Numbered from the stretch's first letter, positions 1-64,000 are shown. The stretch: DNA of 64,000 nt from Lachnospiraceae bacterium (GCA_009774585.1 VSOA01000001.1:1610-65609), one strand, 5' to 3'. The notes: generated by a model not told the origin, from the sequence alone. Translations and numbers: made by a program.

Positions 1-1848
1 ATTTTTCTAGCGAATATGTCTCATGAACTGCGGACACCGATCAATACGATTCTTGGATTGAATGAATTGATTATCCGGGAGAGTCAGGATGAAGCGATTA
101 AGGAGTACGCGCTGGATATCAGACAGGCGGGTAATATTCTTCTCACGTTAGTCAGTGATATTCTGGACTTCACGAAGCTGGAAGCGGGACAGATGAGTCT
201 GATGGAGGGAATCTATGACGTCAGTTCGCTGCTGAATGATCTGATCAACGGTATTTCTTTGCAGCTTCGCAAGAAGAAGCTGGAACTGGAACTGGATATC
301 GCGAAAGATATTCCGTATAAGCTGTCGGGTGATGAGATTCATATCAGACAAGTTATTTCCAATCTGCTGTCCAATGCCGTGAAGTATACAGAGAATGGCA
401 AAATCACTATGCATTTGGGCTGGAAGCAGGTCTCGGAGGACGAGATCAAACTGGATATCTGTGTGAAAGATACGGGAGCCGGCATCAAAAAGTCGGATTT
501 GCCAAAGCTGTTTGGCGTGTTCCAGAGGATGGATACCACAGTCCGAAGTAAGAAAGACCGGACCGGACTCGGGCTTGCCATCACAAATCGTTTGGTGGAG
601 ATGATGGGCGGCAAGCTGGAAGTGCAGAGTACATACGGTAAAGGTTCAACATTTTCCTTTGATATTGTGCAGAAAGTCGTAGACGATAAACCCTTGGGAG
701 ATTTTGAGAAGCAGTACAACGAGAGTCTGCACAGCACTGAGAATTACAGTCAGAAATTTATTGCGCCGATGGGAAGAATTTTGATTGTCGATGATAATGC
801 GATGAATCTGGCAGTGGCGCAGGGACTGCTCAAGCAGACCAGATTGCAGGTTGACGTGGCTGGTAGCGGTGAGGAGTGCATGGAACTGATTAAGCGCAAA
901 ACATACCATTTAATTTGTATGGACCATATGATGCCCGTTATGGATGGTGTGGAGACGCTGCACGCAATCAGGGCGCAGGCAGGTAATCCGTCGGCGGATA
1001 TTCCGGTGATTGCGCTGACGGCAAATGCGGTGGCGGGCGCCAAAGAGTTTTATCTTAACGAGGGCTTTCAGGATTATCTGACAAAGCCTATTGATGCGGA
1101 TAAATTTGAAAATATGCTGATCGAGTATCTTCCTGATAATGTGGTATATCTGACGCAGTCGCAGAATATGGAGAGAGATTATGAGCGGGAAGCGGCGGAG
1201 ATGGCGTTGGATATCAAAGAAAGCCAGCTCTATGTGATGGGATTCAATATTCGCAACGGACTCAAATATATGGGTGGAGATAAAGCGCTTTACAGCAAGG
1301 TACTCCATGATTTCCATTCTATTTTGCAGGAGAAGGAGGAGGCGCTTCGGGATTTCTTAAAGAAGGGAGATATGCCGGGGTATGCGATTATTGTTCACTC
1401 GTTAAAAGGCAATGCGCGCAACGTTGGCGCTGACGGTCTTGCCGATGAGGCGTTTGAACTGGAAAAGATGAGTAAGGCTGGGCGTCTGGAGGATGTGGAG
1501 GTCCGCTCACCGATTCTATTTAATATGATGAAAAATATGCGCACCAGTCTGAAGGTGTATTTGGATCAGGAAGCGGAAGCCAATGCGGAGGCGAAAGCGA
1601 AAGAAGCGGGCATAGAGGTGAAGGAGAACGAAGTTCTGACGATTACGGAAGACGACTGGAAGAAAGCGCTCAGAGAACTTGCAGGGCGGCTTGATGATTT
1701 CGATGGTGACAGCGTTAATGAGAAGATTGCGGAACTTAAGAAATATGACAGACCGGAGTCAGATAAGAAGATGCTTCGTCTGTGCGAGAAAGCGGTAAAG
1801 GACTATGCTTATGACATTGCGCTGGAAGTGGTTAATGCGGTGTTGTAA
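1..1848 (+). CDS. Hybrid sensor histidine kinase (HisKA-HATPase-REC-HPt), 5' end cut by the window edge
   Basis: Frame 1 is open from base 1 and reads IFLANMSHELRTP, which is the H-box. ATPase motifs follow (NLLSNAVKYT, DTGAGI, GLGLAI). A receiver domain is present (ILIVDDN...CMDHMMPVMDG). An HPt motif is present (HSLKGNARNVG). Confidence 0.85.
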   Translation: MFLANMSHELRTPINTILGLNELIIRESQDEAIKEYALDIRQAGNILLTLVSDILDFTKLEAGQMSLMEGIYDVSSLLNDLINGISLQLRKKKLELELDIAKDIPYKLSGDEIHIRQVISNLLSNAVKYTENGKITMHLGWKQVSEDEIKLDICVKDTGAGIKKSDLPKLFGVFQRMDTTVRSKKDRTGLGLAITNRLVEMMGGKLEVQSTYGKGSTFSFDIVQKVVDDKPLGDFEKQYNESLHSTENYSQKFIAPMGRILIVDDNAMNLAVAQGLLKQTRLQVDVAGSGEECMELIKRKTYHLICMDHMMPVMDGVETLHAIRAQAGNPSADIPVIALTANAVAGAKEFYLNEGFQDYLTKPIDADKFENMLIEYLPDNVVYLTQSQNMERDYEREAAEMALDIKESQLYVMGFNIRNGLKYMGGDKALYSKVLHDFHSILQEKEEALRDFLKKGDMPGYAIIVHSLKGNARNVGADGLADEAFELEKMSKAGRLEDVEVRSPILFNMMKNMRTSLKVYLDQEAEANAEAKAKEAGIEVKENEVLTITEDDWKKALRELAGRLDDFDGDSVNEKIAELKKYDRPESDKKMLRLCEKAVKDYAYDIALEVVNAVL

Positions 1849-1931
1849 TATGATGTGATGTGTCGGTGGAATGGGAAGAAGTTGCTTGTTTATGAGGTTA
1901 GATTTAAGAAGCGGAGCGATCGAATCCTATC

Positions 1932-1959
1932 TTGACTTTTGAGGATAAAGGTATAATAT
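1932..1959 (+). promoter_or_regulatory. Putative sigma-A promoter for ilvE
   Basis: TTGACT at 1932-1937. TATAAT at 1952-1957 gives a spacer of only 14 nt. The overlapping TAATAT at 1954-1959 gives a 16-nt spacer. The spacing is ambiguous. Confidence 0.35.
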
Positions 1960-2007
1960 AAATAAAGAATATCAGCGTTGCACTTTGAGAAAAGGAGTGA
2001 GGAGAAG

Positions 2008-3033
2008 ATGGAGAAAAAGAACATTGACTGGGCAAATCTTGGTTTCGGCTATCAGGAGACAGATAAGAGATTTGTGGCTAACTATAAGGATGGAGCATGG
2101 GATGAAGGCGCGCTTGTATCCGATGCAAACGTTGTGATCAATGAGTGCGCAGGAGTACTGCAGTATGCGCAGACATGTTTTGAGGGAATGAAGGCGTATA
2201 CAACAGAAGATGGACATATCGTAACTTTCCGCCCGGATTTGAATGCACAGCGTATGGAAGACAGCTGCAAAAGGCTGGAAATGCCGGTATTTCCCAAGGA
2301 GCGTTTCGTGCAGGCAGTGACTGACACGGTTGCGGCAAATGAAGCCTATGTGCCGCCTTACGGTTCCGGCGCTACATTATATATCCGTCCGTATATGTTT
2401 GCCAGTTCTTCAGTAATCGGTGTAAAACCGGCGGACGAATATCAATTCAGAGTGTTTACGACACCGGTAGGTCCTTACTTCAAGGGCGGCGTGAAGCCGC
2501 TGACCATCAAAGTGAGCGATTTTGACAGAGCAGCGCCGCACGGCACAGGTCATATCAAAGCCGGGCTCAATTATGCCATGAGTCTGCATGCTATCATGAC
2601 GGCGCATGCGGAAGGATATGACGAGAACATGTATCTGGATGCGGCGACCAGAACGAATGTGGAGGAGACAGGCGGTGCGAACTTCCTGTTTGTGACGAAG
2701 GATAATAAGGTAGTAACGCCGAAGTCGGACAGCATTCTTCCGTCCATTACAAGACGTTCTCTGATGGTGGTAGCCAAAGATTACCTCGGTCTGGAAGTTG
2801 AAGAGAGAGAAATTTCCTTGGAAGAAGTAAAAGAGTTTGCGGAGTGCGGGCTGTGCGGAACGGCGGCGGTAATCTCTCCGGTAGGCAAGATTGTTGATCA
2901 TGGTAAAGAGATTGCGCTTCCCAGCGGTATGAGCGAGATGGGACCGATTACCAAGAAACTGTATGATACATTGACGGGCATCCAGATGGGGCGCATTGAG
3001 GCGCCTGAAGGCTGGATTCATGTGATTAAGTAG
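2008..3033 (+). CDS. ilvE: Branched-chain amino acid aminotransferase (class IV)
   Basis: The full-length ORF shows typical BCAT motifs (FEGMKAY, LYIRPY, HIKAGLNYAMSL). The ATG at 2008 follows AAAGGAGTGAGGAG. The ORF-track TTG at 1978 is less likely to be the start. Confidence 0.9.
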   Translation: MEKKNIDWANLGFGYQETDKRFVANYKDGAWDEGALVSDANVVINECAGVLQYAQTCFEGMKAYTTEDGHIVTFRPDLNAQRMEDSCKRLEMPVFPKERFVQAVTDTVAANEAYVPPYGSGATLYIRPYMFASSSVIGVKPADEYQFRVFTTPVGPYFKGGVKPLTIKVSDFDRAAPHGTGHIKAGLNYAMSLHAIMTAHAEGYDENMYLDAATRTNVEETGGANFLFVTKDNKVVTPKSDSILPSITRRSLMVVAKDYLGLEVEEREISLEEVKEFAECGLCGTAAVISPVGKIVDHGKEIALPSGMSEMGPITKKLYDTLTGIQMGRIEAPEGWIHVIK

Positions 3034-3058
3034 TTTTCATATCAAGTTAGAGGCGAGA

Positions 3059-3104
3059 GGGATTAGGTTGAAATGCCTGAGGCATGCAATTTAATCCCTT
3101 TTTT
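3059..3104 (+). terminator. Rho-independent terminator after ilvE
   Basis: GGGATTA (3059-3065) pairs with TAATCCC (3092-3098). There is an inner ATGCC/GGCAT stem. A TTTTTT run follows. Confidence 0.7.
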
Positions 3105-3131
3105 AGCACAAATTATTATACGGAGGCAGTA

Positions 3132-3890
3132 ATGAATATGACGATTCGGCAAACCTATCCATATCTGTATGAGACGCATCTGCATACTTCAGAATCAAGC
3201 GCTTGTGCAAGATGTACGGGCAGTGAGATGGCAAGGGCATGTAAAGAATACGGTTACAGCGGTATTTTTGTGACAGACCATAATTGGGGTGGGAATACGG
3301 CTATCGACAGAACACTGGAATGGGAAGAGTGGGTGCATGCTTTCTCATTGGGGTACGAACACGCCAAAGTGGAAGGAGACCGGATTGGACTCGATGTTTT
3401 CTTTGGATATGAGGCCGGCTATCAGGGAACGGAATTTCTGATTTATGGAATTAATCCTGAGTGGATGCTGCATACGCCACAGATTCTTGAGGCTTCCGTG
3501 GAGGAACAGTACCGGCTTGTGCATGCGGCAGGAGGCATGGTGATACATGCACATCCGTTCAGAGAGGAATCTTATATCCCTAAGATACGTTTGTATCCGG
3601 AGTGGGTAGACGGCGTGGAAGCTGTTAATGCGACGCATTCCAACTCAGGAAGCGGAGGACATAACAATCCCCTGTTCGATGAGAAAGCGGTCGAATATGC
3701 CATGGAGCATAGGCTGCCGATGTGCGCAGGCTCAGATATTCATGGAACACATCTGCTTGGTGGCGGCATTGCTTTCAGGAGAAGGCTGACGTCGGCGAAA
3801 GATTATATCCATGCGATTCTCGCAGGAGAGGATTATGTGTTGACGAATGGGGAATCGTGGTATGATAAATCAGGAAAGCTCATACAATAA
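3132..3890 (+). CDS. PHP-domain metal-dependent phosphoesterase
   Basis: The N-terminal YETHLHTSESS...VTDHNW motif is typical of the PHP family, and later histidines (IHAHP, DIHG) are present. The ATG at 3132 lies 5 nt after GGAGG. Confidence 0.75.
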   Translation: MNMTIRQTYPYLYETHLHTSESSACARCTGSEMARACKEYGYSGIFVTDHNWGGNTAIDRTLEWEEWVHAFSLGYEHAKVEGDRIGLDVFFGYEAGYQGTEFLIYGINPEWMLHTPQILEASVEEQYRLVHAAGGMVIHAHPFREESYIPKIRLYPEWVDGVEAVNATHSNSGSGGHNNPLFDEKAVEYAMEHRLPMCAGSDIHGTHLLGGGIAFRRRLTSAKDYIHAILAGEDYVLTNGESWYDKSGKLIQ

Positions 3891-3912
3891 GATAGAAAAG
3901 GAATCAAGATAT

Positions 3913-4983
3913 ATGATTGTGAGAGTGTGGAAAAAGTTTGCAGGGCTGTTACTGGCAGCAGGCATAACCGTTATGAGTGTGACAGGCTGCGGAGATGGTA
4001 ATAATATCGGCACCAAAGTAGTGCTTACTACAGGATTTGAGAAGGACGAAGTATTCCGGATTGAGACAAGCACATGTTCTCTTCCGGAGATTATGGTGTA
4101 TCTTACGAATATCCAGAACAGATATGAGAGCGTATACGGGACTGAGATATGGAACACGAATGTAGACGGTGTGACATTTGAGCAGAATGTCAAGGATATC
4201 GCGCTGGCCCAGATCGCGCGTATCAAGACGATGAATCTGATGGCAGGACGCTATGAAGTAGAACTTAGCGACGAGGAGAAAGTGCAGGTAGAAAACGCGG
4301 CAAGTGCTTATTACGGTTCGCTCAATGAGACCGAGATTGAGAAAATGGGCGTCTCGGAAAAAACGATCAGCGAGTTGTATAAGGAGTTTGCACTGGCAGA
4401 AAAGGTATATCAGTATACGATCAAAGATATTAATCCTGAAATCAGTGACGATGAAGCCCGAACGATTACCGTACAGCATATTTTGATTAAGACATATGCG
4501 CTTGACGGTACGGGAAAGAAGATAGAGTATACGGAGCAGGCGAAGCGAAATGCCTATAATGAGGCGTGTGAAGTGCTTGAAATGGCGAAAGAAGGAGAAG
4601 ATTTCGATGAACTCATAAGACGCTACAGTGAGGACGATAAAGGCACATACTCTTTTGGCAAGGGAGAAATGGAGGAAGCTTTCGAGACGGCAGCCTTTAA
4701 TCTCGGCAAAGATGAAATCAGCGAAATTGTGGAGACGGAGTTTGGATATCATATCATCAAATGCCTCAATACGTTTAACAAAGACGAGACAGACGCCAAC
4801 AAGATTAAAATTGTAGACCAGAGAAGATCGGAGGCGTTCGGACAGGAGTATGACGCTTATGTGGCGACATTGACAAGAAACTTGAATGAGGAATTGTGGG
4901 ACAGCGTAGGATTCATACACGATGAAAATGTGCATACGATGAGTTTCTTCGATGTGTATACAGAGTATTTTGGCGAAAAGTGA
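3913..4983 (+). CDS. PrsA-like peptidyl-prolyl isomerase lipoprotein (PPIC/parvulin type)
   Basis: A signal peptide with lipobox is present (LLLAAGITVMSVTGC). The parvulin-type motif is present (VQHILIK ... FGYHIIKC). The start was chosen at the ATG preceding the signal peptide. Confidence 0.75.
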   Translation: MIVRVWKKFAGLLLAAGITVMSVTGCGDGNNIGTKVVLTTGFEKDEVFRIETSTCSLPEIMVYLTNIQNRYESVYGTEIWNTNVDGVTFEQNVKDIALAQIARIKTMNLMAGRYEVELSDEEKVQVENAASAYYGSLNETEIEKMGVSEKTISELYKEFALAEKVYQYTIKDINPEISDDEARTITVQHILIKTYALDGTGKKIEYTEQAKRNAYNEACEVLEMAKEGEDFDELIRRYSEDDKGTYSFGKGEMEEAFETAAFNLGKDEISEIVETEFGYHIIKCLNTFNKDETDANKIKIVDQRRSEAFGQEYDAYVATLTRNLNEELWDSVGFIHDENVHTMSFFDVYTEYFGEK

Positions 4984-5047
4984 TAGGAGTTTAGAAAAAG
5001 TTTAGAATTGCGCAAATGCGCATAAATTGGGAATAAAGCGATGATTA

Positions 5048-5074
5048 TTAGCACTCAATAGCATTGAGTGCTAA
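5048..5074 (+). promoter_or_regulatory. CIRCE element (HrcA operator)
   Basis: TTAGCACTC-AATAGCATT-GAGTGCTAA matches the 9-N9-9 CIRCE consensus perfectly. It lies about 105 nt upstream of the htpG ATG. TTGACT at 5082-5087 is a possible -35, but the -10 is weak or ambiguous (TATTAA at 14 nt, or TAAACT at 17 nt). Confidence 0.85.
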
Positions 5075-5180
5075 TTTTGTCTTGACTTCTTTTGGGGAGC
5101 GTATTAAACTATCCACTAGATGAGAAATCCCACGCGTAAGGGATTCATATAGGAAAAGAGAAGAAAGGAACGTGGTAAAA

Positions 5181-7349
5181 ATGGCAGCGAAACATGGTAA
5201 CTTATCAATTAACAGCGATAACATTTTTCCGATTATCAAGAAGTGGTTGTATTCTGACCATGACATCTTTTTTAGGGAATTGATTTCTAACGGATGCGAT
5301 GCGATCACGAAATTAAAGAAGCTGGATATGATGGGCGAATATGCCTTGGCGGATGATTATAAGGCGAAGATACAGGTGATCGTCAATCCGGAAGAGAAGA
5401 CGCTTAAATTTATTGATAACGGTATCGGAATGACAGCGACGGAAGTGGAAGAGTATATTAATCAGATTGCTTTTTCAGGTGCGACGGATTTTATCGAGAA
5501 ATACAAGGATAAGGCAAATGAAGATCAGATTATCGGACATTTCGGTCTGGGATTCTACTCTGCGTTCATGGTGGCGGACGAGGTGCATATTGACACTTTA
5601 TCCTATCAGGATGGTGCGCAGGCTGTACATTGGGAATGTGACGGCGGCACCGAGTTTGATATGCAGGAAGGCGGCAGAACGGAAGTCGGTACGGAGATTA
5701 CGCTCTATATCAATGAAGACTGCTTAGAATTCTGTAATGAATATAAGGCGAAGGAAGTTATCAAGAAATATTGTTCTTTCATGCCGACGGAGATTTATAT
5801 ATCCAAGGCAAATAGTACGGATACCCAGACAATCAAGGCGGATGAAAAGCTGGATACCGATGAAGTGGTAGAGGAGATTAAGAAAGAGAAGGAAGAGGAC
5901 GAGCAGAAATTAAAGATCAAGAAACGTCCGGAATTGCTCAATGAAACCCATCCTCTCTGGACGAAGCATCCCAATGAGTGTACCAAAGAGGAGTATCTTG
6001 AGTTTTACCGCAAGGTATTTCAGGATTACAAGGAGCCTCTGTTCTGGATTCACCTGAATATGGATTATCCTTTCAACATGAAGGGCATTCTCTACTTCCC
6101 GAAGATCAATATGGAGTATGAGTCTATCGAAGGTACGATCAAGTTATATAACAATCAGGTGTTTATTGCAGATAACATTAAGGAAGTCATTCCGGAGTTC
6201 CTGCTTCTGCTAAAGGGTGTGATCGACTGCCCGGACCTGCCGCTCAATGTATCGAGAAGCGCCTTGCAGAATGATGGATTTGTGAAGAAAATCAGCGAGT
6301 ACATTACAAAGAAAGTGGCGGATAAACTGTCCGGTATGTGTAAGACCGAGAAAGAGGAGTACGAGAAATACTGGGATGATATCAGTCCATTTATTAAGTT
6401 CGGCTGCTTAAAGGACGATAAGTTCTGCGAGAAGATGACGGATTACATTCTCTTCAAGAATCTGGACGGCGATTACATGACGTTGCCGGAGTGTCTGGAA
6501 GTCAATAAGATTGATCCCGATGAAGTGGGAGAATCATCAGACACAGACAAAGAGGCGTCTGCAGAAGGTGGCAAGACAACGGAAACAGCAGAGAGCGAGA
6601 ATAATACAACGGAAGCTTCTGCAGTAGATGAGAATGGAGAGAAAGTGGAAGCCGAGGTCGTTGAGGAAGCCGAGAAGATGGACGGCGAAGTAGTCGATGA
6701 AAATGGTGATGCTGTCGAAGCGGAAGATGAGAAGAAAGAGAAAGTCATCTACTATGTGACAGACGAGAAGCAGCAGAGCCAGTATATCAATATGTTCAAA
6801 GCGGCTAAGATGGATGCGGTCGTGCTGACGCACAATATTGACCAGCCGTTCGTGTCACAGCTCGAGGCTAAGAACGAAGGCATTAAGTTCCAGAGAATCG
6901 ATGCGGATCTGACGGATGTGTTTAAGTCGAAGACGTCCAAGAAAGCAGAGAAGGAGATGGAAGAGCAGGCTGAGGCAGTTGCCAAGCTGATGAAGAAGGT
7001 TCTCAAGAAAGACGCGATCAAAGTAAAGATTGAGAAGTTGAAAAATAAGAAGATATCTTCCATGATCACATTGTCCGAAGAGACGCGCAGAATGCAGGAT
7101 ATGATGAAGATGTATTCGATGCCGGGAATGGACATGGGTGCATTCGGCAAGGAAGGCGAGACGCTGATCCTGAACGCGAACCATCCGCTTGTACAGTATG
7201 TACTGGACAATCAGGAAGGCGAGAATGTGAAGATGATCTGCGAACAGCTTTATGATCTGGCATTGTTACAGCAGGCGCCGCTTGAGCCGGAGGCAATGAC
7301 GAAGTTCGTGACAAGAAGCAATGATATTATGATGCTTCTGACGAAATAG
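5181..7349 (+). CDS. htpG: Molecular chaperone HtpG (Hsp90)
   Basis: The N-terminal GHKL ATPase signature is present (IFPIIKKWLYSDHDIFFRELISNGCDA, DNGIGM, GHFGLGFYSAF). The middle and C-terminal domains are full length. An acidic low-complexity insert is also present. Confidence 0.95.
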   Translation: MAAKHGNLSINSDNIFPIIKKWLYSDHDIFFRELISNGCDAITKLKKLDMMGEYALADDYKAKIQVIVNPEEKTLKFIDNGIGMTATEVEEYINQIAFSGATDFIEKYKDKANEDQIIGHFGLGFYSAFMVADEVHIDTLSYQDGAQAVHWECDGGTEFDMQEGGRTEVGTEITLYINEDCLEFCNEYKAKEVIKKYCSFMPTEIYISKANSTDTQTIKADEKLDTDEVVEEIKKEKEEDEQKLKIKKRPELLNETHPLWTKHPNECTKEEYLEFYRKVFQDYKEPLFWIHLNMDYPFNMKGILYFPKINMEYESIEGTIKLYNNQVFIADNIKEVIPEFLLLLKGVIDCPDLPLNVSRSALQNDGFVKKISEYITKKVADKLSGMCKTEKEEYEKYWDDISPFIKFGCLKDDKFCEKMTDYILFKNLDGDYMTLPECLEVNKIDPDEVGESSDTDKEASAEGGKTTETAESENNTTEASAVDENGEKVEAEVVEEAEKMDGEVVDENGDAVEAEDEKKEKVIYYVTDEKQQSQYINMFKAAKMDAVVLTHNIDQPFVSQLEAKNEGIKFQRIDADLTDVFKSKTSKKAEKEMEEQAEAVAKLMKKVLKKDAIKVKIEKLKNKKISSMITLSEETRRMQDMMKMYSMPGMDMGAFGKEGETLILNANHPLVQYVLDNQEGENVKMICEQLYDLALLQQAPLEPEAMTKFVTRSNDIMMLLTK

Positions 7350-7398
7350 TGATAGACAGACTAGAATTTATGTAAACTAGTATAAAGTGAGATAAAAA

Positions 7399-7436
7399 GG
7401 AATGAATTATGCTATGTGCGTGTTCATTCCTTTTTT
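7399..7436 (+). terminator. Rho-independent terminator after htpG
   Basis: GGAATGAA (7399-7406) pairs with TTCATTCC (7423-7430). A TTTTTT run follows, and an A-run precedes the stem. Confidence 0.75.
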
Positions 7437-7473
7437 ATATATTTGCATGAAACATTCACGCGGGACAATCGTC

Positions 7474-7502
7474 TTGCTTTTTGGAGTCAACAGATATATA
7501 AT
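7474..7502 (+). promoter_or_regulatory. Putative sigma-A promoter for the GH51-like gene
   Basis: TTGCTT (7474-7479), a 17-nt spacer, then TATAAT (7497-7502). Confidence 0.45.
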
Positions 7503-7583
7503 GATGTAAAATAGTTTTGAAAAATCTAAAATATATTCACTTATGGATGAATAGACTGTGATTGTAAAGGATGGAGGAAACCG

Positions 7584-9800
7584 ATGAAAAAGGCACTTCA
7601 AAGAACGGTTACATACGGGTTATGTGTTATGCTGGCAGCGAGTATAGCCGGCTGCGGTAATTCGCAAAATGACGCTGGACAGGAAACGGCGGTGGCAGAT
7701 GCTGGGGGCGAAGCGGGTTCGGATGCAGAAGGAACGGACGCCGTGGCAGCAGAAAATCAGGATGAAGATGAAGAAGCCGGCGCGGCAGGGACGCAGAGTG
7801 AGTCTGCGGAGCGGCAGACAGCGGATGGCGTCACCTATAAAGTCGATATCAATTTAGAACATCTTGACGAGAACCAGAAGATTTCCGATACATTGTTCGG
7901 GCTTTTCTTGGAAGATATTAATTATGCGGTGGACGGCGGTATGTATGCAGAGATGGTGAAGAACCGTTCTTTCGAGTATGGAATTGAGGCGAGAGATGAG
8001 CAGCTTCATGGCTGGGAGCCGACTAGTGAGGCAGTGACATTTGAAGTGTATGATGGGAGTGCGGACGGTACGGCGCTCAATGAGAACAATCCGCAGTATG
8101 CAGTGGTACACAATACGGGGACTTCTGCCGTAAAGCCTTATGAGGGAATCAGCAATGAGGGATATCTGGAAGGTATGGCAATTACGCAGGGAGCTTCTTA
8201 TGATGTGTCTTTTTATTGCAAATCAGAAGACAGTTCCGTGGACACGGTCTATGTAACGCTATATAACGAGGACGGTACGGTATATGATGAACAGACGGTG
8301 GAAGGAATATCCGAACAGTGGCGCAAGTATGGGACGACGCTGACGGCAAATGCAACGGCAAACAGGAAGGTACGTCTTGCGGTGTCATTTCCGGCAGGAA
8401 CGGCATGCTTTGACATGATTTCCATGATGCCGCAGGATACTTATAAGGGGCTGCCCATCCGTAAAGACTTTGGAGAATATCTGGAGGCGCTTAACCCCGC
8501 ATTCTTACGCTTCCCCGGCGGATGCGTGATTGAAGGAAGAGACGAGGAGAGTATTTACAGTTGGAAGGATTCCATCGGCGGCGGTCTTTCTTTTAACATC
8601 AATGGAGAGAGCACGGTGGGAGACATTGCGACGCGTCCGCAGGGGAAGAGTATCTGGCAGGGGTCTAAAGCAAACCCTTATTATACGACATACGGACTGG
8701 GATTTTATGAATATTTTGAATTCTGTGAGGCGCTTGACTGTATGCCGGTGCCGGTGTTAAACGCGGGTATGACATGTGAGATACAGAGCCCATTCTATAA
8801 GGTGTACAGTATCGCCGACGAAGAATTTAAGCAGTATGTGCAGGATGCTCTTGATTTGGTGGAATTTTGTAAAGGTGACGGGAATACGACATGGGGCGCT
8901 GTGCGAATAGCCATGGGACACGAGGAGCCTTTTGAACTGAAGTATATCGGTATCGGCAATGAGCAGTGGCAGAGCGAGTACCACCAGCATTACAAACAGT
9001 TTGTCAAAGCATTCGAGGAGGCGGCAGTGTCAGATCCTGAATTGTACGGGGACGTGGAGTTAATTGTGGCTAACGGCACAGTATCCGCCAGTGAGGACGG
9101 CTGGAATTATCTGATTCTGAATCCTGACTCTGTCACCACTCTGGTGGACGAACATTATTATGAGACGCCGGAATGGTTCCTTTCGAACACGAATCGGTAT
9201 GACAGTTACGACAGAAACGCACAGGCAAAGGTTTTCCTTGGAGAGTATGCGGCGAAGGCGAATACACTGGAGGCGGCACTCGCGGAGGCCGCCTATATGA
9301 CAGGACTTGAGAAGAATGGCGATGTAGTTGAGATGGCATGTTATGCACCGCTATTCTCCCATGCAAAGTTGAATCAATGGGTGCCGGATATGATATTCTA
9401 TTCCAATGACGGCATATTCGGTTCGGCAAATTATTATGTACAGCAGATGTACGGAAATCATGCGGGAGATTATAGTCTGAATACGGAACTTGCCGGAGCG
9501 GCAGAGCAGACGCTTTACGAGTCCGCGGTTGATATGGACGGCGATGTGGTCCTTAAGATTGTCAATGTGTCGGATGAAGACATTCCCATGAATGTAATCT
9601 TGGAGGGCAGAGATATCACCTGTTTCCTGCCGGAAGCGGATGTGACGGTGCTGACCGGAGCAGATAAGAAGACCATGAACAGCTTTAAGGAGATGACAGT
9701 GCTGCCAAAAGAGAGCAAGCTTGCAATTGATGAGAGGTTCGAGTATACGGCGCCGGCAAATTCTCTGACGGTGATACACCTGCTTGGACTGAAAGATTAA
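7584..9800 (+). CDS. Surface lipoprotein, GH51-like alpha-L-arabinofuranosidase with an N-terminal carbohydrate-binding module
   Basis: Lipobox (LAASIAGCGN) followed by an acidic linker. The motifs FLRFPGGCVIEG and YIGIGNEQW are clan GH-A acid/base-type motifs, and LGEYAA is present. The architecture resembles long GH51 enzymes. The family call is from memory. Confidence 0.7.
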   Translation: MKKALQRTVTYGLCVMLAASIAGCGNSQNDAGQETAVADAGGEAGSDAEGTDAVAAENQDEDEEAGAAGTQSESAERQTADGVTYKVDINLEHLDENQKISDTLFGLFLEDINYAVDGGMYAEMVKNRSFEYGIEARDEQLHGWEPTSEAVTFEVYDGSADGTALNENNPQYAVVHNTGTSAVKPYEGISNEGYLEGMAITQGASYDVSFYCKSEDSSVDTVYVTLYNEDGTVYDEQTVEGISEQWRKYGTTLTANATANRKVRLAVSFPAGTACFDMISMMPQDTYKGLPIRKDFGEYLEALNPAFLRFPGGCVIEGRDEESIYSWKDSIGGGLSFNINGESTVGDIATRPQGKSIWQGSKANPYYTTYGLGFYEYFEFCEALDCMPVPVLNAGMTCEIQSPFYKVYSIADEEFKQYVQDALDLVEFCKGDGNTTWGAVRIAMGHEEPFELKYIGIGNEQWQSEYHQHYKQFVKAFEEAAVSDPELYGDVELIVANGTVSASEDGWNYLILNPDSVTTLVDEHYYETPEWFLSNTNRYDSYDRNAQAKVFLGEYAAKANTLEAALAEAAYMTGLEKNGDVVEMACYAPLFSHAKLNQWVPDMIFYSNDGIFGSANYYVQQMYGNHAGDYSLNTELAGAAEQTLYESAVDMDGDVVLKIVNVSDEDIPMNVILEGRDITCFLPEADVTVLTGADKKTMNSFKEMTVLPKESKLAIDERFEYTAPANSLTVIHLLGLKD

Positions 9801-9832
9801 CACCGTGTGTTATATACAGCGAACGGCAATGA

Positions 9833-9874
9833 AGCCTGCAAACATGAGAAATTGATGTTTGCAGGCTGTTTTTG
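9833..9874 (+). terminator. Rho-independent terminator between convergent genes
   Basis: A 13-bp perfect stem, AGCCTGCAAACAT (9833-9845) pairing with ATGTTTGCAGGCT (9855-9867), followed by GTTTTTG. Confidence 0.75.
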
Positions 9875-9900
9875 TATTTCTTGAAACAAATCTCTTTTGT

Positions 9901-11178
9901 TCATCCCGGTTCTGAGATTCTGCTCACACCGACATAGATTTCCGAGATTTTATACCAGGTAGGATAATCCACGATACCGGATTGGGGCAGATTGAAAATA
10001 CGCTGGAAAGTACGCACTGCATTAGCGGTGTTTGTACCGTAGATGCCGTCTGCCGTGATGCGCGGGATTGCCGGATAATTCTGGGCGATGCGGTTGAGCT
10101 GCTGCTGGATCTGCAGCACTTTGTCGCCGGAAGCGCCGACACTTAAGTTGTAGCCGGGCCACGAGGAAGGAACGCCGGATACGGCTACGGCGGTGTTGAT
10201 ATACATATCGCTGCCATAATAGTAACGAATGATTTCGATAGGAGTATAGCCTTCGTCTCCAAGATATTTGGAACCCCATTGGCTTAAGCCGTCGCAGGTC
10301 ACGTTCTTCCCGTCGCAGTAAGATGTAAAGATGGGCTGACGTACGCCGGGGCGGGAGAGATAGTTGGCAAAAATGGAATCTACCAGTCTGTCTACGTTGG
10401 CATAGATATTCCTGCCGCGCATCCATTTCTGGTCATAGGCGGTGGAAGAGGTTATCGTGAAGTTGTAGCCTTGATTCCGATACCACTCTGTATAGACGCG
10501 GTTGAGCGTGAAGGACATGATGGCGAGCGTATTGGCATAGATGGCGTTTTCCGGCCAAGTGGCGTATATTTCCGATGAGACTACGTTTTTGATATAGTCG
10601 CGGTACTTCACATAATAATTGGAGGCGGTATAATCCGAGGGAACGCCGTCATGTACAATGATATATTCCGGAATGACGACACGGCTTAAGACGATCTCTC
10701 CGGATTCGTCCATGGGTTTGATTTCGTCTTCCGGAATTTTAGGCGGATAATCTCCGTAGAGAGTATGGTCAGGAATCACGATAGTCTCTTCCGGTTCCAG
10801 CGCTGTTTCAGTGGGAATCATTTCAATATTCTGTACGGCTGTCACATCGGGAAGCACTTCGACACCGGATACGGTTACCGGCTCGTAACCCTGCGCCGTG
10901 ATATTTAACGTATATTCCGCATAGGGCATGGGTGAGTTGGGGGTAAGACTGTATTCAAGGGGCGGAGCGTTTAGTGAAATGGTGTCGGTCTGACCGGAGG
11001 AATCGGTCGTCAGAGTTTCTAAGGTACTGTTTGGTTCACCGGTATAGGAAATGGTGATATTGGCGTTCTGTATCGGGATCAGACCTACATTGGCAGTCAC
11101 GTTGACCAGCAGTCTGCCCTGTTCAGTTCTTTCGGACTGCATACTTTTTAAGATAGGCTCTTCCATAAAAAACCTCAT
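9901..11178 (-). CDS. SleC-family spore cortex-lytic enzyme (short paralog, one PG_binding_1 domain)
   Basis: The N-terminal region looks like a carboxypeptidase-regulatory-type beta domain. The conserved core reads HTLYGDYPPKIPE...PEYIIVHDG...YIKNVVSSEIYATWPE...NRVYTEWYRNQGYNFTITSSTAYDQ. The C-terminal peptidoglycan-binding repeat reads DGIYGTNTANAVRTFQRIFNLPQSG. It closely resembles clostridial SleC as I recall it. Confidence 0.7.
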   Translation of the reverse strand: MRFFMEEPILKSMQSERTEQGRLLVNVTANVGLIPIQNANITISYTGEPNSTLETLTTDSSGQTDTISLNAPPLEYSLTPNSPMPYAEYTLNITAQGYEPVTVSGVEVLPDVTAVQNIEMIPTETALEPEETIVIPDHTLYGDYPPKIPEDEIKPMDESGEIVLSRVVIPEYIIVHDGVPSDYTASNYYVKYRDYIKNVVSSEIYATWPENAIYANTLAIMSFTLNRVYTEWYRNQGYNFTITSSTAYDQKWMRGRNIYANVDRLVDSIFANYLSRPGVRQPIFTSYCDGKNVTCDGLSQWGSKYLGDEGYTPIEIIRYYYGSDMYINTAVAVSGVPSSWPGYNLSVGASGDKVLQIQQQLNRIAQNYPAIPRITADGIYGTNTANAVRTFQRIFNLPQSGIVDYPTWYKISEIYVGVSRISEPG

Positions 11179-11194
11179 AGTAATCTCTTCCTAA

Positions 11195-11221
11195 TATGGT
11201 ATGCACGAATTGATTAAAGGT
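11195..11221 (-). promoter_or_regulatory. Putative mother-cell (sigma-K/sigma-E type) promoter of SleC paralog 1
   Basis: The minus strand reads AC, then 16 nt, then CATACCATA. This matches the sigma-K pattern AC-N16/17-CATAnnnTA. It ends 17 nt before the GGAAGAG ribosome-binding site. Confidence 0.4.
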
Positions 11222-11250
11222 TGCACAGCCTGCTATATAAATGGTATAAT
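11221..11250 (+). promoter_or_regulatory. Putative sigma-A promoter (extended -10) of the four-gene operon
   Basis: TTGCAC (11221-11226), an 18-nt spacer, then TGgTATAAT (11242-11250). Confidence 0.5.
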
Positions 11251-11266
11251 TTTAATAACTATGTAA

Positions 11267-11284
11267 GAAAGAATTAATTCTTTC
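11267..11284. promoter_or_regulatory. Perfect 18-bp palindrome in the operon leader (candidate operator or 5'-UTR hairpin)
   Basis: GAAAGAATT|AATTCTTTC is a perfect 9+9 palindrome. It starts 17 nt downstream of the -10 and ends 23 nt upstream of the GTG start. Confidence 0.5.
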
Positions 11285-11306
11285 GGGAATATGAGGTTTA
11301 CGAGAC

Positions 11307-14300
11307 GTGAAACAGGTAATTGAAGAGATCTTAAACGGAAAATTTAATGCTGGTAACGGTTCTCTGGACTTTTCCTGTCCGCGTATTGAGCTGTCAACTC
11401 ATATTGACACGATTGTGGAGGATTTTTTCACGGTGTACGGTCCGGAAGGACGCATGACGGAAGGACATGTCATATCTTCCGATCTTCGTATGGAGTGTCT
11501 GACACAGACTTTTAGCGGAAATCAGGATGAAATTCACTACCGCTTTGACGCGCACGGTATGGAAATAGGTGAAGAAGTGAAAGGGGCTTTCAATGTGATT
11601 TCCAATCAGGGAGAATATTACCTTCCTTTTTCGGTAACGATTGTGCCCGAAATCATTGTATCGAGTCTGGGAAATATCAAGAATCTGTTTCACTTTACCA
11701 ATCTGGCTAAGAGCAACTGGGACGAAGCGGTTAAAATGTTCTATTCCGATGAGTTTAAACAGGTGTTTACCGGGAATGATAAACAACATTTTGCCGCCTA
11801 CCGCGGGCTGTCTGCCGTGAAGGGAAACGAGCACAACGTCGAGGAATTTTTGTTAGAGATCAATAAGAAAAAACCGGTCGAGTATATTACGGAAGAGACG
11901 TCGATCAAAATAGAGGATCCGCTTCAAACGACCCGATATGCACTTGTGGTCAACAGAAACGGGTGGGGGTATACGCATTTAAAGATTGAGACGGAGGGAG
12001 AGTTTTTGCGGGTCGAGGAAGATACTGCGACAGACTCTTCCTTTCTGGGAAATATTTACAGGGTCTATTACTATATAGATATAGAAAAACTGCATGCGGG
12101 GAATAATTACGGCGCCGTTCTGTTAGTGCAGGAGCATGGTGTGATCAGAATCCCGGTTACGGTCGTACTGCATATGACCGGCAGGAAGGCGCTCGGGCTT
12201 CACCGGGAAAAGGGCAGACTCACGGTGGAAATGATGGAATACTATCAGGCATTCCGTCTGAAGAAAATCAGCGTAGGGACATGGATGACTGAGACGAACA
12301 AGATCTTAAGTCGTATGATGGAACTGGATGATAAAGACATAACGCTCAGATTATTTCAGGCTCAGATTTTATTGACGGAAGAGCGTTACAACGAAGCCAG
12401 ATGGATGATTGAGAAAAACGAAGAGCAGGTGATGATAAAGCGCGAACAGCGACCAGAATTGTGGTGCTATTATCTGTACTTAACGACTTTGTACAGCAAA
12501 GACGAAGAGTATGTAGATGATGTGGCGGCGGAGGTGGCGGACGTCTATGAGAGAAACAGAGGAAATTGGCGTATTGCATGGCTTCTGATGTATTTATCTG
12601 AGGAGTATGTCAAGAATCCTTCACGAAAATGGGAACTTTTGGAAGAGTTATTCCGTTACCGCTGTACATCGCCGGTGATTTATATTGAAGCGTGGCATTT
12701 GCTGTGTGTAAATCCGTCCATGCTTTTGAAGCTGGATGCCTTTGAACAACAGATTCTTCTTTTTGCGGTGAAGAGCGGTCTTATGAAAGAAGAAATTGTT
12801 ATGCAGATCGTATATCTGGCGCAGAAGCAGAAAGTATATTCTGACAGTGTCTTTAAGATTTTAAAGGGCTGTTATGAGATGAATCACAGGAGTGATATTC
12901 TTCATGCGGTCTGCACGCTGCTCATCAAAGGAAACCGTTACGGCGAGGCATACTTTGAATGGTATCGCGCGGGAGTGGAGGAGAACCTTCGGATCACACG
13001 GTTATATGAATATTATATGATGTCCATTTCACTGGAATATAGCGGTCCGCTGCCTAAGATGATTTTGATGTATTTTGCGTATCAGAGCGATCTGCATTAT
13101 GAGATAACGGCATATTTGTATGCTTATGTACACCGCCACAGGGAAGAAATACCGGATATTTATGTAAACTATTCGGCGGCTATAGAGCGGTTTGTGACGG
13201 AGCAGATCAGAAGGGGAAGAATCAATAAGGATTTGGCTTATCTGTATCGTAATCTGGTCAGTCTGCCTATGATTGATGAGGAAAGCGCAGGGCAGCTCGT
13301 ATCTCTTCTCTTTATGCGGGAGATAAGAGTGGCATCCGATAAGGTGAAAGAAGCAGTGCTTGTATATCCTTATGGAGTGGGAGAGTATGTATATCCCGTA
13401 CATGACGGCAGAGCGCAGGTGCCCGTCTATGATTCAGACTGCAAGCTTTTGCTGGATGACGGAGAGGGAAACCGGTATACGGTGAGTATAGATTACAGTA
13501 TGGAGATGCTGCTTAGTCCTGCCAAACTGGCATTGATGGCGGCGCCTTTCGTGCGGGAGGATTTCGGCTATGCAATCTATGCATGCTTTGAATATCAGAA
13601 GACTTTCAACGTGCGGGATGACAATGCGGATTTTGTGCGTCTTCTATCCGGATCCGAACGGATTGCGGAGACGACGAAGCGTGAAATGCGGATGATGCTG
13701 GTACATTTTTATTATGAAAAGGACCGGATGCGAGAGCTGGATGATTATCTGTTGGAGCTTAGGCCGGAGGACATTTCCCGAAGTGACCGCAAAGAAATGA
13801 TACGATATATGGTAATACGCGGGATGTATGAGGAAGCATATAACTGGGTATGCCGTTTCGGACCATACGGTGTGGACACTAAGGTTTTGGCAAAACTGAG
13901 CAGCAGACTGCTGGACGAAGAGCAGACAGGGGAAGATCCTGTTATGACAGGCATCCTGTTCTATGTGATGAAGAAGGGTAAGTACGATGAGAATATATTG
14001 AAATATCTGATCAGGTATTTGAACGGCAGCATGAAAGACATGCGGGATTTATGGAAGGCGGCGCAGGATTTTGGCGTAGATACATATGCACTTTGTGAGC
14101 GCATGTTGATTCAGATGCTGTACACAGGAGCGCATGTGGGGGAGAAAATGGAAATCTTCCGTACATACAGTAAAGGTATCGGTAATGAAAGAATGATGGC
14201 GGCGTTTTTATCCCAGTGCTGCTATGATTATGCGATAGAAGGACATATTACGGAACCCTATATTTTCCGCAGCGTGCTGCGATTGAATCAAGAAGAAGTT

Positions 14301-14870
14301 GCGCTTCATCCGGTGTGCAAGATAGCTTGTCTGCAATATTATGCGGAAGAGAAACAAGAGCAGGATGATATGGCGAGAGCTGCATGCTGCAGTTTCCTGA
14401 AAAGTCTTCTGGATGATCAGATTGTGCTGCCGGTATACAAAGAGTATCAGGGTTTCATACCTCAGATGGACGAGTATCAGGATAAGACAATCGTGGAATA
14501 CCGGACGAAGCCCGGATGCAGGGCGGTAATCCACTATGTGATACAGAGCGAAGAGAATACGGAGAATGAGTATTGTAAAGAAGAGATGAAAGATATGTTT
14601 GCAGGAATCTGCGTTAAGGAGTTTATCTTATTCTTCGGTGAACGGCTTCAGTTCTATATCACTGAGGAATCAGAAGGAAACGAGCAGCTTACGAAGAGCG
14701 GTACGATCAATAAGAGCGATATTGCGCAAGAGAGTTTTGAGAGTAGATTTACAATGCTGAACGATATTATGATCGGTAAGACATTGCATGATTATGATAC
14801 GGTGGACGGTCTGCTTGGAGAATATTACAAACAGGATTTTCTGGTTGATAAAATATTCCGTATGCGCTAG
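11307..14870 (+). CDS. Large (1187 aa) cytoplasmic protein of unknown function: N-terminal beta-rich modules plus a long alpha-helical repeat region
   Basis: A long uninterrupted ORF with a GTG start. No signal peptide, TM segment or catalytic motif was recognised. The sequence is helix-rich and TPR/ARM-like from about residue 300. Confidence 0.8.
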   Translation: MKQVIEEILNGKFNAGNGSLDFSCPRIELSTHIDTIVEDFFTVYGPEGRMTEGHVISSDLRMECLTQTFSGNQDEIHYRFDAHGMEIGEEVKGAFNVISNQGEYYLPFSVTIVPEIIVSSLGNIKNLFHFTNLAKSNWDEAVKMFYSDEFKQVFTGNDKQHFAAYRGLSAVKGNEHNVEEFLLEINKKKPVEYITEETSIKIEDPLQTTRYALVVNRNGWGYTHLKIETEGEFLRVEEDTATDSSFLGNIYRVYYYIDIEKLHAGNNYGAVLLVQEHGVIRIPVTVVLHMTGRKALGLHREKGRLTVEMMEYYQAFRLKKISVGTWMTETNKILSRMMELDDKDITLRLFQAQILLTEERYNEARWMIEKNEEQVMIKREQRPELWCYYLYLTTLYSKDEEYVDDVAAEVADVYERNRGNWRIAWLLMYLSEEYVKNPSRKWELLEELFRYRCTSPVIYIEAWHLLCVNPSMLLKLDAFEQQILLFAVKSGLMKEEIVMQIVYLAQKQKVYSDSVFKILKGCYEMNHRSDILHAVCTLLIKGNRYGEAYFEWYRAGVEENLRITRLYEYYMMSISLEYSGPLPKMILMYFAYQSDLHYEITAYLYAYVHRHREEIPDIYVNYSAAIERFVTEQIRRGRINKDLAYLYRNLVSLPMIDEESAGQLVSLLFMREIRVASDKVKEAVLVYPYGVGEYVYPVHDGRAQVPVYDSDCKLLLDDGEGNRYTVSIDYSMEMLLSPAKLALMAAPFVREDFGYAIYACFEYQKTFNVRDDNADFVRLLSGSERIAETTKREMRMMLVHFYYEKDRMRELDDYLLELRPEDISRSDRKEMIRYMVIRGMYEEAYNWVCRFGPYGVDTKVLAKLSSRLLDEEQTGEDPVMTGILFYVMKKGKYDENILKYLIRYLNGSMKDMRDLWKAAQDFGVDTYALCERMLIQMLYTGAHVGEKMEIFRTYSKGIGNERMMAAFLSQCCYDYAIEGHITEPYIFRSVLRLNQEEVALHPVCKIACLQYYAEEKQEQDDMARAACCSFLKSLLDDQIVLPVYKEYQGFIPQMDEYQDKTIVEYRTKPGCRAVIHYVIQSEENTENEYCKEEMKDMFAGICVKEFILFFGERLQFYITEESEGNEQLTKSGTINKSDIAQESFESRFTMLNDIMIGKTLHDYDTVDGLLGEYYKQDFLVDKIFRMR

Positions 14871-14878
14871 GAGGCGGC

Positions 14879-16192
14879 ATGTTCTTAGAGAGGAAAGAAG
14901 AAGGCAAACTACATAAGGGGAGCGTTCTGGTCGGTTATGATCTGGGGGAGAAGTATTCGCAGATCAGTTATTACGTCTATGGAGAAGAAGACGCCGATAC
15001 GGTGGCAACCATCGTCGGAACGAAACAATATAATATCCCGACAATGTTATGCAAACGAGAGGGAATCAATCAGTGGTTTTACGGCAAAGACGCGGTTAGG
15101 AATGCTGAAGAAGAAGCGATGATTCCCGTGGAAGGGCTGTTAAAGCGCGCAAGAAAAGGCGAAGAGATTGAACTTGACGGGGAATCCTATGACCCGGTGG
15201 CGTTACTGACCTTGTTCCTAAAGCGCAGTATGACGCTGCTAAATTTTATTACTACGATAGAAAAAATCCATTCCATCATGTTTACGGTGGACGAACTGGA
15301 CGACAGGATGGTAGAGATACTGGCTCAGGCATCGGCAAACCTAGGATTAAAGACGCAGCAGATTTATTTTCAGAGCCATACGGAAAGCTTTTATTATTTT
15401 ATGCTGCACCAGCCGCCCGAACTATGGACTTATCAGGCGCTTGCCTGCGAGCATGACGGTATGCGGCTTAAGACATACCGCATGGAGTGCAATAAGCGTA
15501 CCACTCCGATTGTAGTGCTGATCGAGGAGCAGATTTATGACACGTTAGTGATTCCGGAAGATACGGAAGACGAAGAGGCGAAGCAGGGTGCCTATCGTCT
15601 GGCGGATGAGCGTTTTCTGGGAATATTGAAGCGGCTGTGCGAAGGCAGGATTGTTTCATCGGCATATTTATTGGGAGACGGTTTCCGGAACGAGTGGAAC
15701 GCACAATCTCTGCAATTTCTCTGCCATAATAGGAGAGTTTTTCAAGGAAACAATCTTTTTAGTAAGGGAGCATGTTACGGATTGTTGGAGAAGCTAGAAC
15801 CCAGCGAGGCGGGGAGCAGACATGTATTTCTCGGAAAGGACAAACTTAAATCCAATATAGGGATGAATGTTTTACGGCAGGGAAAGGAATCCTATTATGC
15901 GCTTCTGGATGCCGGAGAGAACTGGTATGAGGCGAGGAGAGAATGTGAATTCCTTTTGGCGGAGGAACGCGGGCTTGATTTTGTGATTACGCCGCTTACG
16001 GGTAAAAATATAGAGTTGCGGCAGATTACATTAACCGGAAGCGGCAAGAGTGGCGCGCCTTTCGCAAGATACCGGTTGAGTATGTCGATGAGCGCGCCGG
16101 AGACAGTACGGATTAAGGTGGAAGACTTAGGGTTTGGCGAGTTGTTTCCTTCAACGGAACAGATATGGGAACAGACTTTTGAACTGCCCTGA
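14879..16192 (+). CDS. Degenerate Hsp70/actin (ASKHA) fold protein of unknown function
   Basis: The start lies 8 nt after the upstream stop and follows AGGAGG. Motifs resembling phosphate-1, phosphate-2 and adenosine motifs occur in canonical order (VGYDLGEKYSQISY, CEHDGMRLKTY, YLLGDGFRNEW). The key catalytic residues are substituted. Confidence 0.75.
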   Translation: MFLERKEEGKLHKGSVLVGYDLGEKYSQISYYVYGEEDADTVATIVGTKQYNIPTMLCKREGINQWFYGKDAVRNAEEEAMIPVEGLLKRARKGEEIELDGESYDPVALLTLFLKRSMTLLNFITTIEKIHSIMFTVDELDDRMVEILAQASANLGLKTQQIYFQSHTESFYYFMLHQPPELWTYQALACEHDGMRLKTYRMECNKRTTPIVVLIEEQIYDTLVIPEDTEDEEAKQGAYRLADERFLGILKRLCEGRIVSSAYLLGDGFRNEWNAQSLQFLCHNRRVFQGNNLFSKGACYGLLEKLEPSEAGSRHVFLGKDKLKSNIGMNVLRQGKESYYALLDAGENWYEARRECEFLLAEERGLDFVITPLTGKNIELRQITLTGSGKSGAPFARYRLSMSMSAPETVRIKVEDLGFGELFPSTEQIWEQTFELP

Positions 16193-16228
16193 TGACAGGC
16201 GAAGATACGGAAAGGTGTGGCTGCGGTC

Positions 16229-17074
16229 ATGAGTCAGATTATTCTGGGGACAGGCACATATGCCTCGAAACCATACTATGTAGATAAATTTTATGTAAAC
16301 CTATACTCGATAGAAGAATTGTGTTATCTTCTGGTAGAGAAAGCAGAACTGTTAGATCAGGACTTGATGCAGCGTGAGCTGGTGCAATGGATTGACGAGC
16401 AGTGCGGGCTGAACGATTTGGCGCATACGCTCTATTCTCTGATGAATCAGAATGGTTCTGTCGTCGCCTTTGTGGGCACAATATTAGAATACGTGAATCT
16501 GTACCCGGAGGAAATAGTTGCCCAGACGGAACAGGTCGTCAAGAGCAACGAAGGTTTGAATCCATATGAGCGCAAAAAAGCGAAGGCGGATTATATGTTG
16601 CAGAATCGGAAATATTTCATGGCGCTTAAACAGTATTACAGTCTGCTTGAACAGATACCAGAGACGGACAAGACATTGCGCAGTGCAGTTTTTCATAATA
16701 TGGGAGTGACATGCGCCGGGATGTTTATGTTCGTGCAGGCATCAGAATGGTTTATGCGGGCATGGGTACAAGACAGGAGCGATGAAAGTCTCGAGATGTA
16801 TCTTACATCACTGCGCATGCATTATGAAGATAAAGAGTACATTACCTTTATTACGGATCATCCTGAATATCATGACGCATCGCTTAAGGTAGAGCGACGG
16901 ATGAATCAGGCGTTAGGACAATTTGAGGGAACAGATGAGAATCGTATGCTGTTTACGCTTCAGGTGTTTAAGGAGGAAGGAAGCAGCACAGGAGGAAGCG
17001 ACGTACAGTATTATCAGGAAATCGAGAAACTGACAGTCAGATTAAAAGAGCAGTACCGGGAATATGTGTCCTAA
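16229..17074 (+). CDS. Hypothetical helical (TPR-like) protein
   Basis: This ORF is the third gene of the operon. The ATG at 16229 is preferred, and the GTG at 16217 is an alternative. The sequence is all-helical with no recognised motif. Confidence 0.7.
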   Translation: MSQIILGTGTYASKPYYVDKFYVNLYSIEELCYLLVEKAELLDQDLMQRELVQWIDEQCGLNDLAHTLYSLMNQNGSVVAFVGTILEYVNLYPEEIVAQTEQVVKSNEGLNPYERKKAKADYMLQNRKYFMALKQYYSLLEQIPETDKTLRSAVFHNMGVTCAGMFMFVQASEWFMRAWVQDRSDESLEMYLTSLRMHYEDKEYITFITDHPEYHDASLKVERRMNQALGQFEGTDENRMLFTLQVFKEEGSSTGGSDVQYYQEIEKLTVRLKEQYREYVS

Positions 17075-17103
17075 AAAATATTTGAACGGAGACGGAGACG
17101 ACG

Positions 17104-18288
17104 ATGGGTTGGTTTAAGAATTTGATTAACAAGTTTCGGAGAAGTGATGAATCTGAGGCATTTGATGAAGGATGGGAGGACGAAGAGGTCTCTCATCAGA
17201 TAGATTATCATAATAAGGAACAGAGAAGCGATTATGTCAAAAACTGTCTTGAGCGGATGGCTGATGCTACCCGTGAGCTGGAAAACCTGACATTTGAATA
17301 TGATATGGTCACTTCATATCTGAAAGATATGGAGGAAATAGAGGCGCTTCCTCCGGAAGAGAGCGAACAGCTGAAAGAATGTGCTAAGCGTGTTTCCCTT
17401 CTGCAGGACAGCAAGGCCGACTTCATGGAACGCCCCCGTAGGATTAGTGATGAGAAATATCAACAGATAGAACGGATTGCCGATGAGGTGGAGGAAGGGT
17501 ATCAGAAACTGACCGAAACGGAAGAATATCAGGACTTGATCAGACAGGATTTAAACAGACTGGAAGGCGAGAAACATGCCTATCTGTATCGGAAGAATGA
17601 AGTGATGCACATCATATCGGATACGAGAGGTATGGCGTTTATTTGTGTGGCAGCGTTGGGATTATGCATTTTATTACTTCTGCTGTTACAGTTTTTCTTG
17701 GAAATGGATACGCAGGCGGGTTATCTGGTGACTGCTGCAGCGGCCGCCATTGCGATTACGGTGATTTATGTCAAACATGTGGATGCCAGAAAGGAGCTTC
17801 ATCGCGTAGAGACAGGAATCAATAAGATTATTCTGTTGCAAAATAAAGTAAAAATACGTTATGTCAATAATACGAATCTGTTAGACTATCTCTACTTGAA
17901 GTATGGGGTGTCCAGCGCACAGGAATTAATCGAACTGTGGGAGAATTATAAGATTGAGAAAGAAGAACGGGAGAAATTCAGGAGAGCAGAACTTGACCTT
18001 GATTATAATGAACAGGAACTTTTGCAGATTCTGAAGAGATATCAGATTAAAGATCCGGCAGTATGGCTGCATCAGACGGAGGCGATTTTAGACCATAAAG
18101 AAATGGTGGAGATACGTCATAATCTGATTATCAGGAGACAGTCCTTAAGACGCCGGATGGATTATAATAAAGAAGTCGTGGCGGGCGGTTCTCAGAAAGA
18201 GATCAAAGCGCTGGTGGAGAAGTATCCGCAGTATGCCAAGGAGATTATGGCGTCGGTGGAGGAATATGAGAAGAAATTTGCAAAATAG
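17104..18288 (+). CDS. Coiled-coil membrane-hairpin protein of unknown function
   Basis: The ribosome-binding site is GGAGACGGAGACG. Two adjacent TM helices (FICVAALGLCILLLLLLQFFL and GYLVTAAAAAIAITVIYV) are separated by a 6-residue loop. Long charged heptad-like regions flank the TM pair on both sides. Confidence 0.75.
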   Translation: MGWFKNLINKFRRSDESEAFDEGWEDEEVSHQIDYHNKEQRSDYVKNCLERMADATRELENLTFEYDMVTSYLKDMEEIEALPPEESEQLKECAKRVSLLQDSKADFMERPRRISDEKYQQIERIADEVEEGYQKLTETEEYQDLIRQDLNRLEGEKHAYLYRKNEVMHIISDTRGMAFICVAALGLCILLLLLLQFFLEMDTQAGYLVTAAAAAIAITVIYVKHVDARKELHRVETGINKIILLQNKVKIRYVNNTNLLDYLYLKYGVSSAQELIELWENYKIEKEEREKFRRAELDLDYNEQELLQILKRYQIKDPAVWLHQTEAILDHKEMVEIRHNLIIRRQSLRRRMDYNKEVVAGGSQKEIKALVEKYPQYAKEIMASVEEYEKKFAK

Positions 18289-18472
18289 AATGCTGACCGG
18301 TGTGACAGTTTTCGGGTAAGAGAAAAGGGAAAAGCAAACGAAGGGAATCCGTAAGCGGTTATACGAATGAGAGTATGCAGTGAATGCAGCTTCGCCCATG
18401 TCTGTGAATGTGGAAGATTCACAGAGAGCATGTATGGGTAGAACTGCATGAAAACGCAGGAGAGGATTCGGA

Positions 18473-19927
18473 ATGAATACAATAATGGAACAGGAAGACA
18501 AGGCGGAGCAGACAGACAAATTAGGCGAGGAGTGCGGTGTATTCGGCATCTATGATTTTGACGGATCAGATGTGGCGTCCACAATCTATTATGGTTTGTT
18601 TGCCTTGCAGCACAGAGGGCAGGAGAGTTGTGGTATTGCGGTCAGCGACACAGCCGGACCGAAAGGAAGGGTATTGAGTGCCAAGGAGATGGGGCTTCTG
18701 AACGAGAACTTTACCCCGGAAACCTTGGAGAAGCTAAAAGGCGATATCGGCATCGGGCATGTCCGCTATTCGACGACGGGCAGCAGTACAAGGGAAAACG
18801 CCCAGCCGCTTGTACTAAACTATGTCAAAGGCACATTGGGATTGGCACATAACGGAAATCTGATTAATGCGGGCGAACTTCGGCATGAATTGGAATATTC
18901 CGGTGCGATATTTCAGACGACGATAGATTCGGAGGTCATTGCCTATCATATTGCCAGAGAACGCTTAAACAGTAAGAGCGTAGAAGAGGCGGTGGGACGT
19001 GCCATGCATAAGATGAAAGGCGCTTACTCGCTGGTGATCATGTCGCCACGTAAGCTAATCGGTGCAAGGGACCCTTACGGATTCAAACCGCTTTGCATCG
19101 GAAAGAGAGACAATGCCTATATTCTTGCTTCGGAGACTTGTGCGCTCGATACCATCGGCGCAGAATTTGTGAGAGATGTGGAGCCGGGCGAAATTGTTAC
19201 GATATCACCGGATAAGGGAATAGAATCCGATAAGAGCATGTGCCTTCCGAGAAAGCAGCATGGCAGATGTATCTTTGAGTATATTTATTTTGCCAGACCG
19301 GACAGCCGTATTGACGGCGTCAGCGTCTATCATTCACGTATTATGGCAGGCAGATTTCTGGCGATGGATTCGCCTGTGGAAGCCGATTTGGTGGTAGGTG
19401 TGCCGGAGTCGGGTAACTGTGCGGCGCTGGGTTATTCGATGCAGTCGGGCATCCCTTACGGACAAGCATTTGTGAAAAACACATATGTGGGACGGACCTT
19501 TATTAAGCCGGGGCAGAAGAGCCGTGAGAGCAGCGTGCAGGTGAAACTTAACGCAGTCAAAGAGGCAGTAGCCGGTAAGCGCATTATTATGATAGATGAT
19601 TCCATTGTCAGAGGGACGACTTCGGATCGTATCGTCAGAATGCTTAGGGAAGCAGGAGCAAAAGAAGTACATATGAGAGTCAGTTCACCGCCGTTCCTAT
19701 ATCCTTGCTATTTCGGTACGGATGTACCGGCAAGAGAACAACTGATCGCCTATGAACGTTCCGTGGAGGATATCTGTAAAATAATCGGTGCGGATTCTCT
19801 TGGCTATCTTAAAATGGAACGGTTGGAGGAAATGGCGGAGGGACTGGAAATCTGTAAAGGATGCTTTACGGGGCAATATCCGCTTACGCCGCCCGAAGAG
19901 GACATCAGAGGAGAGTATGAGCGGTAA
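18473..19927 (+). CDS. purF: Amidophosphoribosyltransferase
   Basis: The Ntn Cys motif ECGVFGIY follows a short propeptide. The PRTase motif IIMIDDSIVRGTT is present, as are C-terminal Fe-S-type cysteines. Confidence 0.95.
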   Translation: MNTIMEQEDKAEQTDKLGEECGVFGIYDFDGSDVASTIYYGLFALQHRGQESCGIAVSDTAGPKGRVLSAKEMGLLNENFTPETLEKLKGDIGIGHVRYSTTGSSTRENAQPLVLNYVKGTLGLAHNGNLINAGELRHELEYSGAIFQTTIDSEVIAYHIARERLNSKSVEEAVGRAMHKMKGAYSLVIMSPRKLIGARDPYGFKPLCIGKRDNAYILASETCALDTIGAEFVRDVEPGEIVTISPDKGIESDKSMCLPRKQHGRCIFEYIYFARPDSRIDGVSVYHSRIMAGRFLAMDSPVEADLVVGVPESGNCAALGYSMQSGIPYGQAFVKNTYVGRTFIKPGQKSRESSVQVKLNAVKEAVAGKRIIMIDDSIVRGTTSDRIVRMLREAGAKEVHMRVSSPPFLYPCYFGTDVPAREQLIAYERSVEDICKIIGADSLGYLKMERLEEMAEGLEICKGCFTGQYPLTPPEEDIRGEYER

Positions 19928-19954
19928 GAAGGGAACAGAAAGAAGGGGATTCGT

Positions 19955-20329
19955 ATGAAAAGAAAACTTGGAATTGCAAGATGCGGACTGGCATGTTGCC
20001 TGTGCTCCAAAAACGACAGCTGTAACGGATGCAGTGCCGGTGAATGTCCTGATAAAGAATGGTGTGAGAACCGGAACTGCTCCCTTGCAAGAGGAATATC
20101 AAATTGTTTCTTATGTGAAATTGACTGCAGGAGAGGGTTCTTATCGAAAGATAAACCTTATGCATTCACGGTGTTTGCGAAACGTTACGGACTTGAAGCC
20201 CTGCTCGACTGTCTTGAAAGGAATGAAAAAAACGGCATAATTTATCATAGGGAAGGATTCTGCGGTGATTATGACGGTTTCGACGATGTAGAGAAATTGA
20301 TTGATTTCATAAAAACCGGGCAGCGGTAA
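19955..20329 (+). CDS. Small cysteine-rich protein (resembles the DUF3795-type family; name from memory)
   Basis: The first 60 residues carry 12 Cys (CGLACCLCSKNDSCNGCSAGEC...CENRNC...CFLCEIDC). The ribosome-binding site is AAGGGGA. Confidence 0.7.
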   Translation: MKRKLGIARCGLACCLCSKNDSCNGCSAGECPDKEWCENRNCSLARGISNCFLCEIDCRRGFLSKDKPYAFTVFAKRYGLEALLDCLERNEKNGIIYHREGFCGDYDGFDDVEKLIDFIKTGQR

Positions 20330-20414
20330 CGCCCGGTTCAACAGAAGAAAATGAACCCAAAACAGTACAAGGTTGAAAGAACATTCCTGAAAACGATGTG
20401 AAGGGGGAAATTGT

Positions 20415-20690
20415 ATGGCTGTACAGTACAGAAAATTAACGGAAAAGGAAATAGACCACTTTATTGAAATGAGAATCTGCCAACTGCGGGAGGAAGGCGC
20501 GACGGAGGATATAGATATCAGACCTGCCTTAGCGGATTATTATAACAGGCATATGGCGGATGGCACTTTTGTCTCGTGGCTGGCGGTTGATGAGGATATA
20601 ATCGTAGGGACGAGCGGAATGTCATTCATTGAGAAACCGCCATATTTTGGCTTTGTGAAAAACGGTAATTTTATGCAATACAATTTGTAG
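20415..20690 (+). pseudogene. Truncated GNAT N-acetyltransferase remnant (N-terminal half only)
   Basis: The 91-aa ORF has a GNAT-like N-terminus (KEIDHFIEMR...VSWLAVDEDIIVGTSGMSF). It ends before the acetyl-CoA-binding Q/RxxGxG/A motif. Confidence 0.5.
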
Positions 20691-20732
20691 AGTGAAATTA
20701 TAAATATATCTCAGAAGAATAGGAGAAAGACT

Positions 20733-22184
20733 ATGAGTACAGACAGATATGTAAGTCCGTTATCGGAACGTTATGCCAGCAAGGAGATGCAGTATATCTT
20801 TTCGCCGGATATGAAATTCAGAACATGGAGGAAGCTATGGATTGCTTTGGCGGAGACAGAGATGGAGTTAGGGTTATGTCAGAACGGAGAGCCGGTCATC
20901 ACCCAAGAACAGATTGACGAATTAAAGGCACATGCCGAAGACATTAATTATGATGTGGCGAAAGCCCGTGAGAAGGAAGTGCGCCACGACGTGATGAGCC
21001 ACGTTTATGCATATGGTAAACAGTGTCCGAAGGCGGCTGGCATTATACATCTGGGAGCGACGTCCTGTTATGTGGGAGATAACACGGATATTATCGTGAT
21101 GACGGAAGCTTTGAAGTTAGTGAAGAAGAAACTGGTCAACGTAATCGCTGAACTCGCCAAGTTTGCCGGACAGTATAAGAACCTGCCGACGCTCGCTTTT
21201 ACCCATTTTCAGCCGGCGCAGCCGACAACGGTTGGTAAGCGGGCAACATTGTGGGCGCAGGAGTTTTGTCTTGATCTGGAAGATTTGGATTATGTACTGT
21301 CCACAATGAAACTGCTTGGGTCCAAAGGAACGACGGGAACGCAGGCCTCATTTCTCGAATTGTTTGACGGGGATCAGGAAACCATTGACAAGATCGATCC
21401 GATGATTGCTGAGAAAATGGGGTTTGAGAAATGTTATCCGGTGTCGGGACAAACCTATTCCCGTAAGGTCGATACGAGGGTGTGCAACGTACTTGCGGGA
21501 GTTGCCGCGTCGGCACATAAGATGTCTAACGATATCAGACTTCTGCAGCATCTGAAAGAAGTAGAAGAGCCTTTCGAGAAGAGCCAGATTGGGTCTTCCG
21601 CCATGGCTTACAAGAGAAATCCGATGAGAAGTGAGCGCATCGCTTCCTTGTCCAGATATGTGATGGTAGATGCCTTAAACCCGGCAATCACCTCTGCAAC
21701 CCAGTGGTTTGAAAGAACATTAGATGATTCGGCGAACAAGAGACTGTCTATTCCGGAGGCGTTCTTGGCGGTTGACGGCATTCTTGATTTGTGCCTGAAT
21801 GTGGTGGACGGGCTGGTGGTCTATGACAAAGTGATTACAAAACGTCTGATGAGCGAGCTGCCCTTTATGGCGACGGAGAATATCATGATGGATGCCGTGA
21901 AGCTGGGTGGCAATCGTCAGGAACTGCATGAGAAGATCAGAGAGCTGTCCATGGAGGCGGGAGCCAACGTGAAACGTGAAGGAAAGGAAAACAATTTGTT
22001 AGAACTGATTGCCGCGGATCCCGCTTTCAATTTGACGCAGGAAGAGCTGGCAAAGACGATGGATCCGTCCAGATATGTAGGTCGTGCGCCTCTTCAGGTG
22101 GAGAAATTCTTATCGGAGGTTGTAAATCCGATATTAGAAGAAAACAAAGAACTGCTTGGCATGAAAGCTGAGATTAACGTGTAG
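20733..22184 (+). CDS. purB: Adenylosuccinate lyase
   Basis: A full-length fumarate-lyase-superfamily ORF. The signature GSSAMAYKRNP is present, and the N-terminus (SPLSERYASKEM) is typical of PurB. Confidence 0.95.
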   Translation: MSTDRYVSPLSERYASKEMQYIFSPDMKFRTWRKLWIALAETEMELGLCQNGEPVITQEQIDELKAHAEDINYDVAKAREKEVRHDVMSHVYAYGKQCPKAAGIIHLGATSCYVGDNTDIIVMTEALKLVKKKLVNVIAELAKFAGQYKNLPTLAFTHFQPAQPTTVGKRATLWAQEFCLDLEDLDYVLSTMKLLGSKGTTGTQASFLELFDGDQETIDKIDPMIAEKMGFEKCYPVSGQTYSRKVDTRVCNVLAGVAASAHKMSNDIRLLQHLKEVEEPFEKSQIGSSAMAYKRNPMRSERIASLSRYVMVDALNPAITSATQWFERTLDDSANKRLSIPEAFLAVDGILDLCLNVVDGLVVYDKVITKRLMSELPFMATENIMMDAVKLGGNRQELHEKIRELSMEAGANVKREGKENNLLELIAADPAFNLTQEELAKTMDPSRYVGRAPLQVEKFLSEVVNPILEENKELLGMKAEINV

Positions 22185-22220
22185 ACGGCAGGATGACTAC
22201 GAAGGAAAACCGGTGGCAGT

Positions 22221-23390
22221 GTGCATAAGAGAAATCAAGATACCAGAACAAAAAAGATAAAACATAATTTCATAATGTGTGCCGCATTTCTTTGTATGGT
22301 GATTTTGATATCCGCACTTCACCCGTTGTATATTTGCGCAGTGGGTGAGAATATGACAGCGGATGAAGAGTCTGAGCGGCAGAAAGCTGACAGTCAGCTT
22401 CTTGCAGAATACGAGGATTATCTGGCGAGGCTTAATGCCCCTCAGAGAGGGTGGGAGATTGACGACAACGGGTTTCGCGTGATAGAGAATCAGATTTTTC
22501 CGATTGAGACAAACTGTTTTGGAGAGGTCTCGCTTGTTCCGGCTATGGAGGAGAAATATCACCGCCTTGCATTGTTTTTTACAAAAGAGGACGGGACGGT
22601 CATTTACAGAACGGATCAACTGGCCGTTAACAGTTGGAATATCGGCAGTTTAGAACAGCCGATTCGTGCCATCAGTGCAGTATCGTTTCAGGATTTAAAC
22701 CGGGATGGCAGAATGGATATCATATTGATTGCTGATTGCAGGAACAAGACGGGTTCCTATTCGGGTAAGACATATAAGGTAGGCGACGTGCTTTTTCAAG
22801 GCGACGACGGATTTTATCGTGATTACCGTATTTCTGATAAGATTAACAGATTTGGGATGAACAAAAGTGCGGAGAGTATCATTGCCTATGTCAGAGACGG
22901 ACATTCGACGGAATTTCTCTATACGGCATCAACGAAGAATGAACTTTTAAGAAACGGATTCGTCATTACCGCTGAGCAGGATTACTCCAGACAATTTGAG
23001 AAACTGGGATATCTGGAAGTAATGCCGGGAACGTACAAGATGGCGGAGTTCGCCACGTTTATGATTTATCTTGTGAACGAGCAGGGTAATATCGTGTGGA
23101 GTTTCCAGCCAATGGGGGATTTTGATAATCTGTATGCACTCAAAGGGATAGCCTGCAGGGATATCGACGGGGACGGCATGAAAGACATTCTTGTGCTTGC
23201 GCGTTATAGTTACGCAGGCAGTAATAACGAAGTGCTCATAAAGAGTGATTATGAGATTTATTACCAGCGTACCGGCGGATTTGAGACAGATACGGAAGTG
23301 AAGAAGAAAGTAATGTGCAACGATGAAGATACGGTTGCGGGACTTGTAGAGAAGGCGAGAGCCTATTGGGGGTGGAGTCCGGAGACATGA
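22221..23390 (+). CDS. Secreted or membrane-anchored protein with FG-GAP/VCBS-like Ca-binding repeats
   Basis: An N-terminal hydrophobic segment is present. Two DxDxDG-type motifs are embedded in beta-strand context (DLNRDGRMDIILIAD, DIDGDGMKDILVLAR). The stop overlaps the next start as ATGA. Confidence 0.65.
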   Translation: MHKRNQDTRTKKIKHNFIMCAAFLCMVILISALHPLYICAVGENMTADEESERQKADSQLLAEYEDYLARLNAPQRGWEIDDNGFRVIENQIFPIETNCFGEVSLVPAMEEKYHRLALFFTKEDGTVIYRTDQLAVNSWNIGSLEQPIRAISAVSFQDLNRDGRMDIILIADCRNKTGSYSGKTYKVGDVLFQGDDGFYRDYRISDKINRFGMNKSAESIIAYVRDGHSTEFLYTASTKNELLRNGFVITAEQDYSRQFEKLGYLEVMPGTYKMAEFATFMIYLVNEQGNIVWSFQPMGDFDNLYALKGIACRDIDGDGMKDILVLARYSYAGSNNEVLIKSDYEIYYQRTGGFETDTEVKKKVMCNDEDTVAGLVEKARAYWGWSPET

Positions 23391-24043
23391 TTAAGATACT
23401 GATTGTAGACGATGAAAAACCGATTTGTGATTTGATTGATATGAATCTGTCGGCGGCAGGATATTCCTGTACGGCGGTACAGGACGGGCTGGAGGCGATA
23501 GATGCGGTTGAGAACAACACGTTCGACCTAGTGCTGCTTGACATTATGCTGCCGGGGGCGGACGGCTATGACGTGATGGACTACATAAAACCGTATAAAG
23601 TTCCTGTCATATTTATCTCGGCAAAACATGAGGTGAGAGACAGAGTGAAAGGGCTGAAACTTGGAGCGGATGATTATCTGGTCAAGCCCTTTGACGTGAC
23701 GGAACTTCTTGCGAGAGTGGAGGCAGTTCTGCGTAGATACAACAAGGCTGAGAAGAAGCTTACCGTCGGAGAGATTGAGATTGATATTGAAGCGAGGCGG
23801 GTGACGCGGGCAGGGAATCCTGTACCTCTTACCAGTAAGGAATTTGATTTGCTGATGCTTTTTGCAGAGAACAGAAATGTTGCTTTGTTTCGTGAGAATC
23901 TGTATGAAAAAGTATGGGATGACGAGTACTATGCTAACAGCAGAACATTGGATTTGCATGTACAGAGGCTCAGAAAGAAGCTTGGCTGGGAGAAAAACCT
24001 TGTGGCGGTCTACAAGGTAGGGTATCGGCTGGAAGTGAAATGA
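23387..24043 (+). CDS. OmpR/PhoB-family response regulator
   Basis: A receiver domain (KILIVDDE...LVLLDIMLPG...KP) and a winged-helix output domain (LTSKEFDLLMLF...YKVGYRLE). Confidence 0.9.
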   Translation: MIKILIVDDEKPICDLIDMNLSAAGYSCTAVQDGLEAIDAVENNTFDLVLLDIMLPGADGYDVMDYIKPYKVPVIFISAKHEVRDRVKGLKLGADDYLVKPFDVTELLARVEAVLRRYNKAEKKLTVGEIEIDIEARRVTRAGNPVPLTSKEFDLLMLFAENRNVALFRENLYEKVWDDEYYANSRTLDLHVQRLRKKLGWEKNLVAVYKVGYRLEVK

Positions 24044-24084
24044 GGTAAGGTTCTTCGGAATTTACTTTACATGTGGAGATGAAG

Positions 24085-25512
24085 ATGAAATTTTCCCAAA
24101 AACTATTACTGTGGACTATGATCATCATAGCCCTCACACTTGGCTTTAGCGGCTATTATTTTGTAAATTATGTGTTTGAGACTTCACTTACAAGGGAAGT
24201 GGGACAGGCGCTTGACGAAAACAGCATTCTGCGTTTTGCATTTGAGACGGCGGCGCTGAATGTTCCGGTGAAATATAATCTTTTGCAGGACAGTTCGGTA
24301 GAGCAGATCGCTTCCCAATTGGAAGCGCGTGGGCAGGGGACGCAGCGTTTACTTCGTCTTTCTGATGAAGAGAAGAATGTCCTCTATGCCAGCGACGGTT
24401 TTGAGACGGACGATGAACTGCTTGCTTCCACGGAGGAAAACAGATATTCTTACCGTGTGATCCAGCTTGGTGAACATTACTACATCCAGACAGGCAGCAG
24501 CGTCAATGCGCTCGGAAGAGTGTTGTATCTGGAAACGCTCAGGGACGTATCACAAGTGTTCGAAGAGCGCAGAATGGGATTTACGGTCTACAGACGGCTG
24601 ATGATGCTTATGCTTGTTTTTGGCATTATCATTATGTATTTTATTGCTTCACGTCTGACGAAACCGATCAGACTGCTTACACGGGCGACGAAGGAGATGG
24701 CGGCCGGAGATTACGGTTACCGTGCGAAACAGGTCAGCAATGATGAACTGGGGCAGTTGACGCAGAATTTCAACCATATGTCGGAGGAACTGGAGAAGAC
24801 AATCGGACAGTTGGAAGATGAAGTGCAGGCAAGAGAAGATTTTGTGGGCGCATTTGCTCATGAGTTAAAGACACCTCTTACCTCAATTATCGGTTACGCG
24901 GATATGCTGCGTTCCAGAAAGCTGGATGAAGAGAAGAGTCTTTTATCCGCCAATTATATTTATACGGAGGGCAAAAGGCTTGAGTCGATGTCGCTGCGCC
25001 TTCTGGATATTATCGTGACGAAGAAAGAAGGTGCAAAACTTCAGAGAATACCGGTGGCAGCTCTGTTTGAATATCTTCGCAGTATGTTCCTTCCGAATCA
25101 GAGTATGGAATTCATTTTTCAATATGAAGAGGCTTATGTGATGGCGGATTCCAGCTTGATTCAGACAGTGCTTGTAAATCTTCTGGACAACGCGTGTAAA
25201 GCGTCGGAGCAGGGAAGCAGGATCGAGACGGAAGGGCGTTTAGAGCAGGATGGATATCGTTTTACCGTCAGAGATTACGGCATCGGTATTCCGGATGAAG
25301 AAGTGTCGAAGATTACACAGGCGTTCTATATGGTTGATAAATCCCGTTCCCGCAGCAGGAACGGCGCGGGGCTCGGATTATCGCTCTGTACGGAAATACT
25401 TGCACTGCACGGCAGTAGTCTTGAGATTAAGAGCAGACTCGGAGAGGGTACTGAGGTCGGATTTCTTTTGCAGGAGGGAAAGGAGGAGCAGTATGAAGCA
25501 ATACATTCTTAA
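24085..25512 (+). CDS. Sensor histidine kinase (2 TM, HAMP, HisKA, HATPase)
   Basis: The H-box is FAHELKTPLTSI. The N and G boxes are NLLDNACKA, DYGIGI and GLGLSL. Alternative in-frame starts exist at 24073 and 24079. Confidence 0.9.
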   Translation: MKFSQKLLLWTMIIIALTLGFSGYYFVNYVFETSLTREVGQALDENSILRFAFETAALNVPVKYNLLQDSSVEQIASQLEARGQGTQRLLRLSDEEKNVLYASDGFETDDELLASTEENRYSYRVIQLGEHYYIQTGSSVNALGRVLYLETLRDVSQVFEERRMGFTVYRRLMMLMLVFGIIIMYFIASRLTKPIRLLTRATKEMAAGDYGYRAKQVSNDELGQLTQNFNHMSEELEKTIGQLEDEVQAREDFVGAFAHELKTPLTSIIGYADMLRSRKLDEEKSLLSANYIYTEGKRLESMSLRLLDIIVTKKEGAKLQRIPVAALFEYLRSMFLPNQSMEFIFQYEEAYVMADSSLIQTVLVNLLDNACKASEQGSRIETEGRLEQDGYRFTVRDYGIGIPDEEVSKITQAFYMVDKSRSRSRNGAGLGLSLCTEILALHGSSLEIKSRLGEGTEVGFLLQEGKEEQYEAIHS

Positions 25513-26317
25513 TCTGGCGCTCCTCGCACTGACGGCCGCGGTAGTAGTCTTGTCGATATGGGGGCCGGAAGCGCTTGCGACGTATAAAGACAGAGGAGTG
25601 CTCGACCGGATAAGGACACAGGAGGAGGAAACCGGCGGCGAGGGATATCGTTATCAGTTGAGCCGCAATGAAAAGCTTTATATTTTATCGCAGTGTCTTA
25701 ATTCTCAGAGTATGCCCGGAACGGAACAGAGTTCGCAGACGAAGGACGTAGAGACGGCCTATCAGGAATTGGCGGGTACTTATGCCTTTGTGGTCAATCA
25801 TAACGGACCGTCAGGACAGGAAATCACGGATGAAGAAATCTATGAGACGGTGAATGCAGGGCTTGCTGCGCTGAAGGATCTGGGTATTTTGCCGGACGCC
25901 GTTAAGGAAGTAAACGCAGATTCCTATGAGGTGACTTTATATTCGGCGATTGACGTGCCGGAGCCGAGGAACAACGTTGCAGTCTGGAAAATGAGTCTTT
26001 CGGGCAGCCTTCAAAATGCCAATAAAGAGAATCGTCTGCTGGATGCATATGTTGATGCGGATGACGGCAAAATATATGAATTTTATGTGCGTTCGCAGCT
26101 TAAATGGGAGCAGATTGATCCTGATGCATTGGTGGAAGCATGGAGCGGATACATGGGGCTGACGGCGCCGGAAGCTTATGAGACGGACAATCCGCTTTTG
26201 GAGACGACGCCGTATTACAAGAAATATGTTTTTTCAGGTCCCGGAGGGGAGAGAACCGTTGTGACGGTTGGATTTTATGACGGTATTGACGAGCTTTTCC
26301 TTAAAATTACTAAATGA
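25493..26317 (+). CDS. Membrane-anchored extracytoplasmic protein, possible kinase accessory protein
   Basis: The ATG at 25493 follows GGAAAGGAGGAG and overlaps the kinase 3' end by 20 nt. An N-terminal TM is present (LNLALLALTAAVVVLSIW). The rest of the protein has no recognised motif. Confidence 0.7.
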   Translation: MKQYILNLALLALTAAVVVLSIWGPEALATYKDRGVLDRIRTQEEETGGEGYRYQLSRNEKLYILSQCLNSQSMPGTEQSSQTKDVETAYQELAGTYAFVVNHNGPSGQEITDEEIYETVNAGLAALKDLGILPDAVKEVNADSYEVTLYSAIDVPEPRNNVAVWKMSLSGSLQNANKENRLLDAYVDADDGKIYEFYVRSQLKWEQIDPDALVEAWSGYMGLTAPEAYETDNPLLETTPYYKKYVFSGPGGERTVVTVGFYDGIDELFLKITK

Positions 26318-26377
26318 TGCAAAAATGATGCAACTTTGATGGAACTATGTTACAAAAATGATGAAATTATGATGCAC
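26312..26377 (+). promoter_or_regulatory. Six tandem, helically phased 11-bp direct repeats (candidate response-regulator binding array)
   Basis: The repeats are aaatgatgcaa, aaatgatgcaa, ctttgatggaa, ctatgttacaa, aaatgatgaaa and ttatgatgcac, contiguous with an exact 11-nt period. The array ends about 6 nt before a TATATG/TTATAT -10-like hexamer and 47 nt before the next start codon. Confidence 0.6.
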
Positions 26378-26423
26378 CTTTCTTATATGCTGGTAGCAGA
26401 TACAGGAGAGGAGCATCATTTTT

Positions 26424-27866
26424 ATGTACGGAAGATCAAGAAGCTTATATAGGAAACAGAGAAGAAAAGAAGAAATCAGGGGATATCTTGGGAGGATGAT
26501 GTGGGTGGTGACGATACTTTGTATCATCACCGTTGCCGTAGCGATGGCAGTGCAGACGGCCAAAGCTTCCAAGGTAATTGCGGCGGAAGCCGTGGTGACA
26601 GATGCGATGACGACGGATGTTCCTGTCTTACTTGATGAAAACAATGTGACAGACGTTGCGCAGGCAGTGATTTCCGGTCAGTTAATGATAACGGATAAAG
26701 CGCAGGAACGTGCAAGGATCGAGGCGGAACGCGTAATCATCATAGACCCCGGGCATGGCGGTATGGACGGAGGATGCGTCTTTGAGGATATAGCAGAGAA
26801 GGATATTAACAGGAAGATTGCTTACCGCGTGATGCAGAAACTGAGAATTATGGGGTATCGTGTGGAGTTGGCCAGAACAGGCGATGATTATATAGATAAG
26901 ACGGAGAGAGTGGATATGGCGAACGGCAGGAACGCCAGACTATATGTCAGTATTCATCAAAACTCCTGTGAAGATAAAAGCGTGGCAGGAATCGAAACGT
27001 GGTATGATGAAAATGACGAGACATCGGATAGCAGGCGGCTGGCAATGTTGATACAGCAGGAGACAGTAAAGGCAACGGGAGCGCAGGGCAGGGAACTCGT
27101 ATCGGATCCGGAGATGTGTGTGACAAGCAAGAGTGCGATGCCGGCATGTCTTATCGAGACGGGATTTCTTTCTAATAAGACGGAACGTGAAAAACTGGCT
27201 TCTGCAGAATACAGAGATCAGATTGCAGAGGGGATTGCCAACGGGATAGACCTTTATTTGAATCCTAAGACGATGTACCTGACATTTGACGATGGACCAT
27301 CCGAGGAATATACAGATATGGTGCTGGATGTATTAAAAGAAAAAAATATCAAAGCGACGTTTTTTCTAATCGGGGAATATGTCAGGAAATATCCTGAGAC
27401 GGCGAAGCGCATTGCCGAGGAAGGACATACAATCGGCATTCACTGTGACGTACATGATTATCAAAAGATATATGCAAGCGTGGACAGTTATCTGGAAGAT
27501 TTTGAGAATGCGTATGATACGGTCTATGAAATCACGGGTGTGGAAGCTGAGTTTTTCCGCTTCCCGGGCGGAAGTGTGAATGCGTATAATAAGGCGGTAT
27601 ATCAGGATATCATTGAGGAAATGGAGACGAGAGGATTTGTGTATTATGATTGGAACGCCAGTCTGGGAGATGCCGGAAAAAACAGCCTGACTTCAGAAGA
27701 ACTCATTGGCAATGCAGTAGCTACGGCACGCGGAAGAAGGGAGGTAGTGATGCTTGCCCATGATAGAGTGGACAACACGGCATACGCTCTGGAGAAGCTG
27801 ATAGATTCACTGCCGGAATACCGGATGGAACCGTTGACAACGAAGGCAGCGCCGGTACAGTTCTGA
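26424..27866 (+). CDS. Fusion protein: N-acetylmuramoyl-L-alanine amidase (Amidase_3) plus polysaccharide deacetylase (NodB/CE4)
   Basis: An N-terminal TM anchor is present. The amidase motifs are IIIDPGHGGMDGG, SIHQNS and ETGFLSN. The NodB motifs are LTFDDGPS, IGIHCDVHD and FRFPGGS. Confidence 0.85.
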   Translation: MYGRSRSLYRKQRRKEEIRGYLGRMMWVVTILCIITVAVAMAVQTAKASKVIAAEAVVTDAMTTDVPVLLDENNVTDVAQAVISGQLMITDKAQERARIEAERVIIIDPGHGGMDGGCVFEDIAEKDINRKIAYRVMQKLRIMGYRVELARTGDDYIDKTERVDMANGRNARLYVSIHQNSCEDKSVAGIETWYDENDETSDSRRLAMLIQQETVKATGAQGRELVSDPEMCVTSKSAMPACLIETGFLSNKTEREKLASAEYRDQIAEGIANGIDLYLNPKTMYLTFDDGPSEEYTDMVLDVLKEKNIKATFFLIGEYVRKYPETAKRIAEEGHTIGIHCDVHDYQKIYASVDSYLEDFENAYDTVYEITGVEAEFFRFPGGSVNAYNKAVYQDIIEEMETRGFVYYDWNASLGDAGKNSLTSEELIGNAVATARGRREVVMLAHDRVDNTAYALEKLIDSLPEYRMEPLTTKAAPVQF

Positions 27867-27956
27867 CGATTAATGAGAATATATGTAACGAGAGAGGATT
27901 AGAGGATTTTTCACAAGCGGGATTTGTGCCAAGTGTGTGCAGAAATGAGGATTAAG

Positions 27957-29015
27957 ATGGTGAAACAACGAAGCATGACGGATATTTCGGATCAGAATAC
28001 AGAGACAGGGTATATGGGGCTGGAAACGCAGAACGATGACATGATGCCAAAGACAGAAGATGGTGATGCGAAAACGAAAGGCATGAGCGGAAAGCTGGCA
28101 GTGGCAGTGATTGTCGGTATACTGATCGTACTGGCAGCATCCGCGGCGTCAGCGGTGTATATGATGCGACCGCCCAAAGGATGTGAGGACTATACGGTAC
28201 AGATGCATCAGTACTATGTGGAATATTCGGATGAATACGACTACTGGGATGTATTGACGATAGAATATCCGGAGATTAACGGTATTGAAGAAGATAAACA
28301 GGATGCAATCAATGTATTGTTGTATGATGCCGCCATGGACCGGACGAACTACTGGCATTTCGAGCCGAATGACGAGGTGAAGAAGCTTCAAGAGGAGCAT
28401 TATTCTCTTTTCTGCAGTGATGTGGACTGTACGGTGAAATATCACAGCCAGTATCTGCTTAGTATGTCCTATGATGAAATATATGCTCCGGCGAATCCTG
28501 TATGGTATGTCAGTATGACGAAGAGAGGAATGAATATTGACCTTATGACAGGCGAGGAGTATCAATTGTCAGATATCCTGCTGCTCGATGAAGAGTTTGC
28601 AGCGTTTTGGGCCAAGAGGGCAAACGAAGCATATGATGATTTCTTCGGGGAGGAGAAGGAAGACAGAAAGACACTGCTTGCATGGTTTTTAAAGAATGAT
28701 GAAGAGTGGAATGCATACTATGAATTTCAGCCTTATTTCTATGTGACGGATGAAGGAAAGTTTATTATAGGGATATCAATTAATCCGAAATATATAAGTG
28801 CTCATGAGCCGCAGGAGGATTTCTATGAAATCTGCTGTGACGCACAGGAATTGGAAGCGTTTCGCACAGAGTCGCAGTTCTGGGAACAATATGAGTTATC
28901 GGAACCGGCCGGTGAAGTAGTGGAATGTGAGGAATTGCAGACGAATCTGTGGTTAGGAGATACTGAGGGGATATGGGATTACTGGGAAGAAAGAGGAGAT
29001 TTGCTTACGCATTAA
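27957..29015 (+). CDS. Membrane-anchored protein with an RsiV/PdaC-like (DUF4163/DUF3298-type) extracytoplasmic domain (tentative)
   Basis: One TM is present (LAVAVIVGILIVLAASAASAVYMM). The pattern EYPEINGIEEDKQDAINVLLYD ... MNIDLMTGEEYQLSDIL resembles that family from memory. The start is chosen 5 nt after GAGGA. Confidence 0.45.
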   Translation: MVKQRSMTDISDQNTETGYMGLETQNDDMMPKTEDGDAKTKGMSGKLAVAVIVGILIVLAASAASAVYMMRPPKGCEDYTVQMHQYYVEYSDEYDYWDVLTIEYPEINGIEEDKQDAINVLLYDAAMDRTNYWHFEPNDEVKKLQEEHYSLFCSDVDCTVKYHSQYLLSMSYDEIYAPANPVWYVSMTKRGMNIDLMTGEEYQLSDILLLDEEFAAFWAKRANEAYDDFFGEEKEDRKTLLAWFLKNDEEWNAYYEFQPYFYVTDEGKFIIGISINPKYISAHEPQEDFYEICCDAQELEAFRTESQFWEQYELSEPAGEVVECEELQTNLWLGDTEGIWDYWEERGDLLTH

Positions 29016-29977
29016 TAGCAATCGTAGAGGCAGGTATGCTGCTTCTGCTGCCGGAGATGAATGTACAAGCAGCAGATACGGAAGACATGGTTGTACGGAT
29101 TGAGGCAGGGCAGGAAGAAGATTATATAAGATTAATACAGGACCCGGTAGAGTATGAAGTGCGACCGGGAGACTGTCTGTGGGATATCGCTGAAGAATTC
29201 TGGGGAGACGGCAGTCTCTACAGTGATATTGTCATGTCTAATCAGGAAAGCATATCGGACGCAGACATGATTTATCCGGGCATGCTGCTTGAACTGGGAA
29301 ATAGCGCTTATATCAAAAGGCAGAGCAAGTACGGAAGAATTTATATGTGGAGATATGTGTTTTACAAGCCGGATGGGAGTACGGTAGGAATTTCTGAATT
29401 CGGAGAACACGGCTCCAATTTCTGTCTGTCCGGAGACGGAAAGATAGCTTGTCTTGTGCAGGATAAGACACAGGAGTTAGTCAGGACGACTTCTGACTGG
29501 GAGGCATGTACAAGGAAACTGGACGAGTACGCTAAAGACAATTATGAAGGAAAGATAGACGAGTTTTCTTTTGAGCATTATCAATCGGAAAAAGGAGAGG
29601 ACATTTACCTGTATTCCTGCCGGTATCAAATTGATTTCAGCAAATACGGATATGATGGAACTGCATATGCGTATCTGTGTGTCGGCATGAAAATGACAAA
29701 GCACATACAGGCGGAATTTGTCGGCTTTGACATGGATGAAGGGATTAAGGATTCAGTGCGTTATGTGACGGCGAGTTTTGAGGAGCAGCCGGGTCTCGGG
29801 GAATATACGACCGTCAACGGTTCCAATATGGCAATCTGGGAAGATTGCGAGTGGGAATTAGACGGCATGTTCAATTCATTGGCGTGGCTTGACGGCTGTC
29901 TTACCTATTTAGCGGACAAGGCGATGGAAGAACCGGAGGATCAGAAGGAGACGATGACGTCGAAATATGGAAAGTGA
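28973..29977 (+). CDS. Secreted LysM-domain protein
   Basis: A signal peptide is present (RKRRFAYALIAIVEAGMLLLLPEMNVQAA). The LysM motif is YEVRPGDCLWDIAEEFWGDGSLYSDIV...IYPGMLLEL. The 5' end overlaps the upstream gene by 43 nt. An alternative start exists at 29036. Confidence 0.7.
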   Translation: MGLLGRKRRFAYALIAIVEAGMLLLLPEMNVQAADTEDMVVRIEAGQEEDYIRLIQDPVEYEVRPGDCLWDIAEEFWGDGSLYSDIVMSNQESISDADMIYPGMLLELGNSAYIKRQSKYGRIYMWRYVFYKPDGSTVGISEFGEHGSNFCLSGDGKIACLVQDKTQELVRTTSDWEACTRKLDEYAKDNYEGKIDEFSFEHYQSEKGEDIYLYSCRYQIDFSKYGYDGTAYAYLCVGMKMTKHIQAEFVGFDMDEGIKDSVRYVTASFEEQPGLGEYTTVNGSNMAIWEDCEWELDGMFNSLAWLDGCLTYLADKAMEEPEDQKETMTSKYGK

Positions 29978-30052
29978 ATGGCACCTCATTTAACTATAAT
30001 GAAAGTTCATTATGACGTTTTTGATAAGACGGAAAAATGAAAAAATGTTATA

Positions 30053-30081
30053 TTGACTTTATCATACGGTTTGCCTATAAT
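30053..30081 (+). promoter_or_regulatory. Sigma-A promoter for the GH43 gene
   Basis: TTGACT, a 17-nt spacer, then TATAAT. This is a near-consensus promoter. Confidence 0.65.
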
Positions 30082-30126
30082 TACTTAAAATGACAAATAA
30101 AAACAGTGCGGAAAGAGGAAAAATTC

Positions 30127-31542
30127 ATGAATAAACACACACGAAACCCCTATCTTCCCTCATGGGAATACATTCCTGACGGGGAACCCTATTTGTTTGA
30201 CGGAAGAGTTTATGTCTATGGTTCTCATGACTTCTTCAGAGGAAATGCCTACTGTCTGGGAGATTATGTCTGTTGGTCGGCGCCGGAAGATGATTTGGGT
30301 GACTGGCGTTATGAAGGCGTCATCTACAGAAAAACTCAGGATCCGCTCAATCCCGATGCATCCATGTGTCTCTATGCGCCCGATGTGACGAAGGGACCGG
30401 ATGGCAGATATTATCTGTACTATGTACTGGATAAAGTATCCGTGGTATCCGTGGCAGTCTGTGATACGCCTGCGGGACAGTATGAATTCTATGGATACGT
30501 GCATTATCCCGATGGGAGCCGGCTGGGTGAAAGAGAAGGTGATGAACCGCAGTTTGACCCGGGTGTGTTGACGGAAGGAGATGCAACTTATCTTTATACC
30601 GGGTTCTGTGCAGTTGGTGATACTTCACGAACCGGGCACAAGGGCGTAAAGCTTGCAGCGGATATGCTGACTATCATGGAAGGTCCTGTAAATATCGCTC
30701 CCAGCGAGCCTTACAGCAAAGGCAGCAGTTTTGAAGGACATGAGGTTTTTGAAGCCCCTTCTATCAGGAAGAGAGGGGACACCTATTACTTTATTTATTC
30801 TTCTGTTGCAATGCATGAGCTTTGCTATGCCACCAGTAAATCTCCGCTTAAAGATTTTGTGTACGGCGGCGTGATCATTAGCAATAACGATCTGCATATC
30901 GACTCTTACAAGCCGGCGGATCAGCCCATGTATTACGGCGGCAACAACCACGGAAGCATTATTCAGATTAAGGATAAATGGTATATTTTCTACCACAGAC
31001 ATACAGACGGCACGAATTTCAGCCGCCAAGGCTGTATCGAGGAAATTACCTTCCGCGAAGATGGCAGTATCATTCAGGCGGAGATGACTTCAAGCGGCGC
31101 AAGCAATACGCCTTTTGAAGGAAAGGGTACTTTTGAGGGATACCTTGCGTGTCAGCTTTTTGCGAAGGATATTGCGTTCACCACCGGAGCGCCCGGAGAA
31201 TTTATGGATGACCGTTTTCCGAGAATCACGCAGGACGGCAAGGATGGGGACGAATATCCCGGCTATGTGGGCAATATCCGTGACGGCGCGCACTGTGGTT
31301 TCCGCTATTTCGACTGCAGAGACGTAAAGAGCATCACCGTTCGTGTGAGGGGATATTGTAGTGGTAATATCTGCGTGAAGACCAAATGGGACGGCGAAAT
31401 CTTAGGTAGAATTCCCGTTGGATTTACAAATGTTTGGAAGGATTACAAAGCGGATATTGCAATTCCCGACGGTGTACAGTCCATCTACTTCATGTATGAG
31501 GGACATGGCGCGGCCAACCTGGCATCCTTTACTTTAGAGTAA
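30127..31542 (+). CDS. GH43-family glycoside hydrolase (beta-xylosidase/alpha-L-arabinofuranosidase type) with a C-terminal CBM6-like domain; cytoplasmic
   Basis: The N-terminus NPYLPSWEYIPDGEPYLFDGRVYVYGSHD and the five-bladed propeller motifs are typical of GH43. No signal peptide is present. Confidence 0.75.
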   Translation: MNKHTRNPYLPSWEYIPDGEPYLFDGRVYVYGSHDFFRGNAYCLGDYVCWSAPEDDLGDWRYEGVIYRKTQDPLNPDASMCLYAPDVTKGPDGRYYLYYVLDKVSVVSVAVCDTPAGQYEFYGYVHYPDGSRLGEREGDEPQFDPGVLTEGDATYLYTGFCAVGDTSRTGHKGVKLAADMLTIMEGPVNIAPSEPYSKGSSFEGHEVFEAPSIRKRGDTYYFIYSSVAMHELCYATSKSPLKDFVYGGVIISNNDLHIDSYKPADQPMYYGGNNHGSIIQIKDKWYIFYHRHTDGTNFSRQGCIEEITFREDGSIIQAEMTSSGASNTPFEGKGTFEGYLACQLFAKDIAFTTGAPGEFMDDRFPRITQDGKDGDEYPGYVGNIRDGAHCGFRYFDCRDVKSITVRVRGYCSGNICVKTKWDGEILGRIPVGFTNVWKDYKADIAIPDGVQSIYFMYEGHGAANLASFTLE

Positions 31543-31591
31543 GCGGCATTTTGGATAAACTGTAGATAAATTTGACACAGGACGATACCAT

Positions 31592-31622
31592 GTAAAATCG
31601 GTGTCGTTTTTGTGTATAGAGA
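31592..31622 (+). terminator. Rho-independent terminator after GH43
   Basis: ACGATACC pairs with GGTGTCGT, giving 8 bp including one G-U pair. The loop is 10 nt and a TTTTTG tail follows. Confidence 0.55.
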
Positions 31623-31683
31623 ACAAACGATATATTTCGATCTTCCCTGACGGGAGTTGAGATAGGAAAGCAGAGGAGTAAAT

Positions 31684-33915
31684 ATGAAACTATGGTATGA
31701 TAAACCGGCATGTTTCTGGCATGAGGCCCTGCCAGTCGGAAACGGTAGAATAGGTGGTATGGTACACGGCGGTATCGAAAGAGAATTGATTCAGTTAAAT
31801 GAGGACAGCATTTGGAGTGGGAAACATTTAAACCGCAACAATCCGGATGCAAAGGAGAATCTTCCTGTGATTCGCAAGCTGATTCGGGAAGGCAGGGTGG
31901 AAGAAGCGCAGCAGCTTGCTATGTATGCGCTCTCCGGCACACCCAATTCCCAGCGTTCCTATCAGACGGCGGGTGAATGCTATCTTCAGATGCACCATGG
32001 GAATGAAGTGCAGGACTACAGAAGAGAATTGGAACTTACGACAGGTGTCTCCAGTGTATCCTATACGGCGCAGGGCGTGCGTTATCTGCGCGAGACTTAT
32101 GTATCATATCCGGAGAACTGCATGGTGATGGTGCTGAAGACGGCAGACGGAGCACCCTTTTCCTTTGATTGTCTTCTGGGACGTTGTCATAATGCCACGG
32201 ATGAAGTAGAAAAGGTGGATGATCATACGATTTGCTTTGCGGTGGATGGCGGGCAAGGCGGTATTTCTTTTGCCGTGGCGCTTGGCACTAAGACCGTGGG
32301 CGGCTCCGTGCGTGTCATTGGTGAACACTTACTTGTAAGGGAGGTGAAGGAGGCGTATCTCTATCTGGATATTGAGACGAGTTTCCGGGAAACGGATTAT
32401 CGAGAAGCTTGTTTAGACAGAATCAGAGCGGCGGCTGCGAAGGAAGAAGCGGATATCCGTGCTGCGCACAAGGAAGATTTCGGCGCTATTTTCGGCAGGC
32501 TTGCGCTTTCCTTTGAATTGACGGATGCGACCCTTGAGCAGATTCCGACGGATGAGCGGCTGCGAAGAGTGCAGGCGGGCGAGAGGGATATGGGATTGAT
32601 GGAGCTGTATTTTCAGTACGGCAGATATCTGCTGATGTCTTCGAGCAGGAAGGGAAGTCTTCCCGCTAATCTACAAGGTATCTGGAACGACAAGCTTTAT
32701 CCTGTGTGGGAGAGCAAGTTCACCATCAATATCAATACGGAGATGAATTACTGGATTGCGGGAAGCGGGAACTTAAGCGAATGTCAGCTACCGCTCTTTG
32801 ATCTGCTTGAACGAGTAAAGGAGAACGGTAAGGAGACAGCACAGAAAATGTACGGCTGCAGAGGGAGCGTAGCCCATCACAATACGGATTTGTACGGAGA
32901 TACGGCGCCTCAGGATCATTGTATCACGTCCACATTCTGGGTGATGGGGGAGGCATGGTTAGCCACTCACATCTGGGAGCATTATCTGTATACGGGAGAT
33001 GCAGCGTTCCTGCGCGAGCATTTTGATGTGTTGGAGCAGTGTGTGACCTTCTACTATGACTTCCTGATTGAGGGCGAAGAAGGAAATCTGGTGACTTCAC
33101 CATCTATGTCGCCGGAGAATACTTATGAAAGGACGGATGGGACATACGGGGTGCTCTGTGAGAGCGCAGTGATGGATACGGAGATTCTGATGGAACTCTT
33201 CAACTGCTACATCAACGCCTGCAGGGTGCTGGCACTTGACGAAGAGAAGGCCAAGAAAGCTGCTCGCGTGATGGCACGTTTTCCGAAACTGAAAATCGGT
33301 AGATACGGACAGCTTATGGAGTGGATGGAGGATTATGCGGAACCGGAACCGGGACACCGGCATATATCTCATGTGTACGGTGTGTATCCGGGTAGTTCCA
33401 TCTCCTATGAGAAGACGGGTGAACTGATGGAGGCGGCGAAAGTGACGCTTGAGAGGCGTCTGGCAAACGGCGGCGGTCATACCGGTTGGTCGCGGGCGTG
33501 GATCATCGGCTTATGGGCACGTTTTAAGGAGGGCAGGAAGGCTTACGAGAATCTGCAGGCTATCCTTTCCATGGGTACTTATCCCAATCTGATGGACAAC
33601 CATCCGCTTGGCGAGCATGATTATGTGTTCCAGATAGACGGCAATCTCGGCGCATCAGCGGCTGTGCTTGAAATGCTCGCTTACAGCAGACCGGACAGAC
33701 TGGAACTTTTACCTGCAGTGACGACTGAGACGGCGGGCGGGCGTTTAAGCGGCATGGGTCTTCGAAGCGGTGGAACCTTGGATATGGAGTGGAAGGACGG
33801 CAAGGTGCTGTGGTATCGCATCATACCCGGGCGTGACACAAAGCTGGAGATTTGTGCAAACGGTAAAACGGAAGAAGTGAAGCTGCAGGCTGGGGTAGAA
33901 TATTGCAGTAAATAA
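31684..33915 (+). CDS. GH95 alpha-L-fucosidase/alpha-L-galactosidase (paralog 1); cytoplasmic
   Basis: The N-terminus LWYDKPACFWHEALPVGNGRIGGMVHGG and the catalytic-region motif FTININTEMNYW are typical of GH95. No signal peptide is present. Confidence 0.85.
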   Translation: MKLWYDKPACFWHEALPVGNGRIGGMVHGGIERELIQLNEDSIWSGKHLNRNNPDAKENLPVIRKLIREGRVEEAQQLAMYALSGTPNSQRSYQTAGECYLQMHHGNEVQDYRRELELTTGVSSVSYTAQGVRYLRETYVSYPENCMVMVLKTADGAPFSFDCLLGRCHNATDEVEKVDDHTICFAVDGGQGGISFAVALGTKTVGGSVRVIGEHLLVREVKEAYLYLDIETSFRETDYREACLDRIRAAAAKEEADIRAAHKEDFGAIFGRLALSFELTDATLEQIPTDERLRRVQAGERDMGLMELYFQYGRYLLMSSSRKGSLPANLQGIWNDKLYPVWESKFTININTEMNYWIAGSGNLSECQLPLFDLLERVKENGKETAQKMYGCRGSVAHHNTDLYGDTAPQDHCITSTFWVMGEAWLATHIWEHYLYTGDAAFLREHFDVLEQCVTFYYDFLIEGEEGNLVTSPSMSPENTYERTDGTYGVLCESAVMDTEILMELFNCYINACRVLALDEEKAKKAARVMARFPKLKIGRYGQLMEWMEDYAEPEPGHRHISHVYGVYPGSSISYEKTGELMEAAKVTLERRLANGGGHTGWSRAWIIGLWARFKEGRKAYENLQAILSMGTYPNLMDNHPLGEHDYVFQIDGNLGASAAVLEMLAYSRPDRLELLPAVTTETAGGRLSGMGLRSGGTLDMEWKDGKVLWYRIIPGRDTKLEICANGKTEEVKLQAGVEYCSK

Positions 33916-34012
33916 GGACCGGATTTCCTACAAAGGCGTTTGCATGGTGTAGATGAGAATATATTGTAAGGGACAGTGCATATGAACCGCGTGCTGACCG
34001 GGAGGAGAATAA

Positions 34013-36373
34013 ATGAAGAAATGGAAGATTCCGGAAATAAAACGTGGGGTGGTAAAACAGGATAAGATATTTTGGTACTATTTGTTGACTTATCTTGTGG
34101 TGCTGTTTATTCCCATGTTGATTTGTTGTTTTTACTATATCCATATGCTGACCCTGATTGCCGAGGATGATATCAAGGCAAAGGAGAGCGAGCTTTCCCA
34201 TGCCGCAGTGCTGGTAGATAACATGTTGGACGAGTTCGAGCATCTGGGAAACTCCATCGCTACCAACTTATACGTCAATGGATTCCGCACAAAGACGGAA
34301 GTATTTGACTATCCCAATACATATCGGGTGTATGAATTATGCGCCTCGCTGCCGGATTTGTACCAGACGAACCAGTCGATCTTTGAATACTTCATTTTCT
34401 TTGACCAAAGCGAGATGGTTATCGGTAAAAATGTAGCGTATACTTATGAGGAATTTTACAATATGTATATGCATGCGGATAAATATGCAAGCTACGAAGA
34501 TTGGTATACCTATATGAAAGAGGAGACAGTGCTTTACGGGCTTTCTCCTATGGAAACATATTTTTATGCAAAAAGTGAAACGGAAAAATATTTGAATCTG
34601 TGTTATTATGAGAGACCGTTAATGTTGATGAGCACGGAACCAAGAAGTAAGATTCAAATATATATGAAAGAATCCGCGTTGGAAGAGATGTTGCCAGTGC
34701 CGGTGGAGCACGGGATTTGCTTCATAGAAGATTTAAACGGACAGATGCTTTATTTCCGGCAGGATGGCTCTGAAGAATCATGGCAGCAGGAGAGGATCTT
34801 GGATTTGAGGCGGCAGGTGCGGGAAAGACAGAAGGGAGACCGGCAGCAAATCCAATTTGATGGAGAAAAATATGAGGTCGTGAAATATGTTTCCGACCGT
34901 TCCGGACTTGTGTACTATGAATTACTGCCGCAGGATGTGGTGCTGGGAAGAGTATTTTCCAGTTTGTTGATATCCGGCGTATTTATTCTGGCGGGAGCAG
35001 TGGTGGGCGTGCTGCTCAGCTATCATATGTCGGTGCGAAGCGTAACCCCCATCAATGATATACTGAGTCATGTATCTAGGAGCGCGGAACGTTTTGAAGG
35101 ACATCAGTCGGTTTTTTCCAGCTTAAAGACGACGTTTAATTACCTTGCAGCCACCAATACCAAACTGGCGGATGCCATTGAAAGCCAGCGTCCTTATCTG
35201 CGCAATGCTTTTATGAACCGTCTCATATATGGGGATTTCAAGACGGATGGCGAGGCGGAAAAAATCGCGGAGCATGTAGGATTCGACTGGAAAGAGAAGG
35301 TGTTCGGCGTTGTGCTGTTCCGATTTCATCTGTTTACCGGCGATGTAAGGGAAGAGGATATGAAATTAATGTGTTCCTGTATCCTATCCCTGATGGAAGT
35401 GATCAAAAAGGAGATTCCTGACAGCCTGTACACCAGTTTAGGCGAGGAGCAGGTGGTACTGCTTCTGGGCGTTGCGAAAGAACGGGAAAGCCTGTTCAAA
35501 GAAGAGATAGAGGAGATTACCCTGCGTATCCGGGAAAAGATTTCATTCAGTATCGCAGAGAAGCTTTTTGCCTATGGAGGCAATCGGGTAGAGACTCTGG
35601 AGCAGGTGTACGAATCCTACCAGAACGCATCTTATATGATTTTTGATGAAAATGACCAGATTGAGAATGCGATTATCTGGTATCAGGAGAGTACCTTGGA
35701 TGTGCCTAAGTATCCGCCGCAGGATTTTTCCGTGCGGCTTGGGTATTTTGTGACGGCCGGAGACAGCAAGGGGCTGCATGATGCATTTGAAGATATTATA
35801 AAGAAATATATCATAGAGAATAATCTTCCCGTATATCTGCAGCAGATGTTATTGAATGAACTGCAGGCGGCGCTTTTTCGCATCATTGGTCGTATGGGAA
35901 TGGGAGAAGAGGAAGAGAGAAGCTATTATGCGCAATTGGAAGAGAGTCATAACGCGCCCTTGATCGCGCAGATTACCGGCACCCTGAATCTTTACAGACA
36001 GGTGTGCGAATATGTGAACAGCCAGAAGCAGCGGGGGATGTTTGATATGAATTCTTCAGCGGTAACGGCATATATTGACACCAATTTCGGTGATCCGGAA
36101 TTGTGTCTGGCTTCTGTGGCGTCGCATTTCAAATTAAGCGAAGGATATTTGTCCCAAATGTTTAAGAAGACTTACGGAACGAATTTTTCCACGTATGTGG
36201 AGACGGTCAGGGTGGACAAGGCAAAGGATTTTCTGATGAATACGACTTTGCCCGTCAGCGAAATTTCGGAATTGGTGGGCTATCTTGCGCAAAATACTTT
36301 TGGCAGAGCTTTCAAGAGAGTGACGGGGCTTAGTCCTTCGGATTATAGAAAAAAGAAACATGTATCAACTTAG
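34013..36373 (+). CDS. Transmembrane one-component regulator: 2-TM extracytoplasmic sensor domain plus a C-terminal AraC-type HTH
   Basis: TM1 is YYLLTYLVVLFIPMLICCFYYI, and TM2 (LLISGVFILAGAVVGVLLSY) lies about 270 residues later. The C-terminal double HTH reads SVASHFKLSEGYLSQMFKK...ISELVGYLAQNTFGRAFKRVTGLSPSDYR. No kinase or receiver motifs are present. Confidence 0.8.
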   Translation: MKKWKIPEIKRGVVKQDKIFWYYLLTYLVVLFIPMLICCFYYIHMLTLIAEDDIKAKESELSHAAVLVDNMLDEFEHLGNSIATNLYVNGFRTKTEVFDYPNTYRVYELCASLPDLYQTNQSIFEYFIFFDQSEMVIGKNVAYTYEEFYNMYMHADKYASYEDWYTYMKEETVLYGLSPMETYFYAKSETEKYLNLCYYERPLMLMSTEPRSKIQIYMKESALEEMLPVPVEHGICFIEDLNGQMLYFRQDGSEESWQQERILDLRRQVRERQKGDRQQIQFDGEKYEVVKYVSDRSGLVYYELLPQDVVLGRVFSSLLISGVFILAGAVVGVLLSYHMSVRSVTPINDILSHVSRSAERFEGHQSVFSSLKTTFNYLAATNTKLADAIESQRPYLRNAFMNRLIYGDFKTDGEAEKIAEHVGFDWKEKVFGVVLFRFHLFTGDVREEDMKLMCSCILSLMEVIKKEIPDSLYTSLGEEQVVLLLGVAKERESLFKEEIEEITLRIREKISFSIAEKLFAYGGNRVETLEQVYESYQNASYMIFDENDQIENAIIWYQESTLDVPKYPPQDFSVRLGYFVTAGDSKGLHDAFEDIIKKYIIENNLPVYLQQMLLNELQAALFRIIGRMGMGEEEERSYYAQLEESHNAPLIAQITGTLNLYRQVCEYVNSQKQRGMFDMNSSAVTAYIDTNFGDPELCLASVASHFKLSEGYLSQMFKKTYGTNFSTYVETVRVDKAKDFLMNTTLPVSEISELVGYLAQNTFGRAFKRVTGLSPSDYRKKKHVST

Positions 36374-36402
36374 GTAAGCCTGACGATACGGGTCATCAGA
36401 TT

Positions 36403-36441
36403 GTAGACAATCATTTGTTGCGGTGATTGTCTACTTTTTTT
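36403..36441 (+). terminator. Rho-independent terminator after the AraC-type regulator
   Basis: An 11-bp perfect stem, GTAGACAATCA pairing with TGATTGTCTAC, followed by TTTTTTT. Confidence 0.85.
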
Positions 36442-36630
36442 GCCTTTAAATTTCATATGAAATATGCACAAACAAGGAAAGGCAGTTCGTGCTGTGGTCT
36501 GCAGAAAGCCCATAAATACGGGATTTCTTAAATTTTGTATAGTGGCACAAGAAGAATTGTAGAATGACTTTTCGCTGGAAAAATGCTATCGTGAGCGCAA
36601 CGAAACAAAATAAAGCGAAGGAGGTACGAA

Positions 36631-37581
36631 GTGAAAACTAAAGTGAAGACGAGGCAAAAAGGAAAGCGGGAAACTTTCGGTCATTATTTTAAAGCCCATT
36701 GGCAGTTGTACGCGATGATTGCTTTTCCGATGATTATGCTGGCAGTGTTCTCCTATGCACCTATGTATGGTATCCTGCTGGCGTTCAAAAACTACCGGAT
36801 TGTGGACGGTATCTGGGGAAGTCCATGGGCGGCGCATTTCGGAATGGATAATTTCATACGATTTTTTAATAATTATAATTTTGGGGAGAGTTTAAGAAAT
36901 ACTTTGGTGATTTCTCTCTACACCCTTGTTGTTAATACACCCTGCGCCATTATTCTGGCATTGTCTTTGAACTATGCCAAGAATATGAAATTTAGGAAGT
37001 TTGTACAAATGGTAACTTATTCGCCGTACTTTATTTCCACCATTGTATTCGTGGGAATTTTGAATGCGATATTCGATACCCGCGTGGGAGCCATCGGAAG
37101 TTTTGTCTATGAGAATATGGGAGTTAATGTTCTTGGTACGCCGGAAATTTTCTCTTCTTTATATGTATGGAGCGGCGTTTGGCAGACGGTAGGTTACGGT
37201 TCCATCATCTATATCGCTGCGCTTGCAGGTGTGGATATGGAACAGCACGAAGCGGCGATCATTGACGGTGCGACCCTGCTTCAGAGAATACGCTATGTGG
37301 ATTTGCCGGCGATCATGCCTACTGCAGTAATCATGTTGATCTTGGAGACAGGACGAATCCTGAATATGGGTTATGAGAAGATTCTTGCGATGCAGAATCA
37401 GAACAATATGTCTATGTCGGAGGTTATCCCGACTTATGCGTTTAAGGTTTCTTTGGTATCTAACTTCCCGGATTATTCGTATGCGACGGCAATCGGTTTG
37501 TTTCAGTCAGTGGTAGGATTGATACTTATCCTTCTTTCCAATAAGATCGCGAAGAAGCTGACCGGTGACGGATTCATTTAA
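36631..37581 (+). CDS. Carbohydrate ABC transporter permease (LplB/YtcP-like)
   Basis: A multi-TM ORF with a GTG start 6 nt after GAAGGAGG. The EAA-like loop reads HEAAIIDGATLLQRIRYVDLP. Confidence 0.85.
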   Translation: MKTKVKTRQKGKRETFGHYFKAHWQLYAMIAFPMIMLAVFSYAPMYGILLAFKNYRIVDGIWGSPWAAHFGMDNFIRFFNNYNFGESLRNTLVISLYTLVVNTPCAIILALSLNYAKNMKFRKFVQMVTYSPYFISTIVFVGILNAIFDTRVGAIGSFVYENMGVNVLGTPEIFSSLYVWSGVWQTVGYGSIIYIAALAGVDMEQHEAAIIDGATLLQRIRYVDLPAIMPTAVIMLILETGRILNMGYEKILAMQNQNNMSMSEVIPTYAFKVSLVSNFPDYSYATAIGLFQSVVGLILILLSNKIAKKLTGDGFI

Positions 37582-37595
37582 GGAGGTAGGGAAGA

Positions 37596-38486
37596 ATGAA
37601 AAACAAGAAGATTACACAGGATAAGGTGGTCTATTTTGTCAATTATATATTACTGACCTTACTTATGATTATCGTATTGTACCCGCTTATCTATGTGGTC
37701 AGTTGTTCCTTCAGTTCCGGGGAAGCGCTGATGGCAGGGCGAGTGAAATTTTTACCGGTAGAACCGACTTTACTCAGTTATAAGACAGTATTCAATTACG
37801 GCGATATTTGGATAGGGTATTTGAATTCTATTATTTATACTCTGATTGGAACCGTCATCAGTATCGTGCTTACGCTTCTTGCGGCATATCCGCTTTCCAG
37901 AAGTGACTTTCGCGGCGGCAATGTGCTGATGAAGCTGTTCTTGTTCACCATGATGTTCAACGGTGGTCTGGTTCCTACTTATTTGCTGGTCCGCAATCTC
38001 GGTCTGATTGATACGATCTGGGCGGTAGTGCTGCCAACGGCGGTAAATGCTTACAATATCATAGTGGCGAGAACTTTCTTCCGCCAGACGATTTCCAAGG
38101 ATTTGCAGGAGGCGGCGGAACTGGACGGCTGTTCCGATTTCATGTTCTTTGTAAAGATTGTCATTCCACTGTCCATGTCCATTATTGCAGTGCTTTGCCT
38201 GTGGGTAGTGATTGCGCTTTGGAACGGATATTTCTATCCGTTGATTTATATCAACTCTCAGGAGAAATATCCACTGCAACTGATTCTTCGAAGAATCCTG
38301 CTGATGTCTCAGGTGGATTTCGGTAATTCCGCAGTGGATCCGAAAGTGGTAATGGAGAACCAGTATTTAAGCCAGATGCTCAGATACGGAACGATTATCA
38401 TAAGTAGTTTACCGCTGCTGCTCATCTATCCTTTTGTGCAGAAACATTTTGTCAAGGGCGTTATGATTGGCTCCGTCAAGGGTTAA
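37596..38486 (+). CDS. Carbohydrate ABC transporter permease (LplC-like)
   Basis: A multi-TM ORF with the EAA loop QEAAELDGCSDFMFFVKIVIP. The ribosome-binding site is AAGGAGG. Confidence 0.85.
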   Translation: MKNKKITQDKVVYFVNYILLTLLMIIVLYPLIYVVSCSFSSGEALMAGRVKFLPVEPTLLSYKTVFNYGDIWIGYLNSIIYTLIGTVISIVLTLLAAYPLSRSDFRGGNVLMKLFLFTMMFNGGLVPTYLLVRNLGLIDTIWAVVLPTAVNAYNIIVARTFFRQTISKDLQEAAELDGCSDFMFFVKIVIPLSMSIIAVLCLWVVIALWNGYFYPLIYINSQEKYPLQLILRRILLMSQVDFGNSAVDPKVVMENQYLSQMLRYGTIIISSLPLLLIYPFVQKHFVKGVMIGSVKG

Positions 38487-38560
38487 GCGGACGTAACTGA
38501 TACTTATGTATAAACCGGGGACCCCGTTGTTTATAAAAATGATTTTAAGGAGGAAAAAAA

Positions 38561-40354
38561 ATGAGAAAGAAAATCTTATTGGGAAAGAAACTGATTTCAT
38601 CCGCAGTCGTACTGGCACTCGGAGTTTCTCTCCTGACAGGCTGTGGCAACACGGCGGGAAGTGCAGGCGCGGGAGAGGGCGCTACAGATGGTGGTGCAGC
38701 GGCAAACGGCGATGCCTTCGCATTCGAATCCGTAAGCGATGTTACCTTTCCACTGAAAGAGAAGCTGACAATTGACGTATTCGTTTACGCATCTCTGACA
38801 GGAGGTGGTACTTATCAGGACAATTATGTAACCGACTGGATTGAGGAGAAGACAAACATTCATTTGAATTTTGTTTACGATGTAGACGGCGATGATGCGA
38901 AGACGAAGCTGAATCTGGTGATGACTGATCCTAAGAATCTGCCGGATTTATTTCTGGCAACCGGTTGGACGAAGACCGAACTTCAGAATTATGGTCAGCA
39001 GGGCTTGATCATTCCCATGAACGACCTGCTGGAAGATGCTCCTAACTGGAATGCAATGAATGAAGAGAGTCCTATGAGAAGGGCAGACCTTACCATGTCC
39101 GATGGTAATATCTATACCTACGGCGACAACAACGAGTGTTTCCATTGCCGCTATCAGAACAGAATGTACATCTATATGCCTTGGGTTGAAGCATTGAACG
39201 ACGGCCATATTCCCGAGACCACGGATGAACTGTATGAGTATCTGAAGAAGGTGAAAACCGAAGATCCTAACGGCAACGGCATTGCCGATGAAGTTCCCAT
39301 GACCGGTTATATTGGCGGTTGGGCTTCCGATCCTACGGTGTGGATGATCAACTCTTTTATACAGTGCAATAATCCCTTGAACAACACCAATCCTACTGTT
39401 GCGGCAGGTCTTGTCGTAAACGATGGCAAAGTGGAGTTTTCCGTGATGAAGGAAGAGTACAGAGATGCGCTTCGCTATATCAACAAGCTGTATTCAGAAG
39501 GACTTTTGGATCCTCAGACCTTTACACAGGATAATACGCAGTTTGCTGCAACGCTGAAGAACGAGGAACATCTGGTGGCTGTTTATCCTGCAGGCGGTCC
39601 TCAGACTGACGATGAATTCTGGGCAAATAAGGACGGCGAGTGGCAGAACTGGGAGGTATTCGCGCCCGTAGAAGGTCCCGGAGGCGTAAGACTTTGTGCA
39701 AAGGGTATTGACAACTATTTCGGTATGGGTATCGGCAGCATTTCTTCTACCTGCGAATATCCTGTCATCGTAACGGCTCTCTTGGACTTCCTTGCAAGTG
39801 CGGAAGCTAACAACGTACAGTCCTTTGGCCCGGAAGGCCTTGGCTGGAGATATACCAGCGAGGGAACGTCACTTGCAGGCGGTACTCCTACGGTTGAGAA
39901 ACTGATTATTCCTGAAGATTATGACTGGCTTGGAAATGGTTACGCAAAGGATTACTCCGGCGAAAACGGCAAGCATTATCGTTGGGCATCTGATGCGTCT
40001 GTAAGGTGGTCTTCTGCAAGAGCGCGTGGCGAGTTGATGATTCCGGATCCGGATCATGATACAGAGTTCTATCTGCAGCAGGCAGGTGAAAAGTATCAGC
40101 CTTACGAACCGGCGATGGAGACTCTGGTTCCAAACCTTGTATTTGAAGGTTCTGACGCACAGCTTATCAGTGAAGCAACCTTGCAGATCGGAGGTTATGT
40201 CAATCAGGCGCTGGTACAGTTTGTCACGGGCGATCTTGATATCGAAGACCAGTGGGAAGAGTATCTTAGCACGTTGGAGAAGATGGGTGTGCAGCAGTAC
40301 ATCGATACCTATCAAAAGTACTATGACGCTTATATGGAAAATGCGGTAAAATAA
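38561..40354 (+). CDS. Large extracellular solute-binding lipoprotein (LplA-like) for oligosaccharides
   Basis: Lipobox LSLLTGCGN. The roughly 600-aa size is typical of LplA-type binding proteins partnered with LplB/C permeases. Confidence 0.8.
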   Translation: MRKKILLGKKLISSAVVLALGVSLLTGCGNTAGSAGAGEGATDGGAAANGDAFAFESVSDVTFPLKEKLTIDVFVYASLTGGGTYQDNYVTDWIEEKTNIHLNFVYDVDGDDAKTKLNLVMTDPKNLPDLFLATGWTKTELQNYGQQGLIIPMNDLLEDAPNWNAMNEESPMRRADLTMSDGNIYTYGDNNECFHCRYQNRMYIYMPWVEALNDGHIPETTDELYEYLKKVKTEDPNGNGIADEVPMTGYIGGWASDPTVWMINSFIQCNNPLNNTNPTVAAGLVVNDGKVEFSVMKEEYRDALRYINKLYSEGLLDPQTFTQDNTQFAATLKNEEHLVAVYPAGGPQTDDEFWANKDGEWQNWEVFAPVEGPGGVRLCAKGIDNYFGMGIGSISSTCEYPVIVTALLDFLASAEANNVQSFGPEGLGWRYTSEGTSLAGGTPTVEKLIIPEDYDWLGNGYAKDYSGENGKHYRWASDASVRWSSARARGELMIPDPDHDTEFYLQQAGEKYQPYEPAMETLVPNLVFEGSDAQLISEATLQIGGYVNQALVQFVTGDLDIEDQWEEYLSTLEKMGVQQYIDTYQKYYDAYMENAVK

Positions 40355-40395
40355 GGAAAGATGCTGCGATAATGAAATAGATAAGTTCGTTCTTT

Positions 40396-40424
40396 CAATG
40401 AGGGTGTCCCCCGGACATCCTCAT
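40396..40424 (+). other. Intercistronic stem-loop (13 bp, no U-tract) between the binding-protein gene and downstream hydrolase genes
   Basis: AATGAGGGTGTCC-ccc-GGACATCCTCATT forms 13 pairs including one G-U. An A-run follows rather than a T-run. Confidence 0.6.
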
Positions 40425-40453
40425 TTAAAAAAAGGAAAGGCAGTGTATTCCCG

Positions 40454-42751
40454 ATGCATGTACAGAAACATTTTATCAGAAAAGAAGCCGGAGCACGCTG
40501 GCTGGACGCAACGCCCATGGGAAACGGATTCATGGGGGCAATGGTCTACGGACATACCACAAAGGATAGAATACAGTTGAATGAGGATTCTTTATGGTAT
40601 GGCAAATTCAGAGACAGAATCAATCCCAATGCGAAAGAGCATTTGAAGGAGATTCAGGAATTGATTCTTGACAGAAGGTTTGAAGAGGCGGAAGAACTGA
40701 TGTTCTCCCACATGGTATCTGTGCCCGGTAATATGAGGAATTTCTCGCCCTTGGGCGAACTTGACCTCGCACTTAATACGGCGCTTCCGTTTCAGATGGG
40801 ATGGCTGCCGGAATCCGACGGTGAGAATTATGTATCTGATTTGAATATGGAAGAAGGCATTCTTCGTATTTCCCATGAAGACAAGGGTGTGCGGTATGTA
40901 AGGGAAATGTTTGTCAGCAATCCCGACAGAGTGCTCTGCATCCGCTTAAAGAGCGATAAGGAGAAGGCAATCCGGCTGGATATGCTGCTCAATCGTGTAC
41001 CTTTCACAGACCAGAGACTGCCCGATGACAGAAGACCGGGGAAATTCGTTAGCGCCGGCGTATGGCCAGTGACCAGATGTGAGAAAATTTATACGGAAAA
41101 CGGACACACGCTGATGATGGAGGGGGATGAAAACGGTACGAAATTCGCCTGCGGGCTGACCGTGGTAACGGATGGACGAATCGAAGACTGTTATGCGAAG
41201 CTGGTTGCCCATGAAGCGAGCGAGGTCGTGATTTATCTGGCAGCTTCTACGGACAACAGAGAAGAAGATTACCTCGGCAGTGTGAAGTCCACGCTTACGG
41301 CGGCGAGAGCCAAAGGATATGATGATAGTAAGGCGGCTCATATTGCGGATTTTACTTCTTATATGAAGAGATGTACGCTGGCGATTCCCGAGGATGAGAA
41401 AGCGGGAATGTATTTCCAGTATGCGAGATATCTGCTCGTATCCGCCGGCAGAGAGGGTTCGACTGCCATGAACCTGCAGGGGATCTGGAATCATGAATTC
41501 TGTCCAAGCTGGGAGAGCAAATATACGACGAATATCAATCTGCAGATGAATTACTGGCCGACAGAAATCTGTAATCTCTCGACGCTCCATGAGCCGCTCT
41601 TTGATCTGATACATACGGTGCAGATGCGGGGGCGCGATGTGGCGAAGAGGATGTATGGATGCAGGGGAACGATGTGTCATCATAATACCGATATCTACGG
41701 TGACTGCGGTACGCAGGATATGTATGCGGCGGCTGCGTTCTGGCAGATTGGCGGCGCATGGATGGCAATGCATCTGTGGGAGCATTATCTTTTTACATTG
41801 GATGAGGAGTTCTTGAGAAAAGAATATCCCGTGATGGAAGAATTTGCACTTTTCTTCGTGGATTACCTGATTAAGGATAAGGAAGGGTATCTGGTGACCT
41901 GTCCTTCCGTATCTCCGGAGAACAGATTCGTTCTGGAAGACGGATCCGATACGCCAATCTGCGCGGGTCCTACTATGGACAATCAGATTATCAGAGCACT
42001 GATGAGAGCCTGTCTGGAAGCGGCGAAGATACTGGGCATCGAAAGCCCTTATAAGGCGGATTTCAAGAGGATCATCAGAGAACTTCGTCCCAATCAGATT
42101 GATTCTACCGGCAGATTGAAGGAATGGGCCTTAGAAGAGAAAGAACTTACTCCGGATATGGTACATACTTCTCATCTGTGGGCGGTATATCCGGGAGATG
42201 AGATTTCATGGAGTAAGGATAAGACAATATATGAAGCGGCAAGAAATTCTTTGGATTCAAGGATCGGGCACGGCGCAAAAGCGACAGGCTGGGGCGGCGC
42301 ATGGCATATCGCATTTTTTGCCAGATTCTTAAACGGCGAGGGCGCGCAGACTGCCATCGAGAGAATGTTTGACAAGAGCCTTACGGAAAGCTTGCTGAAC
42401 GCCGGATATGTATTTCAGATTGACGGGAATCTTGGACTTTTGTCCGGTATGGCGGAATGTCTGCTGCAAAGCCATGTAGGAGTACATTTCCTCCCCGCGC
42501 TTCCGCCCAAGTGGAAGAATGGCAAGGTGAAAGGATTGCGCGCAAGAGGCGGTGTGGAAGTGGATATGGAATGGAAGGACGGATGTATGCAGAAAGCAGA
42601 GGTTCGTGCGGACAAGAGCCGCAGGACGCTGTTTGTGGGCGGCTCTCCTGCGCAGATTATCTGCGGAGGTGAAGAGATTTCATGGGATAAGGAAGAAATC
42701 GGGTATTCTGTGATACTGGAAGCAGGCAAAGCGTATGAATTTGTGTTTTAG
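40454..42751 (+). CDS. GH95 alpha-L-fucosidase/alpha-L-galactosidase (paralog 2); cytoplasmic
   Basis: The motifs WLDATPMGNGFMGAMVYG and YTTNINLQMNYW are present, and the protein is collinear with paralog 1. The SD is weak at the chosen ATG. Confidence 0.8.
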   Translation: MHVQKHFIRKEAGARWLDATPMGNGFMGAMVYGHTTKDRIQLNEDSLWYGKFRDRINPNAKEHLKEIQELILDRRFEEAEELMFSHMVSVPGNMRNFSPLGELDLALNTALPFQMGWLPESDGENYVSDLNMEEGILRISHEDKGVRYVREMFVSNPDRVLCIRLKSDKEKAIRLDMLLNRVPFTDQRLPDDRRPGKFVSAGVWPVTRCEKIYTENGHTLMMEGDENGTKFACGLTVVTDGRIEDCYAKLVAHEASEVVIYLAASTDNREEDYLGSVKSTLTAARAKGYDDSKAAHIADFTSYMKRCTLAIPEDEKAGMYFQYARYLLVSAGREGSTAMNLQGIWNHEFCPSWESKYTTNINLQMNYWPTEICNLSTLHEPLFDLIHTVQMRGRDVAKRMYGCRGTMCHHNTDIYGDCGTQDMYAAAAFWQIGGAWMAMHLWEHYLFTLDEEFLRKEYPVMEEFALFFVDYLIKDKEGYLVTCPSVSPENRFVLEDGSDTPICAGPTMDNQIIRALMRACLEAAKILGIESPYKADFKRIIRELRPNQIDSTGRLKEWALEEKELTPDMVHTSHLWAVYPGDEISWSKDKTIYEAARNSLDSRIGHGAKATGWGGAWHIAFFARFLNGEGAQTAIERMFDKSLTESLLNAGYVFQIDGNLGLLSGMAECLLQSHVGVHFLPALPPKWKNGKVKGLRARGGVEVDMEWKDGCMQKAEVRADKSRRTLFVGGSPAQIICGGEEISWDKEEIGYSVILEAGKAYEFVF

Positions 42752-42774
42752 GCGAAAATAGGAGACGGACAGGT

Positions 42775-45210
42775 ATGGAACAGGGACAGAAAATCTTAAT
42801 CAATCAAGACTGGAAATTTATGCATGGTGATTTTCCGGAGGCGAAAGAACCGGAATATGACGACAGTAAATGGTATGATATCGGAATTCCGCATTCTTTT
42901 GGCATTCCGTACTTCATGGAGAAGCAATTTTATATAGGATACGGATGCTACCGCAAATGGCTGCAGATAGAGGAAGGCTTTGATACGAAGAAGTTGTATC
43001 TGGAATTTCAGGCAAGTTTTCAGGATACGGAAGTGTATGTGAACGGAGAACTTGCAGGCACGCATAAAGGCGGTTATACGGCATTTTTGATAGAGATTAC
43101 TTCATTTGTACACGCCGGAGCCAACTTAGTTTTTGTGCGTGTGAACAATCTGTGGAATGCGAGAATCGCGCCAAGGGGCGGCGAGCATGTCTTCAACGGC
43201 GGTATTTACAGGGACGTGAGTCTGATTGTGAAGGAGAAAGTGCACGTAGCGTGGTATGGTACCCGCGTGACGACGCCGGAGGTGTCCGCAGACAAAGCGC
43301 GTATCGTGGCGGAGACGGAAGTGGAGAATACTTCTGACGTGCAGGCGGACGGCAGATTGGAATCCATTCTTCTCTATCAAGGAGAAGAGGTGGGCAGAAT
43401 GGAGAGTGTGTTTTCCATTGCGCCAGCGAGTATGCCTAAGATGGTGCAGGAGCAGTCTGTTGCCAACCCGAAGCTCTGGCATCCGGATACGCCGAATCTG
43501 TATACTATGGTCAGCAAGGTATATTTGAACGATGAACTTGTGGACACTTGTGAGACGGTATTTGGCATTCGGTATTTTGAGTTTACGGCTGATAAGGGCT
43601 TCTTCTTAAATGGAGCGCATTACGATATTCATGGCGCGAATGTGCATCAGGACCAGGCGGGCTGGTCGGATGCCGTGACGCATACGGCTATTGCGAGAGA
43701 TATCGCTATGGTGAAGGAATGCGGGATGAATTTCATCCGCGGTTCTCATTATCCTCATCATCCGTATTTTGCTAAGGAATGTGACAGACAGGGCCTCCTC
43801 TTCTGGTCGGAGAACTGTTTCTGGGGAACCGGGGGAGCAAAAGAAGAGGGCTACTGGACGGCGAGCGCTTATCCTGTGAACGAGGAAGATGAAGAGGAAT
43901 TTGAAGCAAGCTGTATGCAGACGCTTAGGGAGATGATTCTGGTGAACCGTAATCATCCCAGTATCATTGTGTGGAGTATGTGCAACGAGCCGTTTTTCTC
44001 ATCTCTGGAGGTACTCGACAAGGCGCGGGCGCTTGTTAGAAAATTAGTAGAGTACAGTCACGAACTGGATGATTCCCGACCGGCAGCGGTGGGCGGTGCG
44101 CAGAGAGGCGGTTTCGATGCTCTAGGTGATATTGCGGGATACAATGGAGACGGCGCATCTATCTTCCACAATCCCGGGTTCCCGAATTTTGTATCCGAGT
44201 ACGGAAGCAGTGTGCTGGACCGCCCGGGTGAGTTTATTCACCGATACAGAGACGGTGTGGAAGAGGATTATCCGTGGAGAAGCGGCAAGTGCTTATGGTG
44301 CGCATTCCACCACGGCAGTATCCTCGGCAATATGGGACATATGGGGATGATTGACTATTACAGACTGCCTTTGGATACATGGTATTGGTATCGCGAGAAT
44401 CTGGCAGGCGTTCCGCGTCCGGAGATACCGAAGGCTGGGGAACCTCATAGAATCCGTCTGACGGCGAGCAGTCTTACCATGAAATGTGACGGTACGGAGG
44501 ATGTGAAGATTACGGCGGAAGTGCTGAATGAAGAGGGCGAGAGAATTGACTGTAATCCGCAGATAGAACTTACGGTCGTTTCCGGTCCCGGCAGATTTCC
44601 GACCGGCAGGATATTTACGTTGTCGTCAGAGAAGGAGAATCTGATTCAGGGGGCTGGCGCTATTACGCTTCGCGCTTATGACGGCGGTGAGACGATAGTG
44701 CGCGCAGTCTGCGAAGGCGTGCATGGCGATGAAATTAGGATTCAGGTAATCGGCGAGGAAGCGCAGGAAGGATGCGCGCGTGTAGAACTTCTGCCTCCGC
44801 CCTATGTGTGTGATGAACCCAAGCGCAAGAAGCTTGACAATATTGCCATCAACCGCCCTGTATTCTGCACGAGTGCATTGGAAGCGCATCCGGCGCGGAA
44901 TGTGACGAACGGTGATATGACGATGTATTGGCGCCCGGCAGAAGAGGATACGGAGCGCATGGTATTGGTGGATCTGGAAGGTACGAAGGAGATTCAAAGC
45001 GTGACGGTTGTCTTTGCGGAAGTGACGAATGCAGAGTATGAGATTCTGTTAACGGATGACCGGAAGACATATCGCAGCGTCTATACCTCGGAGAAGCTTA
45101 ATATTGATAATTATCTGACGGTTCGTCTGCCGGGGGAGAAGACGAGATATGTCTGCGTGAGATTTCCTAAGAAAGCTGTTGGCGTGTATAAGGTGGAAGT
45201 GTTTGCTTAA
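42775..45210 (+). CDS. GH2-family glycoside hydrolase (beta-galactosidase-like) with a C-terminal F5/8-type-C (discoidin) domain
   Basis: The GH2 N-terminal sugar-binding pattern is INQDWKF...GGYTAF. The TIM-barrel motifs are NFIRGSHYPH and WSMCNEP. No signal peptide is present. Confidence 0.8.
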   Translation: MEQGQKILINQDWKFMHGDFPEAKEPEYDDSKWYDIGIPHSFGIPYFMEKQFYIGYGCYRKWLQIEEGFDTKKLYLEFQASFQDTEVYVNGELAGTHKGGYTAFLIEITSFVHAGANLVFVRVNNLWNARIAPRGGEHVFNGGIYRDVSLIVKEKVHVAWYGTRVTTPEVSADKARIVAETEVENTSDVQADGRLESILLYQGEEVGRMESVFSIAPASMPKMVQEQSVANPKLWHPDTPNLYTMVSKVYLNDELVDTCETVFGIRYFEFTADKGFFLNGAHYDIHGANVHQDQAGWSDAVTHTAIARDIAMVKECGMNFIRGSHYPHHPYFAKECDRQGLLFWSENCFWGTGGAKEEGYWTASAYPVNEEDEEEFEASCMQTLREMILVNRNHPSIIVWSMCNEPFFSSLEVLDKARALVRKLVEYSHELDDSRPAAVGGAQRGGFDALGDIAGYNGDGASIFHNPGFPNFVSEYGSSVLDRPGEFIHRYRDGVEEDYPWRSGKCLWCAFHHGSILGNMGHMGMIDYYRLPLDTWYWYRENLAGVPRPEIPKAGEPHRIRLTASSLTMKCDGTEDVKITAEVLNEEGERIDCNPQIELTVVSGPGRFPTGRIFTLSSEKENLIQGAGAITLRAYDGGETIVRAVCEGVHGDEIRIQVIGEEAQEGCARVELLPPPYVCDEPKRKKLDNIAINRPVFCTSALEAHPARNVTNGDMTMYWRPAEEDTERMVLVDLEGTKEIQSVTVVFAEVTNAEYEILLTDDRKTYRSVYTSEKLNIDNYLTVRLPGEKTRYVCVRFPKKAVGVYKVEVFA

Positions 45211-45225
45211 GAGGAGGAAAAGGAA

Positions 45226-47637
45226 ATGTTGGATGTGATATCCCCCAAATGCAGGTTGATTACAAAGGTTTACAGGGAAGGAAACGGCCTATACCTGACG
45301 GCGGAGGCAGGACTTCTAAGATTGCTGCCTGAGAAGGAGGGCATTGTGCGGGTCTCTTTTACGGACAAGGAAAATTTCACTGAAGGTCAGGGCAGGCATA
45401 TCAAAGATCTGTCAGAGATGAGATTTGCAGATGAGGGAGAGGATGCCTGCAGTCTTGAAGGGGTGTGGAACTACAAAGAGACAGAGAATGAGATTTGCCT
45501 GTATACGAAAGCGCTCAGTGTAAATGTAAACCGCAGGAGCGGCTCGATACGTTTCTGCAAGGCGGATGGCAGCATATTGCTTGCGGAAGCAGATCAAGAG
45601 AGCAGGACGCTTGAGGAGTTTGACTGCTATCGCACGGTAATCAATGAAAATACAAGAGTAGAAGAGGTGCAGACTCCGGATGGTGTCAAGCGTCTGATCA
45701 AAGAGGCGGACAAGGAGTTTGCCGGCAAACTTTATCATACTACGCTGCATCTTAAGTTTGCAGACGGAGAAAAACTGTACGGACTGGGACAGGCGGAGGA
45801 AGGAGTGTGGAATCTGCGCGGCACCACCCAGTATCTTCATCAGGCGAATTTGAAAATTGCCGTACCGGTACTGCTCTCAAGTAAGGGATGGGGTATTATG
45901 CTGTCTACCCAGAGTCCTGCCGTATTTCAGGATACGGCTTACGGTTCTTATCTGCATACGGAAGCGGATGAATATCTGGATTATTATTTCCTGACGGGGG
46001 AGACACTAAAGTGCGTGGTTAAAGGCATTCGGGAACTTACCGGCAGGGCGGTGATGCTGCCGAAATGGGCTTTCGGATATATTCAGTCCCAAGAGCGGTA
46101 TGAGACAGCGAAAGAACTGATAGATACGGCGCAGGAATTCCGTGACCGGAAGCTGGGGCTCGATTGTCTGGTGCTTGATTGGATGAGCTGGCAAGGTAAT
46201 CTCTGGGGACAGAAGACTTTGGATGAGACGAGATTTCCCAATCCTCATGAGATGATAGAGAAACTGCATGAAAAGCAGGTACACTTTATGATCTCTATCT
46301 GGCCCAATATGACTACAATAAGCGATAACTATCAGGAATTTTCCAAGAAGGGCTGCCTGCTTCCTGCAAGTGAAGTGTATGACGCCTTTCGTGAAGAAGG
46401 AAGAAAGTTATACTGGGAACAGACTGAAAGAGGGCTTTTCGCACATGGCGTAGATGCATGGTGGTGTGATTCCAGCGAACCGATTACCCCGGAATGGGGC
46501 AGAAGTCATAAGCCGGAACCGGGAGAGGCGTATCGGGATTTCGTGGAAAATGCCGCAAATTGTATGCCGATCGAGCAGGCCAATGCGTATGGTCTTTACC
46601 ATGCGAAAGCTATATATGATGGACAAAGAGGCAGCACCGATGCGAAGAGAGTGACGAATCTGACGCGAAACGGGTATCTGGGCAGTCAGAAATACGGTAC
46701 AATTCTCTGGTCCGGAGATACCTATGCAAGCTGGGAGACTCTGAAAAAGCAGATTGTGGCAGGACTGCAGTTCACCGTAACCGGACTGCCTTACTGGACG
46801 CTTGATATAGGTGCATTCTTCGTAAAGAACGGAACGCCTTGGTTCTGGAAGGGTGAGTATGAGAAGGGCAATGAGGATTTGGGTTATAGAGAATTGTATA
46901 CAAGGTGGTTCCAGTATGGCGCATTTCTGCCAATATTCAGAAGCCACGGAACGGATTGTCGTAGGGAGCCGTGGCATTTTGGCAAAGCGGGCGAGCTTTT
47001 CTATGAGGCGATTGCGGCGGCAATCCGCTTGAGATACCGTCTGCTTCCGTACCTGTATTCTCTGGCGGGAGCAGTATGGAGAGAGCATGACACCATCATG
47101 CGGCCGCTTGTATTTGATTTTCCGTCAGATGAGAAAGCGTGCGGGATATCCGATGAGTATATGGTAGGACCGTCTCTTCTTGTGTGTCCTGTGACAACGC
47201 CCATGTACTATCTGGCAGACAGTGTGCCGGTGGACAATGCATCCTACACCAGACAAGTGTATCTGCCGGCAGGAAGTGATTGGTATGACCTTCGCACGAA
47301 TGAAAAATATGCGGGCGGACAAGAGATTGCCGCGACAGCGGATATTGCGGGGATTCCCGTATATGCGCGCGCGGGTGCAGTTGTGCCTATGATGGAACCG
47401 GGCGTAAGTACGCAGGATATGGAAGGGAAGGATATCTGCCTGAAAGTATATCCCGGTGCGGACGGCGCGTTCACATTGTATGAGGATGCCGGAGACGGCT
47501 ACGGGTATGAGAACGGAGAGTATTGTCTCACTCATATCACCTACAGTGAGAACGACGGCAAGGTATCTATGGTATCGGAAGGTGATACCGTATGGCGTAA
47601 GGGCGAACTGAAGGTGGAGATTGTCTCTGCTTCATGA
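45226..47637 (+). CDS. GH31-family glycoside hydrolase (alpha-xylosidase/alpha-glucosidase)
   Basis: The GH31 motifs KWAFGYIQSQERY, DAWWCDSSEP (nucleophile region) and WSGDTYASW are present. No signal peptide is present. The xylosidase specificity is inferred from genomic context. Confidence 0.8.
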   Translation: MLDVISPKCRLITKVYREGNGLYLTAEAGLLRLLPEKEGIVRVSFTDKENFTEGQGRHIKDLSEMRFADEGEDACSLEGVWNYKETENEICLYTKALSVNVNRRSGSIRFCKADGSILLAEADQESRTLEEFDCYRTVINENTRVEEVQTPDGVKRLIKEADKEFAGKLYHTTLHLKFADGEKLYGLGQAEEGVWNLRGTTQYLHQANLKIAVPVLLSSKGWGIMLSTQSPAVFQDTAYGSYLHTEADEYLDYYFLTGETLKCVVKGIRELTGRAVMLPKWAFGYIQSQERYETAKELIDTAQEFRDRKLGLDCLVLDWMSWQGNLWGQKTLDETRFPNPHEMIEKLHEKQVHFMISIWPNMTTISDNYQEFSKKGCLLPASEVYDAFREEGRKLYWEQTERGLFAHGVDAWWCDSSEPITPEWGRSHKPEPGEAYRDFVENAANCMPIEQANAYGLYHAKAIYDGQRGSTDAKRVTNLTRNGYLGSQKYGTILWSGDTYASWETLKKQIVAGLQFTVTGLPYWTLDIGAFFVKNGTPWFWKGEYEKGNEDLGYRELYTRWFQYGAFLPIFRSHGTDCRREPWHFGKAGELFYEAIAAAIRLRYRLLPYLYSLAGAVWREHDTIMRPLVFDFPSDEKACGISDEYMVGPSLLVCPVTTPMYYLADSVPVDNASYTRQVYLPAGSDWYDLRTNEKYAGGQEIAATADIAGIPVYARAGAVVPMMEPGVSTQDMEGKDICLKVYPGADGAFTLYEDAGDGYGYENGEYCLTHITYSENDGKVSMVSEGDTVWRKGELKVEIVSAS

Positions 47638-47684
47638 GCGGTCAGGTCAAGAAACACGCAACGATAAGTGAAGGATTAAGATTT

Positions 47685-49277
47685 ATGAGAGAGAACACCA
47701 CAAAATGGATTGTGGCAATTGGGATCATAGTGTTTATACTTTTGGGGGCAGGAATTTTGCAGGGAACTGATGCAGGGTTTCGGTCCCTATTTCCCAAGGG
47801 ATCTGCCGGGGAGCAAAATACTGTCGGGATAAGCGTAGAATTTTTTTATTTCAATGGTTGCGAGACCTGCAGGGAATATCAGAAGTTTGAACAGGAATTT
47901 GAACAGAGGCTGCGGGATGCAGGTATTACGGAGCCGATTACCTGTACCTTCTATAATGCATTCCACGAATCCGAGCGGGAGTATATAAGTAAACGTATGG
48001 AAGAATTGGGTGTTCCTTACGATATGTCAGGACTTCCGGCGGCTTTGGTGAACGGCAGATTATATCAGGGAACTTATGGCGAAATCGGTGATAAGGCGTC
48101 CGCAGATATTCCGGAGGACGGTATAAGGGAGAGGTCTGCTGGAGAAGGACAAGAAAGAACGATGTCAGGAAATGAAACGACGGATACCGAACTCTTCCTC
48201 TTTACGACTTATGCTTGTGACAACTGTAGCAAAGTCAAAGAATATCTTAACGAAGAATTCGGAGACGGTGCAGCCATCAGTGTAGTATCAGGTGAAGAAA
48301 GCATCTTATCCAATGTTTATGTGACAGAGCTCAATATTATGGAAGAGGGGAATCTTGCCCTGCTTGATACCTTCATGGAAGAATACGCAGTGCCGGATGA
48401 TCTGCGACAAGTGCCGATTTTGTTCTATGCGGAAGGTTTTTTGTCCGGAGAGGAGAATATTAAAGAGAATCTCATGGAAGAATTGTGCGACGGAGCCGGA
48501 CTTGGATTTGCAAGAGACAAGCGGGAAAGTCCGGACGCGGTTGAAACGGGGATGGAACAAGGGTGGTCTCAGATTCCAAGGCTTTTCATGACAGGTCTTA
48601 TAAATGGCGTCAATCCTTGTGCAGCATCCATGCTCCTGATGGTGCTGTCAATCCTTTTGGTGACGAAGAAATTTTTCCTGCGGGGGAGTCTCTTGTATTT
48701 GGCCGGCAAAGTGACGGCTTATATGATGATGGGACTGGGAGCGTTTGGATTGTTCCAAGTGGTGCAGGAAGCTGTATTTGTGCGAGTACAAAGGGGTATC
48801 GAGACTGTCTTTGCAGCAGCAGCTCTTGGTTTATGCCTGCTTAATCTGTATGATTTCTGGAATACGCGGAAGAAACAGTACGGTAAAGTCGTAGTACAGC
48901 TTCCCGGGAAACTGCGCAAGTGGAATCACAATATGATCGAGAAGCTGAAAAACGTATCGCCGAAACGGATGCTCCCTGCAGTGTTCCTGCTGGGACTGGT
49001 GATTTCGGCGGGAGAATTCTTCTGCACGGGGCAGTTGTATGTGGCTTCTATTTTTATCCTGTTAAAGCAGGGGCAGCAGGAGTTTCTGACGGTTGCAATG
49101 TTGCTGCTTGTATATGTGCTTGCTATGTGCATTCCGCAGTTGGTATTGATTTTGGTGATTTATAGAAGTAAGAATTTGCTGTCTGCGTCCAGATTTGCAC
49201 TGGAGGGGATGCCTGTGGTGAAATTAATCTATGCGGGCGTATTTCTTGCGTTATTTTTCCTTCTGCTGTATGCGTAA
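47685..49277 (+). CDS. Membrane protein fusing two extracytoplasmic CxxC thioredoxin/glutaredoxin-like modules to a DsbD/CcdA-type transmembrane domain
   Basis: An N-terminal TM is present. The CxxC motifs are CETC (FYFNGCETCREY) and CDNC (TTYACDNCSKV). The C-terminal polytopic domain carries the NGVNPCAAS and EFFCTGQLY cysteine motifs. An alternative in-frame ATG at 47634 overlaps the GH31 stop as ATGA. Confidence 0.7.
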   Translation: MRENTTKWIVAIGIIVFILLGAGILQGTDAGFRSLFPKGSAGEQNTVGISVEFFYFNGCETCREYQKFEQEFEQRLRDAGITEPITCTFYNAFHESEREYISKRMEELGVPYDMSGLPAALVNGRLYQGTYGEIGDKASADIPEDGIRERSAGEGQERTMSGNETTDTELFLFTTYACDNCSKVKEYLNEEFGDGAAISVVSGEESILSNVYVTELNIMEEGNLALLDTFMEEYAVPDDLRQVPILFYAEGFLSGEENIKENLMEELCDGAGLGFARDKRESPDAVETGMEQGWSQIPRLFMTGLINGVNPCAASMLLMVLSILLVTKKFFLRGSLLYLAGKVTAYMMMGLGAFGLFQVVQEAVFVRVQRGIETVFAAAALGLCLLNLYDFWNTRKKQYGKVVVQLPGKLRKWNHNMIEKLKNVSPKRMLPAVFLLGLVISAGEFFCTGQLYVASIFILLKQGQQEFLTVAMLLLVYVLAMCIPQLVLILVIYRSKNLLSASRFALEGMPVVKLIYAGVFLALFFLLLYA

Positions 49278-49349
49278 GCATCTTGTAATGCGGTGGAATA
49301 AAGTACCTGCCTGTCGCAGCCTTTCTGCCAACAATATTGGAGAAGTAAC

Positions 49350-49745
49350 TTATTTATAATAGAAAGCCGCGTGGGTGATTTCTATTCCCATATATTCAGA
49401 AAGTAAAGAGAGCCATTCCGGGGGCATATCGCCCTGCAAAGCGGGAATGGCTTCTTCCAATTCTGCAAGGAGCCGTACACGGACAGCGTCCCTGTGGATA
49501 AAGCAGGGATTGGCATCATCGAAGAACTCGATGCTCTTTGCGATGATCAGTTCTTCTGCAAGAGGCAGATCGTTCCAAGGTCCCTGATAGAGTTCAGTAT
49601 GATCTGCGGATAATGTGACGTATATTTTTTTCTTGTGTCCAAACATGAGAAGGTCCTTTCGTGCTGTATTGAGGATTGCCGGGAAGCGGGTCGGGGCCGC
49701 CGTTTCATGATTTATCAATCCTTCAAGCGACAGCCCCTTTGACAT
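49350..49745 (-). CDS. Small hypothetical protein (98-131 aa)
   Basis: This ORF is the last gene of the minus-strand operon. The internal Met at 49646 has the better ribosome-binding site (GAAAGGA plus 7 nt). No motif was recognised. Confidence 0.5.
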   Translation of the reverse strand: MSKGLSLEGLINHETAAPTRFPAILNTARKDLLMFGHKKKIYVTLSADHTELYQGPWNDLPLAEELIIAKSIEFFDDANPCFIHRDAVRVRLLAELEEAIPALQGDMPPEWLSLLSEYMGIEITHAAFYYK

Positions 49746-49769
49746 AACTTATATCATTGTCCTTTTACG

Positions 49770-50210
49770 TTACGGACAAACAACGCCCTTTTGCAGCATG
49801 ATATTGGCATACAGCGCTTCTTCTCCGGTGGCGATGACAGCATAAGCGCTGCGCGCCTCCTCATAAAACGCAAAACGTTCTATTTCCCCGATGACTGCAG
49901 CGCCTCTTTCATCGGCGGCATTTACAATCTTTCGGTATTCATCCCAGATGGGCGTCTTAACCGGGTCGCCTTTCATCACCTGCATCAGATTGAAAGGTTT
50001 CTCCACATAAGTATCCAGCGGAAATAATTGTAGAATGGCTTCCAGTATCTCACAAGTTCCATGGCCGTCCATCCGTATTACAACAGCATCCTTGCCGATA
50101 CTCTCGGCAGGAAAGTTACCGTCTGCGATGACGAGTCTGTCGCTGTGTCCCATTTCGCAAAGCACTTTCAGAAGCTGTGGTGATAATATTTTCGGAATTC
50201 CTTTCAGCAT
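49770..50210 (-). CDS. fucU: L-fucose mutarotase (RbsD/FucU family)
   Basis: The N-terminus is characteristic (MLKGIPKILSPQLLKVLCEMGHSDRLVIADGNFP). The length, about 146 aa, fits the family. Confidence 0.85.
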   Translation of the reverse strand: MLKGIPKILSPQLLKVLCEMGHSDRLVIADGNFPAESIGKDAVVIRMDGHGTCEILEAILQLFPLDTYVEKPFNLMQVMKGDPVKTPIWDEYRKIVNAADERGAAVIGEIERFAFYEEARSAYAVIATGEEALYANIMLQKGVVCP

Positions 50211-50262
50211 AAATGCGCTCCTTTTCTACTTAATAATGTTTTGTTTCTACGATCCCAATTTG

Positions 50263-51285
50263 TCATTCGGTAATCTGTCCATCTACATCCCAGAGATCTT
50301 CCCAGCTTGTGGCGCCTTCCCACAAAAAGACTTGTCCTTTTACCAGACGGCAGTTCTTGTCATCTTGCCGGATAGCTTCCATCTCTGTATCCGTGAGCGG
50401 ATCACAGGCTGCGCACTGCAGATTGGAAATATACTGCGGCTCTTTCACCGAAAAAGGAATCGGAATCTGACCTCTCTGCACCGCCCATTTCAGACAGACG
50501 ACTGCCGGATGTACCTGATGCGCCTTAGCGGCTGCTGCCACGGAAGGCAGTTGTGTATCGACCACATCTTCCTCCATCCGGTCTCTCTCAGGACGGGAAG
50601 GGGAACCAATCGGACAATAGCCGATGGGCAGGATATTGTGTGCGACCGCATAATCAAACAGTTCCGGCTGCTGGAAGGATGGATGCAGCTCCATTTCAAG
50701 GGCGGCAGGCATGATTCTGCATAGGGGCAGTACTGCTTCCAGCTTAGGGATGGTCATATTGCTCATGCCGATATACCGTGCAAGTCCCATGTCCACAAGC
50801 GCTTCGCACTGTCTCCAAACCGACATAAATTCCTCTGTCGAAAAAGGCTTGGAATCCGGATTTCTGGAATCTCCGCTGCATCCCGGTGCATGATAATTTG
50901 GGAAGGGCCAATGTACAAAATAAAGGTCAATCTGCGAAAGCCCTAAATCATGTAAGCTTTCTTTGCAGGAAGCGATGACTTCACCTTCTCCGTGCCTGTC
51001 ATTCCATACCTTGGAAGTGATGAAAAGCTCTTTGCGCGTTACTACGCCTTCTGCAAACACTCTATGAAGAACCTGTCCGATCTGCGCTTCGTTCTGATAC
51101 ACCGAAGCACAATCGATCAGACGGTATCCGTATTTGATTGCGCCATACACCGCTTCCGAAACCGCATCTGCCCCATATTTGTCCGAGCCAAAGGTTCCCA
51201 GCCCCATACAGGGAATCTGCTCTCCGCCGGGCAAGGTTCTCTTTGGAATCAGGGACTGTTCTATTTTCTGTTCCATATGTCTCAC
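50263..51285 (-). CDS. Aldo/keto reductase (candidate L-fucose/L-galactose 1-dehydrogenase)
   Basis: The AKR catalytic tetrad context is present: LIDCASVYQNE (Asp and Tyr), ITSKVWN (Lys) and YFVHWP (His). The GTG start lies 5 nt after GAGAGGA. The substrate is inferred from context only. Confidence 0.8.
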   Translation of the reverse strand: MRHMEQKIEQSLIPKRTLPGGEQIPCMGLGTFGSDKYGADAVSEAVYGAIKYGYRLIDCASVYQNEAQIGQVLHRVFAEGVVTRKELFITSKVWNDRHGEGEVIASCKESLHDLGLSQIDLYFVHWPFPNYHAPGCSGDSRNPDSKPFSTEEFMSVWRQCEALVDMGLARYIGMSNMTIPKLEAVLPLCRIMPAALEMELHPSFQQPELFDYAVAHNILPIGYCPIGSPSRPERDRMEEDVVDTQLPSVAAAAKAHQVHPAVVCLKWAVQRGQIPIPFSVKEPQYISNLQCAACDPLTDTEMEAIRQDDKNCRLVKGQVFLWEGATSWEDLWDVDGQITE

Positions 51286-51297
51286 CTATGTCCTCTC

Positions 51298-52356
51298 TTA
51301 ATCAAATACCACGGCGACCTTACCGCACTGACCGCCTGCCATAAGCTGATAAGCTTCCCCGGCTTTCTCCAAGGGGAATTCATGCGTGATCAGGTCCTCC
51401 GGATGAATGTTCCAGCGTACCAGCCGCTCAACCAGTTCTTCCATCCGCCAGAGCGATGTGACCCATGAACCATATATGGTCTTCTGTCCGTGAATGATAT
51501 CCGGACTGGGATTAAAGCTGCAGGTGCCGCCTTCTCCGACAAATGCGATTTTACCCCATTCCCGGGTGGCACGGATGGCGAGCTGGCGGCCGCCGTCGTT
51601 GGCCGATGCGTCGATGGCGCGCTCCACTCCCTTGCCGCCTGTGGCTGAGAGGATTTCATCCAAAGCGCCGTCTCCCGGTTTAACCACCAGATCTACCAGT
51701 CCCAGTTTCCTTGCAAGCGCGATTCTGTAATCGTTGATCTCCACACCGATCAGTTTATTGGCGCCTAAAGCTTTGGCAAGCATGAGCGCGGCAAGTCCGA
51801 CTGGTCCGAGACCGGTCACCAGTACCGCATCGTTACCGCAGATACCGATTTTCTCGATGGCTTCATAGACTGTTCCGAATCCGCATGCTACTTGAGCGCC
51901 GTCTTTATAGGACAGTTCGTCGGGCAGAGCAATCAGATCCTTTTCATCCGCCAGAATGTAAGGAGCCATACCGCCGTTTCTCTGCCAGCCGTAAGCCTGC
52001 CGGAACCTGCTCTTACAGGAAATATAATATCCCCGGCGGCAGTCATTGCATACGCCGCATCCCGAAATATGATAGACGATCACTCTGTCTCCCTTCTTGA
52101 AACGCTTTAATCCCTCGCCCTCTTCCACGATCTGGCCGCAGGGTTCATGTCCGGCTGCCATGCCCGGGATATACCCCTCCGGTCCTTTACCTGTATGTTC
52201 TCTGTAGATACAGCGGATATCGCTGCCACAGATTGTGGTTGCCTTTGTCTGTATCACAACTTGTCCATAGCCCGGTTTCGGTATTTCAAAGTCCTTCAAT
52301 TCTACCGTGCTGTTTCCGGGCAGCACGGCTCCTTTCATTAACATTTTTACTGCCAT
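51298..52356 (-). CDS. Zn-dependent medium-chain dehydrogenase/reductase (sugar or sugar-acid dehydrogenase type)
   Basis: Catalytic Zn ligands are present (ICGSD, GHEPCG). The structural Zn motif is CGVCNDCRRGYYISC. The Rossmann motif is VTGLGPVGL. The ribosome-binding site is AAAGGAG. Confidence 0.85.
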   Translation of the reverse strand: MAVKMLMKGAVLPGNSTVELKDFEIPKPGYGQVVIQTKATTICGSDIRCIYREHTGKGPEGYIPGMAAGHEPCGQIVEEGEGLKRFKKGDRVIVYHISGCGVCNDCRRGYYISCKSRFRQAYGWQRNGGMAPYILADEKDLIALPDELSYKDGAQVACGFGTVYEAIEKIGICGNDAVLVTGLGPVGLAALMLAKALGANKLIGVEINDYRIALARKLGLVDLVVKPGDGALDEILSATGGKGVERAIDASANDGGRQLAIRATREWGKIAFVGEGGTCSFNPSPDIIHGQKTIYGSWVTSLWRMEELVERLVRWNIHPEDLITHEFPLEKAGEAYQLMAGGQCGKVAVVFD

Positions 52357-52491
52357 AGTAATTTCTCCTTTCCGAAAGTATTTCGTTTCGCTGCTGCTTT
52401 GTAACTGATTTCAGTATACTCTTTTCTATTCCCGATACCAGATTGGAACATGCCGATTTTTGCTGAAAAGTGTCGTGTTTTTATAGGATAT

Positions 52492-52520
52492 TTTGCAGGA
52501 GGATGGAATATTTGTTATAC
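52492..52520 (+). promoter_or_regulatory. Putative sigma-A promoter of the AraC-family regulator in the divergent intergenic region
   Basis: TTGCAG, a 17-nt spacer, then TATACT. A minus-strand TATACT at 52418-52413 with a poor -35 is a candidate activator-dependent promoter for the dehydrogenase operon. Confidence 0.4.
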
Positions 52521-52568
52521 TATACAAAGAAGCATAAATATTCGCATCAAATATCCAAAGGAGAAACT

Positions 52569-53456
52569 GTGAAGAAACAATATACCGACTTAGATATCCA
52601 TTTTACTTTGGATGGATTTCCCGTACACGTTCTTAACATCATATTTGAGCGCTTTACCCGCGTCATTCCTTCCCACAGCCATGGAAACGGCTGTTATGAG
52701 ATCCACTATATTCCGGCGGGCTTCGGCAGGTTAAAAGAAGGTGAAACTTATTACGATATTACCCCCAACACACTCTTTGTGACAGGGCCTCATGTGGTGC
52801 ATGCACAGTCGCCGCTCCTGTCCGATCCAATGCAGGAATACTGTGTTTATTTCAGGTTTCCCGGAGTATCCCGTACGAAGGAACTGTCATCGCTCCTGAA
52901 CGCCTTCTTATCTACCGGCTTCTGGATCGGACAGGATGTGCAGGGAGTCCATTTTCTGATGAAACAGCTTTTTGATGAGCTGGAATGTCAGTATACCGGT
53001 TATCAGAATCAGGTGCAGCTTTTGCTTTCACAGCTTATCATTTGTCTTGTGCGGAATTATGAACAGGAAAAGAAGCCGGAATACCGTTTTGCACGGTCCA
53101 ATCTCTATAACAGCAAATCTATGATCATAGAAGAATATTTCCTCTATGAATACAGAACGCTTTCTTTAGATGTACTTGCCGATCGGCTCAAGCTGAGCTC
53201 CCGACAGACCCAGCGCCTTTTACAGGATTATTATGGCAAGACTTTTCAGCAGAAGAAAACGGAAGCGCGTATGTCTACTGCGTCCATCATCCTTAATGAC
53301 AGAAGCAGAAGCATCGCCTCCATTGCAGAGGAGCTTGGTTATTCCTCTGCGGAGCACTTTTCTTCTGCTTTTAAGAAATATTATCATATCAGCCCCGGAA
53401 ACTATCGAAAGGAACAGGGAGGAAGAGATTGCTTTTCAGATGGGGAAGAAGTATAA
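52569..53456 (+). CDS. AraC-family transcriptional regulator (cupin sensor plus HTH)
   Basis: The GTG at 52569 follows AAAGGAGA. The cupin-like region reads SHSHGNGCYEIHYIP. The C-terminal AraC HTH reads IAEELGYSSAEHFSSAFKKYYHISPGNYR. Confidence 0.85.
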   Translation: MKKQYTDLDIHFTLDGFPVHVLNIIFERFTRVIPSHSHGNGCYEIHYIPAGFGRLKEGETYYDITPNTLFVTGPHVVHAQSPLLSDPMQEYCVYFRFPGVSRTKELSSLLNAFLSTGFWIGQDVQGVHFLMKQLFDELECQYTGYQNQVQLLLSQLIICLVRNYEQEKKPEYRFARSNLYNSKSMIIEEYFLYEYRTLSLDVLADRLKLSSRQTQRLLQDYYGKTFQQKKTEARMSTASIILNDRSRSIASIAEELGYSSAEHFSSAFKKYYHISPGNYRKEQGGRDCFSDGEEV

Positions 53457-53497
53457 TGTAAAGAATAATCTTTTCAAAAGGGAGCAATCAGAATTTC

Positions 53498-54379
53498 ATG
53501 CAAAACGAACAGGAATATGAAAAAGTGGCAATGAAAGTGTCAAAAGTCAGTATTATTGCGAACTTGGCGCTGACAATACTCAAACTGGCGGCGGGTGTGA
53601 TCGCTCATTCGGGAGCAATGATATCGGACGCGATTCATTCAGCGTCTGACGTGTTTAGTACAATTGTGGTTATCATCGGTATCAAGATATCCGGTAAAGC
53701 ATCGGATAAAGACCATCCTTACGGACACGAGCGGATGGAGTGTGTAGCGGCAATTATGCTGGCGACTATTTTGGCAGCCACCGGTTTGGGAATCGGTTAC
53801 ACGGCAGTAGAGAAGATAGCGGGAGGAAATTATGCGAATCTTGTAGTGCCGGGCATGATGGCGCTCGTGGCGGCAATCCTTTCGATTGTTGTGAAAGAAG
53901 GTATGTACCAGTATACGAGAGTATATGCAAGGAAAATTGACTCAGGTGCACTTATGGCGGACGCATGGCATCATCGTTCAGATGCGTTGTCCTCTGTGGG
54001 TGCCTTGGTCGGTATCGCAGGCGCCAGAATGGGATTCCCTATTTTAGATCCGGTTGCCAGTGTAGTAATATGTTTTTTTATTGAAAAAGCGGCTTACGAG
54101 ATTTTTATGGACGCAGTAGATAAGATGGTGGATAAGGCGTGTGATGAAGAAGTGGAAGCAGAACTTACGGAATGTGCACTCAGTCAGGAGGGTGTGCAGG
54201 GAGTCGATTTACTACATACGCGCGTCTTCGGCAATAAGATTTATGTAGACATCGAAATCAGAGTGGATGGTGAGATGAGACTGCGGGATGCTCACGGTAT
54301 CGCGGAGCATGTTCATGACGCAATCGAGAAGAACTTTTCGAAGGTCAAGCATATTATGGTGCATGTGAATCCGGCGTAA
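53498..54379 (+). CDS. Cation diffusion facilitator (CDF) family metal efflux transporter
   Basis: Six TM segments carry the HSxSD and HHRSD metal-site motifs (DAIHSASDV, DAWHHRSDAL). A cytoplasmic C-terminal domain is present. Confidence 0.9.
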   Translation: MQNEQEYEKVAMKVSKVSIIANLALTILKLAAGVIAHSGAMISDAIHSASDVFSTIVVIIGIKISGKASDKDHPYGHERMECVAAIMLATILAATGLGIGYTAVEKIAGGNYANLVVPGMMALVAAILSIVVKEGMYQYTRVYARKIDSGALMADAWHHRSDALSSVGALVGIAGARMGFPILDPVASVVICFFIEKAAYEIFMDAVDKMVDKACDEEVEAELTECALSQEGVQGVDLLHTRVFGNKIYVDIEIRVDGEMRLRDAHGIAEHVHDAIEKNFSKVKHIMVHVNPA

Positions 54380-54472
54380 CCGTACCTTATAAACTTTGGG
54401 GGCAGTTTTTCTTGCGTTATAGGAAATTGCTGTAATCGTAGTGGAGTTCGAGGAGAATGCGGAGCATTCTCT

Positions 54473-54499
54473 TAAGCGTCGCCGTCGGGCGACGCTTTT
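54473..54499 (+). terminator. Rho-independent terminator after the CDF gene
   Basis: AGCGTCGCC-gtcg-GGCGACGCT followed by TTTTTT. A second hairpin, GAGAATGC-gga-GCATTCTC (54451-54469), lies immediately upstream. Confidence 0.85.
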
Positions 54500-54574
54500 T
54501 TGCCCTTGTCAAAGGAAATAATTACCGATATAATAAATCAAAGAGATTGAGAATCAGAACGGTGGTAGGGGAGT

Positions 54575-56275
54575 ATGATGAGAGACAAAAGAGAGCAAAA
54601 GAGTGGGAAAAAGGGCAAAAGAGTGAGTGGCAGAAGCAAAAGAGCGATGATGCCGGTGGCTATGGCAGTGCTTGCGGCGCTGTTAACAGTATGCGGAGTA
54701 CTTTTTGGGGGCGGCACATTGAGCGTGGAGGCAGCAGGACGTCCCGTTTCAATCAGTTCTTGCACCATTGCAGGAGCAGACGTAGTGTGTCAGCTTAGTG
54801 CAGGCAGCGTTCCTTCGAGTGATGACGGTAAATATTATGTTTATGCGAACGAAGTTTATCAGGACGGACCGGTCGGTAAGGTGGCGGCGGTAGTCGATGC
54901 AGGGACTTCTGTTACGGCAAGTTTTCCGCTCGGATATAATACGGCAGACTCTAACTTGAGCCGCAAGTTTCTTATTGCCGTGAAACGCGGCGGGCAGATG
55001 GTTCAGGTCAGCGATGAGCATTATATTACGAATCCTGAGGCAATCGCTTCCCATACATCCGCACGCAGACCGGCTGGAATCAAAGGCATTCTACCGGATC
55101 TTACGAAGGCTTCCAAGGAGGAATTGCAGGATCTGGGTGTTTCGCAGGTGGTATACAATATGTATGTTGACGATATTTGTGTCGATGCGACGGTACCCGG
55201 AGCGATTCCTTTTGAATATAACGGACAGACCTGGTATTTCAATAACGGAATGGTGACCAAGTTCGATTCTATGATCAGGAGTTTTAACGCATATGGTATG
55301 CAGGTGACGATGGTGCTGTTAAACGGCGGCAGAAGCCAGTACACGCAGCATCTGGTTCATCCGATGGCGCAGGGCGGAGACTGTCCGGGCTACGCTTTGA
55401 ATGTTGCGGATGCGGCGGGAACCGAACACTTGAAAGCAATCGGAGCATTCTTGGGACAGCGCTATTCGGGTCAGGCAGGATGCGGGCAGGTGGACAATTG
55501 GATCATTGGCAACGAGGTAAATGCAAGAACCTCATGGTGGTATACCAGTTCTACATCGTTGGATTTCAATGTGAATGTTTATGTAAAGGCATTCCGGATT
55601 ATGTATAACGAGATGAAGAGCCAGAATGCCAACGTTCGTATCTATAATTCCATCGATCAGGAATGGAACAGAAAATCGAACCCCGGAAGTTTCTTGGCTA
55701 AGGAATATCTGGATCAGTTTAACTATTATATCAATAGAGAAGGAAATATAGACTGGGGGCTTTCCTATCATCCGTACAATTCTCCGCTATATGATCCGTA
55801 TGCTTGGAACGGTCCGGCGGTATGGGTGCAGAACAGTATTTCAACGCCTTATATCACGATGCAGAATATTGATATATTGATCAATTATATGCATCAGCCT
55901 CAGTTCTTAAGCCCGGGCGGCGATGTGAGAAGCATTTCTCTTGCAGAAATCGGATATACGTCCAGTTTTGGTGACGACAAACAGGAAGCATCGGTAGCTT
56001 ACGGTTATCTGAAGGCGGCTTCCCTGCCTGATGTTGATGCATTTATGCTGTTTCGACAGACTGATGATGCGCATGAGATGGAGAGTCATCTGGCGCTTGG
56101 ATTATATGATCTGAACGGTAACAAGAAACCGGCTTACCATATTTATAAGAGTCTGGGAACAGCCAACGAGGCGGCAGCAAAAGCGAGAGCGTCTGAGATT
56201 ATCGGCATGGATATCGACCAGATGATCAGCCAGAATATCATGTGGACGAGAAGCGGCAACGGAGTGGTGCAATAA
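54575..56275 (+). CDS. Secreted protein of unknown function with a clan GH-A-like (TIM-barrel glycosidase-like) core
   Basis: A basic N-terminus is followed by a signal or anchor segment (MMPVAMAVLAALLTVCGVLF). The motif DNWIIGNEVNA resembles the GH-A acid/base NE motif, and a later AEIGYTS may be a nucleophile-like Glu. The family was not recognised. Confidence 0.6.
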   Translation: MMRDKREQKSGKKGKRVSGRSKRAMMPVAMAVLAALLTVCGVLFGGGTLSVEAAGRPVSISSCTIAGADVVCQLSAGSVPSSDDGKYYVYANEVYQDGPVGKVAAVVDAGTSVTASFPLGYNTADSNLSRKFLIAVKRGGQMVQVSDEHYITNPEAIASHTSARRPAGIKGILPDLTKASKEELQDLGVSQVVYNMYVDDICVDATVPGAIPFEYNGQTWYFNNGMVTKFDSMIRSFNAYGMQVTMVLLNGGRSQYTQHLVHPMAQGGDCPGYALNVADAAGTEHLKAIGAFLGQRYSGQAGCGQVDNWIIGNEVNARTSWWYTSSTSLDFNVNVYVKAFRIMYNEMKSQNANVRIYNSIDQEWNRKSNPGSFLAKEYLDQFNYYINREGNIDWGLSYHPYNSPLYDPYAWNGPAVWVQNSISTPYITMQNIDILINYMHQPQFLSPGGDVRSISLAEIGYTSSFGDDKQEASVAYGYLKAASLPDVDAFMLFRQTDDAHEMESHLALGLYDLNGNKKPAYHIYKSLGTANEAAAKARASEIIGMDIDQMISQNIMWTRSGNGVVQ

Positions 56276-56277
56276 TA

Positions 56278-56368
56278 AGACATGAAGTGGTACTAAGGTT
56301 ATAAAGGACATAACCTAAGTACCACTAAATCATGTCTGGAAGAATGCCGCTTGCAGCGAGCATTCTTC
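56278..56368 (+). other. Compound stem-loops downstream of the secreted-protein gene (no U-tract)
   Basis: Hairpin 1 has a 16-bp perfect stem, GTGGTACTAAGGTTAT (56287-56302) pairing with ATAACCTTAGTACCAC (56310-56325). AGACATGA/TCATGTCT (56278-85/56330-37) extends that stem. Hairpin 2 is GAAGAATGC (56339-47) pairing with GCATTCTTC (56360-68). Confidence 0.6.
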
Positions 56369-56402
56369 TGAGTGTGGAATAGATTTTTACAGCATAAGTG
56401 TC

Positions 56403-56430
56403 ACTGATAACGGGGGATTATCATACTTTA
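56403..56430 (+). promoter_or_regulatory. Putative mother-cell (sigma-K type) promoter of SleC paralog 2
   Basis: AC (56403-04), a 17-nt spacer, then CATACTTTA (56422-30). This matches AC-N17-CATAnnnTA and ends 55 nt upstream of the ATG. Confidence 0.4.
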
Positions 56431-56485
56431 TAGCATAGTAATCTGTTAATGCTGAAATGATTATGGCTATGAAGGAGAATGAATT

Positions 56486-58336
56486 ATGGCAATCGGCTAT
56501 CTGATGATGCAGGCGAGGACAGCACATGACGCGGTGCCTTTAAGCGGGGTACAGATCAGCGTCTTGGATGATGAACAGAATCGCGTTTATGATTTAACGA
56601 CAGATGAAAACGGTGAGACGAGAAGTGTGTCGTTGGAAACTGTGGACAAGAGTTATTCACAGAACGAAAATTTTGCGGGAACACCGTATGTAACTTATAA
56701 TGTACTTGCACAGGCGGAAGGATTTAACACGCTGTTTGTCACGGATATACCCATCTTTGACGGAGAGCTTGCGGTCCTTCCGCTTTCGCTTGTTCCGATG
56801 CAGGAAAGTCAGCGAAGCAGAGAACAGACTGAAATTACGGTGGGAGCTCCGGCGGTGGCTATGGGCGGAGGGCGCGAGCAGGAAGGATCAAGAGGAAGTA
56901 TGGGTACGCCATATGTGCTGCGTCAGGTTATCATTCCGAATCCTATTACGGTTCATATGGGAACGCCAGATTCTGCCGCGTCAAATATACAGGTTTCTTT
57001 TCCGGAATATGTGAAAAACGTTGCCAGCAGTGAAATATATCCGACATGGCCGGAAGCCGCACTCAGGGCAAACATCTATGCAATTATTACGTTTGCCTTA
57101 AATAGGGTATATACGGAATGGTATCGGTCAAAGGGTTACAATTTTGACATTACGAACAGTACGGCATATGACCAGTATTTTGTCTACGGAAGACCGATTT
57201 ATGAATCCATCAGCCGTATCGTCGATCAGATTTTTAATGAGTATGTCCGCAGGCAGGGTCAGAACGCTCCGTACTTTACGTCTTTTTGCAGCGGGTCAAC
57301 AGCTTATTGCTCCGGAATGTCGCAGTGGGGAACGGTTACGTTGGCGAATCAAGGATATACGCCAATCAGAATATTGCGATACTATTATCCGGATGATATA
57401 GAGATTGCGGAGACAAATGCGGTCAGTAATGTGGTGACATCGTATCCGGGGACGCCGCTCAGAGTCGGAAGTACGGGACTGGATGTGCAGACCATACAGA
57501 CGTATTTGAACAGAATCAGGAGAAATTACCCGGCCATTCCGGCAATTACCGATGAGGCGGGCACATTCGGGGACAGCACACGTGCGGCAGTAACGAAGTT
57601 TCAGAGTATTTTTAATCTGGCGACAGATGGTATTGTTGGGAAAGCCACTTGGTATAAAATATCCAATTTATATACAGCAGTGACCAGACTCGCAGAGTTA
57701 GATAGTGAGGGAACAACGATTGGCATTGGAACGGTGCCGCCGTCTACCGTGCTAAGACAAGGCTCGCGCGGACAGGATGTGATTACGTTACAGTATCTGT
57801 TGGATGTCATATCCGAATACTATTCAGGCATTCCAAGTCCTGGGCAGGACGGTATTTTCGGAAATGATACAAGAGAGGCAGTCATTGCTTTTCAGCGGCA
57901 GATGGGGCTTGCCGCGGACGGAATAGTAGGCCCGGCCACATGGAATTCACTGTACAGAACTTATCAGGGAATCAATCAGAATGTGCCGCCGGTTAATCCG
58001 AATCCGACACCGAATCCGACACCTGATTCTGGCAATGTCATTGTGCATATCGTCCGCTCCGGCGATACGTTGTGGCTGCTTTCCAAACGTTACGGTACGA
58101 CTGTAGATGCCATTAAGCAGGCAAATGGATTGACAAGCGACAATTTAAGCATCGGGCAGGTGCTGCGGATACCTGTTCCATCAAGTACACAGTATTTCTT
58201 ATATACGGTTCGTCCCGGCGATACGTTGTGGCTGCTTGCGAACCGTTTTGGAACGACGGTAGATGCGATTCAAAATCTGAACGGATTGACAAGCGATGCA
58301 TTACGTGTAGGGCAGGTGCTCCGGATTCCGGAGTAA
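56486..58336 (+). CDS. SleC-family cortex-lytic enzyme paralog with two PG_binding_1 repeats and two C-terminal LysM domains
   Basis: It shares the conserved core of the 9901-11178 product (YVKNVASSEIYPTWPEAALRANIYAIITFALNRVYTEWYRSKGYNFDITNSTAYDQ). Two DGI(V/F)G...TW repeats follow, then a Pro/Asn-rich linker (PPVNPNPTPNPTP). Two LysM motifs are present (VRSGDTLWLLSKRYGTT, VRPGDTLWLLANRFGTT). Confidence 0.75.
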   Translation: MAIGYLMMQARTAHDAVPLSGVQISVLDDEQNRVYDLTTDENGETRSVSLETVDKSYSQNENFAGTPYVTYNVLAQAEGFNTLFVTDIPIFDGELAVLPLSLVPMQESQRSREQTEITVGAPAVAMGGGREQEGSRGSMGTPYVLRQVIIPNPITVHMGTPDSAASNIQVSFPEYVKNVASSEIYPTWPEAALRANIYAIITFALNRVYTEWYRSKGYNFDITNSTAYDQYFVYGRPIYESISRIVDQIFNEYVRRQGQNAPYFTSFCSGSTAYCSGMSQWGTVTLANQGYTPIRILRYYYPDDIEIAETNAVSNVVTSYPGTPLRVGSTGLDVQTIQTYLNRIRRNYPAIPAITDEAGTFGDSTRAAVTKFQSIFNLATDGIVGKATWYKISNLYTAVTRLAELDSEGTTIGIGTVPPSTVLRQGSRGQDVITLQYLLDVISEYYSGIPSPGQDGIFGNDTREAVIAFQRQMGLAADGIVGPATWNSLYRTYQGINQNVPPVNPNPTPNPTPDSGNVIVHIVRSGDTLWLLSKRYGTTVDAIKQANGLTSDNLSIGQVLRIPVPSSTQYFLYTVRPGDTLWLLANRFGTTVDAIQNLNGLTSDALRVGQVLRIPE

Positions 58337-58361
58337 ATCGACGGGAAGAAAGAGGCAGTTG

Positions 58362-59273
58362 CTATCTTGCGGTGGTATCAAGCCAGTCAAGTATAAAACG
58401 TACTCTTTCTTCCGTTAGTGCGTGACCGCCGGTATAGCGCTTGTGCTGCAGGTTTTGTGCGGCATCAAGCGCCAGATAGGCAGGACTGGCTTTCTCGACG
58501 ATGTATGAAGCATCCTTTGAATATTGATCGTCTTCGGCGGAAACAATGAGCAGATGCCTTGGAGCAATACAAGATACCAGATCGTCAATGTCATATTTAC
58601 CATGGAAGTTCGGAATGACGCTTGCCATTTCTATTCCTACATTATTTTGAATACGGTTTTCATAGGTACATGCGCTGCCGCTCGCACAACTGAAAGCGAT
58701 TCGCTCGTCTAACGCAGAAAGAAACAGGACCGTATTACCTCCATAGGAGTGCCCGAGAGTGCCGATTTTCTTTTGATTGACATAAGGGAGGGAGGAAAGT
58801 AATGTGATTCCGCACATGGCGTCCTCCAGTACTTTCTTCATCAGATAGTTTCCGCTTACAATTCGATAACACATTTCATTAAAATGCTGCCAGAAATCAA
58901 ATCCTTCCACAAACGGGTCTTTACGTCTTGTCTCAAAACATATGGAGTCAGGAGCCAGAACAACAAATCCTTTCCTGACCAGTGCCGGACCGAATGCCTG
59001 TAAAGGATCTCCGGCAAGCCCACAGACTTCGCTTTTCCCCAAATGATGTTCTCTGTTATGCTGATGATTGATGAGGATGGCCGGATGCTCGGTAAGTGTT
59101 TCCGGAAGCAGCAGAAAAGCGCTGACATTGTCCCCGTGAGAGGGATACTCGATGAGCAGCCGGGTATAGCCGTCTTCCTTAGAGGAATCTAATATTTTAT
59201 AAGTGACACATGCCCCGGCATCAGGGGCGACGACACCGATTGCTTCGGTTATCGCATTTCGCAACTGCTGCAT
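58362..59273 (-). CDS. Alpha/beta hydrolase (dienelactone hydrolase/esterase-like)
   Basis: The nucleophile elbow GHSYGG is present, and the length and Asp/His positions are typical. No signal peptide is present. Confidence 0.75.
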   Translation of the reverse strand: MQQLRNAITEAIGVVAPDAGACVTYKILDSSKEDGYTRLLIEYPSHGDNVSAFLLLPETLTEHPAILINHQHNREHHLGKSEVCGLAGDPLQAFGPALVRKGFVVLAPDSICFETRRKDPFVEGFDFWQHFNEMCYRIVSGNYLMKKVLEDAMCGITLLSSLPYVNQKKIGTLGHSYGGNTVLFLSALDERIAFSCASGSACTYENRIQNNVGIEMASVIPNFHGKYDIDDLVSCIAPRHLLIVSAEDDQYSKDASYIVEKASPAYLALDAAQNLQHKRYTGGHALTEERVRFILDWLDTTAR

Positions 59274-59451
59274 AGATGATCATCCTTTCCTATTCTGATA
59301 TCTGCCAATTACGCAAATTATAACACGTCAATAAACAACACTACAACAATAAAGATTGAGGAAATAGAACAATTTGCAGCAGGTCTGTAGAAATGCCCAA
59401 TCATATGGAGCCGATATGATGAAGCTGATGGAAACTAATTGGCAAAAAATC

Positions 59452-59480
59452 TTGACATATAATTAAATATATGTTTAAAT
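59452..59480 (+). promoter_or_regulatory. Putative sigma-A promoter of the P-type ATPase, overlapping a short inverted repeat
   Basis: TTGACA, a 17-nt spacer, then TTAAAT. The spacer contains the inverted repeat CATATA-attaaa-TATATG. Confidence 0.5.
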
Positions 59481-59538
59481 GTTCATGTAAAAACTTTAAC
59501 GAATTCAAATAACGAACAAGATGGAAGGATGATAAATT

Positions 59539-61416
59539 ATGACAAAGAAACAAAAAAAGGTATTGATTCGCATTATCATATCTGCGGTATTGGTCATCGG
59601 GCTGCAATTTATTCCGGTGGAAAATCCGTATATCAGGCTGGCATTATTCATGGCGCCGTATCTGATTATCGGATATGATATTTTGAAAAAGGCATTCTTG
59701 GGAATCGTGCATGGTAAAGTATTCGATGAGAATTTTCTGATGGCAGTTGCCACTGTGGGCGCCATTGCACTGGGAGAATATCTCGAGGGAACGGCGGTTA
59801 TGCTGTTTTATCAGATAGGGGAGCTTTTCCAAAGTTATGCTGTGGGTAAGAGTCGCAAGAATATTACTGCGCTGATGGATATCCGCCCCGATTATGCCAA
59901 CGTGGAACAGGATGGGGAACTTGTACAGATAGACCCGGATGATGTCAATGTTGGAACGATCATTGTTGTACAGCCGGGAGAGAAGATTCCCATTGACGGT
60001 ATCGTTGTGGAAGGTACTTCCTCCCTGAATACGAGTGCGCTGACCGGAGAGAGCCTTCCGAGGGAGACGGCAGTGGGTGATGAAGTCATCAGCGGCTGTG
60101 TCAACATGTCAGGGGTGCTTCGCATTAGGACGACTAAGGAATTTGGGGAATCTACGGTATCCAAGATACTTGACTTGATGGAAAATTCCAGCATGAAAAA
60201 GTCTAAATCGGAGAATTTTATCACCCGGTTTGCCAGATATTATACGCCGGCAGTCTGTATCGGGGCACTGGCACTGGCAGTTCTGCCGCCGGTGATTAAT
60301 TTAATCGTAGGTAATCCTGCGAGTTGGCCGCAATGGATCATCAGAGCGCTTACAACGCTTGTAATCAGTTGTCCGTGCGCGCTGGTTATATCTATACCGC
60401 TAAGCTTTTTCGGCGGAATCGGAGGAGCGTCGGCAAAAGGAATCCTTGTCAAGGGTTCTAATTATTTGGAGGCGCTTTCGCAGACGACATATGTGGTATG
60501 CGATAAGACGGGTACTTTGACGAAAGGTGTGTTCGAAGTGACGGATATAGAGCCGGCTGAAGGTTTTTCTAAGGAGGAACTGCTTGAACTGGCGGCGTAT
60601 ACGGAGCATTATTCTAACCATCCGATTAGTAAGAGTCTCAAAGAAGCGTATGGAAAAGAAATTGACGCTTCCAAAATCAGTGGTGTGGAAGAGATTGGCG
60701 GACATGGTGTGGCGGCAACAGTGGATGGAAGAAAGACGGCAGCCGGCAATGTGAAGTTGATGAAGCGGTTAAATATTGCCTGTCGGACGCCGGAAAAGAC
60801 CGGCACACAAGTGCATGTAACAGTTGATGGAGAGTATGCGGGCTATATCCTTATATCTGATGTGGTGAAACCTAACGCAAGGGCAGCCGTTGCAGGTTTG
60901 AAGGCAGCAGGTGTCAAACAAGTAGTTATGTTAACTGGAGACGCCAAAAATGTTGCCGAGTCGGTGGCGGAAGAAATTGGTGTGGACGTGGTGAAAAGCG
61001 AACTTCTTCCGGCGGATAAAGTGACTGAAGTGGAGAAGATGTTAGAGTCAAAAGGAAAGAAAGAGAAGCTTGCCTTTGTCGGAGACGGAATCAATGATGC
61101 ACCGGTACTTTCCAGAGTGGATTTAGGAATCGCCATGGGTGCGCTGGGCGCGGACGCGGCGATTGAGGCGGCAGATATTGTACTGATGGACGATAATCCG
61201 GAGAAGATTGCGACGGCAATCGGCATTTCCAGAAAAACACTCCGTATTGTATATCAGAATATTGTGTTTGCACTGGCAGTTAAGTTTATCTGTCTGGCAT
61301 TGGGAGCTGTCGGAACGCTCAATATGTGGTGGGCGATTTTTGCAGATGTCGGCGTGATGATCATTGCTGTGTTAAATGCAACGAGAGCGCTCCGGTTTCG
61401 CGAGATTGCAAGGTGA
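59539..61416 (+). CDS. Heavy-metal-translocating P1B-type ATPase (Cd/Zn/Co type), lacking an N-terminal HMA domain
   Basis: The motifs TGES, CPC (SCPCALVISIP), DKTGTLT and GDGINDAP are present. No N-terminal CxxC metal-binding domain is present. Confidence 0.9.
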   Translation: MTKKQKKVLIRIIISAVLVIGLQFIPVENPYIRLALFMAPYLIIGYDILKKAFLGIVHGKVFDENFLMAVATVGAIALGEYLEGTAVMLFYQIGELFQSYAVGKSRKNITALMDIRPDYANVEQDGELVQIDPDDVNVGTIIVVQPGEKIPIDGIVVEGTSSLNTSALTGESLPRETAVGDEVISGCVNMSGVLRIRTTKEFGESTVSKILDLMENSSMKKSKSENFITRFARYYTPAVCIGALALAVLPPVINLIVGNPASWPQWIIRALTTLVISCPCALVISIPLSFFGGIGGASAKGILVKGSNYLEALSQTTYVVCDKTGTLTKGVFEVTDIEPAEGFSKEELLELAAYTEHYSNHPISKSLKEAYGKEIDASKISGVEEIGGHGVAATVDGRKTAAGNVKLMKRLNIACRTPEKTGTQVHVTVDGEYAGYILISDVVKPNARAAVAGLKAAGVKQVVMLTGDAKNVAESVAEEIGVDVVKSELLPADKVTEVEKMLESKGKKEKLAFVGDGINDAPVLSRVDLGIAMGALGADAAIEAADIVLMDDNPEKIATAIGISRKTLRIVYQNIVFALAVKFICLALGAVGTLNMWWAIFADVGVMIIAVLNATRALRFREIAR

Positions 61417-61494
61417 TAAGGAGGCTGCCAATATGATTTTCAGCAAATATGCTGCACAGGATGGACAAATCACTGTAGAGAGAAAGGAAGAGAT

Positions 61495-62094
61495 ATGTTC
61501 TGGGATAAGATATCGGGTGTTTATGATTTATTTGAAATGATATATAATGGAAAAGTATATAGAAATCTTGGCAGGGAAATAGCCGAAGAAATCGGGCATG
61601 ATGATATTGTGCTGGAGTGTGCCTGCGGTACGGGAGCAATTAGTAAGTGGATTGCACCAAAATGCAGATATTTGATCGCAACGGATCTGTCTGACAAGAT
61701 GTTACAACAGACTGCCGGAAAATGTCGGAAATATCATAATGTCAAAATAAGGCGAGCCGATGTTACCTGGTTAAAATGCCGTGACAACAGATTTGACAAG
61801 GTTGTGGCAGGAAACGTGATCCATTTGCTGGATGACCCGTATGCGGCGGTCAAAGAGATGGATAGAGTCTGCAAAAAGGGTGGTAAAATCATTATTCCGA
61901 CTTATATTAATGCGTCTGCAGGAACGAATCAACTGGTGTTGCGGATGCTCGCATTGGTGGGAGTTACTTTTAAGCGGCAGTTTGATATGGAGTCTTATCG
62001 CAAGTTTTTTGAGGCGGCAGGGTATGAAAAAGTTGATTATGATATGATTGACGGCAGAATGCCTTGCGCGGTGGCAGTGATCACAAAACAGTGA
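61495..62094 (+). CDS. Class I SAM-dependent methyltransferase
   Basis: Motif I is VLECACGTG. The post-I acidic residue is in IATDLS, and motif II/III reads FDKVVAGNVIHLLDDP. Confidence 0.85.
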   Translation: MFWDKISGVYDLFEMIYNGKVYRNLGREIAEEIGHDDIVLECACGTGAISKWIAPKCRYLIATDLSDKMLQQTAGKCRKYHNVKIRRADVTWLKCRDNRFDKVVAGNVIHLLDDPYAAVKEMDRVCKKGGKIIIPTYINASAGTNQLVLRMLALVGVTFKRQFDMESYRKFFEAAGYEKVDYDMIDGRMPCAVAVITKQ

Positions 62095-62199
62095 TATCTT
62101 TATGTGATAGGAAACCACGACAGCGTGAATCATTTAAGGGGAATGCGAAGTGCAGTGTGAAAAGGAGTGCGAAATCCTTAGAAGGGAGAAACGGACCGA

Positions 62200-62562
62200 A
62201 TGGTTGACATAAAATTACCACATCATCATAGTCAAAATATTGACAAGCTATTGTCCAAGCTTCCAAGTGTTGACGAGTGCATACAAGTGGCGGAAATATT
62301 CAAACAGATCAGCGACGGGACAAGGCTGAGGATCTTGTGGCTTCTGTGCCACTGTGAAGAATGTGTCAGCAATATTGCCGCTGCCATGGACATGAGTGAC
62401 CCGGCGGTTTCACACCATCTGAAACTATTGCGTAAGAGCGGCTTGATTGTCAGCAGAAGGGATGGAAAAGAGGTATATTATAAACTGGCGGACACGGAGC
62501 AGGCACAGATTGTCCATCATGTTTGTGAAGAGATGTTTCGGATATCGTGTCCGTTTGGATAA
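62200..62562 (+). CDS. ArsR/SmtB-family metalloregulatory repressor
   Basis: The wHTH reads DGTRLRILWLLCHCEECVSNIAAAMDMSDPAVSHHLKLLRKSGLI. Alpha-3 cysteines (CHCEEC) and C-terminal His/Cys residues are present. Confidence 0.85.
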   Translation: MVDIKLPHHHSQNIDKLLSKLPSVDECIQVAEIFKQISDGTRLRILWLLCHCEECVSNIAAAMDMSDPAVSHHLKLLRKSGLIVSRRDGKEVYYKLADTEQAQIVHHVCEEMFRISCPFG

Positions 62563-62583
62563 GAAACGTTTTGCACAGACAGC

Positions 62584-62612
62584 TTGCCATTCATCAAATA
62601 TTCTGCTATATT
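62584..62612 (+). promoter_or_regulatory. Putative sigma-A promoter preceding a structured non-coding region
   Basis: TTGCCA, a 17-nt spacer, then TATATT. Confidence 0.4.
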
Positions 62613-62640
62613 AGTTTTATTAATTCAAAGTGAATCTCTT

Positions 62641-62688
62641 ATTTCCTTTACCATAGCCGATATCAGAATCGGCTATGGTAAAGGAAAT
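62641..62688. repeat. Perfect 21-bp inverted repeat (hairpin with a 6-nt loop)
   Basis: ATTTCCTTTACCATAGCCGAT-atcaga-ATCGGCTATGGTAAAGGAAAT, with no U-tract after it. Confidence 0.85.
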
Positions 62689-62813
62689 CTATATCGGCAT
62701 TTCACCGGAAATTCACGAAAACAAAAATCAAATGGGCAGGGCAGAGACAAGGATATCGGCATGTCGTGAATTTTCATGGTATACACTGTCCCACTCTGCC
62801 GGAAGGAGGATGA

Positions 62814-63818
62814 ATGGGATATACCAAAAAGACACTACAGGAACTGGACTTAATCGATAACTTTCTGTCAAACGCGATTGCGTCCAACAAAGAGCTTAAT
62901 GAGCCGTTCTATAGGCTGCTATTGTCCGTACTGCTGGGGAAAGAAATAAAAGAAGTGCGGGTGCTGGCACAACAAATTATACCGGCAGCAACACCGGAGC
63001 TGCGGGGAATAAGGATGGATGTGGAGATCACGGAATATGAAGAGGAGACTGTCACAAACGTGTATGATCTTGAGCCGCATCTGAAGGATGGAATGAATCT
63101 ACCTAGACATAACAGATACTATCAAGCTAAGATAGACGGCAGATATCTGAGGCGGGGAGTGAAAGACTTCTCTGCAATTCCGAATCTTTATGTTATTACG
63201 ATTACCAATTATGATGTATTTGGCAAAGATTATATGATGTATACGGTTCACAACAGATGTGACGAAATACCGGAACTGGATTATGATGACGGGCTGCAAT
63301 TTATCTATTTTTATACGAAAGGACAAAAAGGAGGTAGTCAAGCAATAAAAAATATGTTAACATATATACAAAATAGTGATAGTAAAAATGCGGTTGATGA
63401 TGCAACAAGAATGCTGGACTCATATGTGATGAAGGTGAAGAATCTACCGGAAGTGGAGGCGGGATATATGACACTTGGAGACTGGATTGACGGTATAGAG
63501 GAAGAACTTAGGAAAGATATCAGAGCAGAGCTAACGGAAGAAGTAAAAAAAGAAGTAACGGAGAAGGTGACAGAGGAAGTAACGGAGAAGGTGACAGAGG
63601 AAGTAACGGAGAGGGTGACAGAGGAAGTAACGGAAGAAGTGACAAAGAGAGTAACAAGAGAAGTGCAGGAACAGAATATAGCAACAATTATTGAGATGTT
63701 CCATGACTATCATGAAACGAAGGAAAATGTGCTCATCAAAATTCGTGCAAAGTTTCCTGAGAATGCTGATAGGGCAGAAGCACTTGTGGAGAAATATTGG
63801 CAGGAGAGCATGATTTGA
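62814..63818 (+). CDS. Rpn-family/PD-(D/E)XK nuclease-type putative transposase
   Basis: The N-terminal pattern (LIDNFLSNAIASN...MDVEI...YDLEPH...RYYQAKID) is typical of this family from memory. The ribosome-binding site is GGAAGGAGG. The C-terminal part contains a tandem peptide repeat. Confidence 0.7.
   Translation: MGYTKKTLQELDLIDNFLSNAIASNKELNEPFYRLLLSVLLGKEIKEVRVLAQQIIPAATPELRGIRMDVEITEYEEETVTNVYDLEPHLKDGMNLPRHNRYYQAKIDGRYLRRGVKDFSAIPNLYVITITNYDVFGKDYMMYTVHNRCDEIPELDYDDGLQFIYFYTKGQKGGSQAIKNMLTYIQNSDSKNAVDDATRMLDSYVMKVKNLPEVEAGYMTLGDWIDGIEEELRKDIRAELTEEVKKEVTEKVTEEVTEKVTEEVTERVTEEVTEEVTKRVTREVQEQNIATIIEMFHDYHETKENVLIKIRAKFPENADRAEALVEKYWQESMI
63534..63665 (+). repeat. In-frame tandem repeat (12-nt unit, 24-nt super-unit) encoding about 11 copies of (E/K)(E/K/R)VT
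   Basis: gaagtaacggagaaggtgacagag is repeated from 63552, with two exact copies and degenerate flanking copies. The peptide reads TEEVKKEVTEKVTEEVTEKVTEEVTERVTEEVTEEVTKRVTREV. Confidence 0.9.
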
Positions 63819-63908
63819 TAAAATATGTAAGTGAGTGCTTCTGATACGGGACATATATGTGTCTGGTACGGGAGTGCACAATCATAGAAGGCGTAGAAAG
63901 GAACAGAC

Positions 63909-64000
63909 ATGGAAAAGAGAAAAGTGGTTATTAATAAGGGGCAGGAAGCGGTATTTCACAATCAGGTGGACTACTGCATCGGAACAGGAAGAATGGGACT
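63909..64000 (+). CDS. 5' end of a GH39-like beta-xylosidase gene (runs off the window)
   Basis: The frame is open from the ATG at 63909 to the window end. The N-terminal DYCIGTGRMG resembles the conserved YCVGTGRLGLAL motif of GH39 XynB-type enzymes. Only 30 codons are visible. Confidence 0.4.
   Translation, partial: MEKRKVVINKGQEAVFHNQVDYCIGTGRMG

Follow-up and report, generated by a model that had tools for sequence, protein, structure and literature searches.

An AraC-linked dehydrogenase/aldo-keto reductase/fucose mutarotase cassette in Lachnospiraceae: a candidate alditol shunt for L-fucose-configured sugars

Introduction

Fungal oxidoreductive pathways convert aldoses with an aldose-reductase-type aldo-keto reductase (AKR) followed by an NAD+-dependent polyol dehydrogenase of the Zn-dependent medium-chain (MDR) class. 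Xylose reductase and xylitol dehydrogenase form one such pair; in another pathway of this kind, L-arabinose is converted by way of meso-xylitol, a meso alditol that bridges the L and D series. In bacteria, L-fucose is the province of regulons such as E. coli fucPIKUR/fucAO, which includes the mutarotase FucU and is under sugar-responsive control. For L-galactose, oxidative pathways with two consecutive nicotinamide-dependent oxidoreductases are known. One in P. vulgatus, comprising Bvu0219, Bvu0220 and Bvu0222, was reportedly described by Hobbs in 2014. E. coli enters from L-galactonate through LgoD, and the Luteolibacter lguABCDE cluster for oxidative L-galactose use carries lactonase, altronate dehydratase and tagaturonate reductase genes (PMC12632266).

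Here we analyze a cassette from a gut Lachnospiraceae bacterium (GCA_009774585.1 VSOA01000001.1:1610-65609; this stretch of 64,000 nucleotides is referred to as the window) that resembles each of these systems in part. Like the fungal pathways, it pairs an aldose-reductase-type AKR with a Zn-MDR, but the host is bacterial, the module is AraC-regulated and joined to FucU, the predicted substrate belongs to the sugars of the L-fucose/L-galactose type, and both enzymes look NAD(H)-linked, which would leave no cofactor imbalance. Its FucU is 44% identical to that of E. coli, control is likewise predicted to be sugar-responsive, and elsewhere the cassette often adjoins FucI, whereas the window locus lacks FucI, FucK, FucA and FucO; the sole FucO-like match in the genome is weak (28% identity). 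With the oxidative L-galactose pathways it shares the sugar family and two consecutive oxidoreductases, but it has no LgoD orthologue and no lactonase, altronate or tagaturonate gene in cis. Uncharacterized galactitol/tagatose-type operons of other Clostridia encode a sister clade of the AKR and in most loci a FucU partner, yet their gene sets include a kinase, an aldolase and a dehydrogenase for an alditol phosphate, and the window has neither kinase nor aldolase in cis.

Results

Gene content of the locus

The following features were assigned, with the evidence in parentheses.

51298-52356, minus strand: Zn-dependent medium-chain dehydrogenase (MDR), heading the operon (ADH_N + ADH_zinc_N)
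50263-51285, minus strand: aldo-keto reductase (AKR), aldose-reductase type (PF00248, E 4e-48)
49770-50210, minus strand: FucU-family L-fucose-type mutarotase (PF05025, E 5e-45)
52470-53456, plus strand: AraC/XylS regulator, transcribed divergently to the operon, with a cupin domain for sugar binding (AraC_binding + HTH_18)
52357-52568, no strand assigned: control region separating the divergent MDR and AraC genes (direct reading of the sequence)
49350-49745, minus strand: small conserved ORF, 131 amino acids as called, outside the cassette (absence from 80 cassette loci)
30106-49277, plus strand: cytoplasmic oligosaccharide locus, context (Pfam assignments)
31684-33915, plus strand: GH95 gene 1 (Pfam)
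40454-42751, plus strand: GH95 gene 2 (Pfam)

In order of transcription, the minus-strand operon consists of Zn-MDR, AKR and FucU, with gaps of 12 nt between MDR and AKR and 52 nt between AKR and FucU. Pfam assignments bear out the initial annotation as to these three genes, their positions, and the divergent AraC/cupin regulator.

That annotation had also counted the small ORF within the operon and supposed that it might complete the route. Neither proposal stands: no homologue of this ORF occurs in any of the 80 cassette loci. In the contexts that were read, its homologues (94-102 amino acids) are the terminal genes of GH95/ABC loci and mostly face a gene for a DsbD_2-like membrane protein in convergent orientation, the same arrangement as in the window. 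The ORF is a neighbor belonging with the glycan locus. It probably starts at M34 (position 49646), giving a protein of 98 amino acids (49350-49646), since a good Shine-Dalgarno sequence is found there and every homologue begins at this residue. An AF2 model of the protein (pLDDT 86) had no fold match in the PDB.

The aldo-keto reductase

The (beta/alpha)8 domain of the AKR (PF00248) spans residues 26-307, and the gene may start at an ATG three codons downstream of the called start. The D-Y-K-H tetrad noted previously is intact (D58, Y63, K92 and H125) and invariant in 67 orthologues. The nearest solved relatives are AKR4C, AKR1A and AKR1B aldose/aldehyde reductases (E 1e-54 to 1e-45), and the best 60 PDB matches all carry reductase or generic AKR names, with none named aldose 1-dehydrogenase. 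By these relationships, the protein is placed in the aldose/aldehyde-reductase branch of the AKR superfamily. Enzymes of the branch, yeast Ara1 among them, are also able to work as aldose 1-dehydrogenases.

Alignment to AKR4 structures revealed that the AKR lacks the clamp for the 2'-phosphate of NADPH (Lys and Arg of the IPKS...R motif): the Lys is replaced by F278, which is invariant, and the Arg by Q284, which is conserved in 63 of the 67 orthologues. The missing clamp implies use of NAD(H) and does not exclude the protein from the superfamily. The AKR is the sole match of its class at E<=1e-10 in its genome, and is predicted to reduce aldoses of the L-galactose/L-fucose type in an NAD(H)-linked reaction.

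The Zn-dependent dehydrogenase

In the MDR, the structural Cys4 site (C100, C103, C106 and C114) and the catalytic C43, H70 and E71 are invariant or nearly so across 51 orthologues, as are the GxGxxG motif and E206 (at least 50 of 51 for each). The acidic E206 following GxGxxG, together with F278 and Q284 of the AKR, indicates NAD(H)-type cofactor sites in both enzymes, which would allow a cofactor-balanced pair.

NCBIfam and PDB searches place the MDR in the Tdh/sorbitol dehydrogenase/IolM branch, these being its best relatives, and its PDB relatives include xylitol as well as sorbitol dehydrogenases. No equivalog-level match to a named enzyme was found among Tdh, IolM, GatD and IdnD (bit scores against cut-offs of 159/458 for Tdh, 148/450 for IolM and 103/550 for GatD). 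Orthology to E. coli LgoD was rejected, as the 28% identity (92 bits) falls below the score to Tdh structures and is no closer than that to generic Tdh/sorbitol-dehydrogenase relatives. Like the AKR, the MDR is the sole match of its class at E<=1e-10 in its genome. A paralogue family with 50% identity is located near CUT2 ABC transporter genes; the one such locus annotated in detail also has ROK, SDR and IdnD-like genes, a polyol-type set. We predict that the MDR is an NAD+-linked alditol (secondary-alcohol) dehydrogenase.

FucU, the regulator and the control region

The window FucU scores 124.5 bits against the L-fucose mutarotase equivalog model (cut-off 141) and 39.6 against the ribose pyranase (RbsD) model. 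Judged by these scores, this RbsD/FucU-fold protein fits FucU better than RbsD. The regulator combines an N-terminal cupin domain (PF02311) with a C-terminal double HTH (PF12833 and PF00165). AAAGGAG occurs 5 nt before a GTG at 52569, which makes this GTG a likelier start than position 52470. Only weak sigma-70-like matches were seen in the region between the MDR and AraC genes.

Conservation of the cassette

The cassette was compared with 80 related loci from other genomes. The AKRs of these loci are 67-90% identical to that of the window, and an MDR of the same type (72-97% identity) adjoins or lies near the AKR in most. A homologue of the AraC regulator (39-81% identity), usually divergent, is nearby in 55 of 80, and FucU follows the AKR in about half. 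Such recurrence is far beyond chance. Among the carriers in culture are Blautia celeris NSJ-34 and Eisenbergiella porci. GH29 is the commonest neighbor, directly following the cassette in 21 of 80 loci, while GH95 is near it in 10 of 80 and FucI in 5 of 80. These neighbors, and the presence of FucU in the cassette itself, make its link to L-fucose/L-galactose-type sugars solid, in agreement with the initial annotation. In one locus FucI is directly 3' of FucU, and in another it sits beside the cassette under a second AraC regulator of its own; these arrangements argue for a cassette substrate different from the L-fucose of FucI. We found no paper on the AraC/MDR/AKR/FucU cassette in the literature.

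The AKR clade of the window has a sister clade (67-68% identity, SH-aLRT 99) encoded in operons with LacI, an FGGY kinase, a GatD-like galactitol-1-phosphate dehydrogenase, PfkB, GatY and GatZ (loci L082-L087 and L090). FucU accompanies the sister-clade AKR in most of these tagatose-type loci, and GH29 does so in one. This gene set makes sense only if the AKR produces galactitol. Because the tagatose-type AKRs branch beside the window's clade and are not nested inside it, specificity may have shifted between the two. The window MDR is only 26-29% identical to its GatD-like counterpart in these operons, and orthology was rejected.

The neighboring glycan locus

The locus at 30106-49277 encodes GH43, GH95, a 786-amino acid AraC-type regulator, two ABC permeases and a binding protein, followed by GH95, GH2, GH31 and a 547-amino acid membrane protein. 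The two GH95 genes had been described as lying next to the operon and as diverged; they are indeed diverged (38% identity between the proteins), but they are 7-18 kb from the cassette, within this plus-strand locus. It is likely that the locus is the source of L-fucose or L-galactose. From established glycan structures, the set of GH95, GH2 and GH31 would match the Fuc/L-Gal-Gal-Xyl side chain of xyloglucan.

Both window GH95 proteins have Thr at the His419/Thr370 specificity site. This is the residue of the L-galactosidase BACOVA_03438, and is also found in 9 of 10 GH95 proteins adjoining the cassette elsewhere. As the same Thr occurs in 8zbv, which was deposited as a fucosidase, and in 7kmq, the Thr/His site is not diagnostic.

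Discussion

We propose that the cassette is an AraC-controlled, redox-neutral alditol shunt that converts an L-fucose-configured aldose to an alditol and then a ketose, with L-galactose favored as substrate, a proposal to which we give an even chance of being correct. GH95 and GH29 enzymes would release L-fucose-configured aldoses inside the cell, and FucU would equilibrate their anomers. The AKR would then use NADH to reduce L-galactose to galactitol, or L-fucose to L-fucitol, and the Zn-MDR would use NAD+ to form a ketose by re-oxidizing a secondary carbon of the alditol, the two steps together being redox-neutral. The favored product would be D-tagatose from meso-galactitol, turning an L-sugar into a D-sugar; the alternative would be L-fuculose from L-fucitol. 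Gene identities, catalytic residues, the conservation of the cassette and its linkage to fucosidases are observed, whereas the sugar, the product, the use of NAD(H) and the direction in which the AKR works are inferred. The reductive reading draws on the aldose-reductase-like character of the AKR, its galactitol/tagatose sister clade, and the NAD(H)-type sites. More tentatively, the AKR may be an NADH-linked L-galactose reductase forming meso-galactitol, which the Zn-MDR would oxidize from the other end to give D-tagatose or even D-galactose.

The initial annotation had favored oxidative chemistry, with sugar reduction as a secondary suggestion. In the oxidative route, the AKR would oxidize L-galactose or L-fucose to a lactone or acid, and the MDR would convert L-galactonate to D-tagaturonate, as do LgoD and Bvu0222, for entry into the uronate pathway. 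Precedents exist in the three organisms described above, the enzyme classes match at the superfamily level, both enzymes look NAD-linked, and a mutarotase would suit a dehydrogenase specific for one anomer. The MDR is no better a match to LgoD than a generic MDR is. The Luteolibacter cluster carries lactonase, altronate dehydratase and tagaturonate reductase genes, whereas in the 80 loci none of these, nor any other dehydratase or uronate gene, is a recurrent neighbor of the cassette. The proposed genome search for uronate-pathway genes gave a divided answer: UxaA was found in 7 of 12 carrier genomes but not in the window's own (92% complete) or in 4 of 11 others, including one that is 100% complete. 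The galactitol/tagatose operons of the sister clade are incompatible with an aldonate product, and with the aldose and aldehyde reductases among the nearest solved relatives of the AKR, they make reduction the better fit. We consider the oxidative route unlikely.

The same chemistry as in our preferred shunt could instead replace L-fucose isomerase, with L-fucose passing through L-fucitol to L-fuculose. This appears improbable. GH29 is indeed the commonest neighbor, and searches recovered no FucI from some carrier genomes (Butyrivibrio sp. INlla16, G091 and that of the window), but FucI is present in 8 of 12 carriers as against 42 of 120 genera overall, a bypass would be redundant in the loci where FucI follows FucU or lies beside the cassette, and both the window's genome and G091 lack a FucK-like kinase to use L-fuculose. 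Still less probable is that one or both enzymes detoxify aldehydes or form end products, turning L-lactaldehyde, methylglyoxal or acetol into 1,2-propanediol during deoxy-sugar fermentation. DkgA/DkgB-type AKRs and Zn-dependent alcohol dehydrogenases do reduce substrates of this type, the product would need no downstream genes, and the association of the cassette with FucI is mildly positive. Against this, neither a lactaldehyde-making FucI/FucK/FucA route nor one through rhamnulokinase was found in the window's genome, two tandem oxidoreductases are not needed, and the cassette has a built-in sugar mutarotase and a cupin-AraC sugar sensor. Conversion of another aldose, D-xylose (in the manner of XR/XDH) or D-arabinose, through a pentitol to D-xylulose and then by XylB seems very improbable. 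Canonical XylA is missing from the window's genome, in which XylB and numerous xylosidases are present, and xylitol and sorbitol dehydrogenases are among the relatives of the MDR; yet XylA is rare across the family in any case (10 of 120 genera, against 1 of 11 carrier genomes), so that its absence carries no signal, and the neighbors of the cassette are fucosidases, FucU and FucI rather than xylose genes.

Searches for the fate of the ketose in the alditol shunt gave no consistent downstream route in the carrier genomes, in which GatZ was found in 1 of 12, LacD in 0 of 11 and FucI in 8 of 12. No downstream kinase for the product was identified in those searched, and the window's own genome, at 92% completeness, yielded no FucI, FucK-like kinase, FucA, GatZ or LacD.

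The module of AraC regulator, Zn dehydrogenase, aldose-reductase-like enzyme and fucose mutarotase is common to many genomes and uncharacterized. If the more tentative reading of the AKR as an L-galactose reductase is correct, the cassette would constitute an undescribed bacterial pathway for L-galactose, moving an L-sugar to the D series without net cofactor consumption and working alongside FucI, which handles L-fucose. Gut Clostridia could thereby use the L-galactose of cereal xylans, xyloglucan, and rhamnogalacturonan-II.

Composition and recurrence of the cassette

The window is contig C1 of a Lachnospiraceae genome that is 92% complete and broken into 471 contigs. It carries three minus-strand genes, separated by gaps of 12 and 52 nt, and a divergently transcribed regulator:

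51298-52356, minus strand, Zn-dependent MDR dehydrogenase
50263-51285, minus strand, aldo-keto reductase (AKR)
49770-50210, minus strand, FucU mutarotase
52470 (or GTG 52569) to 53456, plus strand, AraC/cupin regulator, divergent from MDR-AKR-FucU

These genes and the divergent regulator had been described in the initial annotation, and we confirm them with corrections. The regulator more probably starts at the GTG at 52569 instead of at 52470. A terminator scan found no convincing candidate 3' of FucU or 3' of the small open reading frame (ORF) that follows it. The AKR catalytic tetrad (D58, Y63, K92, and H125) is intact, as had been noted, and is invariant across 67 orthologues. Likewise, the catalytic Cys-His-Glu and the structural Cys4 zinc site of the MDR are intact and invariant across 51 orthologues. 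Each of the two enzymes is the sole match of its own superfamily in this genome at E≤1e-10.

A scan of species-representative genomes yielded 591 confirmed AKR relatives, from which the best 80 loci (67–90% identity) were retained. An MDR of the same type (72–97% identity) lies beside or near the AKR in most of the 80 loci with flanking DNA, and the MDR shows stronger conservation than the AKR. Near the cassette, 55 of the 80 loci have an AraC homologue, mostly divergent, and about half of the loci have FucU. The proposed link to L-fucose or L-galactose is supported by the recurrent neighbors, namely a GH29 α-L-fucosidase immediately downstream (21/80 loci), GH95 (10/80), and L-fucose isomerase (FucI; 5/80). 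CUT2 sugar ABC transporters, GH31, and GH20 also recur.

In four loci (L075 4325-6418, L068, L072, and L080), FucU is directly flanked by a divergent GH36/melibiase-like enzyme of ~700 amino acids at full length, some copies being interrupted by contig ends. This enzyme could be a further L-galactose- or L-fucose-releasing enzyme; in one of the four, from Butyrivibrio sp. INlla16, its gene sits among xylan genes. In two Marvinbryantia loci (L053 and L056 9468-11668), the MDR is missing; instead, AKR and FucU are followed by proteins of 479 and 254 amino acids, with GH95 coming next. Neither protein has an NCBIfam match, and the pair may stand in for the dehydrogenase step.

Possible oxidative and reductive chemistry

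The initial annotation had favored an oxidative mechanism, with the MDR acting as E. coli LgoD does. This is not supported. The MDR is only 28% identical to LgoD, a weaker match than that to Tdh structures, by which we reject it as an LgoD orthologue, and it approaches none of the NCBIfam equivalogs. Among the neighbors of the cassette in the 80 loci, there is no recurring lactonase, dehydratase, or uronate gene, whereas a characterized Luteolibacter cluster combines altronate dehydratase, tagaturonate reductase, and KDPG aldolase (PMC12632266). A search of the 92%-complete genome for uronate-pathway genes did not find UxaA, which was also not found in 4 of 11 other carriers of the cassette.

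The best model, which we regard as evenly poised between right and wrong, is an NAD(H)-linked shunt from aldose through alditol to ketose. The closest solved relatives of the AKR are plant and animal aldose/aldehyde reductases. In the AKR tree, the clade that is sister to the window's (SH-aLRT 99, 67–68% identity) comes from operons of other Clostridia with genes for LacI, an FGGY kinase, a GatD-like galactitol-1-phosphate dehydrogenase, PfkB, GatY, and GatZ, with FucU in most and GH29 in one. This gene set is that of a route from galactitol through tagatose-6-phosphate to trioses, and therefore the AKR in these operons must make galactitol; given the presence of FucU, the natural galactitol precursor there is L-galactose. 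As for the cofactor, the AKR lacks the clamp on the NADPH 2'-phosphate, with Lys replaced by F278 (invariant) and Arg by Q284 (63/67), and the MDR carries E206 following its GxGxxG motif. By structural knowledge of AKRs and MDRs, these residues point to NAD(H) for both enzymes, and reduction followed by re-oxidation would therefore be cofactor-neutral. A paralogue family 50% identical to the MDR occurs near CUT2 ABC transporter genes; the single such locus annotated in detail also has ROK, SDR, and IdnD-like genes.

Substrate and downstream route

L-Fucose is favored as the substrate by GH29 being the commonest neighbor of the cassette. One locus, however, has FucI immediately 3' of FucU, and in a locus type that is very abundant FucI adjoins the cassette under an AraC of its own. 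Of 12 carrier genomes, 8 have FucI, as compared with 42 of 120 genera overall (one genome per genus across the family). Because a second L-fuculose route would be redundant in FucI-bearing carriers, L-galactose is the favored substrate. Three further features are consistent with L-galactose, without being decisive: the residue at the GH95 Thr/His site, the location of a Butyrivibrio cassette locus among xylan genes, and the GH95-GH2-GH31 set of the window. Both GH95 proteins of the window, and 9 of 10 cassette-adjoining GH95 proteins elsewhere, have the Thr of the L-galactosidase BACOVA_03438 and not the His of AfcA. The same Thr is found in 7kmq and in 8zbv, which was deposited as a fucosidase; as a marker of specificity, this site is only suggestive.

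No single downstream pathway fits all carriers. FucI occurs in 8 of 12, UxaA in 7 of 12, GatZ in 1 of 12, and LacD in 0 of 11. Several MDR products therefore remain candidates: D-tagatose, L-fuculose, or even D-galactose. The genome of the window has GH29 and two GH95 genes; FucI, FucK, and FucA were not found there. FucI, a FucK-like kinase, UxaA, and GatZ were all missing from this 92%-complete genome and from a 100%-complete carrier. The search for a FucK-like kinase drew a blank in the window's own genome and in carrier genome G091. The GatZ match in Lachnospiraceae bacterium 28-4 does not lie in a tagatose-type operon. One GH29 fucosidase gene of the window's genome is divided between the ends of contigs C186 and C12.

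We also considered replacement of XylA by the cassette, acting as xylose reductase and xylitol dehydrogenase. This genome yielded no canonical XylA, but the enzyme is uncommon in the family as a whole (10 of 120 Lachnospiraceae genera), so that its absence carries no signal and the idea is unsupported. On contig C452 (L003 3218-6923) of the same genome, a xylulokinase gene adjoins that of a 494-amino acid Fucose_iso_C-family protein, which might serve as an alternative pentose isomerase.

The small ORF and the neighboring glycan locus

Two features adjoin the cassette on its FucU side:

49350-49745, minus strand, 131-amino acid ORF (49350-49646 from the probable start at Met34)
30106-49277, plus strand, GH43, GH95, 786-amino acid AraC-type regulator, two ABC permeases, DUF3502-type binding protein, GH95, GH2, GH31, and membrane protein

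The small ORF had been placed in the operon as a possible missing pathway enzyme. Its absence from all 80 cassette loci and its synteny with the neighboring locus rule this out. Its homologues (94–102 amino acids; motif KSIEFF.DP.PCFIHRSAV..RLLAELE) all start where Met34 falls, and Met34 is preceded by a good ribosome-binding site. Wherever their surroundings were inspected, these homologues occupy the ends of GH95/ABC glycan loci, and most are convergent with a gene for a DsbD_2-like membrane protein of 540–565 amino acids. The window shows the same arrangement, with the membrane-protein gene at 47634-49277 (plus strand). The small ORF thus belongs with the glycan locus and not the cassette. 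Its AlphaFold2 model is confident (pLDDT 86), and a fold search gave no PDB match.

The 30106-49277 region fits a cytoplasmic oligosaccharide locus, with enzymes suited to fucosyl- or L-galactosyl-xyloglucan oligosaccharides; GH95, GH2, and GH31 would match the Fuc/L-Gal-Gal-Xyl side chain of xyloglucan. Elsewhere in the window (11307-16192 and 54575-56275, both plus strand) are large DUF5717 (1187 amino acids), DUF5716 (437 amino acids), and DUF5722 (566 amino acids) proteins.

Distribution and significance

Hosts of the cassette are gut Clostridia of mouse, chicken, rabbit, ruminant, and human; Blautia celeris NSJ-34, Eisenbergiella porci, and Lachnospiraceae bacterium 28-4 are among those in culture. 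The cassette is probably a mobile, patchy accessory module, because a close MDR orthologue occurs in only 6 of the 120 genera and is absent from a relative within the same genus, and because a serine recombinase abuts the cassette in some genomes. A large serine recombinase lies directly upstream in one locus, in the place of AraC (L125 7395-8915), and upstream at ~1 kb from the AKR in another (L081 5307-6962), an arrangement that suggests horizontal mobility. Gut metagenomes hold thousands of near-identical MDR relatives, every one generically named, and a literature search found no paper describing the cassette.

If the reductive model is true, the cassette would close a gap in what is known of the handling by Firmicutes of L-galactose and L-fucose released from plant and host glycans, and would be a bacterial counterpart to fungal reductase/polyol-dehydrogenase pathways. 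It would also correct the default names "threonine dehydrogenase-like" and "2,5-diketogluconate reductase," and provide NAD(H)-linked enzymes useful for rare-sugar synthesis.
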